49,142 nt of DNA from Clostridia bacterium (GTDB lineage Bacteria; Bacillota; Clostridia; RGIG6154): positions 1 to 49,142 of the forward strand of contig JAZSLZ010000040.1 in the NCBI GenBank assembly GCA_045535635.1, given 5' to 3'. Shown here piece by piece: positions 1 to 49,142 of this stretch. The notes beneath the pieces were generated by a model. It had not been told where the DNA came from. It searched no databases and saw only the letters and a list, made by a program, of their open reading frames with translations. The number at the start of each line of letters is the position of its first letter. The stretch's first letter is position 1. The position numbers were made by a program, and so were the translations under genes.

Positions 1-551
1 TTTAAAGAATCTTCCTGAGTGGTTTCTTCAATTTTTCTTAAACATTCCTGCATAAGGCCATAGCTTTCTTTGTAATCTTCAAGCTCTTTTTCAACCTTTG
101 CAAAAGCGTCTAAAAATCTTAAGTGAGATTTTTCGTCTAGAATTTCCTGACTGTCATGCTGACCGTGAATATTTATAATTTTTGAGCAAATTTGCTTCAA
201 AAGACCTGTTGTTGCAACCCTATTGTTAATTCTGACCACACTTCTGCCGTCTTTTGAAATCTCTCTGCTTATAACAACAGGCTCTCCCTCTTCATATTCA
301 ATACCGCTTTCTTCAAGCATAAGGAAAACTCTGTTATCCGAAGTATAAAATACACCTTCAACAAGGGCTTTTTCTGCACCAGACCTTACAAGCTCTTTTG
401 AACTTCTTTCTCCTGTAAGCAGATTAACTGAGTCTATTATAATTGATTTTCCCGCACCCGTCTGTCCAGTAAGAACATTAAAGCCCTCCTGAAACTCAAG
501 GTTAACATTGTCCATTATGGCAATGTTTTCAATATGAATACTGTATAGCAC
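1..551 (-). CDS. recN: DNA repair protein RecN, N-terminal part (gene runs off the left edge)
   Basis: Not in the ORF track. My translation from GTG at 551 gives MLYSIHIENIAIMDNVNLEFQEGFNVLTGQTGAGKSIIIDSVNLL, the RecN/SMC-type Walker A. The start abuts the argR stop, matching Firmicutes argR-recN synteny. Confidence 0.85.
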   Translation of the reverse strand, partial: MLYSIHIENIAIMDNVNLEFQEGFNVLTGQTGAGKSIIIDSVNLLTGERSSKELVRSGAEKALVEGVFYTSDNRVFLMLEESGIEYEEGEPVVISREISKDGRSVVRINNRVATTGLLKQICSKIINIHGQHDSQEILDEKSHLRFLDAFAKVEKELEDYKESYGLMQECLRKIEETTQEDSL

Positions 552-1007
552 TTATTTTATAACCTCGTTTATTTTATCAATAAGACCATCTGCCGTATAG
601 TCTGAATATATGGCAACAAAAACTGTATCGTCCCCTGCAATTACTCCTGCAATTTCATCAAAGCCAAGTGTTTCGATTGCCATTGCACACACCTGTGCAG
701 AACCTGGGATTGTTTTCATAACCATTATATTTCCTGCACTCTGCATATTTATAAGAGAATGTTTTAGAACTGTAACATATCTTGCTCTTAAATCACTTGC
801 AGTTTCTTTGCTTGGTTCTGCATATCTGTAACGGTCGTCATAATCTGCAATTTTTATAAGTCTTAATTCCTTAATATCTCTTGAAACTGTAGCCTGTGTA
901 ACATCAAAGCCTTCTTTCAAAAGAAAATCTGTAAGTTGGCCCTGAGTTTCCACTACATTTTCTGTTATTATTTTTATAATCTCTCTGTGTCTTAATTTTT
1001 TAGACAT
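552..1007 (-). CDS. argR: Arginine repressor ArgR/AhrC
   Basis: 151 aa. N-terminal winged-helix segment (ATVSRDIKEL) and C-terminal oligomerisation/arginine-binding region (GVIAGDDTVFV). Sits between nadK and recN. Confidence 0.9.
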   Translation of the reverse strand: MSKKLRHREIIKIITENVVETQGQLTDFLLKEGFDVTQATVSRDIKELRLIKIADYDDRYRYAEPSKETASDLRARYVTVLKHSLINMQSAGNIMVMKTIPGSAQVCAMAIETLGFDEIAGVIAGDDTVFVAIYSDYTADGLIDKINEVIK

Positions 1008-1008
1008 T

Positions 1009-1824
1009 TCAGTTCCCTCTTTTTAACTTTTTATTGAGTATATCAAAAAAATTGCTTTCATTCAGCCTGATAAGTTTTGTTTTATATCTTGATTTTGTAA
1101 CATAAATTTCATCGCCGTGGCAAAGCTTTAATGGTTCTTTACCGTCACACATAAGTGCCACATCCTCGCCGTGATAAATATCAATAACAAGCTTAATAGT
1201 CTGCTCATCTGAAATAACCATTGGTCTTGCATTGGTGGAGTGTGCACAAATAGGTGTTATAACCATAATGTTAAGCTTTGGTTCAACAATCGGTCCTCCT
1301 GCTGAAAGAGAATATGCCGTTGAGCCTGTAGGGGTTGAAACTATTATTCCGTCTGAATAATAATCACCTGTATATTTACCGTCTATTTCAAGAAGAATAT
1401 GTACCATTTTAGAAAGAAGTCCTTTTGTTGCAACCACATCGTTTAATGCATGCGTATGACAAATCTGCTTACCGCTTCTTACCACTTTCACAGAGAGCAT
1501 AATTCTCTCTTCAATTTTATAGTCACCTTTTGCTATTTTGGAAAATTCTTCAATCTGATCTTTTTTAAGTTCTGCCAAATAACCAAGATGTCCGAAATTA
1601 AAACCAAGCAGAGGAACATTGTGTTTTGCACTATGCTCTGCCAAAGACAGAATTGTTCCGTCTCCTCCAAGAACAATTGCCATATCTATTTTAGAAAAAA
1701 GTTCTTCTGTGTTTTCATTCTCAATAATTTCAAAACCGTTTTTAACTAACTGGCTTTTAATTCTTTCAACTTCTTCAGGATACATTGATGCATACGCTGA
1801 AGTAACTATTCCTGCGGTTTTCAT
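1009..1824 (-). CDS. nadK: NAD kinase
   Basis: 271 aa with GGDGT motif (VLGGDGTILS) and STPTGSTAYSLSAGGP motif. Strong RBS AAGGAGG upstream. Confidence 0.92.
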   Translation of the reverse strand: MKTAGIVTSAYASMYPEEVERIKSQLVKNGFEIIENENTEELFSKIDMAIVLGGDGTILSLAEHSAKHNVPLLGFNFGHLGYLAELKKDQIEEFSKIAKGDYKIEERIMLSVKVVRSGKQICHTHALNDVVATKGLLSKMVHILLEIDGKYTGDYYSDGIIVSTPTGSTAYSLSAGGPIVEPKLNIMVITPICAHSTNARPMVISDEQTIKLVIDIYHGEDVALMCDGKEPLKLCHGDEIYVTKSRYKTKLIRLNESNFFDILNKKLKRGN

Positions 1825-1835
1825 AACAAACCTCC

Positions 1836-2633
1836 TTATTGGTCGGTTAACACCTGGTGGCTTTCATCAACCACTTTTTTTACATCTATATCACATTCAC
1901 AAGGTACCTTTGTTAAATACAAAAGATATTCTATATTGCCCTCAGGACCTCTTATTGGTGAAAAGTCAAGTGCCTTTGGATAAAATTCAATTTCTTTTGC
2001 AAAACTTACTATATTTTCTGCAACCTCGTAATGAACATTAATATCTCTTACTACGCCTTTTTTACCAACTTTTTCTCTTCCTGCTTCAAACTGCGGTTTT
2101 ATGAGACATAAAAGCTCTCCATTATCTTTCAAAAGCTCTTTCGCAACAGGAAGAACAAGTTTAAGTGAAATAAATGAAACATCAATTGATGCAAAATCAA
2201 TTTTTTCACCAATTTGCTCTGTTGTAACATTTCTTATGTTGGTTCTTTCCATATTTATAACTCGCTCATCCTGTCTTAGCTTCCAGGCAAGTTGACCGTA
2301 ACCAACATCCACTGCGAAAACCTTTACTGCACCGTTTTGAAGCATACAATCGGTAAATCCGCCTGTTGATGCTCCTATGTCCATAGCCACCTTATCTTTC
2401 AGTGTAACACCAAAAACCTTCATTGCTTTATCAAGCTTAAGACCGCCGCGGCTAACATAAGGATTTAATTTTCCTCTTACCTCAACCTGGTCTTTTTCGG
2501 TTACAAAAAAACCTGCTTTGTCCGCTTTCTGGTTGTTAACATAAACATTTCCGCTCATTATAATAGCTCTTGCTTTTTCTCTTGATTCTACAAGCTTATT
2601 TTCTGTTAGATAAACATCAAGCCTTTGTTTCAT
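1836..2633 (-). CDS. tlyA: TlyA-family 16S/23S rRNA (cytidine-2'-O)-methyltransferase
   Basis: 265 aa. N-terminal S4-like domain (RLDVYLTENKLVESREKA) followed by an FtsJ-type SAM fold (DIGASTGGFTD). Overlaps the dxs 3' end by 17 nt. Confidence 0.9.
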   Translation of the reverse strand: MKQRLDVYLTENKLVESREKARAIIMSGNVYVNNQKADKAGFFVTEKDQVEVRGKLNPYVSRGGLKLDKAMKVFGVTLKDKVAMDIGASTGGFTDCMLQNGAVKVFAVDVGYGQLAWKLRQDERVINMERTNIRNVTTEQIGEKIDFASIDVSFISLKLVLPVAKELLKDNGELLCLIKPQFEAGREKVGKKGVVRDINVHYEVAENIVSFAKEIEFYPKALDFSPIRGPEGNIEYLLYLTKVPCECDIDVKKVVDESHQVLTDQ

Positions 2634-4443
2634 TAATATACCTTTCTATTGTTTCGCCGTCAAGAGAAAAATCTTTTAGTAATTCTTCCACCTTTCCGTG
2701 CGGAACAAATTTGTTTTCTATTGCAAATACTTTACATTCTGCCAAGATACCTTTTTGTGCAAAATAAGCACATATTCTTTCTCCCACACCGCCATTTTTA
2801 ATACTGTCCTCTGCAACTATAAGTCTTTTAGTTTTTTGTACGGATTTTATAATGGCATCGTAGTCTATATGAGAGATGCAATTTAAATGAATATGGTCTG
2901 CATCAATATCCAATTTTTTTATTACCTCTGTCATTTTTGAATAGGTTACAACTGTTGCCTTACTTCCCTGTTTCATCATTTTAGCTTTATAAGGATTTTC
3001 AAATCCTTCACCATCTTCAAAATTACTTTTTGAATATCTTACCGCAACAATTCCTTTTGTTTTATAAATTGCAGTTTCTATTGCATCTTCAAGCTCTTTT
3101 TTGTTTGATGGTGTAAATATTGTTACATTTGGAATTGTGCTTAAAAAATTAACATCAAAAATTCCCTGATGAGTTTCTCCGTCTTCTCCTGAAATTCCTG
3201 CTCTGTCAAGCAGAAGCACACAATGAAGATTTGATATTGCCATATCGTGAATTATATTGTCATAAGCTCGTTGCATAAAAGTTGAATATATGGCAACAAC
3301 AGGAATTTTCCCCTTTGTAGCAAGACCTCCTGCAAAGGTTATTGCATGTCCTTCGCTTATGCCAACATCATAAAACTGCCCGTCAAGCTCCTTATGAAAA
3401 TCCGCAAGACCGCAGCCATCCTCCATTGCTGCACATACTGCTATGATATTACTGTCTTTTTTAGCCATATCTAGAAGCTTTTGTCCTGCAATATAAGAGG
3501 GAGACTTTTCGTTAACCTTTACTGATACAGGCTCTTCTTTGTTAAAAGCACCAAGACCGTGATAAAGGTCAGGCGTTTTTTCTGCAAATTCATATCCCTT
3601 GCCTTTTTTTGTTACTATATGCAGCAAAACAGGCGACTCCATAGTTTTGATTCGTGAAAGTGTTTTGATAAGCAAATCTGTATCGTGTCCGTCAATAGGA
3701 CCGATATATTTAAAGCCAAAGCTTTCAAACATACTTCCTGATGTAATCAACAGTTTTTTAATTCCATATTTCAACGCACTTGCAAATTTTGAAATCGGCT
3801 TTCCCAAAATCGGAATTCTTGTTGTGTAATGCTTAACATTTTCTTTAAGTCTTGTGTACGCAGGATTAATTCTTATGTTATTTAAATAGTTGCTTACGCT
3901 TCCCACATTTTCTTTTATTGACATTTCATTATCATTTAAAATAACCAAAAGTCTGTTTTTGTTCTGTCCTGCATTGTTAAGTCCCTCAAAGGAAAGTCCG
4001 TTGCAAAGAGAAGCATCTCCAACAAAAGCAATAGAGAAATTTTCATTATTTTCTTTTCTGTTAACCTCTGCCATAGCATAAGCTGCAGAGATTGAACAAC
4101 CTGCATGTCCTGCATTAAACCAATCATATTCACTTTCATCAACTCTCGGAAAGCCTGAAATGCCTCCATGCTTTCTTAAGGTTTTAAAAGCATCTTTTCT
4201 GTCTGTAAGAACCTTATACACATAGCTTTGATGTCCAACATCAAAAACAATACTGTCTTTTTTAAAATCAAACACTTTAAGAAGTGCAAGAGTTATTTCC
4301 ACTGCACCTAAATTAGAAGCAAGATGACCGCCGTTTTGGGAAACAACATCGGTGATATATTCCCTTACTTCTTTTGCAAGAATATTAAGTTGTTTAATGT
4401 TTGCTCCTTTTAAATCTTCAGGGCCTTTATATTCCTTAAACAA
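2617..4443 (-). CDS. dxs: 1-deoxy-D-xylulose-5-phosphate synthase
   Basis: 608 aa. GGHLASNLG, thiamine-diphosphate motif GDASLCNGLSFEGLNNAG and a transketolase-like C-terminus. TTG start preceded by AGAGG. Confidence 0.93.
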   Translation of the reverse strand: MFKEYKGPEDLKGANIKQLNILAKEVREYITDVVSQNGGHLASNLGAVEITLALLKVFDFKKDSIVFDVGHQSYVYKVLTDRKDAFKTLRKHGGISGFPRVDESEYDWFNAGHAGCSISAAYAMAEVNRKENNENFSIAFVGDASLCNGLSFEGLNNAGQNKNRLLVILNDNEMSIKENVGSVSNYLNNIRINPAYTRLKENVKHYTTRIPILGKPISKFASALKYGIKKLLITSGSMFESFGFKYIGPIDGHDTDLLIKTLSRIKTMESPVLLHIVTKKGKGYEFAEKTPDLYHGLGAFNKEEPVSVKVNEKSPSYIAGQKLLDMAKKDSNIIAVCAAMEDGCGLADFHKELDGQFYDVGISEGHAITFAGGLATKGKIPVVAIYSTFMQRAYDNIIHDMAISNLHCVLLLDRAGISGEDGETHQGIFDVNFLSTIPNVTIFTPSNKKELEDAIETAIYKTKGIVAVRYSKSNFEDGEGFENPYKAKMMKQGSKATVVTYSKMTEVIKKLDIDADHIHLNCISHIDYDAIIKSVQKTKRLIVAEDSIKNGGVGERICAYFAQKGILAECKVFAIENKFVPHGKVEELLKDFSLDGETIERYINETKA

Positions 4444-4486
4444 GCTTACGCCTCTTTTCTTTATGTGTCTAATTTTCTACAAATAC

Positions 4487-4514
4487 ATTATAGCATATCT
4501 TTATAATTCTGTAA
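4487..4514 (-). promoter_or_regulatory. Putative sigma-A promoter of dxs operon
   Basis: On the minus strand: TTACAG, 16-nt spacer, TGcTATAAT (extended -10), about 45 nt upstream of the dxs start. Confidence 0.4.
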
Positions 4515-4596
4515 ATACTTTTTATAGAAAGAACTATGGTCAAAAAGAAGAATTCAACCAACGATTGAACAGGTAAAAATTATTTTCAACAAATGG

Positions 4597-4625
4597 TTGA
4601 CTTTTTCGTTTTACTGTAGTATAAT
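4597..4625 (+). promoter_or_regulatory. Putative sigma-A promoter of serC-serA
   Basis: TTGACT (4597-4602), 17-nt spacer, TATAAT (4620-4625), 40 nt upstream of the serC ATG. Confidence 0.55.
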
Positions 4626-4665
4626 ACATTCCATATTATAAATTATCATCACAGGAGGCTTTATT

Positions 4666-5745
4666 ATGAATAGAGTATTTAATTTTTCAGCAGGACCATC
4701 AATGTTACCACTTCCGGTGCTTGAACAGTGTGCACAGGAAATGACAAATTACAATGGTAGCGGAATGTCTGTTATGGAAATGAGCCACCGCAGTGCAGTT
4801 TACGATGAGATTATAAAAGAAGCAGAGAAAAATCTCCGCCTCCTTATGAATATCCCTGATAACTACAAGGTGCTCTTCCTTCAGGGTGGCGCTTCCACAC
4901 AGTTTGCAGCAGTTCCGTTAAACCTTATGAAAAACGGCAAAGCAGACTATGTTGTTTCAGGACAGTTTTCCAAAAAAGCTTATGAAGAAGCACAAAAATA
5001 CGGTGATGCTAAATGCATTGCATCATCAAAGGACAGAACCTTTGCGTACATACCAAAAATTACACCTGATATGGTTCGTGAAGACGCAGACTATGTTCAT
5101 GTGTGCTACAACAACACAATTTTCGGCACAAAATATCCTGAAATTCCAAATGTAGGTGACAAAATTTTAGTTGCTGATATGTCATCTTGCATCATATCTG
5201 AACCAATTGATGTTACAAAATTTGGCGTAATCTATGCAGGTGCACAGAAAAATATGGCTCCTGCAGGTCTTACAGTTGTAATTGTTCGAGAAGACCTTTT
5301 AGGCAATGCAAGAGACTATACACCTACAATGCTCAACTGGCAGACAATGGCGGACAACGGTTCTATGTATAACACACCGCCTTGCTACGCAATTTATGTT
5401 GCAGGTCTTGTTTATAAATGGATTTTAGGTCTCGGCGGTCTTGAAGCAATGAAGAAAATCAATGAAGAAAAAGCAGCTCTTCTTTATGATTTTCTTGATA
5501 ATTCAGAGCTTTTCAAACCTGGTGCAGACAAAGAATACCGTTCAATGATGAATGTAACCTTTGTTACAGGTGATGAGGAGCTTGACAAAAAATTCTGTAA
5601 AGAAGCAGATGCCGCAGGTTTTAAAAATCTTAAAGGCCACAGAAGTGTTGGCGGTATGAGAGCTAGTATTTATAATGCGATGCCAACAGAAGGCGTTAAA
5701 GCTTTAGTAGAATTTATGGAAAAATTTGAAGCAGAAAATAAATAA
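4666..5745 (+). CDS. serC: Phosphoserine aminotransferase
   Basis: 359 aa, N-terminal FNFSAGPSMLP signature, PLP fold-type I. RBS AGGAGG. Confidence 0.93.
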   Translation: MNRVFNFSAGPSMLPLPVLEQCAQEMTNYNGSGMSVMEMSHRSAVYDEIIKEAEKNLRLLMNIPDNYKVLFLQGGASTQFAAVPLNLMKNGKADYVVSGQFSKKAYEEAQKYGDAKCIASSKDRTFAYIPKITPDMVREDADYVHVCYNNTIFGTKYPEIPNVGDKILVADMSSCIISEPIDVTKFGVIYAGAQKNMAPAGLTVVIVREDLLGNARDYTPTMLNWQTMADNGSMYNTPPCYAIYVAGLVYKWILGLGGLEAMKKINEEKAALLYDFLDNSELFKPGADKEYRSMMNVTFVTGDEELDKKFCKEADAAGFKNLKGHRSVGGMRASIYNAMPTEGVKALVEFMEKFEAENK

Positions 5746-5763
5746 CAGACAGGAGTTATTACA

Positions 5764-6924
5764 ATGTATGAAATTTTAACTTTAAATAAAATCGCCAAAG
5801 TCGGTCTTGACAAACTTGGCGACAATTTCACAGTTACCGATGAGATTAAAAATCCTGACGGTATCCTTTTAAGGAGCTTCGCAATGCACGATATGGAGCT
5901 TCCTGAAAGCTTAAAAGCAGTAGGCAGAGCAGGTGCAGGAACAAACAATATCCCAATCGACAAATGCTCAGAAAAAGGCATTGTTGTTTTCAACACACCT
6001 GGAGCTAATGCAAACGCAGTTAAAGAACTGGCAATCGGTGCACTTTTCCTTGCATCAAGAGATGTTGTGGGCGGTATCAAATGGGTTGAAACCATAAAAG
6101 ATGAAGGCGATGCAGTTCCAAAGCTTGTGGAAAAAGGCAAAGGCGCTTTCGTTGGTCCTGAGATTACAGGTAAAACCCTTGGTGTTATTGGTCTTGGTGC
6201 TATTGGCGTTATGGTTGCAAATGCAGCAAATACACTTGGTATGGATGTTATTGGTTTTGATCCGTTCATTTCAGTAAATGCTGCATGGCATCTTTCAGCA
6301 AATGTTGGTATGGCAGCAAACATAAACGAAATTTTTGCCAAAGCTGATTACATCACACTTCACCTGCCACTTAATGACAAAACAAAATATACTATAAATG
6401 CAGATACAATTGCACTTATGAAAGACGGCGCAAGAATCATCAATTTCTCAAGAAATGAGCTTGTTAATAACGAAGCACTTTTAAAAGCAATTGCAGACGG
6501 CAAAATTGCAAAATATATTACCGACTTCCCAAGTGCTGATTTAATCGGCGTAGATAACATTGTTTGTATTCCTCACCTTGGTGCTTCAACACCTGAATCA
6601 GAGGACAATTGTGCAGTTATGGCGGCGCAGGAAATTAAAGACTATCTTGAAAACGGTAATATTACAAACTCTGTCAACTTCCCTTCATGCAGTGCACCAA
6701 GAGAAACAGATGTAAGAATTTGCATAATTCACAAAAATATTCCTGCAATGATTAACGCTTTCACAGCTCTTTTTGCAGAGGCAAACATAAACATTGAAAA
6801 TCTGATTAACAAATCAAAGGGTGACTATGCTTACACCCTTATTGACACTCCTTCTGACATTCCCGAGATTGCAGATAAGCTTCTTTCAATTGATGGTGTT
6901 ATCAAAGTGAGAATCATAAAATAA
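5764..6924 (+). CDS. serA: D-3-phosphoglycerate dehydrogenase (with C-terminal ACT-like domain)
   Basis: 386 aa. 2-hydroxyacid dehydrogenase NAD motif GVIGLGAIG. Immediately downstream of serC. Confidence 0.88.
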   Translation: MYEILTLNKIAKVGLDKLGDNFTVTDEIKNPDGILLRSFAMHDMELPESLKAVGRAGAGTNNIPIDKCSEKGIVVFNTPGANANAVKELAIGALFLASRDVVGGIKWVETIKDEGDAVPKLVEKGKGAFVGPEITGKTLGVIGLGAIGVMVANAANTLGMDVIGFDPFISVNAAWHLSANVGMAANINEIFAKADYITLHLPLNDKTKYTINADTIALMKDGARIINFSRNELVNNEALLKAIADGKIAKYITDFPSADLIGVDNIVCIPHLGASTPESEDNCAVMAAQEIKDYLENGNITNSVNFPSCSAPRETDVRICIIHKNIPAMINAFTALFAEANINIENLINKSKGDYAYTLIDTPSDIPEIADKLLSIDGVIKVRIIK

Positions 6925-6932
6925 TCCCCTTT

Positions 6933-6964
6933 AAAGGTCCGCACCTTTGGCGGACCTTTTCCCC
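6933..6964 (+). terminator. Hairpin terminator 1 after serA
   Basis: AAAGGTCCGC / GCGGACCTTT, 10-bp stem, 7-nt loop. Confidence 0.55.
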
Positions 6965-6969
6965 TTTTA

Positions 6970-7006
6970 AGCTTTCGTGAAAATTTTGCGAAAGCTCTTT
7001 TTTTTT
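6970..7006 (+). terminator. Rho-independent terminator 2 after serA
   Basis: AGCTTTCG / CGAAAGCT stem followed by a run of 9 T. Confidence 0.7.
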
Positions 7007-7058
7007 AAAGCATTTTCTGTTATAATTAAAATACAAATAATATTTAATGGAGAATTCT

Positions 7059-10000
7059 ATGAAAAAATATTTATTATCACTTGTTTTCATATTTTTTATA
7101 TTGTGTACATTTAATGTTTCAGCGTACAATCTTGATGTTTTAAAAACCGAAGGAATTGTTGTAGGAGACGAAGGCGGTTTCAGAGAAAGTGACACAGTAA
7201 CACGCGGTGAGTTTATCAAAATGATAAACCGTACCTTTGCCATTCCTAAGGACCATACATCTGTACATTTACCTGATGTTTCTCCTAGCAAATGGTACTA
7301 CGGTGACATTCTTACCGCAGTTAATTACGGTTATGTCAAAGGTGATGAACAGGGAAATATGAACCCTGAAAGCAACATCACAAGACAGGAGGCTTTAACA
7401 ATTGCTGCAAGGCTCACAGGCTACAGGGATACATTTGTCACTTCTTTTGCAGATGACGGATATATTGCTTTATGGGCAAAAGGACCTGCCGTTTCACTTG
7501 CAGAAATGGGATTGCTTCAGCATGATGATTTCTTGCGTCCAGAGGAGCTTATGACCAGAAAGGAATGTTTCGACCTTTTTTACAATGTTTTAAACCAAAG
7601 ATTCTCATCAGGTGACGGAAGCACCCTTTCTCCATTTGTTATAAAATACCCTTATCAGCTTTCAAACATAAGATTGTACCCTGACAAAAACTACACTCTT
7701 GCAGGAGATATAGATTTTGGTCTTTACAATTTATCTTATATACCAGCAGACTACTTCAATGGCAAACTGGCAGGTCACGGACACAAAATCATCAGACTTT
7801 ATTCAACTCAGACATCAACAAACGCATTATTTAAAGCTACAGGTAAAAATGCAGTAATATCAGGTATAACCCTTGTTTGTCCTGAGCATATTTTTGCTTT
7901 TGCAAATGAAAACAACGGCACTATTTCCGACTGTCTTAACACAAGCTTTTTTAAAAATAAAGAGCTTCATAAATTCTCAAGCTACAAAGGTGCAATTGCA
8001 GATATAAACAATGGTGTTATCAAAAACTGTGGAAATTCGTCTTTCATTTCCATAAGAGATGGTGATAAGGCTTCAGGTGGAATATGCGGACTTAATAACG
8101 GAACTGTAGAAAGCTGTTTCAATCTTGCTAACGGACTTAATTCAAAATGCTTTGCAATTGCAGGAGAAAACAAAGGCACATTGAAAAATTGCTACAGCAC
8201 CTCTTCTGCAGAAATCACAGATAAATCTGCCGAGAATTGCTACTATACAGGAAGCAAAGTTTTAAAGCAGGGGAAATTCACTTCAAAGGAAAACCTCTCT
8301 TCGCTTCTTCCTGATTTTATAAATTCTGAAGGAACCTTTATTCCAAAAACTCTTTGCTTTACAGGAAACGAAAACTTTACTGATTTTTCAGGCGGAGAAG
8401 GAAGCGCTTCAAATCCGTACATTATTTCAAATCAGGAAGATTTCAACAACATAAATAACTATCCTGAAAGCTATTTCAGACAAGAGGGAGATCTTGTTTT
8501 TACCAAGCCTGTTAAAATAGAAGAATTCAATGGTTATTACTATGGTAACGGATACACACTTTCCCACCTTTCTTTAACAGAAACCGAGGGAAACTGTTCT
8601 ATTTTTGAAACAAACAGCGGTACGCTTGAAAACATAAGAATTTATGATGGATTTTTCTTTTCTTATGATAATTCTGCTTCCCTTTGTCACACAAACAAAG
8701 GTAATATTGTTAACTGTTCTTCATACTCTTCCGTTACAGGTAAAAACTGCGGTGGCCTTGTTTATCTTAACGAAGGAAATATCACAAACAGTTTCTTCGA
8801 GGGTAAAATAAGTGCTTCCTCAGGAAGTGGTCTGGTTTATACAAATACAGGAAGCATTTCAAATTCCTACGCAAATGCTCATATTTTTGGCAAACAAAGT
8901 TCTTCTTTGGTGTATAACAACAACGGAGAAATAGCAATGTGTCTGGCGACAGGAACATTAAATACTTCCGAAACTGCAGGTGTTGTTTTTAACAACACAG
9001 GGGAAATAAACAGATGTGTTTACAACTCTGCCAAAAACAGTACACTTATAAACACAGGTACTGCAGATGCTTTGTATAAAGACAATATTAATATAATTCC
9101 TTTTTTCAATAATGACATTTGGACTTCAGGAAAAACATCTTTAACATTAAAAAGAAACCCATCGTTTATACAGAACACAAAAGAAAACACATATTCATTT
9201 GCAGGTGGAGACGGTACTGCTTCAAATCCGTACATCATCATTACTCCTATGCATTTAAACAACATAAGATATTTCCCTTACGCAAGTTTTATTCTGAGCA
9301 ACGACCTTGATATGTCTATTACAGATTTTAAAGCAATCAAGGAGTTTAATGGTAATTTCAACGGAAATTCAAAAAAGATTTCAGGTCTTAAAAACACCCT
9401 GTTTATTATAAATAACGGAACTGTTCAGAATCTTGAACTGAAGAAATCCCATTCTTTAACAAATACAAATAACGGAACTTTAATTTCATGCAAAAACAGT
9501 TCAGATATTAAAGGTGAAACAGCTTATGCCTTTGCAAATGAAAATAACGGCAACATTATTCAGTGTCTTAACAACGGTAAAATGAGTGGCAACAAGGTTG
9601 CCTCTATAGCCCTTTTAAACAACGGCAGGATAATCGACTGTATAAATACTGCTCCTTTAATGGGAACAGGTGAAAACAGCACAATTTTCGGTATAGCATC
9701 AGGCGGCAGTATTTTAAGAGGTTACAACACAGGAGATATGTATTTTGAAAGCTCCTTTGGTTCAATCTATCCGATTTCTGATGCATCTTATATCGACGCT
9801 TATTATCTTAACAAATATCAAAGCCATCAACAGGGCGGTCTTAACTACGATGCCTTCAACAAAAAGCTTTTCAAAGATGATATATACACTTCAACAAGAA
9901 TGGGATACCCTGTTTTTGAAAGTGTTGATTTTAGCGACGTTGTATTTCCGTCAGGTTATGCTTCAGGTAACGGAACTGAGGAATCTCCATATATTATAAG

Positions 10001-12023
10001 CTCTATGAAGGAACTTTTTGATATAAGAATGTATTCCTCTGCACACTTTATGTTTATCAGAGATATAGATCTTTCTGCAGAATATTCTTCGCCTTCTATT
10101 TACAACAACGCAGGTCGTGGATTTACACCCATAAACAGTTTTGATGGTGTATTGGACGGAAACTCCTCAACCATCTACGCTCTTAACATTTTGTATTCTG
10201 CCAAAGGCGACGCTGCCTTTATAATCCAGAATAACGGAAATATTAAAAACCTTACAATTGCAGAATCAAAAATTGAAGGTCTTTCAAAGGCTGCCGCACT
10301 TGCTGTTTCAAACAAAGGTAAAATAGAAAATATTACATTAAGAGGCTCAAGAGTTGGTGCAAAAAGCGGTGTTTCTGCCGCATTTGTCTGCACAAACGAA
10401 GAAAGAGGCCAGATTTTAAAATGTGTTAATCTTTCCGATATTTTTGCATCGGATCTTGCAGGTGGAATTTGTGTTAATAATTACAATTACATTGCTGATT
10501 GCACAAATAACGGCGGAATTATTGCAAACAGTATCCAAAGCAATGCAATAGCAGGTGGTATATGTGCGGCAAACCATGCAACCGTGGCAAAATGCGTAAA
10601 CAACGGTAAAATTTTCTCATATTCTGATAAACAAACCGCAATAGCAGGAGGCATTATCGGAAGTGAATATCAGATAACCTCAAACTGTTATAACACAGGC
10701 AGTCTTACTGTTAAGTCTCCTGATAAATCATATAGCGGTGGTATTGCAGGTTATTGTTCAGATGCAAACATTTCAAGTTGCTACAATCTTGGTTACATTA
10801 CTGCAACAAGCAATCTTCAGTATGTTGGTTCTATTGCAGGAGGAGGACTTTCAGGAAAAATTTCAACCTGTTACTTTGATCACACACTCCCTGCAGCTGC
10901 TGGTGAACAATGCATAAGAATAAATGGCGTATTTCCTGTTTCACCTGAAGAATTAACAAACCTTTCTTCTGTTTCAGGACTTAACAAAAAATTATGGGAA
11001 ACACAAAACACAACCTACCCATTCCCACAACTTAAAACAAACCCACATAAAACCCTGCCTGACATAGAAAACATAAGAGATTTCGCAGGTGGAAACGGAA
11101 CACTTGAAAATCCGTACAAAATTATAACAAAAGAGCATTTAAACAATGTGAGAAAGCATCTTGGTTCTTCTTTTTCTCTCCTTTCTGATATTGATATGAC
11201 AGGAGAAGTCTTTTTGCCTATAGGTGATGAAATTTTCAGTTTCTTTGGTACTTTCCTTGGAAACGGACATACAATTTCAAATTTAAGTACAACTTCAGGC
11301 TTGTTCAGAGAAAACCATGGTGAAATCTATAATCTTAAGCTTGAAAACATTTCACTTTCTGCAGAAACTTCAGGTGCCATTGCCTCTGTAAACACAGGTC
11401 TTATCTACAAGTGCAGTAACACCTCATCAAGTGCCATCTCTGCACAGACTGCAGTAAGCGGTGGCATAGCAGGAATAAATAACCATAGCGGTATGATTGT
11501 TTCATCATACACAAACGGCTTCTTCGGCGGAAATGCACACTCTGCAGTTGCAGGAGGTCTTTGCGGATATAATTATGGACTTATTGCCGGTTCGTACAAC
11601 GGAATGAATCTTAATTTCTCAATTGCTTCTTCTGCACTCTTAGGCGGTATCTGCGGATACAACAGCGGAACTATTTCAGACTGCATTAACTACTGTGACC
11701 TTGGAGTTTTCAATTCCCTTTCAGCCGAAAGTAACATAGGCGGAATTGCATCAGGCAGTAACGGAAGCATAGTAAACTGTATTTCTTCTGCACAGACTCT
11801 TACAGGCAAGAAAACAGGTGCAATATGTGCTACTCTTCTTAACAAAAACATCTATAATTGTTATTATTTAAACAGCGTTAACGAGCCTTTTGCTCTTGAA
11901 AATGCAACAGGCGGCGATAACTATCAGCTTGGCTCTCCTGATTTTTATTCAGGACTGGACACTTCTACAATGTGGTATTTTAAAGAAGGCTACTTCCCCA
12001 CTTTGATAGAGACAATGTTTTAG
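7059..12023 (+). CDS. Large secreted cell-surface protein: signal peptide, three SLH domains, five repeated modules with GLUG-type (GGI[AC]G) beta-helix-like repeats
   Basis: ORF 7047-12023. I prefer the ATG at 7059 because GGAGA lies inside the first codons, giving MKKYLLSLVFIFFILCTFNVSA|YN, a classic signal peptide. SLH-like segments: TRGEFIKMINRTF, ITRQEALTIAARL, MTRKECFDLFYNVL. Repeated GxGxxxxPYxI module heads and many NNGxIxxCxN / GGI(A/C)G rungs. Confidence 0.85.
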   Translation: MKKYLLSLVFIFFILCTFNVSAYNLDVLKTEGIVVGDEGGFRESDTVTRGEFIKMINRTFAIPKDHTSVHLPDVSPSKWYYGDILTAVNYGYVKGDEQGNMNPESNITRQEALTIAARLTGYRDTFVTSFADDGYIALWAKGPAVSLAEMGLLQHDDFLRPEELMTRKECFDLFYNVLNQRFSSGDGSTLSPFVIKYPYQLSNIRLYPDKNYTLAGDIDFGLYNLSYIPADYFNGKLAGHGHKIIRLYSTQTSTNALFKATGKNAVISGITLVCPEHIFAFANENNGTISDCLNTSFFKNKELHKFSSYKGAIADINNGVIKNCGNSSFISIRDGDKASGGICGLNNGTVESCFNLANGLNSKCFAIAGENKGTLKNCYSTSSAEITDKSAENCYYTGSKVLKQGKFTSKENLSSLLPDFINSEGTFIPKTLCFTGNENFTDFSGGEGSASNPYIISNQEDFNNINNYPESYFRQEGDLVFTKPVKIEEFNGYYYGNGYTLSHLSLTETEGNCSIFETNSGTLENIRIYDGFFFSYDNSASLCHTNKGNIVNCSSYSSVTGKNCGGLVYLNEGNITNSFFEGKISASSGSGLVYTNTGSISNSYANAHIFGKQSSSLVYNNNGEIAMCLATGTLNTSETAGVVFNNTGEINRCVYNSAKNSTLINTGTADALYKDNINIIPFFNNDIWTSGKTSLTLKRNPSFIQNTKENTYSFAGGDGTASNPYIIITPMHLNNIRYFPYASFILSNDLDMSITDFKAIKEFNGNFNGNSKKISGLKNTLFIINNGTVQNLELKKSHSLTNTNNGTLISCKNSSDIKGETAYAFANENNGNIIQCLNNGKMSGNKVASIALLNNGRIIDCINTAPLMGTGENSTIFGIASGGSILRGYNTGDMYFESSFGSIYPISDASYIDAYYLNKYQSHQQGGLNYDAFNKKLFKDDIYTSTRMGYPVFESVDFSDVVFPSGYASGNGTEESPYIISSMKELFDIRMYSSAHFMFIRDIDLSAEYSSPSIYNNAGRGFTPINSFDGVLDGNSSTIYALNILYSAKGDAAFIIQNNGNIKNLTIAESKIEGLSKAAALAVSNKGKIENITLRGSRVGAKSGVSAAFVCTNEERGQILKCVNLSDIFASDLAGGICVNNYNYIADCTNNGGIIANSIQSNAIAGGICAANHATVAKCVNNGKIFSYSDKQTAIAGGIIGSEYQITSNCYNTGSLTVKSPDKSYSGGIAGYCSDANISSCYNLGYITATSNLQYVGSIAGGGLSGKISTCYFDHTLPAAAGEQCIRINGVFPVSPEELTNLSSVSGLNKKLWETQNTTYPFPQLKTNPHKTLPDIENIRDFAGGNGTLENPYKIITKEHLNNVRKHLGSSFSLLSDIDMTGEVFLPIGDEIFSFFGTFLGNGHTISNLSTTSGLFRENHGEIYNLKLENISLSAETSGAIASVNTGLIYKCSNTSSSAISAQTAVSGGIAGINNHSGMIVSSYTNGFFGGNAHSAVAGGLCGYNYGLIAGSYNGMNLNFSIASSALLGGICGYNSGTISDCINYCDLGVFNSLSAESNIGGIASGSNGSIVNCISSAQTLTGKKTGAICATLLNKNIYNCYYLNSVNEPFALENATGGDNYQLGSPDFYSGLDTSTMWYFKEGYFPTLIETMF

Positions 12024-12080
12024 TGGACATATTTAAAATTTTATGTTAAAATAAAGTATCTTTAGATATTGAGAGGTTTT

Positions 12081-12494
12081 ATGAATTACAATGCTTTAAA
12101 TGCCGAGGACACAATAGCTCTCGGTGAAGAATTCGGCAAAACATTAAAAAGCGGCGATATAGTTTGCTTAACAGGCGATTTAGGTGCAGGAAAAACCACA
12201 TTCACAAAAGGTATTGCAAAAGCACTTGAATGTATTTACGAGCCTGTCAGTCCAACCTTTAATATAGTAAACGAATATCCTGGGAATTTGCCTGTTTATC
12301 ATTTTGATTTATATCGTCTGCAATCTGTTGAGGACTTATATTCTATTGATATAGACAATTATCTCTTTTCAGGCGGTATATGTATAATAGAATGGCCTGA
12401 AATTGCATATCCGCTTCTTGAAGAATATAAATCGGTTAATATTAAGTACGACAAAAACAGCAGAATTATTGAAATAAACGAGGTTAAAAAATGA
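12081..12494 (+). CDS. tsaE: tRNA t6A37 biosynthesis ATPase TsaE
   Basis: Walker A GDLGAGKTTFTKGI. The ATG at 12081 is preferred over the track's upstream start at 12069 because the RBS GAGAGG sits 4 nt upstream. Confidence 0.9.
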   Translation: MNYNALNAEDTIALGEEFGKTLKSGDIVCLTGDLGAGKTTFTKGIAKALECIYEPVSPTFNIVNEYPGNLPVYHFDLYRLQSVEDLYSIDIDNYLFSGGICIIEWPEIAYPLLEEYKSVNIKYDKNSRIIEINEVKK

Positions 12495-13165
12495 GAACTT
12501 TAGCAACAGATACTTCTTCCAAAGCCGCAACAGTTGCGGTTACACAGGATGGTAGTCTTTCAGGTGTTTTTACCTTAAATCTTGCCACCCCGCATTCACA
12601 GATAAGTATGGTGCTTATTGAAGAGCTTTTAAACAAGCTTGGTCTTACCGCTAAAGATATTGACCTTTTTGCGGCGGCACAAGGCCCGGGTTCTTTTACA
12701 GGACTTCGTGTTGGTATTGCAACTATCAAAGGTCTTGCAGACGGAGCAAACAAACCTGCCGTAGGTGTTTCAACACTAGAAGCAATGGCTTTTAAGTTCA
12801 AGCACTTTGATGGATATGTTTGTCCTGTTTTAGATGCAAGAAGAAATCAGGTTTACTATGCTCTTTATAAAAACGGTGAAGAGGTTCTTCCACCTGATAT
12901 GTGCGATATTAATATTCTTTTATCAAAGCTTTCCTGTTTTGACAAAAGAATAATATTTACAGGCGACTGTCTTGACAAGCACAAAGATCTTATTAAACAA
13001 ACTCTTAACGAAAACGTGGTATTCCCTGCAGATATATACAACACAACTGATGCTGCCGCAGTGGCATACCTTGCAGAAAAATTATACTTAAATAAACAAA
13101 ACAAACCTATTGCTCCAGATTATTTAGTTAAAGCCTATGTGGATCAACAGGAAGGAAAGGAATAA
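12491..13165 (+). CDS. tsaB: tRNA t6A37 biosynthesis protein TsaB (YeaZ)
   Basis: 224 aa, inactive Kae1/Gcp-like ASKHA fold (LAIDTS-like TLATDTSS, GPGSFTGLRVG). ATGA overlap with tsaE. Confidence 0.9.
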   Translation: MRTLATDTSSKAATVAVTQDGSLSGVFTLNLATPHSQISMVLIEELLNKLGLTAKDIDLFAAAQGPGSFTGLRVGIATIKGLADGANKPAVGVSTLEAMAFKFKHFDGYVCPVLDARRNQVYYALYKNGEEVLPPDMCDINILLSKLSCFDKRIIFTGDCLDKHKDLIKQTLNENVVFPADIYNTTDAAAVAYLAEKLYLNKQNKPIAPDYLVKAYVDQQEGKE

Positions 13166-13170
13166 AAATT

Positions 13171-13608
13171 ATGATAGCTATCGGATCAGATCACGGCGGT
13201 TATGAGCTTAAACTTGCCATTATCAAACATCTTGAAGGAAAAGGACTTGATGTTAAAGACTTTGGTTGTTACTCCAAAGACAGTGTAAACTACCCTGACA
13301 TCGCATCTGCAGTTTGCCCTGCAATTACAAGCGGCGAAGCAGAATTCGGCATTTTGATTTGCGGAACAGGTATCGGAATTTCTATTGCCGCAAACAAACA
13401 CAAAGGCATCCGTGCAGCTCTTTGCTCCGATGCATACAGTGCAGAAAAAACAAAACAACACAACAACGCAAATGTTATCTGTATGGGTGGCAGAGTGCTT
13501 GGTGAAGACCTTGCCATTTCAATTCTTGAAGCATATATGAATGCAGAGTTTGAAGGCGGTCGTCATCAGGCGAGAATTGACCTTATTACAGATATTGAAA
13601 ATAACTAA
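13171..13608 (+). CDS. rpiB: Ribose-5-phosphate isomerase B (RpiB/LacA/LacB family)
   Basis: 145 aa. MIAIGSDHGGYELK and ICGTGIGISIAANK motifs. Confidence 0.92.
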   Translation: MIAIGSDHGGYELKLAIIKHLEGKGLDVKDFGCYSKDSVNYPDIASAVCPAITSGEAEFGILICGTGIGISIAANKHKGIRAALCSDAYSAEKTKQHNNANVICMGGRVLGEDLAISILEAYMNAEFEGGRHQARIDLITDIENN

Positions 13609-13618
13609 AGGGAGGCTT

Positions 13619-14110
13619 ATGGTTTTGAGAACAGATAAAATAAACTACTACCTCGACATCGCAGAAACAGTACTTGAAAGAGGCACATGCCTCAGAAGAA
13701 ATTTTGGTGCAATCATTGTTAAAAACGATGAAATCGTTTCAACAGGCTATGTTGGTGCACCAAGACAGAGACAAAATTGCTCTGATATGGGCTTTTGCTT
13801 AAGAGAAAAATTAAATGTTCCAAGAGGCACAAGATACGAACTTTGCAGAAGTGTTCACGCTGAAGCAAATGCAATCATCTCTGCTTCAAGAAACGAAATG
13901 ATTGGTGCAACTCTTTATCTTTGCGGTAAAGAAAAAACAACAGGCGAGATTGTTGAAAACGCAATGCCTTGTTCTATGTGCAAAAGAATGATTATAAATG
14001 CAGGTATCAACGATGTTTACATCAGAGACGATAAAGAAAATTACAGACACTATATGGTATCTGAATGGATTGAAAATGACGATTCTCTCGGCATAAAGGA
14101 AGATTATTAA
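13619..14110 (+). CDS. dCMP deaminase (ComEB-type cytidine/deoxycytidylate deaminase)
   Basis: Zinc motifs HAEANAI and PCSMCKRMI. The ATG at 13619 is preferred (RBS AGGGAGG 5 nt upstream). The longer track ORF from 13541 overlaps rpiB. Confidence 0.88.
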   Translation: MVLRTDKINYYLDIAETVLERGTCLRRNFGAIIVKNDEIVSTGYVGAPRQRQNCSDMGFCLREKLNVPRGTRYELCRSVHAEANAIISASRNEMIGATLYLCGKEKTTGEIVENAMPCSMCKRMIINAGINDVYIRDDKENYRHYMVSEWIENDDSLGIKEDY

Positions 14111-15114
14111 TGACATCTCTTGTTAAACCAACAACAGAAAATTTAAGCAAAGCCGCCAAAATTATAAACGATGGCGGTCTTGTTGCGTTCCCTACAGAAA
14201 CGGTTTACGGCCTTGGTGCAGACGGACTTAATGAGACGGCCGTTAAGAAAATCTATGTTGCAAAAGGCAGACCTTCAGACAATCCTCTTATTTTACATAT
14301 TCAGGATAAAAAAGAGGTTCTTCCCCTTGTGCTTGAAATAAACGAAACTGCAAAGAAGCTTATGGACACCTTCTGGCCCGGACCTATGACACTTGTTTTT
14401 AAAAAGAGTGCTATTGTGCCATCGGTCATTTCAGGCGGTCTTGACACAGTTGCAATAAGACTTCCTGAAAATGAAATTGCAAGAGAGCTTATTGCTCTTG
14501 CAAAGAAACCCATTGCCGCACCAAGTGCTAACACATCAGGAAAGCCAAGCCCCACAAAGGCAAGTCATGTTTTTGACGACTTAAATAATAAAATAGATAT
14601 GATTATTGATGGTGGAAGCTGTAATATAGGTCTTGAGTCAACAGTTATAGATGTAACCACTCTCTCCCCTGTTATTTTAAGACCGGGCGGAGTTACTTTT
14701 GAGGATATTTTTGAGCTTTTCCCTGATGTTTCTTACGACAAGCATTTAACACTTGATGTAATCACAGACACAGTTAAACCTAAAAGTCCCGGTATGAAAT
14801 ATAAACACTACGCCCCAAAGGGTGAGCTTTATATTTTAGACGGAAATCTTGACGAAATCAAAAGCTACATAACCGAAAATACAGACGAAAAAACTGCAGT
14901 TTTCACTTATGACAAAATAGAATTTGATTTACCTTATGTTAAATCATTAGGCGATGCAAATTCAGGCGGTAAACTGTTCTTTGATTTACTCCGTGAATGT
15001 GACGACAATGGCATAACAAAGATTTTCGCACTTATGCCAGATAAAAAAGGCGTTGGCTTTGCTCTTTACAACAGAATGTTTAAGGCAGCAGGAGGAAGAA
15101 TAATAAAATTATGA
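14110..15114 (+). CDS. tsaC: L-threonylcarbamoyladenylate synthase, long Sua5/YwlC form
   Basis: 334 aa. YrdC domain (FPTETVYGLGAD, KGRPSDNPLILH) plus a Sua5 C-terminal domain. TAATG overlap with the upstream gene. Confidence 0.9.
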   Translation: MTSLVKPTTENLSKAAKIINDGGLVAFPTETVYGLGADGLNETAVKKIYVAKGRPSDNPLILHIQDKKEVLPLVLEINETAKKLMDTFWPGPMTLVFKKSAIVPSVISGGLDTVAIRLPENEIARELIALAKKPIAAPSANTSGKPSPTKASHVFDDLNNKIDMIIDGGSCNIGLESTVIDVTTLSPVILRPGGVTFEDIFELFPDVSYDKHLTLDVITDTVKPKSPGMKYKHYAPKGELYILDGNLDEIKSYITENTDEKTAVFTYDKIEFDLPYVKSLGDANSGGKLFFDLLRECDDNGITKIFALMPDKKGVGFALYNRMFKAAGGRIIKL

Positions 15115-15560
15115 TTACCATTGAATATTTAAAACCTGAGCATCTGCCTTTCATTGAAGAAATAGACAACACCTGCCCTCACAAGCCCTGGTCATCTGTT
15201 GAAGAATTCAAAAAAGAGCTTGAAAATCCTGTTGCAAGTTATTTTGTTGCACTTATAGATGGTAAGCCTGTTGGCTATGGTGGTTACTGGTGGGTTATGT
15301 TTGAAGCAGAAATCACCAACATCGCAACTCATAAAGACTACAGAAAAATGGGAATAGCTACAAAAATATTAGAAAAAATGATCGAAAAATGTGCAAACAC
15401 AAGCACTTCCCTTTTGCATCTTGAAGTCAGAGAAAGCAACGAAGGTGCTATAAATCTCTACAAAAAAATGGGATTTGTTCAGGACGGCTTCAGAAAAAAT
15501 TATTACAAAAATAACGAAAATGCAATCCTTATGACAAAGGAGATAGAATTAATTGATTAA
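15111..15560 (+). CDS. rimI: Ribosomal-protein-alanine N-acetyltransferase RimI (GNAT)
   Basis: 149 aa GNAT ([15 protein letters not shown]). Canonical position between tsaB and tsaD. ATGA overlap. Confidence 0.85.
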
Positions 15561-16563
15561 AATACTTGCTATAGAAAGCTCCTGCGACGAAACTGCCGCA
15601 TCTGTTGTTGAAGACGGATGCAAAGTTTTATCAAATGTTATAAATTCGCAGGCAAACTTACATAAAAAATACGGCGGAGTTGTACCTGAAGTCGCATCAA
15701 GACTTCATATTGAAGCAATTGACTCTGTTGTTAAACAGGCACTTATCGATGCTTCCTGCACCATTGACGATATTGATGCAATTGCAGTTACCTATGCACC
15801 TGGTCTTGTTGGTTCACTTCTTGTTGGCCTTTCTTATGCAAAAGCTTATGCATTTGCCACAGGAAAACCTTTAATCGGTGTGCACCACATTGAAGGACAT
15901 ATCTGTGCCAACTACCTTATGGGACTTACCCCTCCTTTTATGTGCCTTGTTGCATCAGGAGGTCACAGCCATATTATATATGTTGAAGATTACAGAAAAT
16001 ACGAAGTTTTAGGCAAAACAAGAGACGATGCCGCAGGTGAAGCCTATGACAAGGTTGCAAGAGTTGTAGGCCTTTCCTACCCAGGCGGTCCAAGTATTGA
16101 CAAGGCGGCAAATCTGGGAACACCAAACATACCTATAACAAAGCCTAAATTCCACGAAGAAACCCTTGATTTTTCTTTCAGTGGAATAAAAACTGCAATT
16201 ATAAACTATCATCACAATATGGAGCAAAAAGGCGAAGAAATTAACGTTAATGACCTTTGTGCAAGTTTCCAAAGTACAGTTGTTGATATTTTAACAGCAA
16301 ACACCTTCAAAGCGGCAGAAATGAAAGGCGTTAAAAAGGTTTCTATTGCAGGTGGTGTTGCAGCAAATTCAGGACTTCGTGAAAGTTTTAAAAAAGAGGC
16401 AGAAAAGCGTGGTATGGAATTTATCTGTCCTGATTTTGTTTACTGCACAGATAATGCGGCTATGATTGGTGCCGCGGCGTACCACTACTATCTAAACAAC
16501 GAATTTTCAGGTATGGACTTAAATGCAATTCCATATCTTCCAATAGATTATAGTAAAAACTAA
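15553..16563 (+). CDS. tsaD: tRNA N6-adenosine threonylcarbamoyltransferase TsaD (Gcp/Kae1)
   Basis: 336 aa. [16 protein letters not shown]-terminus and the HHIEGH metal motif. TTG start behind AAGGAGA. Confidence 0.93.
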
Positions 16564-16575
16564 AGGAGTGATAAT

Positions 16576-18561
16576 ATGTCAAAAGTGTTACTTGATTACA
16601 TACTCAAAAAAGAACATCACAAATTCAGAATTGATGCTCCTGAACTTGCAAAGGAGTATAAAGAAAAAGGACTTTCTCCTATTGAGAGAATGACAGACAG
16701 ATTTGAAAGACTTTGTAAAATGGAAACACCTCTTTTTCTTCCTGATGAAAAAATCTGTTTTGTTAGAACAGTTAAAAATATTCCTGATTGCTTCACAGAA
16801 GATGAATGGGCAGAATTAAAAGATAAATATTTTATTCACGAGCTTGGTTACCTTTCAAACCTTTCTCCTGATTATGAGGATATTATTAAGTGCGGACTTC
16901 TTGCAAAAAGAGAAACTGCAAATGAATACCAAAAGCGCTCTATTGATGCTATTTTAGGTCTTGTTGAAAGATATAAAGAAGAAGCAATCAAAGAGGGTAA
17001 AACAGAAATTGCAAAGGTTTTAGACAGAGTTCCTGCTTATGGTGCAACAAGCTTTATTGAAGCACTTCAGTCTTTCAGAATTGTTCATTTTGCGCTCTGG
17101 CTTGAAGGAAACTATCATAACACAGTTGGCAGACTTGACAAATATATGTATCCATACCTTAAGGCAGATATGGAAAAAGGTCTTTATACAGAAGAAACAG
17201 CCTTAGAGCTTGTGGAAGATTTCTTCCTTTCATTTAACAAGGACTCAGACCTTTATGTTGGCGTTCAACAGGGCGATAACGGTCAAAGCTTAATGCTTGG
17301 CGGTGTTGACAAAGACGGAAATGATGTGTTTAATCTTCTTTCAAAGCTTTGTCTTAAAGCAAGTAATAACCTTCTTTTAATCGATCCTAAAATCAATTTA
17401 AGGGTTAATAAAAACACACCAATTGAAACATACATCCTTGGCAGTGAGCTTACAAAAGCAGGTCTTGGTTTCCCACAGTATTCAAATGACGATGTTGTAA
17501 TTGACGCTTTAGTTAAACTTGGATATGACAAAGAGGACGCTTGTGAATATGTTACTGCAGCTTGTTGGGAATTTATTGTTCCAAAGGTTGGTGCTGATGT
17601 GGCAAACATAGGTGCTTTAAACTTCCCTAAAGTAGTTGACAATGCTCTTCATAATCACCTTATATCATCAGAAACTTATGAAGACTTTGCGAAAAAAGTT
17701 GAAAACGAAATAAAAGCAGAATGTGATATTATCTGCTCTAATTTAAAAAATTTATGGTTTGTTCCGTCTCCTTTTATGTCAGTTATGTGTAACAATGAAA
17801 CTATCTGGGACGGTGGAAAATACAATAATTTCGGTATTCACGGAACAGGCGTTGCAACAGGTGCAGACTCACTTGCAGTTATTAAAAAATATGTCTTTGA
17901 AGAAAAGAGCATTTCAAAAGAAGAACTTATTAACGCAGTTGACACAAACTTTGAAAACGCACCTGAGCTTCTTCACAAGCTTCGCTATGAAGCACCTAAA
18001 ATGGGTAATAACATTGACTTTGTTGATGATATTGCTGTATGGCTTTTAGATACCTTTGCAGCTTCACTTGAAGGCAGAAAGAACTGCAGAGGCGGAATTT
18101 ACAGAGCAGGAACAGGTTCTGCTATGTTCTACCTTTGGCATGCAAACGAAATCGGTGCATCTCCTGACGGCAGACTTAAAAAAGAGCCATTTGGCACAAA
18201 CTTCTCTGCAAGTATTTTTGCAGACATCAAAGGTCCTCTTTCAGTTATTAAATCATTCTCAAAGCCTCACTTTGAAAATGCAATAAACGGCGGTCCTTTA
18301 ACACTTGAATTCCATAATTCAATGTTCAAAGACGAAGGCAGCGTTGAAAAGGTTGCTATGCTCGTTAAATCATTTGTTGAGCTTGGCGGACATCAGCTTC
18401 AGCTTAACGCAGTTAACCTTGAAACCTTAAAGGATGCACAGGCACACCCTGAAAAATATCAGCAGTTAGTTGTAAGAATCTGGGGTTGGAGTGCGTACTT
18501 CGTTGAGCTTGACAAAGAATATCAGGATCATGTTATGTTAAGACAGGAATACACATTATGA
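16576..18561 (+). CDS. Glycyl radical enzyme, short (661 aa) PFL2/dehydratase-like family, substrate unknown
   Basis: C-terminal glycyl-radical signature VVRIWGWSAYFVELDKEYQDHVMLR (Gly637, nt 18484-18486). Thiyl loop TAACWEF (Cys330, nt 17563-17565; Glu332). ASPDGR motif. RBS AAGGAG, only 12 nt after the tsaD stop. Confidence 0.85.
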   Translation: MSKVLLDYILKKEHHKFRIDAPELAKEYKEKGLSPIERMTDRFERLCKMETPLFLPDEKICFVRTVKNIPDCFTEDEWAELKDKYFIHELGYLSNLSPDYEDIIKCGLLAKRETANEYQKRSIDAILGLVERYKEEAIKEGKTEIAKVLDRVPAYGATSFIEALQSFRIVHFALWLEGNYHNTVGRLDKYMYPYLKADMEKGLYTEETALELVEDFFLSFNKDSDLYVGVQQGDNGQSLMLGGVDKDGNDVFNLLSKLCLKASNNLLLIDPKINLRVNKNTPIETYILGSELTKAGLGFPQYSNDDVVIDALVKLGYDKEDACEYVTAACWEFIVPKVGADVANIGALNFPKVVDNALHNHLISSETYEDFAKKVENEIKAECDIICSNLKNLWFVPSPFMSVMCNNETIWDGGKYNNFGIHGTGVATGADSLAVIKKYVFEEKSISKEELINAVDTNFENAPELLHKLRYEAPKMGNNIDFVDDIAVWLLDTFAASLEGRKNCRGGIYRAGTGSAMFYLWHANEIGASPDGRLKKEPFGTNFSASIFADIKGPLSVIKSFSKPHFENAINGGPLTLEFHNSMFKDEGSVEKVAMLVKSFVELGGHQLQLNAVNLETLKDAQAHPEKYQQLVVRIWGWSAYFVELDKEYQDHVMLRQEYTL

Positions 18562-19373
18562 CAGGCACAGTATTCGATATAAAAGAATTTTCCCTTCACG
18601 ACGGACCTGGTGGCAGAGTTACAGTTTTTCTTAAAGGTTGCCCTTTAAGATGTAAATGGTGTCACAATCCTGAGGGACTAAAAACAGAAAAACAACTTTT
18701 AGTAAAGACCGCACAATGTACAAACTGCGGTCTTTGCAAAAAGCCATGCGACCATCCTGAGTGTCAGCCTTTCGGCAGATGCATAAAGGTATGCCCTAAA
18801 AATTTAGTCCGTATATGCGGAACTGAATATAAAGCAAAAGACCTTGCAGATAAAATACTTGAATATTCAGACTTTTTTGAATTAAATAATGGCGGTGTTA
18901 CCTTTTCAGGCGGCGAACCTCTTCTTCAACATAAATTTTTAAAAGAAGTTTGCTCACATCTTAACGGTGTTCATAAAGCCATACAAACAAGTGGATATGC
19001 CGATGAAGAAATTTTCAAAAACACAATTAAATGCTTTGACTATGTTATGATGGACATTAAAATAGCAGACAGAGAAAAGCACAAGGAATATACAGGTGTT
19101 TATAACGATGTTATTTTAAATAACTTTGAGTTTCTTAAAAACAGCGGTATTCCCTATATCATAAGAGTTCCACTTATTCCTGATATTACAGATACCGAAG
19201 AAAACTTAAAGGGCATATCAGAAATAGTAGGTTCTTCACCTGTTGAGCTTTTGTCTTACAATCAAATGGCAGGTGCAAAATACGAAAGTGTGGGAATGGA
19301 ATACACCCTCACCAAAGAAAAAAACAAAGAGCCTGATTTAACTATATTCAAAAACGCAATACTTTCAAAATAA
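18558..19373 (+). CDS. Glycyl-radical enzyme activating protein (radical SAM, with ferredoxin-like Cys insert)
   Basis: 271 aa. CPLRCKWCHNPE (CX3CX2C) plus CTNCGLCKKPC and CQPFGRCIKVCP motifs. ATGA overlap with the GRE gene. Confidence 0.9.
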   Translation: MTGTVFDIKEFSLHDGPGGRVTVFLKGCPLRCKWCHNPEGLKTEKQLLVKTAQCTNCGLCKKPCDHPECQPFGRCIKVCPKNLVRICGTEYKAKDLADKILEYSDFFELNNGGVTFSGGEPLLQHKFLKEVCSHLNGVHKAIQTSGYADEEIFKNTIKCFDYVMMDIKIADREKHKEYTGVYNDVILNNFEFLKNSGIPYIIRVPLIPDITDTEENLKGISEIVGSSPVELLSYNQMAGAKYESVGMEYTLTKEKNKEPDLTIFKNAILSK

Positions 19374-19398
19374 GACTTTGCCATATTGCAAAGTCTTA
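19371..19398. terminator. Bidirectional hairpin terminator between the activase gene and the convergent small ORF
   Basis: TAAGACTTTGC / GCAAAGTCTTA, 11-bp stem, 6-nt loop. Includes the activase stop codon. Confidence 0.6.
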
Positions 19399-19403
19399 TT
19401 AAT

Positions 19404-19568
19404 TTATAATATAAAAAAGTTGTATCCTATGTCTAATTCTTTCAGGTGCGGATATTTCTCAACTTCCTCTTGCCACATTTCTGCCATTATTAAATGCACT
19501 CTGTATTGTTTTTTTATTTTTGGTGTAGGGTTGGTAAGAGGTTTGTATTTTTTTCTGTTTAATTTCAT
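19404..19568 (-). CDS. Hypothetical small basic protein (54 aa)
   Basis: Below the ORF-track size cut-off. My translation: MKLNRKKYKPLTNPTPKIKKQYRVHLIMAEMWQEEVEKYPHLKELDIGYNFFIL. RBS GGAGA 7 nt upstream of the ATG. Lies directly downstream of the leader/terminator at 19584-19732. No family recognised. Confidence 0.3.
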   Translation of the reverse strand: MKLNRKKYKPLTNPTPKIKKQYRVHLIMAEMWQEEVEKYPHLKELDIGYNFFIL

Positions 19569-19583
19569 AAATTTTCTCCAATT

Positions 19584-19609
19584 AAAAAAGTGCGCCCCAA
19601 GAGACGCAC
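19584..19609 (-). terminator. Intrinsic terminator / attenuator at the 3' end of the structured RNA
   Basis: On the minus strand: GGTGCGTC-TCTTGG-GGCGCAC followed by TTTTTT. Confidence 0.5.
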
Positions 19610-19630
19610 CGAAAAAGTGTTTCTCCTTTG

Positions 19631-19732
19631 TTGCTACACAAATAAATCTTCACAAGCGAGGATTATTAATAGAGAAAACACCTTTTACCAAGGTATTCCC
19701 TCACTTGTGAATTTTATTCATTTGTGTAGCAA
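19631..19732 (-). ncRNA. Candidate structured RNA (cis-regulatory leader or sRNA), class not recognised
   Basis: 102-nt extended hairpin. Outer 13-bp perfect stem (19631-19643 with 19720-19732), inner ~13-bp stem (19649-19661 with 19699-19711), apical ACCTT-GGTAA-AAGGT mini-hairpin. Flanked by a consensus promoter and a terminator. Confidence 0.45.
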
Positions 19733-19736
19733 AATT

Positions 19737-19765
19737 ATTATAACACAACATAAAAGTATTTGCAA
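19737..19765 (-). promoter_or_regulatory. Near-consensus sigma-A promoter driving the structured RNA
   Basis: On the minus strand: TTGCAA (19765-19760), 17-nt spacer, TGtTATAAT (-10 at 19742-19737). The predicted start falls at the base of the hairpin. Confidence 0.55.
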
Positions 19766-19766
19766 G

Positions 19767-19809
19767 AAAAACAAAAGAGGCTGTTTAAAAACTCAGTTTT
19801 AAACAGCCT
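19767..19809 (-). terminator. Rho-independent terminator of the GT2-DUF1292 operon
   Basis: 13-bp stem AGGCTGTTTAAAA / TTTTAAACAGCCT, followed on the minus strand by CTTTTGTTTTT. Confidence 0.75.
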
Positions 19810-19826
19810 TCTGTTACAAGGGAATG

Positions 19827-20096
19827 TTAAAATATTTCAGGATGGTTTTTCTTATATGTTTCGAAGATTTTTTCGATTATGTCAAGTTCGTAGACAATTT
19901 CAAACATTTCTTCGTCATACTCATCTTCACCCAGATATTTTACGATTACATACTCGTTTATACCTTTTGTTAATGGATATAAAACTGCATAGCTTTCGCC
20001 ACCGTCTTCTATAATATCCACTATTTCAAATTTGATTTCGCTTCCGTCTTCGTCCTGAAGAATAAGAAGATTTTCATCATTTACTTTTTTACTCAT
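19827..20096 (-). CDS. DUF1292 family protein
   Basis: 89 aa, acidic. The LILQDEDGSEIKFEIVDIIEDGGESYAVLYPL pattern is typical of DUF1292. Confidence 0.75.
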   Translation of the reverse strand: MSKKVNDENLLILQDEDGSEIKFEIVDIIEDGGESYAVLYPLTKGINEYVIVKYLGEDEYDEEMFEIVYELDIIEKIFETYKKNHPEIF

Positions 20097-20107
20097 AAGT
20101 ATTTCCT

Positions 20108-21343
20108 TTATTTCTCAATTTCAGCAAGAGAAATTGTTCTTGTATGCTGAGTGTGGAACCATTCTTTATTGTTCTTCTTGAATGCACCAACAACTGCAAT
20201 TGGGAACCAAGTGAATGTATAGAAGTAATATGGAATGTATCCTTTAATTACTTTCCAGTTAAGTCTGCCTTCAAAGAAAAGAGTACAAGGTACAAATAAA
20301 AGCTGACAAATTGTAATTGTGTTCCATATAAAAGCAGGTACTACATCACCAAATGTGAAGAATGTTCCAGGGAAAAATGTGTGTGTAAAGCTCATAAAAG
20401 TAATATAGAAAAGAGCAATAAGTCTGATTGGCTGGAAAAGATAACAAGCACAATCGATTGGAATAATCTTACCTTCTTTAATACCCTTTTTCATAAGCTT
20501 TGTGAAAAATCTTGTGAAAACATCTGCGTGTCCCTGCATCCATCTTACTCTCTGCTTGTATGACTGTGAAAGTGTAAGAGGTTTTTCGTCATAAACAATT
20601 GCATCATGTGCCCAGCCTACTTTAATGTCGTTTAAAGTAAGCTTCATTGTGAATTCCATATCTTCTGCAAGGCAAGTTGCACCCCAACCGATTTTTCTTA
20701 AAACATCAGTTGATACGGCAAAACCTGTTCCGCAAAGCTGACAGCACATACCAAGTGTGTATCTTGCGTACTGGAACACTCTGTTAATGCTCCAGAATGA
20801 AATTGCATAAGAAAGTGAAATCCATGAATCGTATGGATTTTTTGTGTCAATATAGCCCTGAACTGCCTTAAATCCTTTATTGAACTGTTTATTCATCTGG
20901 TTTAAGAATTCAGGATGAACGATGTTATCTGCATCAAATACAGAAATTGCATCGTAGTCCATTTCATAAATTTTTTCGAACATCCAGTCAAGAGCATGGC
21001 CCTTACCTCTGAGTTCGTTATTTTTTCTCTCATAAACCTGAGCACCATGCTGTCTTGCGATTTCTGCAGTATTATCTGTGCAATTATCTGCAATTACGAA
21101 GATGCCATAGCTTTCTTCAGGGTAATTTATATTTTTCATAGAATCTACCAAGTTGCCAATTACCACTTCTTCGTTGTGTGCGGAAACAACAAGCGCAAAC
21201 TTATGAGTTTTATTTGTTGTATTTGTTGCTTTAGGTTCTTTTCTGAATAAACAGCCGACTAATGAAATTACTGTATAGTAGCCGCCGATAATGAGCATTG
21301 CTACCTGGATTACTACACTTACAAAATATAAGAATCCTTCCAT
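20108..21343 (-). CDS. Processive family-2 glycosyltransferase, integral membrane (IcaA/NodC/HasA-like synthase architecture)
   Basis: 411 aa. N-terminal TM helix, VVSAHNEE, DADN, LAEDMEF and QRVRWMQG (QxxRW) motifs, 3-4 C-terminal TM helices. RBS GAGGTG. Confidence 0.8.
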   Translation of the reverse strand: MEGFLYFVSVVIQVAMLIIGGYYTVISLVGCLFRKEPKATNTTNKTHKFALVVSAHNEEVVIGNLVDSMKNINYPEESYGIFVIADNCTDNTAEIARQHGAQVYERKNNELRGKGHALDWMFEKIYEMDYDAISVFDADNIVHPEFLNQMNKQFNKGFKAVQGYIDTKNPYDSWISLSYAISFWSINRVFQYARYTLGMCCQLCGTGFAVSTDVLRKIGWGATCLAEDMEFTMKLTLNDIKVGWAHDAIVYDEKPLTLSQSYKQRVRWMQGHADVFTRFFTKLMKKGIKEGKIIPIDCACYLFQPIRLIALFYITFMSFTHTFFPGTFFTFGDVVPAFIWNTITICQLLFVPCTLFFEGRLNWKVIKGYIPYYFYTFTWFPIAVVGAFKKNNKEWFHTQHTRTISLAEIEK

Positions 21344-21504
21344 TTTTACACCTCATAAAATATTTATTTTTTTGCAACCAATTAATATTACTACAATTTT
21401 TTAAAAAATGCAAGTCTTTTTTTTATTTTTTTATTTTTCTTTACAAAAGTTGTACTTTATAGTAAATTATAAGTAGTAATATTTATGAAGGTGAGACTTG
21501 TTTT

Positions 21505-22842
21505 ATGAAAAGCAAAACTATGTATATATGTTCCTCTTGTGGTTATTCTTCCCCGAAATGGTCAGGAAAATGCCCCGATTGCGGTGAATGGAACTCACTT
21601 GTTGAGGAAATTGTTGCCGAGGAAAAAACTTCCAAATCAAAAGCATCAGTTTCTCATATTGAACCTGTAGCTTTAAATGATGTTAAAGTTAACACCGAAA
21701 TCAGATATACAAGCTCTATTAAAGAGCTTGACAGAGTTTTAGGCGGAGGAATTGTTGAAGGCTCACTTGTTTTAGTTGGCGGTGAACCGGGAATTGGAAA
21801 ATCAACACTTCTTTTACAGATTTGCAAATATGCAAACGAAGATATTTTATATATTTCAGGAGAAGAATCTGCTTCTCAAATAAAGCTTCGTGCAAAAAGA
21901 CTTGAAGTGAATAACGAAAAGTTATCACTTTTATGCACCACTTCCCTTTCAAATGTAATCAACGCCATTGAGAAAAATAAACCTAAAATTGCCATTGTGG
22001 ATTCTGTGCAGACCATTTCATCCTCCGACCTTTCTTCTGCACCAGGAACCGTAAGCCAGATAAGAGAGGTAACTCTTGCACTTATGCAGGTAGCGAAAAA
22101 TAACGGCACCACTATTTTCATAGTTGGTCACGTTACTAAAGAAGGTGCTATTGCAGGTCCGAGAGTTCTTGAACATATGGTGGATTGTGTATTATATTTT
22201 GAAGGAGAAAGACAGACAAACTTCAGAATTTTAAGAGCAGTAAAAAATCGTTTTGGCTCAACAAACGAAATCGGTATTTTTGAAATGCACGACACAGGAC
22301 TTGAAGGTGTATTAAACCCTTCCTCTGCACTTCTTGAAAAGCACGATATGATAAGCTCAGGTTGTTGTATTACCTGCACAGTCGAAGGAACAAGACCAAT
22401 TCTTGCAGAAATCCAGTCTCTTGTATGTCCAACATTTTTCCCTGCACCAAGAAGAACTGCCTCAGGTCTTGACTACAACAAGGTTATGCTTCTTCTTGCA
22501 GTACTTGAAAAAAGACTTAAATTAAATCTTGGAATAAATGACATTTATGTTAATGTTGCAGGTGGAATGAGAATTTTGGAGCCATCTTCTGACCTTGCAG
22601 TTGTTCTTGCAGTTTATTCAGGGCTTAAAGACATTATAATAGACACAAAAACAATTGCAATCGGCGAGGTCGGTCTTTCAGGTGAAGTTCGTGCGGTATC
22701 ATCAATAGAGCTTAGAATTAATGAAGCAAAAAAGATGGGCTTTGAAAAAATCATCATACCATACGGAAATTTTATTCACTTAAAAGACAACTCTGGTGTT
22801 TTCGGTGTAAAATCTATACAAGACGCTATTAAATTAATATAA
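21505..22842 (+). CDS. radA: DNA repair protein RadA/Sms
   Basis: 445 aa. Zinc ribbon CSSCGYSSPKWSGKCPDCGEWNS, Walker A GEPGIGKST, KNRFG motif, Lon-like C-terminus. Confidence 0.95.
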   Translation: MKSKTMYICSSCGYSSPKWSGKCPDCGEWNSLVEEIVAEEKTSKSKASVSHIEPVALNDVKVNTEIRYTSSIKELDRVLGGGIVEGSLVLVGGEPGIGKSTLLLQICKYANEDILYISGEESASQIKLRAKRLEVNNEKLSLLCTTSLSNVINAIEKNKPKIAIVDSVQTISSSDLSSAPGTVSQIREVTLALMQVAKNNGTTIFIVGHVTKEGAIAGPRVLEHMVDCVLYFEGERQTNFRILRAVKNRFGSTNEIGIFEMHDTGLEGVLNPSSALLEKHDMISSGCCITCTVEGTRPILAEIQSLVCPTFFPAPRRTASGLDYNKVMLLLAVLEKRLKLNLGINDIYVNVAGGMRILEPSSDLAVVLAVYSGLKDIIIDTKTIAIGEVGLSGEVRAVSSIELRINEAKKMGFEKIIIPYGNFIHLKDNSGVFGVKSIQDAIKLI

Positions 22843-22848
22843 AAATCT

Positions 22849-22877
22849 TTGACTTTTTTCTTGTATTATGGTATAAT
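22849..22877 (+). promoter_or_regulatory. Putative sigma-A promoter of carD-like gene
   Basis: TTGACT, 17-nt spacer, TGgTATAAT (extended -10). Confidence 0.55.
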
Positions 22878-22920
22878 TATACTATAATAAAAGGTTTTTC
22901 GACACAAGGAGGGTATTTGT

Positions 22921-23400
22921 TTGTACAAGCTTGGTGATAAAATTGTTTATCCTATGCACGGAGCAGGAATTATAAAAGCCTTTGAGGAAAAAGAAATCCT
23001 TGGAAGCACTCAAAAATATTATGTTCTGGAAATCTCCGGCATTGAAGCAACTCATCTTGTCCCTGTAGCTACAGCGGATACCATTGGTGTGCGCCCTGTT
23101 ATCACAAAAGATATTGTTGAAAATATTTACTCTCTTATTGCAAAATACACCGAAGAAGATACTTCTAACTGGAACAAGCGTTATCGCGAAAACTTAAGAA
23201 AAATGAAAACAGGTTCTCTTGAAGAAGTTGCAAAGGTTGTTTCTTCCCTTACATTGAGAGAATTTGAAAAACCACTCTCAACAAGTGAAAAAAAGATGCT
23301 TACAAACGCAACCAACATTTTAGTTAGTGAGCTTACTCTTGCAACAGACGAAACCTGTGAAAATATACATAAAAAACTTAAAGAACTTCTTTTAAAATAG
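22921..23400 (+). CDS. CarD/CdnL family transcriptional regulator (RNAP-interacting)
   Basis: 159 aa. N-terminal MYKLGDKIVYPMHGAGII is typical of the CarD_CdnL_TRCF domain. TTG start behind AGGAGGG. Confidence 0.85.
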   Translation: MYKLGDKIVYPMHGAGIIKAFEEKEILGSTQKYYVLEISGIEATHLVPVATADTIGVRPVITKDIVENIYSLIAKYTEEDTSNWNKRYRENLRKMKTGSLEEVAKVVSSLTLREFEKPLSTSEKKMLTNATNILVSELTLATDETCENIHKKLKELLLK

Positions 23401-23407
23401 CTTTATT

Positions 23408-23436
23408 ACAGACTGCCTGAACAGCAGTCTGTTTTG
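23408..23436 (+). terminator. Rho-independent terminator after carD-like gene
   Basis: ACAGACTGC / GCAGTCTGT stem followed by TTTT. Confidence 0.7.
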
Positions 23437-23482
23437 CACTTATTTTTTAAGTTTTAATTTAAATTAGAAAAGGAAAATTGTT

Positions 23483-24031
23483 ATGATAAAATGGCCGGTT
23501 GAAATCCCTGAATTTGACAACGAAGAATTTGAGACTATGTGCAAATTCTCCCATCAGACTGATGTTGCGGATTTTGGGAAAAGAAGAGCAAAAGCTCTTG
23601 GTTATGATAATGAAGATCTTTCTATTTCTTCAGGTGCAATAATCAATTATGTACCAAACGAACAAATTGGTAAAAATGTAAAAATAGGTCTTTACAACTA
23701 TATAAAGGGCGATGTTACAATTGGTGACAATGTTTTAATTGGACCTCATTGTTCTATAGCAGCAGGTAATCATAAATTTGATCCTGAGACAGGATGGTTT
23801 TCAGGAAGAACTGAAAATGATTATGATAACAGCATAGTTATAGGTGAAGGCTCGTGGCTTGCAAGTAATGTTACCGTAACTGCAGGTGTTAAAATTGGCA
23901 AGGCAAATCTCATCTGTGCAGGTGCAGTTGTTACAAAAAGTACACCTGACTATGCTATAATAGCAGGTATTCCTGCAAAGCAGATAGGCAGAATAAATCC
24001 AAAAACCGGTGAGTACATCTGGGAGAAATAA
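23483..24031 (+). CDS. Hexapeptide-repeat (LbH) acyl/acetyltransferase
   Basis: 182 aa. Left-handed beta-helix repeats (IGDNVLIGPHCSI, IGEGSWLASNVTV, IGKANLICAGAVV), maltose/galactoside O-acetyltransferase-like. Confidence 0.8.
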   Translation: MIKWPVEIPEFDNEEFETMCKFSHQTDVADFGKRRAKALGYDNEDLSISSGAIINYVPNEQIGKNVKIGLYNYIKGDVTIGDNVLIGPHCSIAAGNHKFDPETGWFSGRTENDYDNSIVIGEGSWLASNVTVTAGVKIGKANLICAGAVVTKSTPDYAIIAGIPAKQIGRINPKTGEYIWEK

Positions 24032-24033
24032 TT

Positions 24034-26115
24034 ATGAAACCATTTCCAACCAAAAGAACCTCAACTACACAAAATTTTATGTTTCCATCAATAGGGGAAG
24101 TTGTATATGAAACTCCCCCTACTTTTATTTGGATACCTGTAGAGGGTGCAGAAAAATACATTTTGTCTGTATATGACGAAAACAAATCTCTTATTGAAGA
24201 AATTTCTACTTGTAAAATATATGCCAATATTTCAAAGCCTCTTGAAAGTGGAAAATATTTCTGGAAAATTGAAACAAACACTCACGCAAGTGATTTTATG
24301 GAATTTTACATATCAGAAAAAGCTATACATTTCAAAAGACCTGACGCTAAAACGTTGTTTGAAAATTATCCAAGCGAAAGACCTGCATATCTATTCTGCA
24401 AAGACCAGATATGCACCCTCAAAGAAACAAAAGCATTTGAACTTAATGTTTTGAAAAACAATGTTAAGGTTGCATTAGACAGGGAACTTCCTACCATGCC
24501 TGTTTATCATATTGACGGCAAAAGGGCTGAATACCGACAGTATTTTGCTGACCACCGAACATATAATGACAGAGATATGGTTGCCTGTGCACTTATGTTC
24601 GCACTTACCGATGACCAAATTGCCGGTAATAAAGCAAAAGAATTGATGATGAGGGTTTGTGGTATGAATCCTTTAGGACCTTGTGCCATTGATGGGGACT
24701 TTGAAGATGAAATAGGCATAAGTAATATACGATGTATTCCACCTGTATTTGATATGATTTTCCCTCTTTTAAATGAAAAAGAGCAAAAATATGTAGCACA
24801 AACCATTGCAGTTTACGCACAGCAGTGCGAAAATAAACTTAAACTCATCAATTATGAACAAAACCCATCAAATTCACATGTGGGCAGAATACCTGCCTAT
24901 CTTGGCGGTGCATCACTTGTTTTGAAAGGCACAGGTGTTTGCGATGATGAAACACTGATACGATGGCTAAAATACGCTCTTGATATATACTGTGGAATTT
25001 TTCCATACTATGGAGGAAATGATGGAAGCTGGGCAGAGGGTACTTTTTATTCTACCAGTTACACTAAATGGTATCTACCCTTCTTTTCAGCTGTAGAAAG
25101 ATTTTCAGACGGCAGTCTGTTTAACAGACCATTTTACCACAGATACACAAATTTTTTAATACATTTTTGCAATAAGGATTATGAAATTCATCCATTTTGT
25201 GATGGTTACTGGTGCGACAGTGACTCTGAGGAATGGCCAGGCTTCTTTGCACAAAACCCTTATGCTGTATATGCAGAAAAATTTGGTCCTGAACTTGCAA
25301 AAATCAGGAGTGCAAAAGCATCAGAACAAAAGTTCTATATGCTGCATCTTCTTGATTTATTTTTACCAGAGCTTAAAAAAGAGGAAAAAACATTAACAAA
25401 AGAACCTGAAAATGTTGAAGTTTTTCCTGACGGCGGATTTATAGCTATGCACACAGATTTAACAGATGATAATGACATCTGTGTATTTGCAAGAGCGTCA
25501 AGATTTTCTTACGATAGTCACAGACATGCAGACCAAGGCTCTTTTGCCTTGTTTTCAAAAGGTGTTGCTCTTATAACCCCATCTGGATATTTTGGAAGAG
25601 GGTATGGAACAAATCACCATTTTAAATGGATGAAAAGCACCAAAGCGCACAACTCACTGTTATTTAACGGAATTGACCAGAGAGTAGTAAACCCATTGGA
25701 TGCCACAGGTAAAATAATATCTGTTGACAAAGGCAACAAGCACTGTATTCTTGATATGAGCAGTGCATATCCAAACATTAGTTCGTGGCAGAGAGAATTG
25801 ATTTTAAAAGACAAGCTTTTAACTGTAATTGACACAGTTCATTCTGACGAAAACATAGAAATTACTTACCCACTTCACACTTTATCTCTTCCTTATGAAA
25901 AAGATGGTAAGGTTTATGTAGAAAGAAAAGGCGAAAAACTTGAAATAGAAGCACAAGATATTTCTTTGGTGGAAATAACAGATAAATATGATACCGATCT
26001 TAATGACGGTGTTCCAAAAGAATATCACGTAACAATGCCACAACAATACCACATTTACTTTAAATCCAAAAAATCAAAAAATCATAAAATAGTTGTGAAA
26101 TATAAAATAGACTAA
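24034..26115 (+). CDS. DUF4962 / heparinase II/III-like family protein (putative poly- or oligosaccharide lyase), no signal peptide
   Basis: 693 aa. N-terminal PPTFIWIPVEGAEKYILSV (DUF4962-like) and C-terminal SHRHADQGSFALFSKG, typical of the heparinase II/III family. Starts 2 nt after the acetyltransferase stop. Confidence 0.7.
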   Translation: MKPFPTKRTSTTQNFMFPSIGEVVYETPPTFIWIPVEGAEKYILSVYDENKSLIEEISTCKIYANISKPLESGKYFWKIETNTHASDFMEFYISEKAIHFKRPDAKTLFENYPSERPAYLFCKDQICTLKETKAFELNVLKNNVKVALDRELPTMPVYHIDGKRAEYRQYFADHRTYNDRDMVACALMFALTDDQIAGNKAKELMMRVCGMNPLGPCAIDGDFEDEIGISNIRCIPPVFDMIFPLLNEKEQKYVAQTIAVYAQQCENKLKLINYEQNPSNSHVGRIPAYLGGASLVLKGTGVCDDETLIRWLKYALDIYCGIFPYYGGNDGSWAEGTFYSTSYTKWYLPFFSAVERFSDGSLFNRPFYHRYTNFLIHFCNKDYEIHPFCDGYWCDSDSEEWPGFFAQNPYAVYAEKFGPELAKIRSAKASEQKFYMLHLLDLFLPELKKEEKTLTKEPENVEVFPDGGFIAMHTDLTDDNDICVFARASRFSYDSHRHADQGSFALFSKGVALITPSGYFGRGYGTNHHFKWMKSTKAHNSLLFNGIDQRVVNPLDATGKIISVDKGNKHCILDMSSAYPNISSWQRELILKDKLLTVIDTVHSDENIEITYPLHTLSLPYEKDGKVYVERKGEKLEIEAQDISLVEITDKYDTDLNDGVPKEYHVTMPQQYHIYFKSKKSKNHKIVVKYKID

Positions 26116-26132
26116 CCGTTTGGTTAGTCTAT
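26107..26132. terminator. Bidirectional hairpin between convergent genes
   Basis: ATAGACTAACC-GTTT-GGTTAGTCTAT, 11-bp stem containing both stop codons. No strong T-run. Confidence 0.45.
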
Positions 26133-26498
26133 TTCTGCTATTACTTCAATTTCTGCAAGTACATTTTTAGGAAGTGCTTTTACTGCTACGCAAGAACGGG
26201 CAGGTTTGCCTGTAAAATATGATGCATAAACTTCGTTAAATTCTGCAAAATCTTCCATATTCTGTAAAAAGCAAGTTGTTTTTACTACTTTTTCAAGGCT
26301 TGTTCCTGCTTCTTCAAGAACTGCCTTAAGATTTTCACAAATTTGCTTTGTCTGTTCTTTAATTCCTGTTGCTTCAACATTTCCTGACTCTGGATTAATT
26401 GGAATTTGTCCTGATGTAAAAACAAGATTTCCTGTTTTAATCGCCTGTGAATAAGGGCCTATTGCCGCAGGGGCTTTGTTTGTATTTACAATATTCAT
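26124..26498 (-). CDS. ridA: RidA family enamine/imine deaminase (YjgF/L-PSP)
   Basis: 124 aa. [11 protein letters not shown] and the [22 protein letters not shown]-terminus. Confidence 0.9.
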
Positions 26499-26507
26499 AT
26501 TTCCTCC

Positions 26508-27782
26508 TCATACGTCATAGTCGAGCTTAAATTTTTCACCACAACCATAGTTTTCATAAACATAATCAATATCCTTATCCCCTCTGCCTGAAAGACAAGC
26601 AAGGATTGAGCCTGATTTGTGTTCTTTAGCATATTTAATAGCAAATGCTACTGCATGAGCACTTTCAATTGCAGGAATAATACCCTCATATCTTGAAAGA
26701 AGGAAAAATGCTTCCATTGCTTCTTCGTCTGAAATAACATCATATTTAACTCTGTTCAAATCTCTTAAATATGCGTGTTCAGGACCAACACCAGGATAGT
26801 CAAGACCACTTGCAATTGAATAAACAGGAAGTGGTTCGCCTTTTTCATCCTGAAGAACATAGCTCTTATATCCGTGGATAACGCCTTCGCTTCCGTAAGC
26901 CATTGTTGCCGCATGGTCACCGATTTTTGAGCCTCTTCCAAGAGGTTCTATGCCATAAATTTCAACCGGATCTGCAAGAAATGGTGTGAACATACCAAGT
27001 GAGTTTGAGCCACCGCCAACACAAGCAGTTACTGCATCAGGCATAATGCCTGTCATCTCTAAGAACTGGTCTCTTGCCTCATATCCGATTACAGACTGAA
27101 AATCTCTCACCATTTTAGGAAACGGATGTGGACCTGCAGCAGTACCGATGCAATAAATAGCATCCTTATATTCATTAAGATACGCTTCAAAAGCTGCATC
27201 ACAAGCTTCTTTTAAAGTTTTAAGGCCCTTTGTTACAGGAATAACATTTGCACCAAGCATCTTCATTCTTATAACATTTGGATGCTGTTTTGCAATATCT
27301 ACTTCGCCCATATAAACATCACACTTCATACCAAAATATGCAGCTGCAGTTGCAATTGCAACGCCGTGCTGACCTGCACCTGTTTCTGCAATAATTTTTT
27401 TCTTACCCATATATTTTGCAAGAAGACCTTCACCCATACAATGGTTAAGCTTATGTGCACCTGTGTGATTTAAATCTTCTCTTTTGAGATAAATCTGGCA
27501 GTTACCAAAAATCTTTGAAAGTCTTTCACAGTGATAAACCGGTGTAGGTCTGCCCTGAAATTCTTTTCTTATTCTTCTTAATTCGTTAATAAACTGTGCA
27601 GAATGACATATTGCTTCATAAGCATCATCTGCCTGTTTGAATGCCTCCTGAAGCTCTGCATCGATATAAGAGCCGCCATAAGGACCAAAATATCCGTCTT
27701 CTGTAGGAAACTCTTTAAGATAATTATCAAAATCTTTATATTTGTTCATAATTTCGCCTTCTTTTACATACATTTCGTTCAT
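26508..27782 (-). CDS. TrpB2-type tryptophan synthase beta-like PLP enzyme
   Basis: 424 aa. PLP lysine motif HTGAHKLNH and GGGSNSLG glycine loop, with the long N-terminus typical of TrpB2. No trpA nearby. The true start may be the internal ATG at 27749 (MNKYKDF), which has the RBS GAAGG. Confidence 0.8.
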
Positions 27783-27818
27783 TTTACCACATATTAAAAC
27801 AAATGCAAGTTTTAAGCT

Positions 27819-28754
27819 TTATTTTAATTTTATTGCTTCTTTAACCTTTTCTGCAATATATTCAGGTGTTATGTTATAAAGCTTGAAAAGCTCTGCAGGT
27901 TTTCCTGATGTACCGAATTTATCCTGAACACCAACTCTGAGTACAGGCACAGGAGCTTCTTCACAAACAACCTCTGCTACTGCACTTCCAAGACCGCCGT
28001 AAATGTTATGCTCTTCAACAGTTACGATTGCACCTGTTTCTTTAGCAGCTTTAACAATAATATCTCTGTCTATAGGCTTAATTGTATGTATATCAACAAC
28101 TCTTGCTGAAATTCCTTCTTCTTTAAGCATTTCTGCAGCTTTAAGTGCAAATTCAAGAACGATACCTGTTGCAACGATTGTCGCATCGCTTCCTTCTTTA
28201 ATTTCAACACCTTTACCAAGCTCAAACTTAAAGTCATCACTATGTATCTGCTCTGTTGCAAGTCTGCAGAATCTTAAATATACAGGTCCATTATGTTCAA
28301 GCGCCGCTTTAACAGCCTGTTTTGCTTCAATAGCATCACAAGGGTTAATAACAACCATACCCGGAATTGTTCTCATTAAGCTTATATCTTCAATACACTG
28401 ATGTGTTGCACCGTCCTCACCAACAGAAATACCGCCGTGAGTACCAACAACCTTAACATTTAATTTTGGGTAACAAACAGAGTTTCTTACCTGTTCATAG
28501 GCTCTTCCTGATGAAAACATTGCAAATGATGCCGCAAATACAGGAATACCGCAAGTTGCAATACCTGCCGCAGTTGAAATCATATTTCCCTCTGCAATAC
28601 CTGTATCTATAAATCTTTCAGGATATGCTTTTTTAAATATAACGGTTTTTGTTGCTTCTGCAAGGTCTGCATCCATAACAACAAAGTCATGACTTTCCGC
28701 AAGTTCTACCAAAGCTTTACCAAAAGCTTCTCTTGTAGCCATTTTTTCACTCAC
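27819..28754 (-). CDS. Transketolase, C-terminal (pyrimidine-binding) subunit
   Basis: 311 aa, split-transketolase C-terminal half (GIAEGNMISTAAG, EDGATHQ). Confidence 0.9.
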   Translation of the reverse strand: MSEKMATREAFGKALVELAESHDFVVMDADLAEATKTVIFKKAYPERFIDTGIAEGNMISTAAGIATCGIPVFAASFAMFSSGRAYEQVRNSVCYPKLNVKVVGTHGGISVGEDGATHQCIEDISLMRTIPGMVVINPCDAIEAKQAVKAALEHNGPVYLRFCRLATEQIHSDDFKFELGKGVEIKEGSDATIVATGIVLEFALKAAEMLKEEGISARVVDIHTIKPIDRDIIVKAAKETGAIVTVEEHNIYGGLGSAVAEVVCEEAPVPVLRVGVQDKFGTSGKPAELFKLYNITPEYIAEKVKEAIKLK

Positions 28755-29601
28755 CTAAAAGCACCTCCAATTCTGCAATTTTTGCATCTATTTCTTTAAT
28801 TGCAACTTCATATAATTCTTGATTAGGCGCCGCACCGTGCCACTGGCACTTGCCTTCCATATAAGATACGCCTTTACCTTTTGTTGATTTGCAGATAATA
28901 ATTGAAGGCTTACCTTTACATTCTTTTGCTTTAGAAATTGCATCGCAGATTTCTTCAACATTATGTGCATCTATTGTTAAAACATTAAAGCCAAAAGCTT
29001 CAAACTTTTTATCAACAGGAGCTGATGACATAACCTCTGCAGTTGCACCGTCAATCTGAAGACCGTTTAAGTCAAGGAAATATGTAACATTGTCAAGCTT
29101 ATAGTGAGATGCAAACATAGCCGCTTCCCAAACCTGACCTTCTTCAATTTCTCCATCGCCAAGTACAGCATAAACTCTGTAATCCTTATTCTTGAGCTTA
29201 CCTGCAAGTGCCATACCGTTTGCACAGCTTACGCCCTGACCAAGTGAGCCTGATGACATATCAACCCCGGGAATTCCTTTCATATCAGGATGACCTTCTA
29301 AATAACTGTCTGTTTTTCTTAAGGTTACAATGTCTTCCTTTGGAATAAATCCTTTTTCTGCCAATGCTCCGTAAAGTGCAGGTGCGCAATGGCCTTTTGA
29401 CATAACAAATCTGTCTCTGTCAGGATTTTTGGGGTCTTTAGGATCTACATTCATTTCTTTAAAATAAAGAACAGACATAATTTCTGCAATTGAAAGCGAT
29501 CCGCCAGGATGTCCTGATGCTGCATTGTAAACGCCGTCTAAAATATGTCTTCTTATTTTATAGGCATTTAAGTTAAGCATGTTTACTTCGTGTTTATTCA
29601 T
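28747..29601 (-). CDS. Transketolase, N-terminal (thiamine diphosphate-binding) subunit
   Basis: 284 aa. GHPGGSLS, SKGHCAPALY and GDGEIEEGQVWEA motifs. 8-nt overlap with the C-terminal subunit gene. Confidence 0.9.
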   Translation of the reverse strand: MNKHEVNMLNLNAYKIRRHILDGVYNAASGHPGGSLSIAEIMSVLYFKEMNVDPKDPKNPDRDRFVMSKGHCAPALYGALAEKGFIPKEDIVTLRKTDSYLEGHPDMKGIPGVDMSSGSLGQGVSCANGMALAGKLKNKDYRVYAVLGDGEIEEGQVWEAAMFASHYKLDNVTYFLDLNGLQIDGATAEVMSSAPVDKKFEAFGFNVLTIDAHNVEEICDAISKAKECKGKPSIIICKSTKGKGVSYMEGKCQWHGAAPNQELYEVAIKEIDAKIAELEVLLGE

Positions 29602-30440
29602 TGCTTAAGCCTTCCTCTCCTGAAATTGCCCCATACCTCTCTTGCATCAAAGAGAATAAAAAAGGCATTTTCATCTATGTTTATTACTATATTTTTTAAT
29701 TTTGCTAATTCATTTCTTTTAACAACACATAAAAGCGTTTTCATATCGTTGCCGGTGTACATACCTGTTGAGCTTATTCCTGTAACGCCTCTTTCAAGAA
29801 CATTTAATATTTCTTTTGAAACTTTTTCCCAGCTTGAGGTTACAATAAGCACTCCTTTTGCAAAATCTCCACCCTCTAAAACATAATCTACTATTCTTGC
29901 AGAGATTATTAAAGCTGCAAGTGCATAAATCCCAAGGTCAAAGTTTTGTGTTACAAAAACTGATGCTGCAATTATAGCTCCATCAACAACCATAATAAGT
30001 TTTCCTGTTGAAAGATTTGGCATAAACCTTCTTATAAGCAATACCGCAATTTCTGTACCGCCTGTAGTTCCGCCCATTTTCATTGCAATACCAACGCCAA
30101 GTCCCACAAGCACACCGCCTGAAATAGCTGATATAAACAAACTTTCAGTTACCAACGGTACTTCCTGCAAGAGGTTTGTCATTATGCTTAAGGTTAAAGT
30201 CCCTACCATTGATTTCAGCAGAAAATCTTTACCCATAAACTTAAAAGCACTTAAAAACAACGGTATGTTAAGACCAAGTATCACAAAGGAAGGTTCAATT
30301 CCTGTTGAATACTGGACTATGGCCGCTATTCCTGAAACTCCCCCTGCCGCAATAGTTTTTGGCAGTAAAAACAAATCAAGTCCAAGTGCCATAACGGTTG
30401 CGCCAATAATAACAAAGAAAAACTCTTTAAGTTTTTTCAT
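29598..30440 (-). CDS. YitT family membrane protein (DUF2179 C-terminal domain)
   Basis: 280 aa, multi-TM with GGVSG / GGTTG motifs and a soluble C-terminal domain. ATGA overlap with the transketolase gene. Confidence 0.8.
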   Translation of the reverse strand: MKKLKEFFFVIIGATVMALGLDLFLLPKTIAAGGVSGIAAIVQYSTGIEPSFVILGLNIPLFLSAFKFMGKDFLLKSMVGTLTLSIMTNLLQEVPLVTESLFISAISGGVLVGLGVGIAMKMGGTTGGTEIAVLLIRRFMPNLSTGKLIMVVDGAIIAASVFVTQNFDLGIYALAALIISARIVDYVLEGGDFAKGVLIVTSSWEKVSKEILNVLERGVTGISSTGMYTGNDMKTLLCVVKRNELAKLKNIVINIDENAFFILFDAREVWGNFRRGRLKQ

Positions 30441-30441
30441 C

Positions 30442-30478
30442 TTTTCATCTCCTCAATTTTATTTTGAGAAGATGAAAA
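30442..30478 (-). promoter_or_regulatory. Hairpin sequestering the yitT ribosome-binding site
   Basis: On the minus strand: TTTTCATCTTCTC-loop-GAGGAGATGAAAA, 13 bp with one G-U pair. The 3' arm contains the RBS GAGGAG and ends 1 nt before the yitT ATG. Starts just after the mrnC stop. Confidence 0.4.
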
Positions 30479-30482
30479 CTAT

Positions 30483-30893
30483 TTATTCAAGTTCTGTTGC
30501 TGTTTTCAGAAGATACTCAAGTCTTTCCATCTGTCCGTCTGCATATAAAAAGCCGATTAAGGTTTCAAAGCCTGTAGCTTTTTTGTATTCAGCAAGTGAT
30601 GCATTTTTTGCTCTGGTGTTCACCTTTGTGTTTCTGCCTCTTTTGAACATTGTTATTTCTTCTTCTGTCAAATAAGGCATAATCTTATCCATAGCCTCGC
30701 ATTGTGCAGATGCTTTTACATACTGCACAGCCTTTTTGTGAAGTGTGTTTGCCGCCGCATTTGTGTTATTTACAATTTTGGCTCTTATAAAAAGCTCAAA
30801 CACACCATCCCCTAAAAAAGCAAGGGTAAGTGGTGAATACTGATTAGCTTTTATCTTGAATTCTCCTGCAAATTCTGTTAACCGCGCTTCCAT
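30483..30893 (-). CDS. mrnC: Mini-ribonuclease 3
   Basis: 136 aa. [14 protein letters not shown] catalytic motif. Conserved cysE-cysS-mrnC synteny. Confidence 0.88.
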
Positions 30894-32248
30894 TTTACGC
30901 CCTGTGGAGTATCTTCAAGAATAATTCCCATATTCTTTAAAGAATCTCTTATTTCATCTGCAAGTGCGAAATTTCTTTCTTTTCTTGCATTGTTTCTTTT
31001 TTCAATAAGCTCTTCAATGTCACTGTCTAAAAGTGCTTCTTCTTTTTCTTTGTAAATACCAAGAACATCGCAAAGCTCTTTTAAAAGTGCAAGTGCATTT
31101 TCTTTTGATGCTTCGTTCATCTCTGCAAGATAAGTGTTGATTTCCTTAACAAGCTCAAAAATAACTGAAATTGCATCTGCAGTGTTAAGGTCATCATCCA
31201 TAGCTTCAACAAATTTATCTCTGAAATTTGAAAGGTCAACATCCTTTGCACCTGCTTCGCCCTTCATTGAAAATTCAATATTTTCAATACATCTGTCAAT
31301 TCTTTCAAGACCGTTTTGTGCCTGACCTAAAAGCTCGTCAGAGAAATTGATTGGGCTTCTGTAATGAGCAGTTAACATAAAGAATCTTATAACTCTGTGC
31401 TCAAAATGCTCAGCAATATCTCTTATGGTAAAGAAATTGCCCTTTGATTTAGACATTTTCTCATTGTCTACATTAATAAAACCGTTGTGCATCCAGTATC
31501 TTGCAAAAGTGCAACCGTGAGCACATTCACTCTGCGCAATTTCGTTTTCGTGGTGTGGGAACATTAAGTCCTTACCACCGCTGTGAATATCAATTGTTTC
31601 GCCAAGGTACTTGTTTGCCATAGCAGAACATTCAATATGCCAACCTGGTCTTCCCATTCCCCATGGACTTTCCCATGCAGGTTCGCCCGGCTTCTGTTTT
31701 TTCCATACTGCGAAATCAAGGGGTTCTTTTTTCGCTTCGTTTATATTAATTCTTGCACCTGACTCCAAATCTTCAAGTGGCTGTTTTGAAAGTTTTCCGT
31801 ATTCACTGAATTTACTTGTCTGGAAGTAAACATCACCGTCAACCTCATAAGCAAAGCCTTTTTCAACAAGAGTAGAAACAAGCTCGATAATTTCCTGAAT
31901 ATGCTCTGTTGCCTTTGGATGATATGTTGCTTCTTTAATTCCAAGAGCCTTTGCATCTTTGAAATATTCTTCTATATATTGTTCGCCAAGCTCTTTAACA
32001 GTAATACCAAGGTCATTTGCCTTGTTAATCATTTTATCGTCAATATCTGTAAAGTTCTGAACAAAATTTACTTTATATCCTCTGTATTCAAAATATCTTC
32101 TTAACTGGTCGAAGATTATAAAAGGTCTCGCATTTCCAAGATGGAAGAAGTTATAAACTGTAGGACCGCAAGAGTACATATTTACAGTATTTTCATGAAG
32201 AGGAATAAATTCCTCCTTCTGTCTTGTCATAGTATTATATATTTTCAT
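30878..32248 (-). CDS. cysS: Cysteine--tRNA ligase
   Basis: 456 aa. HIGH-type FHLGNARP and KMSKS motifs. Confidence 0.95.
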
Positions 32249-32874
32249 TTCTTATTTTCTCCTTTCTCAAGGTTATCAAGGCGTATCTGTATTCTACAAA
32301 ATTCCTGTGATATTGGGTCAGGCATATGAACATGGTCAAAGTTACCTGCAATCTTTTCATTATTTCTTCTTACAATTCTTGCAGGGATACCGACACAAGT
32401 GCAATTTTCAGGAACATCTGAAAGAACAACCGCATTCGCAGCAATCTTAACATTATCGCCAACAGTAAAGTTACCAAGCAGTTTTGCACCGCAACCAACT
32501 AAAACATTGTTTCCAAGAGTTGGATGTCTTTTTCCTTTGTCTTTACCCGTACCACCAAGGGTTACTCCCTGATAAATCGTACAGTTATCTCCAACAATTG
32601 CAGTTTCTCCTATTACAACTCCCATACCATGGTCAATGAAAACTCCGTTTCCAAGCTGTGCAGCAGGATGAATTTCTATGCCGTACTTTCTTCTTGTATT
32701 ATTTGAAATTCTTGTTGCTATAAACTTATGCCCTTTATTATAGAGCTTATGAGCAATTCTGTGCCTCATAACCGCTTTAAATCCAGGGTACATAAAAAAC
32801 ACTTCCCATGGATTTCTTGCGGCAGGGTCTCTGTCCATAATGGATTTTATATCATTTTTAATCTGGTCAAACAA
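32245..32874 (-). CDS. cysE: Serine O-acetyltransferase
   Basis: 209 aa. [18 protein letters not shown]-terminus plus hexapeptide repeats. TTG start behind GGGAGGG. ATGA overlap with cysS. Confidence 0.9.
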
Positions 32875-32990
32875 TACATTTGCCCTCCCAATATATAATC
32901 ACTCTATTTTAACATAATATACAAATCTTTTCAATAGTTTTCGCAGTATATTTTAAAGGATTTAATTTTAAAGAAATTTTTCAAAAAAGC

Positions 32991-33019
32991 TTTACAACAA
33001 ACAAATGTTCGTGTATAAT
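32991..33019 (+). promoter_or_regulatory. dinB promoter with candidate LexA (Cheo) box in the spacer
   Basis: TTTACA (32991-32996), 17-nt spacer, TATAAT (33014-33019). CAAAC-AAAT-GTTCG at 32998-33011 has one mismatch to the Firmicutes LexA consensus CGAAC-N4-GTTCG. Confidence 0.45.
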
Positions 33020-33038
33020 AAGAAACGGAGGTGAGAAA

Positions 33039-34280
33039 GTGGAAAGAACTATATTTCATATAGATGCAAACTCTGCATTTTTATCATGGAGTTCAGTAAA
33101 GCTGTTAAATCAGTGGCCCCCTATTGATTTAAGGGCAGTGCCTTCTGTTGTAGGCGGAAGCGAACAATCAAGAAAAGGCATTGTTTTAGCCTCTTCAATC
33201 CCTGCCAAAAAGATTGGCATAAAAACAGGAGAAACTTTATACAGTGCAAGACTTAAATGTCCTGAACTTATTGTTGTTCCTCCGGATTTTGCACTTTATG
33301 AAGAAATGTCCGCAAAATTCTTTAAAATTTGCAACGAATTTTCTCCTCTTGTTCAGAAATTTTCAATAGACGAGCTTTTCCTTGATTATACAAATATGGA
33401 ACCTCATTTTGGTCCACCTCTTGAGGGTGCAAATAAAATAAGTGAAAGAATAAAAAAAGAGCTTGGATTTACTGTAAATATTGGCATTTCCACAAATAAG
33501 CTACTGGCAAAAATGGCATCAGACTTTGAAAAACCTGATAAAATTCACACTCTTTACCCTGAAGAAATTAAGGAAAAAATGTGGCCACTTCCCATTGGCG
33601 ACCTTTTTATGGTGGGCAGACAAACAAAGAAAAAGCTTCTTGATATAGGAATTGATACCATAGGAAAACTTGCCAATACCGACATAGAGCTTATGAAAAA
33701 ATATCTAAAATCTCACGGTGAGCTTATTCACAAATACGCCAACGGCATTGATGCCTCATTGGTGGAAATTGAAAAAGAGCCTTATAAAAGCATAAGCAAC
33801 GGTTCAACCCTGCCAAAGGATATTTCAGACAAAGGTGAACTTTTAAAATATACCCTTTCTCTCTGCGAAAAGGTCTGCTCAAGATTAAGAAAGGAACAGG
33901 TTTCTGCTTCAGTTGTGGATATAGGTATTCGTTTTAAAGACCTTACCTTTGCATCGCACCAGAAGAAGCTTTTAAAATATATTTATTCCACAAATGATGT
34001 TTATAATACAGTTAAAGAGCTTATAGGCGAACTATGGGACGGTAAAACACCTGTCCGTGCCATAACAATAGGTCTTTCCGACCTTGTTTCAAACGAATAT
34101 CAGCAATGCTCATTCTTTGACAACGATAAATCAAAAAAATACGAAAAAATAGACGGCATAGTTGACGAACTTCGTGAAAAATACGGATTTCATTGCATAA
34201 CACGAGGCTCTCTTGTGGATAACAAATTCCACCAAAATGTTCTAAAACTGCAGAACCCCTCAATGAAATCCTACCTATAA
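33039..34280 (+). CDS. dinB: DNA polymerase IV (Y-family)
   Basis: 413 aa. IFHIDANSAFLS N-terminus and SIDELFLD catalytic motif. GTG start behind GGAGGTG. Confidence 0.9.
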   Translation: MERTIFHIDANSAFLSWSSVKLLNQWPPIDLRAVPSVVGGSEQSRKGIVLASSIPAKKIGIKTGETLYSARLKCPELIVVPPDFALYEEMSAKFFKICNEFSPLVQKFSIDELFLDYTNMEPHFGPPLEGANKISERIKKELGFTVNIGISTNKLLAKMASDFEKPDKIHTLYPEEIKEKMWPLPIGDLFMVGRQTKKKLLDIGIDTIGKLANTDIELMKKYLKSHGELIHKYANGIDASLVEIEKEPYKSISNGSTLPKDISDKGELLKYTLSLCEKVCSRLRKEQVSASVVDIGIRFKDLTFASHQKKLLKYIYSTNDVYNTVKELIGELWDGKTPVRAITIGLSDLVSNEYQQCSFFDNDKSKKYEKIDGIVDELREKYGFHCITRGSLVDNKFHQNVLKLQNPSMKSYL

Positions 34281-34282
34281 AG

Positions 34283-34309
34283 GTGCATACAAAAGTATGC
34301 ACTTTTTTT
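34283..34309 (+). terminator. Rho-independent terminator of dinB
   Basis: GTGCATAC-AAAA-GTATGCAC followed by TTTTTTT. Confidence 0.8.
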
Positions 34310-34330
34310 CAAAAGCTTTAGCATACTAAT

Positions 34331-34502
34331 TTTAGATAAAAAATGAGTTCAGATTTTGCTGATTTACGGCGTGATATTAATTTCAGATAAAAAAACGGAG
34401 TGATATTTTGATAAAGGCAACCCGTAAATAAGTTCAAAAATGGAGATAGATTTTGATAAACCCAAGCCGTAGCATATTGTAATATGTGAGGCTTGGGTTT
34501 AT
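34331..34502 (+). repeat. Three tandem, progressively degenerate ~50-bp units; the third (34433-34507) is an intact copy of the hairpin element also found at 45759-45835
   Basis: Units share AAAAA-nGAG-n-GAT(A)TTTTG-nT-A ... CGT(A/G). ATTTTG anchors at 34353, 34405 and 34450. The third unit forms ATAAACCCAAGC / GCTTGGGTTTAT around the loop CGTAGCATATTGTAATATGTGAG. Confidence 0.6.
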
Positions 34503-34504
34503 TT

Positions 34505-34534
34505 AAAAACGAGTGCACCTTAAAGTGCACTCGT
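34505..34534 (-). terminator. Rho-independent terminator of the pur operon
   Basis: On the minus strand: ACGAGTGCAC-TTTAAG-GTGCACTCGT followed by TTTTT. Confidence 0.8.
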
Positions 34535-34554
34535 GGTGTAGCCCATTTTTGGAC

Positions 34555-37500
34555 TTATTTGAAGTACTTCACAGCGGAGGAGAACATCTTGATGTCGTAT
34601 TCTCCATATACATTCTTGTAGAGTCCGTTACCAATTCTTTCACTGTGTCCCATTTTACCGAACACTCTGCCGTCCGGTGATGTGATACCTTCGATTGCGT
34701 ACATTGAATCGTTTGGATTGAATGCTACATCTGTTGTTGCATTACCTGCAAGGTCAACATACTGTGTTGCAATCTGTCCGTTTTCTGCAAGTTTTCTTAT
34801 GAGTTCTTCTGACGCTATAAATCTTCCTTCACCGTGTGAAATCGGAACATTATATACATCGCCAACATTTGTCTGTGCAAGCCATGGAGATTTGTTTGAA
34901 GCAATTCTTGTTCTCACAATCTTGGACTGATGTCTTGCAATTGTGTTATATGTAAGTGTTGGGCAGTTTTCATCTGTATCAATGATTTTTCCGTAAGGCA
35001 CAAGGCCGAGCTTGATAAGTGCCTGGAAACCGTTACAGATACCGCACATAAGACCGTCTCTGTTTTCAAGAAGATCTGTTACTGCATCTTTAATGATTTC
35101 ATTTCTGAATACTGCAGTAATGAACTTACCTGAACCTTCAGGTTCGTCACCGCCTGAGAATCCACCAGGAATGAAAATCATCTGTGATTCTTTGATTTTG
35201 TTTGCAAATTCGTTAACACTCTTAACGATTCCCTCAGGTGTTAAATTATTAATAACGAAGATTTCGCTTTCTGCACCTGCATCTTCCATAGCCTTTGCTG
35301 AATCAAATTCACAGTTTGTGCCTGGGAATACAGGGATAATTACTTTTGGTTTTGCAACCTTTATGCTTGGAGCAACTCTTTCTTTTGCTTCATAAGAGAA
35401 GTTTTCAACCTTACTGTCTTTATGAGTAATATTACAGCTGAAGATTTTTTCAAGCTTGTCTTCATAAGCTTTGTTTATTTCATCTGCCAAAATTCTTTCT
35501 GCACCAAATACAAATTCTCTTTTTTCTGTTACTGTACCAATTACAGTTTCACCATCTTTTGCATCTTCAACTTCGATTAAGAATGCGCCGTAATTGTATT
35601 TGAACATATCTTCAAGAGTAATGTTTTCGTATTCAAAACCAAAACCGTTACCCATAGCCATTTTCATAACAGCTTCAGCGATACCGCCGTATGTAAGAGT
35701 GTAAACGGCTTTTGCTCTGTTTTCTCTTACCATTTTTGAAACCTTGTCAAAACATTCTAAAAGTGAGCTTGTAACAGGGAGCTTGTTTTCGTCATACTGT
35801 GGCTGAACAAGAATAACCTTGCTACCTGCTTCTTTGAATTCACCGCTTACGATGTTTTCAACTTTTTCTGTTGTTACCGCAAAAGAAACGAGTGTTGGAG
35901 GTACATCGATTTTTTCAAAAGAACCGCTCATTGAGTCCTTACCGCCGATTGAACCTATCTTAAGCTCTTTTTGCGCTTTGAATGCACCAAGAAGTGCCGC
36001 AACAGGTTTGCCCCATCTTGTTTCTTCTTTGCCAAGCTTTTCAAAATATTCCTGGAATGTTAAATAAACCTCTTTAAATTCTGCACCTGATGCAACAAGT
36101 TTTGAAACTGATTCAACAACTGCATAGTAAGCACCGTGATATGGGCTTTTTTCAGAAATAAATGGATTGAAGCCCCATGACATAAGTGAACAATCATTTG
36201 TGTGCTTCTTTTCAACAGAAATTTTCTGTACCATTGCCTGTGCAGGTGTTAACTGATACTTACCGCCAAATGGCATAATAACTGTTCCTGCACCGATTGT
36301 TGAGTCAAATCTTTCAGAAAGTCCTCTCTTTGAGCAAACATTAAGGTCTGCCGCAAGTGCACAAGTTCCTTTTGTAAAGCTTTCAGGGGTTTCTTTATCA
36401 AAGCTGCATGGTGCATTTACCTCTGCATTAATATGCTTTTCTGCACCGTTTGAATTAAGGAATTCTCTGTTAATATCACAGATTGTTTTCCCATTCCAGT
36501 GCATAACAAGTCTTTTTGCTTCTGTTACCTTTGCAACAATTGTTGCTTCTAAATTTTCTTTTTCTGCAAGTGCTAAGAATTTGTCTGCATCTTTACTTTC
36601 AACAACAACTGCCATTCTTTCCTGTGATTCAGAAATAGCAAGTTCTGTACCATCAAGTCCGTCATATTTTTTCTTAACTGCGTTAAGGTCGATTTCAAGT
36701 CCGTCTGCAAGTTCACCGATAGCAACCGATACACCACCTGCACCAAAGTCATTACATCTTCTGATTAATGTTGTAGCTTCAGGGTTTCTGAAAAGTCTCT
36801 GAAGTTTTCTTTCTTCAGGAGCATTACCTTTTTGTACTTCTGCACCACAGCTTGTTAAAGATGATGCAGTGTGTGATTTTGATGAACCTGTAGCACCGCC
36901 GCAACCGTCTCTTCCTGTTCTTCCTCCAAGAAGAATAACAACATCACCAGGCTCAGGGCATTCACGACGAACATTTTCCTGAGGTGCTGCTGCAATAACC
37001 GCACCGATTTCCATTCTTTTTGCTTTGTATCCATCGTGATAAAGCTCATCTACAATACCTGTAGCAAGACCAATCTGGTTACCGTAAGATGAATAACCTG
37101 CAGCGGCAGTTGTTACGATTTTTCTCTGTGGTAATTTACCTGCAAGTGTTTCTGCAACAGGTGTTAAAGGATCTGCCGCACCTGTTACTCTCATTGCACC
37201 ATATACATAAGCACGGCCTGAAAGCGGGTCTCTTATTGCACCGCCGATACAAGTTGCCGCACCACCGAATGGTTCAATTTCTGTTGGGTGGTTATGTGTT
37301 TCATTTTTAAAGAGAAGAAGCCATGGTTCTTTTTTACCGTCAACTTCAACCTCAATTTTTACTGTACAAGCATTAATTTCTTCTGATTCGTCAAGCTTAT
37401 CAAGATGACCTGTCTTTTTAAGATATTTAACTGCAACAGTTGCCATATCCATCAATGTAACAGGTTTTTTAACTCCAAGCTCTTCTCTTGTAGCTTTATA

Positions 37501-38241
37501 TTCTTCATAAGACTTTTGAATAAGAGAATCATTGAACTTAACATTGTCTATATTTGTTGAGAAAGTTGTGTGTCTGCAATGGTCTGACCAGTATGTATCA
37601 ATCATTCTGATTTCTGTGATTGTAGGGTCTCTGTCTTCCTTAATAAAATACTGCTGACAGAATTTAATATCGTCAATATCCATTGCAAGGCCATAACTTG
37701 CGATAAAATCATTAAGACCTGCTTCATCTAATTTGATGAAACCATCAAGAGTTGCAACTGCTTCTGGTGTTTCATACTCTGTTTTAAGAGTTTCTTTTGT
37801 TTCGAGAGATGCTTCCATAGATTCAACGGCATTAATAACATAGCCTTTGATTTTGTTTACATCTTCATCTGTAATATTTCCGTACATAAGGAAAACCTTT
37901 GCAGTACGAACAAGTGGTTTTTCCCCCTGAGAAATAAGCTGAATACACTGTGCTGCAGAATCTGCTCTCTGGTCAAACTGACCAGGAAGGAATTCACTTG
38001 CAAACACTTTTGCATTACCAATTTCAAGGGTTTCACTTATATCATCAAGCTGTGGTTCTGAAAATACAGTACTACAAGCATAATCAAAAAGCTCTCTGCT
38101 TATGCCTTCCACATCATAACGATTTATAATTCTGATATCTTCTAATGCTTTGATTCCGAGGAAAGATTTAATTTCTGATAAAAGACCTTTCGCTTCGTTT
38201 CTGAACTGTTCTTTCTTTTCTGAATAAATACGATAAACCAA
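34555..38241 (-). CDS. purL: Phosphoribosylformylglycinamidine (FGAM) synthase, single-chain large form
   Basis: 1228 aa. Fused PurS-like N-terminus, AIR-synthase-like domains and a C-terminal glutaminase (GICNGFQ nucleophile elbow). TTG start behind GGAGG. Confidence 0.93.
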   Translation of the reverse strand: MVYRIYSEKKEQFRNEAKGLLSEIKSFLGIKALEDIRIINRYDVEGISRELFDYACSTVFSEPQLDDISETLEIGNAKVFASEFLPGQFDQRADSAAQCIQLISQGEKPLVRTAKVFLMYGNITDEDVNKIKGYVINAVESMEASLETKETLKTEYETPEAVATLDGFIKLDEAGLNDFIASYGLAMDIDDIKFCQQYFIKEDRDPTITEIRMIDTYWSDHCRHTTFSTNIDNVKFNDSLIQKSYEEYKATREELGVKKPVTLMDMATVAVKYLKKTGHLDKLDESEEINACTVKIEVEVDGKKEPWLLLFKNETHNHPTEIEPFGGAATCIGGAIRDPLSGRAYVYGAMRVTGAADPLTPVAETLAGKLPQRKIVTTAAAGYSSYGNQIGLATGIVDELYHDGYKAKRMEIGAVIAAAPQENVRRECPEPGDVVILLGGRTGRDGCGGATGSSKSHTASSLTSCGAEVQKGNAPEERKLQRLFRNPEATTLIRRCNDFGAGGVSVAIGELADGLEIDLNAVKKKYDGLDGTELAISESQERMAVVVESKDADKFLALAEKENLEATIVAKVTEAKRLVMHWNGKTICDINREFLNSNGAEKHINAEVNAPCSFDKETPESFTKGTCALAADLNVCSKRGLSERFDSTIGAGTVIMPFGGKYQLTPAQAMVQKISVEKKHTNDCSLMSWGFNPFISEKSPYHGAYYAVVESVSKLVASGAEFKEVYLTFQEYFEKLGKEETRWGKPVAALLGAFKAQKELKIGSIGGKDSMSGSFEKIDVPPTLVSFAVTTEKVENIVSGEFKEAGSKVILVQPQYDENKLPVTSSLLECFDKVSKMVRENRAKAVYTLTYGGIAEAVMKMAMGNGFGFEYENITLEDMFKYNYGAFLIEVEDAKDGETVIGTVTEKREFVFGAERILADEINKAYEDKLEKIFSCNITHKDSKVENFSYEAKERVAPSIKVAKPKVIIPVFPGTNCEFDSAKAMEDAGAESEIFVINNLTPEGIVKSVNEFANKIKESQMIFIPGGFSGGDEPEGSGKFITAVFRNEIIKDAVTDLLENRDGLMCGICNGFQALIKLGLVPYGKIIDTDENCPTLTYNTIARHQSKIVRTRIASNKSPWLAQTNVGDVYNVPISHGEGRFIASEELIRKLAENGQIATQYVDLAGNATTDVAFNPNDSMYAIEGITSPDGRVFGKMGHSERIGNGLYKNVYGEYDIKMFSSAVKYFK

Positions 38242-38244
38242 AAC

Positions 38245-39498
38245 TTACACCTCCAACGCTTTCTTGCCTATATCTTTTCTGAAGAACTTGTTATCAAAAT
38301 GAACAAGTTCAACATCTTTATAAGCATTTTCAATTGCTTCTTTAAGGTTTTTACCTGTAGCAGTAACACCTAAAACTCTGCCGCCTGAGGTTAAAAGTTT
38401 TTCTCCTTCAAGCTTTGCACCTGCAACATAAATATTTTTATCTTCAGGCATCGCTATTTCAAAGCCTTTTTCATAGCTCTGTGGGTATCCCTTTGACGCC
38501 ATAACAACACAACAAGCACTCTTATCTGCAAACTTAACTTCAATCTCGCTTAATCTTTCATCTGTTGTTGCCATCATAACTTCCAATAAATCAGATTCTA
38601 AAAGTGGAAGAACTACCTGTGTTTCAGGATCACCGAAACGACAGTTATATTCAATAACCTTTGGACCGTCTTTTGTAATCATAAGACCAAAGTAAAGACA
38701 TCCTTTAAATGTTCTTCCCTCTTTGTTCATCGCCTCAATTGTTGGAACAAAGATTTTTTCCATACACTCTTTTGCAACTGCATCTGTGTAATAAGGGTTT
38801 GGAGCAATTGTACCCATACCGCCTGTATTTAAACCTTCGTCGTTATCAAGTGCTCTTTTGTGGTCCATTGATGACACCATAGGAACAACAGTTTTTCCAT
38901 CTGTGAAAGATAAAACAGAAACCTCAGGACCTGTTAAAAATTCTTCAATAACAATATTGTTTCCACTTGCACCGAAAACCTTATCTTCCATAATTGATTT
39001 AACTGCATCTACTGCTTCTTCTCTTGTCATTGCAATAATAACACCTTTACCAAGAGCAAGACCATCTGCCTTAACAACAACAGGAATTGCACATTCTTTA
39101 ACATAAGCAAGTGCTTTTTCCTTATCGTTAAAGGTTTCATACTGTGCAGTAGGAATACCATATTTTTTCATAAGGTCCTTAGAAAACACCTTACTTCCTT
39201 CAATTATTGCCGCATTTGCTTTTGGTCCGAAGCATTTAATACCTGCTTCTTCTAAAGCATCAACAAAACCGTCAACTAAAGGATTATCAGGTGCAACCAC
39301 GCAATAGTCGATTTTGTTTTCTACTGCAAATGCAACCATTTTTTCCTTTTCTTCAGCAGAAATGTTAACTATTTCTGCATCCTTTGCAATACCGCCGTTA
39401 CCCGGTGCTGCATAGATTTTTTCAACTTTTTTGCTTTCTTTAAGTTTTTTTATAATAGCGTGTTCTCGACCGCCGCCACCAACTACAAGTATTTTCAT
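38245..39498 (-). CDS. purD: Phosphoribosylamine--glycine ligase
   Basis: [15 protein letters not shown] start at 39498 with RBS GGAGG and an ATGA overlap with the purN stop. The track's 20-codon upstream extension lies inside purN. Confidence 0.92.
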   Translation of the reverse strand: MKILVVGGGGREHAIIKKLKESKKVEKIYAAPGNGGIAKDAEIVNISAEEKEKMVAFAVENKIDYCVVAPDNPLVDGFVDALEEAGIKCFGPKANAAIIEGSKVFSKDLMKKYGIPTAQYETFNDKEKALAYVKECAIPVVVKADGLALGKGVIIAMTREEAVDAVKSIMEDKVFGASGNNIVIEEFLTGPEVSVLSFTDGKTVVPMVSSMDHKRALDNDEGLNTGGMGTIAPNPYYTDAVAKECMEKIFVPTIEAMNKEGRTFKGCLYFGLMITKDGPKVIEYNCRFGDPETQVVLPLLESDLLEVMMATTDERLSEIEVKFADKSACCVVMASKGYPQSYEKGFEIAMPEDKNIYVAGAKLEGEKLLTSGGRVLGVTATGKNLKEAIENAYKDVELVHFDNKFFRKDIGKKALEV

Positions 39499-40106
39499 TT
39501 TCTGTCCTCCAGCATCTTCTGTGAAACTATTTCTGCAGCTTTTGGAAGTATTATCCATTCTGCATTTTCCATAACTCTTTTCTGAAGAGTTTCAGGAGTG
39601 TCTCCCTCAAGAATTTCAACTGCTTTCTGTGCAATGATTTTTCCGCCGTCAGGAATTTCGTTAACAAAGTGAACTGTTGCACCTGTTACCTTAACACCGT
39701 ATTCAAGTGCCGCTTCGTGTACCTTTAAGCCGTAAAACCCTTCACCGCAGAAAGAAGGAATAAGTGATGGATGAACGTTTATTATTCTGTTTGCATATTT
39801 TGTTGTGAAGCTTTCGCTTAAAATCTGCATAAAACCTGCAAGAATAATAAAGTCTATTTTATTTTCTTCAAGAACAGCAATTATCTTTTCTTCAAATTCC
39901 TGCTTTGAAGCACATTCTTTTTTAACTATTACTTCTGTTTTTATATTGTTGTTTTCTGCTCTTGTAAGGGCATAAGCTTCTTTTTTATCGGCAACAACAA
40001 GCTCAACCTTTCCGCTTGTTAAAATTCCTGCCTTCTGGGCATCTATAATCGCCTGAAGATTTGTTCCGCCACCTGATACAAGAACTGCAATTCTTATTGT
40101 GCTCAT
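39495..40106 (-). CDS. purN: Phosphoribosylglycinamide formyltransferase
   Basis: 203 aa. [24 protein letters not shown]. Confidence 0.92.
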
Positions 40107-41146
40107 AAAATAATTTTTTCTTCTCCCTTAACGATTTCACCAATCACATAAGCATCTTCTTCTCCGTTTGCTTTTAAGATTTCAAGAGCTTTTTCTTTAT
40201 CTGCCTTTGAAACAACAACTGTCATACCAACGCCCATATTGAATGTGTTGAACATATCTCTTTCTGAAATATTGCCCTTTTCAGCAATAATTTCAAAGAG
40301 TGGGTGAATCTGAACTGCATCTTTGTTAATCTTAGCAGTAAAACCATCAGGAATACTTCTTGGAATATTTTCATAGAAACCGCCACCTGTGATGTGTGAT
40401 ACAGATTTAACTGTAACTTCATCAAAAAGTGCAACCATAGGTTTAACATAAATCTTTGTAGGTGTTAAAAGAGCTTCACCGATTGATTTACCGCCAAGCT
40501 TTTCATATTTTTCGCTTAAATCTGCGTTTTCAACATCGAAAACTTTTCTTACAAGTGAAAAACCGTTTGAATGAACACCGCTTGATTTAAGAGCGATAAT
40601 AACATCGCCTTCTTCAATCTTTGAATTATCAACGATTTTTTCTTTATCTACAATACCAACACCAAAACCTGCCAAATCGTATTCATCAACAGGATAAAAA
40701 CCTGGCATTTCTGCAGTTTCACCACCGATTAAAGCTGAACCTGACTGTCTGCAGCCCTCTGCAACACCTGAAACAATCTGTGCGATTTTTTCAGGAACAT
40801 TTTTGCCACACGCGATGTAGTCAAGGAAGAACAGTGGTCTTGCACCGCAACAAATAATGTCGTTAACACACATAGCAACACAGTCAATACCAACTGTATC
40901 GTGCTTGTCAAGAAGGAACGCAAGTTTAAGCTTTGTTCCAACACCGTCTGTACCGCTAACTAAAACCGGCTGTTTCATACCTGCTAAGTTTGGCATAAAG
41001 AGACCGCCAAATCCGCCTACATCAGAACAAACTCCGTCTGTTAAAGTTGTTTTGATGTGTTCTTTCATAAGTTCTACTGCTTTGTAACCTGCAGTAATGT
41101 CAACACCTGCTGCTGCGTAACTGTCTGATTTTGAATTAGTATGCAT
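40103..41146 (-). CDS. purM: Phosphoribosylformylglycinamidine cyclo-ligase (AIR synthetase)
   Basis: 347 aa. [22 protein letters not shown] motifs. Confidence 0.93.
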
Positions 41147-41177
41147 TTCTCATTTCTCCTATTTATATCAATATTTT

Positions 41178-42602
41178 TTATTCTTTTCCGTCCCAGCAAT
41201 ATGTACAAAGCTTACATCTGTCAATTCCGATTGCTTCTACAATACCTTCGATTGACTGGAAATCAAGTGATGCAAAATTAAATTTCTCTGCAATTGCTTT
41301 TCTTAAATTTTTACCTCTTGTTGTTTCTCCACTGCTGTATTCTTCAATGTGCTTAAAGCCTTCTTCGCCTTCAAGCTCCATTATAACTCTTCTTGCTATA
41401 AGCTCCATTTCACTGCTTGAGCTTGAAAAGTTTAAATATTTACATCCGTACATAATCGGAGGACACGCAGAACGCATATGAACCGATTTAGCACCATTGT
41501 CATATAAGAAATCAACCGTTTCCTTAAGCTGAGTGCCACGAACAATTGAGTCATCAACAAAAAGAAGGTTTTTGTCTTTAATAAGCTCGTGTACAGGAAT
41601 CTGCTTCATTTTTGCTATTTTATTTCTGTCTGATTGTCTTGCAGGAGTAAAGCTTCTTGGCCATGTTGGAGTGTATTTTATAAATGGTCTTGCAAAAGGA
41701 ACACAGCTTTTGTTTGCATAGCCGATTGCGTGAGGAGTTCCGCTGTCAGGAACACCGCTAACATAGTCAAGGTCCTGTGCAACGCCGTTTTCCTTGTCAT
41801 ACTCTGCCATAAGCTCACCGTTTTTATATCTCATACACTCAACATTAACGCCTTCGTAAGTTGAGTTAGGATAACCATAATAGCTCCAGAGGAAAGCACA
41901 GATTCTCATTTCCTTGTTTGGTGCTGAAAGCTGTGTAACCTCGTCTGCAGTAATATGCACAATTTCACCAGGACCCAATTCTCTTACAAACTCATATCCA
42001 AGCTTTGTATATGCAAATGCTTCAAATGAAACCGCATAGCCATCTTCACTTTTGCCGATTGATACCGGTAATCTTCCCATCTTGTCACGGGCAGCAATAA
42101 TGCTTCCGTCATCTTTTAAGATAAGAATTGATGCAGTACCTTCGATGGTATCCTGAGCATATTTAATGCCCTCTGCAAAATCATTTTTTGTGTTGATGAG
42201 TGCCGCAATAAGTTCTGTATTGTTGATAACACCGCCTGTCATAGCAGTGAAATGACCGTGATTCTGTTTAAGGAAATTTTCAACAATTTCTGTTTTATTT
42301 GTAACACGACCTACAATGCAGATTGCATAAGTTCCTACTGAAGAGCTTATTAAAAGTGGCTGAGGATCTGTATCACTTATACATCCTATAGATGCTTTAC
42401 CCTTCATTTCATCAAAAACACCGTCAAACTTTGTACGAAAAGGTGAATTTTCTATGTTGTGTATATCCCTCTGCAGACCAACTTCTTTGTCATAAGATGC
42501 CATACCGCCTCTTTTTGTTCCAAGATGCGAATGATAGTCAGTACCGAAGAACACATCATAAATTGCGTCATTTTTCTTAACTGCTCCGAAAAAGCCTCCC
42601 AT
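41178..42602 (-). CDS. purF: Amidophosphoribosyltransferase-like protein with a degenerate Ntn-glutaminase domain (Gly in place of the nucleophile Cys)
   Basis: 474 aa. PRTase motif LLFVDDSIVRGTQL is intact. The N-terminus is MGGFFGA where canonical PurF has (M)CG(I/V)FG. Occupies the purF slot between purE and purM. Confidence 0.75.
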   Translation of the reverse strand: MGGFFGAVKKNDAIYDVFFGTDYHSHLGTKRGGMASYDKEVGLQRDIHNIENSPFRTKFDGVFDEMKGKASIGCISDTDPQPLLISSSVGTYAICIVGRVTNKTEIVENFLKQNHGHFTAMTGGVINNTELIAALINTKNDFAEGIKYAQDTIEGTASILILKDDGSIIAARDKMGRLPVSIGKSEDGYAVSFEAFAYTKLGYEFVRELGPGEIVHITADEVTQLSAPNKEMRICAFLWSYYGYPNSTYEGVNVECMRYKNGELMAEYDKENGVAQDLDYVSGVPDSGTPHAIGYANKSCVPFARPFIKYTPTWPRSFTPARQSDRNKIAKMKQIPVHELIKDKNLLFVDDSIVRGTQLKETVDFLYDNGAKSVHMRSACPPIMYGCKYLNFSSSSSEMELIARRVIMELEGEEGFKHIEEYSSGETTRGKNLRKAIAEKFNFASLDFQSIEGIVEAIGIDRCKLCTYCWDGKE

Positions 42603-42622
42603 ACTTTACCTCCGATTTATTT

Positions 42623-43117
42623 TCAGTTGTTGAATTTTTCACAGGCAGCCTTGTCCTTTTCAAGAACAAGCTTTGCTGCTGCTTCTCTTTTTTCTTTAAG
42701 TAATGCATAAAGAGCATCATCTGATGTTGCAAGAATTTCAATTGCAAGAAGTGCAGCATTAGCACCACCATCAATTGCAACTGTTGCAACAGGGATACCT
42801 GATGGCATCATAACTGTGGAAAGGAGAGCATCCATTCCGTCTAAATTTTTGCTTTTTGCAGGAATTCCGATAACAGGAAGGAGTGTGTTTGCGGCAATAG
42901 CACCTGCAAGGTGTGCCGCCATACCTGCGATAGCAATAATAGCACCAAAACCTTTTTCTTTAGCGCTTTGTGTAAACTCTGCCGCTTCTTTTGGAGTTCT
43001 GTGTGCTGAATATATATGCACTTCAAAAGGAACACCGTATTCCTTTAAAGTGTTAACGGCTTTTTCAGCGATAGGCATATCACTGTCAGAGCCCATAATA
43101 ATAGCAACTTTTTTCAT
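42623..43117 (-). CDS. purE: PurE (N5-CAIR mutase or AIR carboxylase; class not assignable by eye)
   Basis: 164 aa. IIMGSDSDMP, SAHRTP. No purK adjacent. Confidence 0.9.
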   Translation of the reverse strand: MKKVAIIMGSDSDMPIAEKAVNTLKEYGVPFEVHIYSAHRTPKEAAEFTQSAKEKGFGAIIAIAGMAAHLAGAIAANTLLPVIGIPAKSKNLDGMDALLSTVMMPSGIPVATVAIDGGANAALLAIEILATSDDALYALLKEKREAAAKLVLEKDKAACEKFNN

Positions 43118-43156
43118 ATTATCAATCCTTTCTCCATTATACCCATAATATATGAC

Positions 43157-43185
43157 ATTTTACCACAAAAACCCCCTGTTGTCAA
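43157..43185 (-). promoter_or_regulatory. Consensus sigma-A promoter of the pur operon, overlapping the stop codon of the upstream radical-SAM gene
   Basis: On the minus strand: TTGACA (43185-43180), 17-nt spacer, TGgTAAAAT (-10 at 43162-43157). Confidence 0.55.
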
Positions 43186-44720
43186 CGAATTGAAGCCACT
43201 TTTATCTCCTTTTCGCAAAGGATCAAGTAACAATCTCCAACCTTTTCAACTCTTATTCTTTTACCCATATATTCTTCTTTTTGACAAAATTCTTTGAACA
43301 CTTCTTTTTCAAGTGGTTCATAAAGTTTTTCAGGAAGAGATGTTTTTTCGTTGTTAATCATAAAATCAAGCACAAGCGGAAGCTTTGATTTTTCACCAAA
43401 ATACTCATATAAAAATACATATAGAGCAGTTTTTGACAAAGGCGCTTCTTTTTCTCTGAGCCACAGCTTTTCACCGATGTCAGAAAAGGTTTCAAAAGGT
43501 TTTTCTATTAGCTCAAGAGTGTTTTCAAAAGCCTTGGAATTATAAATTCTGTCAACTGCGTTTTCACATCTTTTAAGTTTAATTATTTTCTCTTTGCTCA
43601 TTGTGTTTGTCGCTAAAACTTCGTATGGTGCAAAAGATGTTGTAACTATTCCGTACTTTTCCGCATCCTTTTTAAGCTTTGTATTGTGAAGAAGCTTTAA
43701 AAATCCAAGCTGAAGCATATCAGGTTTCATTGAGTACGCATAATCAAAACCTGCTTTAAAGGTTTCATAGGTTTCCATAGGAAGTCCTGCAATAAGGTCT
43801 GTGTGCAGATGTACCTTCTTTGGAATTTTCATTATTCTTTCTTTCACTTTTTCAAGGTCATAAACCCTGGAAATGGCTTTCATTGTTTCAAAGTTTGTGG
43901 TTTGTATTCCTGCTTCAACCTGAACAAAATCACTTGCTTTCTCAAGAAGAGCTATAAACTTATCCGAAAGAAGCTGAGGTGCAATTTCAAAGTGGAAATG
44001 TGTTCCCTTTGTTTTGCTTATTATATATTCAAGTATTTCACAGGCTCTTTCATCATTTTCATTGAATGTTCTGTCCACGAATTTAACAAGCTTTACATTG
44101 TTTTCTATAAAGAAATCAATGCCTTTTTTCACATAATCCATTGAGAAAAAGCGTGTTTTCCCCTGACTTGATGAAAGACAATAACTGCAATTAAAAATGC
44201 ATCCTCTTGAGGTTTCAAAATAAATAATTTTATTTTCAAGTGCTTTTAAATCTTCTTTTTTATATGGAAATTCAAGTTTTGTTAAGTCAACAGGAACTTC
44301 TGCATTTTCTCCGTTTCTGTAAACCAGATTCGGGATTTCTTCAAAGCTTTTTCCGTCACAAAGAGCTTTTGTTGCGTACTCGCCCTCACCTTTTACAACA
44401 CCGTCTATAAAATCATTTTTAAGAATATTTTTACTGTTATATCCTGCTTCAGGTCCGCCAAAAATAATAAGAGTATCCCTTACAGACTTTATCATTGAGG
44501 CAAGTCTTAAAGCATACTCTATGTTCCAGATATATGTAGAAAAACAAAGTATTTCAAAGTCTTTTTCACAGAGCTTTGAAAATACTGAAAAGATATCGTC
44601 ATTTATACTGCATTCAAAAATTTCGCATCCTGAAAACTCCCTGAAGTATCTGACTGCAAGGGAGGAATGAGAATATTTTGAATTCATTGCAACTATACAT
44701 ACTTTTTTCAAATTAATCAC
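43182..44720 (-). CDS. B12-binding-domain radical SAM protein with DUF4080-type C-terminus
   Basis: 512 aa. N-terminal cobalamin-binding-like domain and SRGCIFNCSYC (CX3CX2C). GTG at 44720 has no RBS, so TTG at 44711 behind AAGGTG is an alternative start. Confidence 0.8.
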   Translation of the reverse strand: MINLKKVCIVAMNSKYSHSSLAVRYFREFSGCEIFECSINDDIFSVFSKLCEKDFEILCFSTYIWNIEYALRLASMIKSVRDTLIIFGGPEAGYNSKNILKNDFIDGVVKGEGEYATKALCDGKSFEEIPNLVYRNGENAEVPVDLTKLEFPYKKEDLKALENKIIYFETSRGCIFNCSYCLSSSQGKTRFFSMDYVKKGIDFFIENNVKLVKFVDRTFNENDERACEILEYIISKTKGTHFHFEIAPQLLSDKFIALLEKASDFVQVEAGIQTTNFETMKAISRVYDLEKVKERIMKIPKKVHLHTDLIAGLPMETYETFKAGFDYAYSMKPDMLQLGFLKLLHNTKLKKDAEKYGIVTTSFAPYEVLATNTMSKEKIIKLKRCENAVDRIYNSKAFENTLELIEKPFETFSDIGEKLWLREKEAPLSKTALYVFLYEYFGEKSKLPLVLDFMINNEKTSLPEKLYEPLEKEVFKEFCQKEEYMGKRIRVEKVGDCYLILCEKEIKVASIR

Positions 44721-44744
44721 CTTTTACATTTTAACACAAAGAAC

Positions 44745-44773
44745 TTGCAAACACAACAGAAAAAGTGTATAAT
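44745..44773 (+). promoter_or_regulatory. Putative sigma-A promoter of the HisRS-like gene
   Basis: TTGCAA, 17-nt spacer, TATAAT. Confidence 0.5.
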
Positions 44774-44806
44774 TATATATATTTTTAACGAAAGGTTGAT
44801 GACTTT

Positions 44807-45631
44807 ATGTCCATATCAGGAATGAAATGTAAATTATACAGAAAAATAGAAGATACAATTACAAAAGTAGTTGAGTCATATACTTTCGGTGAAATTATGA
44901 CCGATGCTAAAGATTGCCTTGTTAAAGAATGCATAAAAGCAGTTAAACAAGACCTTACAGACGAAATTTTTCCCGTAAGACTTTTAAACAAATGCAAAAA
45001 AGAAAGACTTGTTGCAGTTATTGCAGGTGAAGAAAGCATAAGAGCAGATGCAGAGATTTTATCTCTTTCAATTAACTCTCTTATTGCCGCAGGTATTAAA
45101 GAATTTAAAATTACTCTAAGCCATAAAGGAAAAGATGATGATAAGGTTGAAGAGCTTTTTGAAATACTAGAAAGCTACGGTCTTTCTGATTTTATTGATG
45201 TTGACTTTGATTATGAGGGAACTGCTCTTTCAAATTCATTTGTTTTTGAATGCAAATATGATGACAAGGTTATTTTAAGAGGTGGTAAGGGTTTTGACGG
45301 TTTTGCTTTCAGTTATGTTAGCTTTATGCCGGTTGAACTTACTGAAATTATTTTTAATTCAAAAATAAAAGAGCTTTCAGATCTTCCTGTTGCAGTTGTT
45401 GCATCAACATCTCCTGCAGACTCTTATAAAATCGCTTTCGGCTTAAGAGCGCAGGGTCTTAATGTTCGTGAATATTTAAAAACAACTTCAATGGTTGATG
45501 CTATCGAATACACAGAAGCTCTCGGCTCAACTATTATAATCTGGGTTGCTAGAGATAAAATTGTTATGAAAAACATTAAAACAGGCGAAATGAGCGAAAC
45601 CACCGCAGAAAAACTCCTCGGCGGTAAATAA
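44807..45631 (+). CDS. Truncated HisRS/HisZ-like class-II aaRS paralog (degenerate core plus anticodon-binding-like domain)
   Basis: 274 aa. ADAEILSLSINSLIAAGIKEFKITLSHKG resembles the HisRS/HisZ ADAEVI...G..F.I.L.H.G segment. The C-terminal LPVAVVASTS...GLNVREYL...STIIIWVARDKIVMKNIKTGE resembles the HGTP anticodon-binding fold. Motif-2/histidine-binding segments appear to be missing. Confidence 0.5.
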   Translation: MSISGMKCKLYRKIEDTITKVVESYTFGEIMTDAKDCLVKECIKAVKQDLTDEIFPVRLLNKCKKERLVAVIAGEESIRADAEILSLSINSLIAAGIKEFKITLSHKGKDDDKVEELFEILESYGLSDFIDVDFDYEGTALSNSFVFECKYDDKVILRGGKGFDGFAFSYVSFMPVELTEIIFNSKIKELSDLPVAVVASTSPADSYKIAFGLRAQGLNVREYLKTTSMVDAIEYTEALGSTIIIWVARDKIVMKNIKTGEMSETTAEKLLGGK

Positions 45632-45634
45632 AAA

Positions 45635-45654
45635 GCTTTTCCGCAAGGAAAAGC
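45635..45654 (+). terminator. Hairpin after the HisRS-like gene
   Basis: GCTTTTCC-GCAA-GGAAAAGC (GNRA loop). No clear T-run. Confidence 0.45.
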
Positions 45655-45704
45655 CACAATAATTATTAATTATTAATTATTCATCATCCATTATTAATTA
45701 ATTT

Positions 45705-45756
45705 AAGAAAACCACCCAAAGGTGGTTTTCGGTAGAACGCATTTTTGCATTCTGCA
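45705..45756. repeat. 52-bp direct repeat, copy 1
   Basis: AAGAAAACCACCcAAAGGTGGTTTTCGGTAGAACGCATTTTTGCATTCTGCA. Identical at 51 of 52 positions to 45832-45883. Contains the 10-bp hairpin GAAAACCACC / GGTGGTTTTC. Confidence 0.85.
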
Positions 45757-45758
45757 GA

Positions 45759-45835
45759 TTCAAAAATGCAGGTATATTTTGACAAAATCCGTCGTAGCAT
45801 ATTGTAATATGTAAGACAGGATTTTGTTAAAAAGA
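45759..45835 (+). repeat. Second copy of the conserved hairpin element (candidate small RNA or REP-like element)
   Basis: TTCAAAAATGcAGgTAtATTTTGAcAAA, stem ACAAAATCC / GGATTTTGT, loop core CGTAGCATATTGTAATATGT (45793-45812) identical to 34468-34487. The stem sequence differs but pairing is kept. Confidence 0.6.
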
Positions 45836-45883
45836 AAACCACCTAAAGGTGGTTTTCGGTAGAACGCATTTTTGCATTCTGCA
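45832..45883. repeat. 52-bp direct repeat, copy 2
   Basis: See copy 1. The single difference (C to T) lies in the hairpin loop. Confidence 0.85.
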
Positions 45884-45960
45884 AGGGGGTATATAGTGTT
45901 ACCTTGTGAGGTATTAATATTATTGACTAAAAAATTGTTATTTATACATTGGAGGATAAA

Positions 45961-47274
45961 ATGAAATTTTATTTTACAGTTTTTGTTTGTAAAATTTTTA
46001 TATTTTTGCTTAAGCTTTTAGGTAAAAAAGCAACCTCGGCACCGGGGAAACTTGCTTTTAAGCTTTATCCTGATATTTTAAAGGAATATCAGGGCAGAGT
46101 TAAGAAGGAAATTATTGCGGTTATGGGAACCAACGGCAAAACCACTACCAATAATTTACTTGCCGATTATTTTGAGGAAGCAGGGTTTAATGTGGTTTGC
46201 AACAGAATTGGTGCAAATATGGACGAAGGCTCACTTGTTGCGTTTTTAAACAAGACTTCTTTATTCGGAAGAACAAATATTGATTATGCTTGTCTTGAAA
46301 TGGACGAGGGATGGGCAGAATACATTTTAAATTTCATCACACCGCACAAAATTTTAATTACAAATCTTTTCAATGATCAGCTTGACAGATACGGAAGCAT
46401 TGAAAACACAATTGAATTTTTAAAGAAAGCCATAAGAAAAGCACCAAACTGTGTTTTGGTTTTAAATGCAGATGATCCTATTACCTGTTCACTTGCAACA
46501 GAGTTTGAAAATGAAAAAATCTATTACGGAATAAACGAAAAAACAAGCGAAGCAGAAGGCGTTCTAAAAGAAGGTAAAAACTGTTTTATATGCGGACAGC
46601 CTCTTGAATATGAAATGAGACATTTCAATCAGCTTGGAACATATAAATGCAGTTGCGGTTTTATGCGACCTGATGCTAAATATACTGCTAAAGACATTTC
46701 ACTTTTCCCTGCCCTTGATTTTACACTTGATGGTTTCGGACCTCTTTCTTTAAATTCTAGAGGACTTTACAATATTTATAATGTTCTTGCTTCTTTCTCG
46801 GTTGCAGACTTATGCGGTGTTTCTTTTGAAGCAGTTAAAAGCTCTCTCGAAAAATTCAAGCCACAGACAGGCAGAATGGAAAAACTTTCAGTTAACGGAA
46901 AAGAGGCATATCTTTTACTTGCCAAAAATCCTGCAGGTTTTAATGTTTCAATTTCTGCTATTTCGTCAGACACAAGAAAGAAAGATATTTATCTTGCAAT
47001 CAACAACAGAATCTCAGACGGTGTTGATGTTTCATGGCTTAAAGATGTAGACTTCTCTCCCCTTATAAATGAAAACACTCTTTCATTTACCCTTGCAGGA
47101 ACAAGAGCAGAAGATGCAAAGATAAGACTTGAAGAACAAAATGCAGTCAACTGCATCTCTTTTGATGATATGAAAACTGCAATAGAAAGCATATCCAAAA
47201 ACAGCAAAGGCGATGTAATCTACTTCCTTGCAAACTATACTGCACTTTATGAGACGAAAGAGTTTTTGAGTTAG
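45961..47274 (+). CDS. murT: MurT-type Mur ligase family protein (lipid II isoglutaminyl synthase subunit-like)
   Basis: Mur ligase P-loop MGTNGKTTT, Cys4 ribbon CFICGQ...CSCGF and a DUF1727-like C-terminus. The ATG at 45961 is preferred (RBS GGAGG 5 nt upstream); the track's TTG at 45949 contains that RBS. Confidence 0.8.
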   Translation: MKFYFTVFVCKIFIFLLKLLGKKATSAPGKLAFKLYPDILKEYQGRVKKEIIAVMGTNGKTTTNNLLADYFEEAGFNVVCNRIGANMDEGSLVAFLNKTSLFGRTNIDYACLEMDEGWAEYILNFITPHKILITNLFNDQLDRYGSIENTIEFLKKAIRKAPNCVLVLNADDPITCSLATEFENEKIYYGINEKTSEAEGVLKEGKNCFICGQPLEYEMRHFNQLGTYKCSCGFMRPDAKYTAKDISLFPALDFTLDGFGPLSLNSRGLYNIYNVLASFSVADLCGVSFEAVKSSLEKFKPQTGRMEKLSVNGKEAYLLLAKNPAGFNVSISAISSDTRKKDIYLAINNRISDGVDVSWLKDVDFSPLINENTLSFTLAGTRAEDAKIRLEEQNAVNCISFDDMKTAIESISKNSKGDVIYFLANYTALYETKEFLS

Positions 47275-47334
47275 GAGTGAGGAGTTAGCAGTTATAATTC
47301 CTAATTCCTAACTTCTAACTCCTAACTTTTTCTC
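47271..47334 (+). terminator. Long hairpin terminator after murT, built from heptamer repeats
   Basis: TTAGGAGTGAGGAGTTAG pairs with CTAACTTCTAACTCCTAA (16 of 18), followed by CTTTTTCT. The 3' arm lies in a run of TAAYTCC heptamers. Confidence 0.6.
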
Positions 47335-47393
47335 TGCTTTACACTCAATCCACTTTACAGAAAATATAAAATATTTCCCATAAATTGTTGATA

Positions 47394-47429
47394 AAAGTTT
47401 TCCCAAGATTGTGGAAAACTTTTATTTTA
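47394..47429. terminator. Perfect 10-bp hairpin with flanking T/A runs
   Basis: AAAGTTTTCC-CAAGATTGT-GGAAAACTTT followed by TATTTTA. Confidence 0.4.
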
Positions 47430-47572
47430 TAGCTTGTTTTTGGCTATTTTCTGGGGAAAACTCAGTGGATAACTGTAAAAAATGGTGGAAAACCTTATTT
47501 TACAAGCTATCTGTTTTATGCCAAAAAACATCCCTGTAAAGCATATTGCTTTACAGGGATTTCTGTGGGAAA
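47410..47572 (-). promoter_or_regulatory. Cluster of five same-orientation DnaA-box-like 9-mers
   Basis: Read on the minus strand: TTTTCCACA (47418-47410, perfect to TTWTNCACA), TTTTCCCCA (47460-47452), TTATCCACT (47472-47464), TTTTCCACC (47492-47484), TTTCCCACA (47572-47564). The last four have one mismatch each. Confidence 0.45.
47523..47560 (-). terminator. Rho-independent terminator of mfd
   Basis: On the minus strand: ATCCCTGTAAAGC-AATAT-GCTTTACAGGGAT, 13-bp stem, followed by GTTTTTT. Confidence 0.8.
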
Positions 47573-47574
47573 TA

Positions 47575-49142
47575 TCATAAATTTATGGTTTGAAGCATAG
47601 ATTTTATGTTGCCCAAAAGTTGATTTTTTATCATTTTTGATGGCTTGTAAATAAGAGTGGTCTGATTTTTTGAATTTGAAAAATAGTACTCAACTCTGTT
47701 CTTTGAAACAAAATCAAACAGTTTTTGCATAGGTGAATTTGATGTTAATTTGAACAGTACCATATCACCTTTCTGAACCACATCAGAGATTGAAAGCTTT
47801 TTGGCAATATCTTTTATGATAACACTTTCAATTAAATTATCAACCGCAGTTGGCAGTTTTCCAAAACGGTCCTCAATTTCATTTTTCATATCAATGGCTT
47901 CTTCTTCGTTTGCGATTGAAGCAATTGCTTTATAAACATCAATTCTTGTTTTTCTGTCTGTTATATAAGTTTCAGGAATGAAACAGTTAATACTTAAATC
48001 AATTGAAACAGGTGTTTCCTCAATAGGATCACTGTTGTTTTTAATCTTATCTACCGCTTCTTTTAAAAGGTCGCAGTAAAGCTCATAGCCAACCTGATTT
48101 ATGTGTCCGTGCTGTCTTGTTCCGAGCACACTACCTGCCCCTCTTATTTCAAGGTCTCGCATTGCGATTTTTATACCTGAACCAAATTCTGTGAATTCTT
48201 TAATTGCTTTAAGTCTTTTTTCTGCAACTTCATCTATGATTTTATCTCTGCGAACTGTTAAATAGGCATAGGCAAGTCTTGAAGATCTTCCTACTCTTCC
48301 CCTTAACTGATAAAGCTGAGAAAGACCGAATTTATCTGCATCTTCTATTATTATTGTGTTAATGTTTGGCATATCAAGTCCTGTTTCAATAATAGTTGTG
48401 CAGATTAAAATATCATACTCTTTGTTTAAAACTCCGAGCATAATTGTTTCAAGCTCTGTTTCGCTCATTTTACCGTGTGCGACTGCAATCCTTGCTTCCG
48501 GCACAAGCTTATTTATTTTTCCTGCAACAGACTCAATATTTTCAACTCTGTTGTGAAGATAATAAACCTGACCGCCTCTTGCCATTTCTCTTGTTATGGC
48601 AGTTTTTATAGCTTCGCTGTTATATTCCATAACATAGGTCTGTACAGGATGTCTGTCTTCAGGCGGATCGCTTAAAACACTCATATCACGAAGTCCGTTC
48701 ATTGCCATATTAAGTGTTCTTGGTATTGGTGTTGCAGATAAAGTTAAAACATCAACATTAGTTTTCATTGCCTTTATTTTTTCTTTGTGCTTAACACCGA
48801 ATCTTTGTTCTTCGTCTATGATAAGAAGTCCTAAATCCTTAAACTTAATATCGTCCTGAATAATTCTGTGTGTTCCTATTATAATATCAACTTTACCTTT
48901 TTTAAGGTCTTCTATAATCTGTGTTTGTTGCTTTTTATTTCTGAATCTGCTTAACATTTCAACCTTAACGGGAAAATCCTTCATTCTGTTTACGAAAGAG
49001 TCGTACTGTTGTTGTGCAAGAAGGGTTGTTGGCACTAAATATGCAACCTGCTTTGAGTCCATAACAGCCTTAAATGCACCTCTTATTGCAATTTCTGTTT
49101 TACCGTAGCCAACATCACCGCATATAAGACGGTCCATAGGTT
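47575..49142 (-). CDS. mfd: Transcription-repair coupling factor Mfd, C-terminal part (gene runs off the right edge)
   Basis: Superfamily-2 helicase motifs GDVGYGKTE, DEEQRFG, SATPIPRT, QLRGRVGR and a TRCF C-terminal domain. The reading frame is open to the window end. Confidence 0.93.
   Translation of the reverse strand, partial: PMDRLICGDVGYGKTEIAIRGAFKAVMDSKQVAYLVPTTLLAQQQYDSFVNRMKDFPVKVEMLSRFRNKKQQTQIIEDLKKGKVDIIIGTHRIIQDDIKFKDLGLLIIDEEQRFGVKHKEKIKAMKTNVDVLTLSATPIPRTLNMAMNGLRDMSVLSDPPEDRHPVQTYVMEYNSEAIKTAITREMARGGQVYYLHNRVENIESVAGKINKLVPEARIAVAHGKMSETELETIMLGVLNKEYDILICTTIIETGLDMPNINTIIIEDADKFGLSQLYQLRGRVGRSSRLAYAYLTVRRDKIIDEVAEKRLKAIKEFTEFGSGIKIAMRDLEIRGAGSVLGTRQHGHINQVGYELYCDLLKEAVDKIKNNSDPIEETPVSIDLSINCFIPETYITDRKTRIDVYKAIASIANEEEAIDMKNEIEDRFGKLPTAVDNLIESVIIKDIAKKLSISDVVQKGDMVLFKLTSNSPMQKLFDFVSKNRVEYYFSNSKNQTTLIYKPSKMIKNQLLGNIKSMLQTINL

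Follow-up and report, generated by a model that had tools for sequence, protein, structure and literature searches.

A compact glycyl radical enzyme and its activase in a Clostridia genome: an uncharacterised clade with a putative carbohydrate-derived substrate

The window, by which we mean the whole 49,142-nucleotide stretch of DNA analysed, contains an intact pair of genes that probably encodes a functional radical enzyme system, with putative catalysis: a glycyl radical enzyme (GRE) and its radical-SAM activase. By its sequence, the GRE falls into a large, deep and uncharacterised clade of compact GREs from gut bacteria. The explanation that we favour, and to which we give somewhat better than even confidence, is that the enzyme would use a thiyl radical, assisted by a glutamate, to cleave a C-O (or C-X) bond of a sugar-derived substrate, and that its present link to the t6A genes arose by deletion. 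The features of the locus are as follows.

12024-12052, promoter-like site 5' of the upstream array (consensus scan)
12069-16563, plus strand, tsaE, tsaB, rpiB, a deaminase-like ORF, tsaC/sua5, rimI and tsaD, with overlaps or gaps of at most 12 nt (NCBIfam)
16564-16575, plus strand, tsaD-GRE junction of 12 nt with an AGGAG ribosome-binding site, inferred deletion scar (sequence and alignment with the related loci L001 and L003)
16576-18561, plus strand, compact GRE of 661 aa (ORF call; Pfam PFL-like and Gly_radical)
16858-16860, plus strand, codon of Asn95, beta1 position (MAFFT alignment)
17563-17571, plus strand, Cys-loop core Cys330-Trp331-Glu332, predicted thiyl radical site and general base (alignment with C433-V434-E435 of glycerol dehydratase, GDH)
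18481-18489, plus strand, Gly-loop core Trp636-Gly637-Trp638, predicted glycyl radical site (alignment with GDH A762-G763-Y764)
18558-19373, plus strand, cognate radical-SAM activase of 271 aa (ORF call; TIGR02494)
18639-18662, plus strand, CX3CX2C (C28, C32, C35), predicted SAM-binding [4Fe-4S] site, kept in 68/68 sequences
18717-18794, plus strand, compact ferredoxin-like insert CX2CX2CX3C-x4-C-x5-C-x3-CP with seven cysteines and His66 (motif and alignment of relatives)
19369-19400, plus strand, hairpin of 13 bp resembling a terminator, at the 3' end of the activase gene (consensus scan only; weak T-run)

Both genes bear the marks of selection, with dN/dS ratios of 0.05-0.08 for the GRE and 0.06-0.10 for the activase, and 178 GRE residues, including Cys330, Trp331, Glu332, Gly637 and Asn95, do not vary among the 75 relatives compared, which are 56-96% identical. 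Pfam recognises the barrel (PF02901, E 5.8e-83) and the C-terminal radical domain (PF01228, E 9.8e-22), and the AlphaFold2 model of the GRE (pLDDT 93.7, pTM 0.92) predicts a ten-stranded alpha/beta barrel. Foldseek matched this model to the 50 GRE chains listed with a probability of 1.00 and TMq of 0.75-0.88; TM values reached 0.79-0.88 for GRE eliminases, isomerases and X-succinate synthases and 0.75-0.81 for decarboxylase structures. The two genes are joined by an ATGA overlap at 18558-18561, as the first-pass annotation, a reading of the window made earlier, had described.

That reading had also assigned the activase CX2CX2CX3C and CX5CX3CP inserts, and it is indeed of the ferredoxin-insert type: it passes TIGR02494 (258.3 bits, cut-off 174.35), and the cysteines of the insert are arranged as C54-x2-C57-x2-C60-x3-C64 and C69-x5-C75-x3-C79-P. 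All ten activase cysteines are kept in 65-68 of 68 relatives. Compared with the two CX2CX2CX3CP motifs present in YjjW and in the activase next to P0161, a sister-clade GRE, the insert is shorter and has one cysteine fewer, and the activase scores below the cut-off of the YjjW family TIGR04041 (138.1 vs 250.2 bits). An activase gene adjoins the GRE gene in 68 of 79 related loci, making it a conserved partner.

Translation reproduced the length of 661 aa and the positions of Cys330 (AACWEF) and Gly637 (RIWGWSAYF) that had been proposed for the GRE. The two residues lie within TAACWEF and VRIWGWSAYF and are 307 residues apart, a distance that is 330 in GDH (C433/G763) and 315 in PflB (C419/G734). 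Cys330 aligns with GDH Cys433, the catalytic cysteine on the loop joining the two half-barrels, and the GRE fingerprint R-V-x-G-[FWY] is present as R634-I-W-G637-W (R760-V-A-G763-Y in GDH) in 75/75 family sequences, as are the invariant Cys loop, Gly loop and Asn95. The tryptophan at the G-1 position of the Gly loop is unusual.

The proposal that Cys-x-Glu places the enzyme with the 1,2-eliminases, and not with the Cys-Cys type of pyruvate formate-lyase, stood in part. There is no Cys-Cys pair, but the beta1 histidine has become asparagine, other pocket positions differ, and the motif has a wider distribution. HPAD-type decarboxylases also carry Cys-x-Glu. As a feature of eliminases and isomerases alike among the GREs (PMC13450708), it is not diagnostic of 1,2-eliminases. 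Furthermore, as the beta1 histidine, the proposed acid catalyst of GDH, is an asparagine here, a simple dehydration of the GDH or HypD kind may not apply.

We infer a radical chemistry in which the radical-SAM activase, with its CX3CX2C motif and 7-Cys insert, would remove a hydrogen from Gly637. The glycyl radical stored in the GRE would then give rise to a thiyl radical on Cys330, and this in turn would abstract a hydrogen from the substrate at a carbinol carbon. The hydroxyl would be deprotonated by Glu332 and the ketyl radical would expel the neighbouring C-O (or C-X) substituent, so that the outcome may be a dehydration, a lyase reaction or a ring-opening isomerisation, as in eliminase and isomerase GREs.

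The pocket of the clade appears to be remodelled, judging from sequence alignment to solved enzymes, with asparagine for the beta1 histidine, tryptophan beside both radical residues, a GDNGQ loop, Asn344, His422, Arg510 and Gly514. In the MAFFT alignment, Asn95 stands where GDH, PflD, YbiW and most canonical relatives have histidine, a position that we take, going by these homologues, to be that of GDH His164. GDH (Clostridium butyricum DhaB1, 1r8w/1r9d) is both the best sequence match (E 8e-75) and the best fold match (TMq 0.87) and, grouped with the GRE 1,2-propanediol dehydratases (5i2g, 9rco), represents the closest known systems. The GRE resembles it in the Cys-x-Glu loop, the radical domain, the adjoining ferredoxin-insert activase and His181, which aligns with GDH His281. 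Unlike GDH, it is ~125 residues shorter, with 24% identity in the structural alignment, has tryptophan beside both radical residues and has no microcompartment or dha-type genes nearby. Of the substrate-binding and catalytic residues of GDH in 1r9d (His164, Ser282, Tyr339, Asp447, Tyr640, Cys433 and Glu435), only Cys433 and Glu435 are kept, as is His281. The GRE has Asn95 for His164, Asn182 for Ser282, a deletion (GDNGQ) at Tyr339, Asn344 for Asp447 and Gly514 for Tyr640, as well as Trp331 for Val434. Both His164 and Glu435 of GDH are named in PMC13450708.

In a single neighbour-joining tree without bootstrap, the GRE was placed in a separate clade, apart from PflD, YbiW and the GREs of 780-810 aa; we looked in this tree for clustering inside a characterised GRE family of ~660 aa and did not see it. 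The clade is marked by an A-A-C-W-E Cys loop, an R-[IV]-W-G-W Gly loop and asparagine in place of the beta1 histidine of GDH, PflD and YbiW. Its members, which come from uncultured gut Clostridia, Victivallales and Planctomycetes, are about 640-710 aa long (24 full-length clusters of 641-709 aa at 50% clustering), and the GRE shares 21-26% identity with solved GREs, themselves 750-870 aa long, in structural alignments. Family profiles point the same way. TIGR01774 (PFL2/glycerol dehydratase) gave 310.9 bits against a cut-off of 678.2 and covered only profile positions 220-785. The HypD, HpfG, PflD and CutC equivalogs of NCBIfam gave 233-297 bits (cut-offs 1000-1109), the HypD, CutC, HpfG/HpsG, HPAD and IAD equivalogs 173-297 bits (cut-offs 1000-1150), and NF007437, which tests for PflD/YbiW, 263.5 bits (cut-off 1109). 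With no family cut-off reached, a separate clade and no member of this compact CWE/RxWGW clade described in the June 2026 GRE review (PMC13450708), the earlier suggestion of an uncharacterised GRE subfamily is upheld.

PflD and YbiW are the sole characterised sugar-acting GREs (PMC13450708) and convert 1,5-anhydromannitol-6-P and 1,5-anhydroglucitol-6-P into 1-deoxyfructose-6-P (structures 8id0, 8id7 and 8yjo). They share with the GRE the fold (TMq 0.83-0.88) and the CxE loop. Neighbour types like theirs, a Cof-type HAD phosphatase (cf. ybiV), an aldolase and sugar uptake genes, turn up in a minority of the loci of its relatives, albeit with a class II aldolase in the relatives and an aldolase of a different family, fsaA, beside ybiW; the scanned genes of the window include none of them. 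The GRE differs from them in belonging to a separate clade, in having asparagine for the beta1 histidine, in the association with ABC rather than PTS transport and in being 100-150 residues shorter.

The short length had been attributed to roughly 100-150 residues missing from the N-terminus. This turned out otherwise: the alignment with canonical GREs extends to the very N-terminus and the losses are internal. Relative to canonical GREs, ~62-65 residues are absent between GRE residues 66 and 85 and ~30 more between residues 112 and 142, so that ~95 residues are absent from the N-terminal helical third, where helices of the canonical dimer interface may be affected; small deletions past residue 230 remove another 15-45 residues, depending on the comparator. 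The best 120 database matches are all 623-669 aa long, which indicates that compactness is characteristic of the family. YjjI of E. coli (516 aa, function unknown), the other known short PFL-like GRE, is likewise of sub-canonical length and has a dedicated activase (YjjW) with a ferredoxin-like insert, but it aligns poorly and has neither the CWE nor the RxWGW motif. Its DUF3029 domain is absent from our GRE, for which the Pfam search returned only the PFL-like and Gly_radical domains.

The genes scanned at ~4.7-32 kb of the window include neither transporters nor aldehyde dehydrogenases nor microcompartment genes, in line with the first-pass annotation. Its further statement that the substrate cannot be inferred from context is correct for this window, but the relatives show a consistent carbohydrate setting. 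In raw counts over 80 related loci, a Sip1/GH36-like protein, best matched in the PDB by a plant alkaline alpha-galactosidase/raffinose-synthase homologue (7exf), occurs in 17, often directly adjoining the GRE, GDSL esterases in ~10, ABC sugar transporters (permeases and binding proteins) in at least 7, Cof-HAD in 4 and class II aldolase in 3. Immediate neighbours include AraC regulators in 9-10 and LacI regulators in 6-7 of the 80 loci. Glycosidases are represented by GH1, GH2, GH3, GH4, GH31 (2 loci), GH94 and a GH136-like protein, and DUF4867, FGGY kinases, Cof/HAD phosphatases, a pair of SDR and aldo-keto reductase (AKR) and, in 2 loci, a neighbouring fucose isomerase are also found. One distant clade member lies in the order Peripla_BP_4, ABC_tran, two BPD_transp_2 (together a sugar ABC transporter), activase, GRE, TIM, SIS and AraA, and another has AraC next to activase, GRE and a MalK-like ATPase. 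The contexts are heterogeneous, and many loci have housekeeping neighbours only (gyrAB, metG, tatD, radA, clpX).

The substrate is most likely a carbohydrate-derived hydroxylated molecule, for example a monosaccharide, an anhydro- or deoxy-sugar, a polyol or a phosphorylated or glycosylated derivative of these. More tentatively, and with confidence well short of even, we suggest that the compact CWE/RxWGW clade may perform an undescribed GRE reaction, such as the radical cleavage or rearrangement of a sugar (free or in glycosidic linkage), a sulfo-sugar or a phospho-sugar, without a histidine acid and on a minimal scaffold that has lost part of the N-terminal dimerisation region, and that it may have been recruited to both glycan-catabolic and surface-glycan loci.

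A narrower proposal would make the GRE a small-diol dehydratase equivalent to the B12-independent glycerol or 1,2-propanediol dehydratases, fed with glycerol released from plant galactolipid head groups by the GDSL esterase, alpha-galactosidase-like and beta-glycosidase neighbours, or with propanediol from fucose, and with the aldehyde reduced by the SDR and AKR. The best PDB sequence and fold matches (1r8w and the propanediol dehydratases) agree with this, as do the GDSL esterases, Sip1/GH36-like proteins, GH1/GH2, SDR and AKR among the neighbours, the fucose isomerase in two loci and a distant member beside TIM and FAD oxidoreductases (DAO, Fer2_BFD and Fer4 domains) that are, in our reading, reminiscent of an anaerobic glycerol-3-phosphate dehydrogenase. 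We nevertheless consider it unlikely: the GDH pocket is not kept (His164, Ser282, the Tyr339 segment, Asp447, Tyr640 and Val434 are changed), TIGR01774 stays at 311 vs 678 bits with the clade separate in the tree, identity to diol dehydratases does not exceed that to CutC, HypD or PflD, and neither microcompartment genes nor a glycerol kinase or facilitator nor Fe-ADH are among the 25 commonest neighbour families. Pyruvate formate-lyase, the name under which relatives appear in public records and which the Pfam PFL-like domain recalls, was rejected as extremely improbable; the loop reads A-C-W-E with no Cys-Cys pair, TIGR01255 gives 75.9 bits against a cut-off of 994 and PflB is the outgroup of the tree.

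The sugar-derived substrate that we favour could also belong to a biosynthetic rather than a catabolic pathway, with the GRE making a rare (e.g. deoxy- or keto-) sugar precursor for a surface glycan. Several relatives do sit in glycan-biosynthesis clusters (L004, L085): in L004, whose GRE is 74% identical, the cluster comprises CapD/Polysacc_synt_2, two GT4, a nucleotidyltransferase, Epimerase/Polysacc_synt_C, UDP-GlcNAc 2-epimerase, HAD, GRE, activase, a xylose-isomerase-like TIM barrel and an SLH protein. P0161 is flanked by a Wzx-like flippase and UDP-galactopyranose mutase amid glycosyltransferases, P0291 adjoins GT8 and DUF4422, and within 8 kb of the GRE the window encodes a GT2, a hexapeptide transferase and a protein of 1658 aa (N-terminus SLH-like by eye). 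Against this, most of the informative contexts are catabolic or inducible (AraC/LacI, glycoside hydrolases, uptake ABC), the loci of the closest relatives include a LacI repressor and GH1, and the pocket residues are invariant in both locus types, which argues for one substrate while being silent on the primary role; we regard a biosynthetic role as improbable. A further reading, to which we give a low probability, is a lyase acting on an anionic sugar derivative with a sulfonate, sulfate or phosphate leaving group, which needs no acid catalyst and would thereby explain both the beta1 asparagine and the conserved basic residue 510. The change of histidine to Asn95 is invariant and Arg/Lys at 510 is kept across CWE clades. 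The C-S lyases IslA, IseG and HpsG likewise combine a CxE loop with a beta1 amide instead of histidine, Gln in IslA, and such GREs hold the sulfonate by this Gln and arginines (PMC13450708). They have a conserved basic residue on the strand after the second half-barrel, but the match of Arg510 to their sulfonate-binding arginines is putative, the GRE is 160 residues shorter, and it scores 250 bits on NF048011 (cut-off 1000). DUF4867, a family that occurs in sulfoquinovose clusters (PMC11968277), GH31 (2 loci), HAD phosphatases, FGGY kinases, class II aldolase, SIS and TIM are found alongside, yet GH31 is rare among neighbours, DUF4867 lies mainly in ordinary aldose/ketose clusters and no sulfite-handling genes (reductase or exporter) were seen nearby.

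Finally, the coupling of the GRE to the t6A operon, which had been noted as an association, does not extend to the family. The gap of 12 nt between the tsaD stop codon (TAA, 16561-16563) and the GRE ATG at 16576 was confirmed, and a consensus scan found no terminator-like site on the plus strand of this interval, again as annotated. A functional tie to tRNA t6A modification or to the rpiB and deaminase genes could be read from this spacing and from a neighbourhood kept in L001 and L003, but it is very improbable and is contradicted by the comparative data. Among the 80 related loci, 77 have no t6A gene near the GRE and t6A genes lie upstream in only two, the closest relatives L001 and L003; another, L029, has tsaE, tsaB and rpiB ~6 kb upstream, without tsaD. 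In L001 and L003, moreover, lacI, a terminator-like hairpin, a -10-like box and an operator-like palindrome separate tsaD from the GRE. The ribosome-binding site AAGGAGTG(G/A)TAATATG is common to the window and these two loci in the alignment, where lacI, a hairpin with a T-run, TGGTATAAT and CATTAACGATAATG precede it. The arrangement in the window is best explained by a deletion that would have removed ~1 kb (lacI, hairpin and -10-like box) between tsaD and the GRE. With the LacI regulator and the -10-like element lost, the unit would be read through from the t6A operon, and the close spacing makes co-transcription with tsaD, with the t6A array as the source of transcription, probable. The coupling is a by-product of genome architecture with no functional link. 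In the array itself, TsaE, TsaB, RpiB, TsaC/Sua5, RimI and TsaD score above their NCBIfam cut-offs and the deaminase-like ORF matches ComEB below cut-off.

The two genes were read in the sequence as the first-pass annotation had given them, a glycyl radical enzyme (GRE) and its activase, joined by an ATGA overlap at 18558-18561:

16576-18561, + strand: GRE, open reading frame of 661 aa
18558-19373, + strand: activase, open reading frame of 271 aa

The catalytic residues also stand where that annotation had placed them, Cys330 within TAACWEF and Gly637 within VRIWGWSAYF, 307 residues apart. Pfam recognised PFL-like (residues 114-514) and Gly_radical domains in the GRE, and the activase passed the threshold of the GRE-activating enzyme family TIGR02494. 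An AlphaFold2 model of the GRE, built from a 40-sequence alignment, was confident throughout, including the N-terminus (mean pLDDT 93.7, pTM 0.92), and Foldseek matched it to GRE structures at probability 1.00, with a TMq of 0.87 to glycerol dehydratase (GDH, PDB 1r8w). The 50 GRE chains listed by Foldseek had TMq values of 0.75-0.88 at 19-26% identity and each comprised 750-870 aa; none of the solved GREs matched is as short as the window GRE, whereas E. coli YjjI is shorter still (516 aa) but scarcely alignable with it. Among 75 relatives of 56-96% identity, drawn from 80 genome loci, 178 positions are invariant, including Cys330, Trp331, Glu332, Trp636, Gly637, Trp638 and Asn95, and comparison with the three closest relatives gave dN/dS values, at dS 0.5-1.0, of 0.05-0.08 (GRE) and 0.06-0.10 (activase). 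Purifying selection on both genes is therefore strong.

The first-pass annotation had suspected an uncharacterised GRE subfamily, and this was borne out: NCBIfam cut-offs, identity to PDB entries and a neighbour-joining tree all exclude the window protein from the characterised families.

Scores of the window GRE against NCBIfam models, with the cut-off of each model
TIGR01774 (PFL2/glycerol dehydratase): 311 bits, cut-off 678
HypD: 297 bits, cut-off 1100
HpfG: 266 bits, cut-off 1000
PflD: 263 bits, cut-off 1109
CutC: 233 bits, cut-off 1050
PFL: 76 bits, cut-off 994

In a collection of 5.8 billion proteins, the closest 120 were all of 623-669 aa and all carried AACWE and WGWS. A search without a word index found 6696 relatives among 50%-identity representatives; in the best 150 of these, CWE together with RxWGW occurred in 31 (24 of them full length, 641-709 aa) and CWE with RxWG[FMY] in 18 (662-747 aa), and the canonical proteins, with R-x-(A/S/T/C/G)-G-[YFWM], had a median length of 792 aa. 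The tree, rooted on E. coli PflB and drawn without bootstrap, is one with whose topology motifs and lengths agree: it placed the window protein inside the CWE/RxWGW clade, with a CWE/RVWGF group as sister and both CWE groups nested in an 'RVWG' lineage apart from E. coli PflD, YbiW and the enzymes of 780-810 aa.

According to a June 2026 review of the superfamily, the characterised eliminases are GD, PD, HpfG, HypD, HpyG, HpzG, CutC, IslA/IseG and HpsG, the characterised isomerases are HplG, YbiW and PflD, and entire GRE clades are without validated function (PMC13450708). None of the characterised enzymes in that review is a compact sugar-linked GRE (PMC13450708), our literature search found no characterised short or sugar-acting GRE beyond PflD/YbiW and no GRE in nucleotide-sugar or O-antigen pathways, and a paper on aminoacyl-radical enzymes makes no mention of truncated or sugar-linked GREs. 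That there are unannotated clades in the superfamily is already well known, as are the superfamily itself and its chemistry, and the compact clade is a distinct variant rather than something categorically new, set apart by its length, the Trp residues flanking both radical loops, the replaced beta1 His, its abundance in uncultured gut anaerobes and its link to carbohydrate loci. In six relatives of similar length (634-681 aa; P0138, P0158, P0174, P0176, P0179 and P0202), the catalytic Cys, the Gly loop or both, or else the radical domain as a whole, have been lost, and these may be non-catalytic paralogues. Another relative, P0243, of canonical length (789 aa), has RVAAY at the radical-Gly position, a sequence in keeping with the alanyl-radical (aminoacyl radical) enzymes described recently.

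The 100-150 residues that the first-pass annotation regarded as missing from the N-terminus are indeed lost mostly from the N-terminal third, but by internal deletion and not by truncation. In an alignment with E. coli PflD and YbiW (from NC_000913.3) and canonical representatives, the extreme N-terminus and an 'ELIVG'-type strand are kept, about 62-65 residues are absent between window GRE residues 66 and 85 and about 30 between residues 112 and 142, and the remainder is accounted for by small deletions after residues 230, 360, 393 and 406. The N-terminal helices of GREs form a conserved dimer interface (PMC13450708), and the compact scaffold may help to define the minimal GRE architecture and its oligomeric state.

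The active site was compared by sequence alignment with GDH, and then with PflD, YbiW and the canonical representatives, and is visibly remodelled.

Active-site residues of GDH and their counterparts in the window GRE
GDH Cys433: Cys330
GDH Glu435: Glu332
GDH His281: His181
GDH His164 (beta1; His also in PflD, YbiW and most canonical representatives): Asn95 (presumed equivalent)
GDH Ser282: Asn182
GDH G-G-Y-P-M-Y339-Q segment: shorter G-D-N-G-Q
GDH Asp447: Asn344
GDH Tyr640: Gly514
GDH Val434: Trp331
GDH Ala762: Trp636

We take Asn95 to be the probable counterpart of His164 by way of homologues and the GDH sequence. For GDH, His164 has been proposed as the acid donating a proton to the leaving hydroxyl. 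The loss of the beta1 His suggests a leaving group that would need no protonation, or another proton donor, and the two Tyr-to-Gly/deletion changes may point, along with numerous Asn, Gln and His residues, to a larger pocket of greater polarity. Further invariants specific to the clade are K272 (DPKINLR), H422, R510 (R-A/P-G-T-G-S-A) and N571-G-G-P, and the invariant residues offer targets for mutagenesis.

The 80 loci, obtained from a scan of species-representative genomes, belong nearly all to uncultured gut or rumen Clostridia, with labels such as Acutalibacteraceae, Ructibacterium, Ornithomonoglobus, Flemingiibacterium and Faecousia; among the hosts given by the titles of their records are goat, sheep, water deer, roe deer, water buffalo, yak and horse, as well as Hadza/Nepali samples. 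Almost all of the clade's records examined are metagenome-assembled or uncultured, and none is named as a cultured isolate. The activase adjoins the GRE in 68 of 79 loci. A Raffinose_syn/Sip1 (GH36-like) protein, with the plant RS6 alkaline alpha-galactosidase homologue 7exf as best PDB match, occurs in 17 of the 79, often directly adjacent, and immediately adjacent regulators are of the AraC (9-10 loci) or LacI type (6-7 loci). We judge these frequencies, of a single low-copy family (Sip1-like) and of sugar-type regulators, the latter in about 20% of loci, to be well above random placement. GDSL esterases are found in about 10 loci, four of them between GRE and activase. Other recurrent neighbours are ABC sugar permeases and binding proteins, an SDR and aldo-keto reductase pair, Cof-type and other HAD phosphatases, DUF4867, fucose isomerase, FGGY kinases, xylose-isomerase-like TIM barrels, class II aldolase and glycosidases (GH1, GH2, GH3, GH4, GH29, GH31, GH94, GH127 and a GH136-like protein). 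Two more distant relatives have similar company: at P0125 (47% identity) the order is sugar ABC transporter (Peripla_BP_4, ABC_tran, 2x BPD_transp_2)-activase-GRE-TIM-YjbQ-SIS-FAD oxidoreductases-AraA, and at P0279 (cluster of P0133, 46% identity) AraC precedes activase-GRE-MalK-like ATPase. Many other loci have housekeeping neighbours only, and a scan of second-shell neighbours brought out no single dominant pathway.

The comparative data narrow the substrate search to carbohydrate-derived compounds, and we consider it reasonably probable that the window encodes a functional GRE/activase pair of an uncharacterised compact clade, in which the Gly radical would generate the Cys thiyl by the standard relay, Glu332 would serve as base, and a C-O (or C-X) bond beside the carbinol radical would be cleaved in a carbohydrate-derived substrate. 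A small-diol dehydratase, for instance one completing a galactolipid-to-glycerol route, is unlikely; the glycerol-dehydratase pocket is not conserved, and we retain the idea as a rival only. We likewise give little weight to a biosynthetic rare-sugar enzyme: a minority of clade loci are surface-polysaccharide or glycan-biosynthesis clusters, the opposite of the catabolic context in most loci. A lyase acting on an anionic sugar derivative seems doubtful. DUF4867, a cupin family of unknown function, has been tied to both aldose/ketose and sulfoquinovose clusters, but mostly to ordinary aldose/ketose ones (PMC11968277), and we dropped it as a lead to sulfoquinovose, keeping it as support for a sugar context only; a paper on rumen sulfoquinovose names only the known IslAB and HpsGH. 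Arg510 may correspond to the sulfonate-binding Arg of IslA/HpsG, chains that were not among the PDB matches of an 81-aa fragment spanning residues 475-555. That the protein is a true pyruvate formate-lyase, the label borne by the source-named ones among the 120 closest proteins, from Clostridia metagenome-assembled genomes, is scarcely credible in view of its scores.

Gut chemistry is shaped by the demanding anaerobic reactions of GREs, among them those concerned with trimethylamine, p-cresol, skatole and H2S precursors and with anhydro-sugar glycolysis. The compact clade is large, with motifs common to the 120 closest matches and to 24 full-length clusters at 50% identity, and widespread in herbivore and human gut metagenomes, and if its substrate is a common plant-derived sugar it would represent a new radical route in gut carbohydrate fermentation. 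For the specialist it is a good target for de-orphanisation more than a surprise, and handles are offered by a LacI regulator with a screenable effector and by loci with defined glycosidases and transporters.

The first-pass annotation also coupled the GRE to the t6A operon. The products TsaE, TsaB, RpiB, TsaC/Sua5, RimI and TsaD passed NCBIfam cut-offs, the deaminase-like protein being the exception, and the 12-nt gap between the tsaD stop (TAA, 16561-16563) and the GRE ATG at 16576 was read as described, with an AGGAG ribosome-binding site inside it. Consensus scans found no terminator-like site on the + strand of this interval, a promoter-like site at 12024-12052 ahead of tsaE and a hairpin just 3' of the activase (19369-19400). 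As a functional clue, this coupling did not survive tblastn of the window neighbours against the 80 loci and alignment of the junctions, and a t6A-related role is very improbable: t6A genes lie upstream in L001 and L003 only (GRE identity 96% and 92%), both with lacI between tsaD and GRE (tsaD-lacI-GRE-GH1-activase and tsaD-lacI-GRE-activase, respectively), and in L029 tsaE, tsaB and rpiB are several kb from the GRE. In L002, too, the GRE is preceded by a lacI 3' end, and LacI-GRE adjacency recurs in the distant loci L005, L035 and L047. The lacI-GRE interval (L001 7925-8000, L003 6200-6278) contains, one after another, a hairpin with T-run, a TGGTATAAT box and the near-palindrome CATTAACGATAATG, followed by a ribosome-binding site and start identical to those of the window; we read TGGTATAAT as a -10-like box and the 14-nt CATTAACGATAATG as a candidate LacI-type operator. 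All three elements are absent from the window, where the tsaD stop is joined directly to that ribosome-binding site. Given this junction and the LacI-GRE adjacency in distant loci, the simplest account would be that some 1 kb was deleted here, and with it the LacI regulator, hairpin and -10-like box, after which GRE expression would depend on read-through from the t6A operon. In L001, whose GRE is the most similar (96%), a GH1-family glycosidase of 417 aa (10005-11258) lies between GRE and activase; neither the window nor L002 or L003 has this insert.

As the first-pass annotation stated, transporter, aldehyde dehydrogenase and microcompartment genes are absent from the genes scanned, about 4.7 to 32 kb. 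These encode a class-V aminotransferase, a 2-hydroxyacid dehydrogenase, a DUF1292 protein, a GT2 glycosyltransferase, a hexapeptide transferase, a heparinase II/III-like protein, a PLP enzyme, a split transketolase, a YitT-family protein and CysS; the RadA-like and CarD-like ORFs were assigned only from tblastn labels and visual inspection. The heparinase II/III-like protein (24034-26115, 693 aa) and the split transketolase pair (27819-29601), both downstream of the GRE, are the sole other carbohydrate-related genes found near it. Directly 5' of the t6A operon, a 1658-aa protein (7047-12023) has a signal-peptide-like start, an N-terminal region that is SLH-like by eye and long Gly/Asn-rich repeats, with no NCBIfam match. 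Within the t6A array, rpiB and the deaminase-like gene (ComEB match below cut-off) occupy 13171-14110 between tsaB and tsaC; since the first in-frame start of the latter would give a 68-nt overlap with rpiB, the gene probably begins near 13619.

Some loci of the relatives differ in other ways. L004 (241-15430) encodes a CapD/Polysacc_synt_2 protein, GT4s, a UDP-GlcNAc 2-epimerase, a HAD protein, GRE, activase, a TIM barrel and an SLH protein, and P0161 (L085 1-17289), on a Planctomycetes-type contig, neighbours a Wzx-like flippase, glycosyltransferases and a UDP-galactopyranose mutase; Epimerase/Polysacc_synt_C proteins and GT2/GT4 enzymes are also found across the two. The 688-aa clade member P0291 (L090 1-18067), with a short activase of 198 aa, lies on a 134-kb contig, perhaps a mobile element or a phage of large size, beside a family-B DNA polymerase, a T4-type RNA ligase, an IF3 homologue, GT8 and DUF4422. 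Two Ructibacterium metagenome-assembled genomes each have two compact GRE-activase pairs in different carbohydrate loci (L022 and L030; L065 and L066), and both copies keep all 178 family-invariant residues, by construction.

In the activase, ten Cys are conserved across the family, with the CX3CX2C motif formed by C28/C32/C35 and an insert (window 18717-18794) of seven invariant Cys, C54-x2-C57-x2-C60-x3-C64-x4-C69-x5-C75-x3-C79-P, with a conserved His66 in C64-x-H-x2-C69. YjjW and the activase adjacent to P0161 have two full CX2CX2CX3CP motifs, whereas the window insert is compact and has one Cys fewer. In L007, L015, L069 and L074, a second, insert-less activase gene lies directly 3' of the first, and this extra activase may be NrdG-like, as NRDD (anaerobic ribonucleotide reductase) is an immediate neighbour in 2 loci.

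Follow-up and report, generated by a model that had tools for sequence, protein, structure and literature searches.

A minus-strand element at 19404-19809 of the window (the whole stretch of 49,142 nt analysed here, contig JAZSLZ010000040.1 of a Clostridia bacterium) is best explained, on sequence evidence, as a member of a new and abundant class of attenuator leaders in Clostridia. The RNA can form conserved, mutually exclusive helices and lies directly ahead of an ORF, and the probability that it is the 5' leader of a one-gene unit, acting as a transcription attenuator and belonging to a large, previously uncatalogued family, is put at roughly two in three. Attenuation by alternative RNA folds is already well known; the striking point is the abundance of a family that is absent from Rfam 15. 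Universal in one bacterial family and found in about a quarter of the sampled genomes of the class, with copy numbers reaching at least 16 per genome, the element would define a co-regulated set made up mostly of unannotated small proteins together with surface proteins of uncultured Clostridia from gut and rumen, and would thereby give a handle on genes otherwise without functional context. Its chain of five segments would also constitute a compact natural multi-state RNA switch, in which a local hairpin would be displaced by a long-range helix that starts from a toehold. Three points go beyond the initial annotation of this DNA: the genome carries four copies, the family runs to hundreds of copies, and the 22-nt linker is the predicted switching strand.

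Organization and fold of the unit

Read on the minus strand from 19900 to 19300, the parts follow in the order upstream terminator, promoter, hairpin, 22-nt linker, terminator, GGAGA, 54-codon ORF with its ATG, and downstream hairpin (Table 1). Re-reading of the sequence and folding placed the promoter, hairpin, terminator, ribosome-binding site, start codon and ORF where the initial annotation had put them, all on the minus strand. Its claim that TTGCAA-17-TGtTATAAT sets the RNA start at the foot of the hairpin was borne out: the promoter scores 10/12 (TG at 19745-19744, TATAAT at 19742-19737) and the predicted first base, G19730, lies 6 nt past the -10 element. The U-run that follows terminator T1 extends through 19588-19584. 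The hairpin described as shared between the end of the ORF and the glycyl-radical-enzyme activase gene was found as well, and looks like a bidirectional terminator; at the other end, the hairpin behind the DUF1292 gene would insulate the unit from upstream transcription.

Table 1. Features of the unit, with positions in the window
Feature	Position	Strand	Remarks
Terminator-like hairpin and T-run at the end of the upstream DUF1292 gene (19827-20096)	19778-19809	-	
Sigma-70-type promoter	19737-19765	-	-35 TTGCAA 19765-19760, 17-nt spacer, extended -10 TGtTATAAT 19745-19737
Complete leader RNA (147 nt), predicted start at G19730, last base at the end of the U-run	19584-19730	-	153 bits (R2), 177 bits (R1)
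P1 5' strand, GCUACACAAAUGAAU	19716-19730	-	Partner 19647-19633
P2 5' strand	19699-19711	-	Partner 19661-19649
Segment X, 5' strand of apical hairpin P3, GAAUACCUU	19690-19698	-	P3 -8.5 kcal/mol
Segment Y, AAAAGGUGUUUUCUCU	19671-19686	-	5' part is the P3 3' strand; whole segment with linker makes PK
P1 3' strand, AUUUAUUUGUGUAGC	19633-19647	-	From fold and covariation
Linker, AACAAAGGAGAAACACUUUUUC	19611-19632	-	Junction AACAA and segment X' (19626-19612)
Intrinsic terminator T1	19589-19610	-	T5' from 19610, loop CUUG, T3' to 19589; -12.4 kcal/mol
Shine-Dalgarno sequence GGAGA	19575-19579	-	4 nt past the last U of the RNA, 6 nt ahead of the ATG
Basic ORF of 54 aa, ATG at 19568	19404-19568	-	No Pfam match
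13-bp hairpin between the ORF and the convergent glycyl-radical-enzyme activase gene (radical-SAM, 18558-19373)	19369-19400	.	

When 19740-19580 was folded as RNA, the energy was -63 kcal/mol versus -28.6 +/- 3.5 in 200 dinucleotide shuffles (z = -9.85), none of which was as stable. The hairpin in this unit is 98 nt long. Its P1 of 15 bp and P2 of 13 bp are separated by a 4-nt loop in the 5' strand alone, and between P2 and the 9-bp P3 a bulge of 14 nt interrupts the 3' strand alone. The outer stem, previously given as 13 perfect base pairs, is present and in fact has 15, one of them G-U; the apical mini-hairpin is likewise present, its reported 5 bp being too short by comparison with the 9 bp to which it extends. 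The architecture is uniform across copies, with P1 of 12-17 bp, P2 of 11-17 bp, P3 of 8-11 bp, a 3' bulge of 14-16 nt and an asymmetric loop between P1 and P2 that has 4-10 nt in its 5' strand against 0-1 nt in its 3' strand. Homologues of about 70% identity all keep the same three-helix hairpin and terminator, with a P2 sequence that is different in each.

Distribution, covariation and genomic context of the family

A close copy elsewhere in the window's own genome was not found by BLAST; the homologues of about 70% identity come from several other genera and families and span promoter, hairpin and terminator. A covariance model, R1, was built from three close copies and used to align 19 copies, and a second model, R2, was built from that alignment. 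R2 recovered the four copies of the window's genome, matched all 18 genomes of its order, which consists of a single family (1-15 copies each), and matched 41 of 151 genomes of the class (38/136 of those of high quality; 27/107 genera), with a maximum of at least 16 copies in one genome; in the class search 20 candidates per genome were scored, and copy numbers are lower bounds. In the other classes of the phylum R2 matched 0 of 147 genomes. The best IUPAC patterns tried as detectors recovered between 5 and 37 of the 115 known copies. Near-identical DNA occurs in bovine, sheep and other gut metagenome runs, and a human faecal contig carries a 99-bit copy. By RadA, the organism of the window belongs among Clostridia, a placement at class level only: the best identities, about 56%, were to Clostridia and Oscillospiraceae MAGs. 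Assembled contigs of two RNA and two DNA runs yielded related-strain fragments with little useful coverage of the locus, and several unrelated contigs in those runs match the conserved terminator module 19583-19621 only. No match to the element was found among the plasmids searched. An association with phage was considered and rejected, the two matching 'UNVERIFIED Bacteriophage sp.' records being fragments of bacterial chromosome that carry ClpB, YicC, methionine gamma-lyase and peptidase genes.

For core covariation, 60 further copies were fetched and 115 hits were aligned. Across the 46 modelled pairs of P1, P2, P3 and T1, 91.9% of positions were paired versus 61.8 +/- 0.5% in column shuffles, figures that are generous, the alignment having been fitted to the model and the copies being akin. 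Compensatory changes were present in 46 of 46 pairs, and the covariation score was 0.767 versus 0.212, with 0/500 shuffles reaching 0.767, although the copies are related and shuffle statistics therefore overstate their independence. Slid controls of the same alignment were 36-51% paired. P1 and T1 had support even in a MAFFT alignment of 12 copies that was not fitted to the model, where compensation was seen at 9 of 21 pairs. Among the 115 copies the lower part of P1 (helices 1-2) was 98.8% paired with compensatory changes at every pair, T1 was 95.3% paired, and P2 was hypervariable in sequence with its pairing kept (helices 5-7, 90-94% paired, changes on both sides at all pairs). Few of the unpaired nucleotides are strongly conserved in the family, in contrast to typical small-molecule aptamers. 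The relatives and the covariation that the initial annotation had proposed to look for were thus both found, with compensatory changes in hairpin and terminator alike, and the element has the structured, conserved and covarying domain that is expected of a riboswitch.

The flanking signals recur along with the RNA. A promoter scoring at least 9/12, with its -10 element ending 6-7 nt before the first base of the RNA, was present in 99 of 114 copies; of these 99, 96 have the extended TG and 94 a 17-nt spacer. A co-oriented ORF of at least 35 aa with Shine-Dalgarno sequence and start codon lies 14-120 nt past the RNA in 86 of 115 copies, a few of these ORFs being mechanical artefacts (one, for example, lies inside the next tandem unit), and in 54/115 the ORF begins 14-26 nt after the RNA. 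Because only about 5-10 nt separate the U-run from the ribosome-binding site, which leaves no room for a promoter, these ORFs would be transcribable by read-through of T1 only.

The products of these ORFs are varied. No Pfam match was obtained for 58 of the 86 downstream proteins; these 58 are mostly 36-145 aa long, and several sequence families recur among them. For the recurrent small proteins, ESM Atlas and a homologue search returned 'hypothetical protein' clusters only. The remainder comprises surface proteins, small regulators and proteins resembling antitoxins, and its Pfam families include Cu_amine_oxidN1 (5), BspA-type LRR_5 (5), MazE/AbrB (4), RelB (2) and HicA (1), and further HTH_3, bPH_1, TerB, SHOCT, SLH with trypsin, RCC1 and GLUG. 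No function common to the 86 proteins was obvious, and genes related to a shared ligand, as would be expected behind a riboswitch, were not apparent among them. The search with the 54-aa peptide that had been suggested earlier gave no Pfam match and homologues within the genus only (3/18 family genomes). Compared with the copy in a second genome (G002), this ORF has 16, 10 and 27 substitutions at the first, second and third codon positions, and with this bias towards the third position it is probably translated. The segments X, Y and the P1 5' strand paired with the start region of their own ORF no better than with those of others (difference about 0, p > 0.4). As none of these segments shows a specific pairing to the start of the ORF behind it, control appears to be exerted at termination rather than at translation. 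What complementarity exists between leader and start region is the generic CUCU:GGAG.

Certain copies depart from the one-leader, one-ORF plan. Eleven tandem arrays hold 2-4 complete units that each have a separate promoter and terminator; in these arrays 13 units are followed by a further unit. One of the arrays is preceded, at a distance of about 210 nt, by a drum RNA. About ten copies have no ORF; there T1 is followed by a stretch complementary to the copy's own X', junction and P1 3' strand, and then by a second terminator. The duplexes formed by these extensions have energies of -24 to -38 kcal/mol when cognate versus about -15.5 when non-cognate, and of all 115 copies, 12 have a cognate duplex below -22 kcal/mol. 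In three copies T1 is separated from the true ribosome-binding site by a second Y-like element. The tandem and ORF-less copies are left unexplained by a purely cis role, and together these departures suggest that the terminated RNA, or a long isoform of it, also has a role of its own.

Alternative pairings and the proposed switch

Within the leader, five segments follow one another in the order X, Y, X', T5' and T3', each complementary to its neighbour. Covariation among the copies supports all four of the predicted helices, namely P3 (X:Y), PK (Y:X'), AT (X':T5') and T1 (T5':T3'). In the window, AAAAGGUGUUUUCUCU (Y) pairs with GGAGAAACACUUUUU in the linker at -15.3 kcal/mol to make PK, and the alternative open to X' is to pair with the 5' strand of the terminator at -9.7 kcal/mol to make AT; X' is complementary to the loop of the terminator as well. 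The CUCU of Y lies unpaired within the 14-nt 3' bulge that P3 leaves single-stranded, so that GGAG:CUCU is a natural toehold for PK.

For PK, the duplex between apical segment and linker averaged -17.0 kcal/mol over 115 copies when cognate, -12.2 when non-cognate and -8.0 with a shuffled linker, and the cognate linker ranked in the top 10% in 54% of the copies. An ungapped 6-nt core next to the A-run/U-run had at least 5 of 6 pairs in 68 of 114 copies versus 33% of non-cognate pairs; the distinct core sequences number 58 for Y and 59 for X'. For AT, transcripts were cut before T3'; pairing between T5' and the linker then covered at least 4 nt in 111/115 copies and at least 6 nt in 105/115. The nascent linker with T5' folded at -10.8 kcal/mol versus -5.9 with a shuffled linker (p = 3e-20), and the AT duplex itself scored -7.95 when cognate versus -6.52 when non-cognate (p = 3e-7). 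In an unfitted alignment the 12-pair AT helix was 73.7% paired versus 30-57% when slid. Covariation of AT beyond conserved complementarity is modest (0.348 versus 0.294), and the count of AT pairs changed on both sides was not above that of shuffles (222/500). Two further pairings were rejected on inspection of the copies: Y with T3' and the U-tail, considered as an antiterminator, shows no covariation, AUGCA-type Y segments occurring, for example, alongside GCAC-type tails, and pairing of the P1 5' strand with T5' fails in the window's own copy.

Mean energies are -8.4 kcal/mol for P3, -17.0 for PK, -12.2 for AT and -15.7 for T1. The state that would terminate (OFF, PK with T1) thus has a mean of -32.7 kcal/mol and the state that would permit read-through (ON, P3 with AT) one of -20.6, and OFF is the more stable of the two in 113 of 115 copies, from which it follows that ON must be kinetic or stabilized by a factor. 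PK has to coexist with about 28 bp of P1 and P2, and the junction that connects them is only 5-7 nt long; judged from helix lengths only, PK would be possible only if the asymmetric internal loop were sharply bent.

In the mechanism proposed here, a strong constitutive promoter would start the RNA at the foot of P1. X and Y would pair as the apical hairpin P3, or Y would pair with X' in the long-range helix PK of about 15 bp, nucleated at the GGAG:CUCU toehold; X' could instead pair with T5' in the antiterminator hairpin AT, which would compete with the pairing of T5' with T3' in T1. If PK forms, X' would be sequestered, T1 would form and the RNA of about 147 nt would end there. If Y is held in P3, X' would take T5' as T5' emerges, T1 would fail to form and polymerase would enter the ORF, which appears to have no promoter of its own and whose predicted ribosome-binding site begins 4 nt past the U-run. 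The regulated step would then be the choice between PK and P3, with P1 and P2 probably folding back on each other to let the linker reach the apical loop. A 5' UTR site with a mutually exclusive terminator and antiterminator, such as riboswitches occupy, is in any case what the copies display.

Candidate triggers are a small molecule, a protein and the speed of polymerase; in the kinetic case, polymerase might pause at the U-run that separates X' from T5'. That few unpaired positions are conserved and that PK is stable without a ligand argue mildly against a small molecule, and for the same two reasons a protein or kinetic trigger would be favoured over a classical aptamer. The loop of P3, compared with the UGGN bulge of T-box leaders, is often UGGU or UGGC but variable (AGGC, CGGU, UGAU and others). 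Of 5 carrier genomes searched for Hfq (PF17209), 2 gave a match; the three without one are 97-99% complete and hold 11-16 copies. CsrA (PF02599) was found in 0/5 carrier genomes. Although the RNA is present in all 18 genomes of the family, GGDEF domains (PF00990) were found in just 10 of them. Among 13 high-quality carriers, 5 gave no GGDEF match; these five, the window's genome included, are at least 91% complete. On these counts Hfq, CsrA and c-di-GMP were rejected as universal partners.

A search of the whole window against Rfam 15, the scan proposed in the initial annotation, gave no match at the gathering score, and at E<=10 the element drew chance-level hairpins only (miRNA precursors, snoRNA, sRNA), all far below threshold. 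At 20 further member loci nothing was matched at the element, one drum RNA and three tRNAs being found elsewhere in them. The earlier statement that the fold lies outside the known riboswitch classes is in line with these results. The T-box model was not matched; T-box leaders have a stem I specifier loop and precede genes related to aminoacyl-tRNA, and the genes downstream of the element are unrelated to amino acids; the c-di-GMP-I and -II models (RF01051, RF01786) were matched neither in the window nor at the further member loci. The motif is not described in the literature searched, which included PMC8040213, PMC2864571 and PMC5737381, where supplementary motif lists could contain it.

Competing readings and known systems

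The initial annotation had allowed for a transcription-attenuating leader or a stand-alone sRNA of about 147 nt, and the compensated conservation, the terminator/antiterminator platform and the position directly before ORFs agree with that description. Between its two halves, a free-standing, trans-acting sRNA gene with an ORF that merely uses leaky read-through is the less probable, at something like one chance in five, and a weaker form of it would be a leader with a second role in trans. The tandem arrays of complete units with their own promoters and terminators, the ORF-less copies with a self-complementary 3' extension and second terminator, and the fact that termination is the thermodynamic default, whereby the short RNA would be expected to be abundant, all speak for such a gene. 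Yet the Shine-Dalgarno sequence and start that follow the U-run by 14-26 nt in nearly half of the copies are far too regularly placed for unrelated sRNA genes, a conserved X':T5' antiterminator would be purposeless in a constitutive sRNA, and the variable Y and X' cores covary internally without offering a common conserved seed; the patchy occurrence of Hfq and the lack of a CsrA match in the carriers examined count against it too. A reading that joins the two sides is tentatively entertained. It would see a new class of riboregulator, with a regulon of small uncharacterized and surface proteins, at least 16 units strong in some genomes, placed under one global signal, whose terminated, tandem and ORF-less RNAs also act in trans. 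The signal would be a metabolite or second messenger for which pseudoknot and junction form the binding site, or else polymerase speed, read through a toehold-mediated strand-displacement race between PK and AT, and the terminated RNAs, tandem arrays and ORF-less copies might, for example, titrate the same factor, making the family both sensor and regulator.

Other explanations were given very little weight. A c-di-GMP riboswitch of a new class was suggested by analogy with the multi-copy riboswitches found before surface-protein genes in Clostridia, and the multiple copies, the pseudoknot-based architecture and the secreted or surface products downstream (Cu_amine_oxidN1, LRR_5, SLH with trypsin, RCC1, GLUG) would suit it; it is nonetheless quite improbable, given that little more than half of the family's genomes have a GGDEF match, that five carriers at least 91% complete have none and that both c-di-GMP models went unmatched. 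Hardly credible is repetitive or mobile DNA (a MITE-like palindrome), or a chance hairpin beside an ordinary terminator, with no function at the RNA level: the element is multi-copy, its palindromic part is matched on both strands and the neighbouring genes are accessory and variable, but the copies of a single genome share only about 70% identity and show compensation in every helix, the unit is strand-specific, its promoter lying at one end and its terminator and ribosome-binding site at the other, its fold is far more stable than shuffled sequence, plasmids went unmatched, and the two 'phage' records proved to be chromosomal. If the element were the RNA half of a toxin-antitoxin-like pair of type III, it would share with toxIN the order promoter, RNA, terminator, protein, and MazE/AbrB, RelB and HicA do occur downstream; this too seems most unlikely, for the RNA is a single structured unit of 150 nt rather than a set of short tandem repeats, as ToxI-like RNAs would be, and the downstream proteins are highly diverse, with lengths between 36 aa and more than 650 aa and with surface proteins among them, none being like ToxN, CptN or TenpN by Pfam. 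An attenuator leader is thus retained as the preferred reading.

Such a leader resembles several known systems in part. With the catalogued structured motifs of gut Firmicutes it shares an end at a terminator; those motifs are rarely in 5' UTRs and are all in Rfam, whereas the element is mostly found in 5' UTRs and matches none of them. In Firmicute riboswitch and T-box platforms such as SAM-I/S-box and the pbuE adenine switch, one strand is common to the sensor helix and the antiterminator. The element is likewise a 5' leader with a structured sensor domain, a shared strand and a terminator right before the ribosome-binding site; unlike those riboswitches, it would switch by a 15-bp pairing between apical bulge and linker instead of a closing P1 helix, has an extra strand, X, that would hold Y when PK is absent, and combines the absence of an Rfam match with few conserved unpaired nucleotides.

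In the trp leader, neighbouring segments pair 1:2, 2:3 and 3:4, and the element is similarly a chain of mutually exclusive neighbour pairings that ends in a terminator. It differs in having five segments where trp has four, in lacking a leader peptide (on inspection of the copies, no conserved start codon follows the internal GGAG) and in a first decision that would be made by a pseudoknot across a 28-bp rod. In the preQ1, SAM-II and c-di-GMP-II riboswitches a pseudoknot sequesters the strand that drives the alternative state, and the pseudoknot of the element would do the same for the strand of the other expression state; it is longer (about 15 bp), variable in sequence and predicted to be stable without a ligand (-17 kcal/mol). 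The pR'-6S RNA-tR' cassette of lambda has a strong promoter and makes a short terminated RNA by default, its late genes need read-through, and Q acts at the promoter. The default product of the element would equally be a short terminated RNA, with the downstream gene reached by read-through, but the element is not associated with phage; it is chromosomal and multi-copy, and appears to carry its own RNA antiterminator.

Tandem and extended copies of the leader

Copies of the ~147-nt leader element occurred in tandem arrays of two to four complete units, each with its own promoter and its own terminator, and in these arrays an ORF was present only behind the last unit. A drum RNA (RF02958, 76 bits) was located ~210 nt upstream of the triple array at locus L127. 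A further set of copies lacked an ORF and carried, 3' of the intrinsic terminator T1, a segment complementary to the copy's own linker (between the outer stem P1 and T1), to the junction and to the 3' strand of P1, followed by a second strong terminator. Given this layout, a read-through transcript could refold into a single extended hairpin capped by T1.

Features of the leader family and of its neighborhood in the window (L-numbers are loci carrying family copies; coordinates after a colon are positions in that locus)
Feature	Location	Strand
PFL-like glycyl-radical enzyme (661 aa) and radical-SAM activase (271 aa)	window 16576-19373	+
110-aa ORF, opposite strand, overlapping the small ORF and leader RNA	window 19378-19710	+
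Tandem arrays of the leader element	L127:2001-2663; L122:1762-2645; L049, L081, L096, L011, L110, L066, L063, L119, L091	
Drum RNA	L127:1673-1790	
ORF-less extension copies	L089:2001-2330, L083, L057, L060, L099, L102, L069, L113, L125, L078, L084, L042	
Recurrent downstream ORFs	L041, L074, L066, L109, L070, L095, L100, L131; L045, L011, L079, L108; L076, L120, L129	

Small proteins behind the leader

Several small-protein families without any Pfam match were found repeatedly downstream of the leader across different genomes, among them MxDYKKLY... (37–65 aa), MNIKLELLRE... (76–96 aa) and the Cys-rich MIIDGPTGIEL... (83 aa). At L095, L100 and L131, MDxYxEMY-type small ORFs follow the leader, and a second anti-Shine-Dalgarno-like element resembling Y (the segment whose 5' part forms the 3' strand of apical hairpin P3), e.g. 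AUGAUGCAUUCUCC, lay downstream of T1 and ahead of their true ribosome-binding site; this arrangement suggests an extra translational layer in this subset of copies.

Window neighborhood and other records

The glycyl-radical enzyme/activase pair is convergent with the 54-aa small ORF, and the terminal hairpin is common to both sides. The 110-aa ORF is most likely an artefact of AT-rich palindromic sequence. Record MT835845.1 (L217:1-8238), titled "UNVERIFIED: Bacteriophage sp.", encodes ClpB, a metallo-beta-lactamase-fold protein, YicC, methionine gamma-lyase and M42 peptidases, and looks like a bacterial chromosome fragment. Several distinct X3 metagenome contigs matched only the terminator module (window 19583-19621) and diverged on either side of it, consistent with the presence of many family members in rumen communities.
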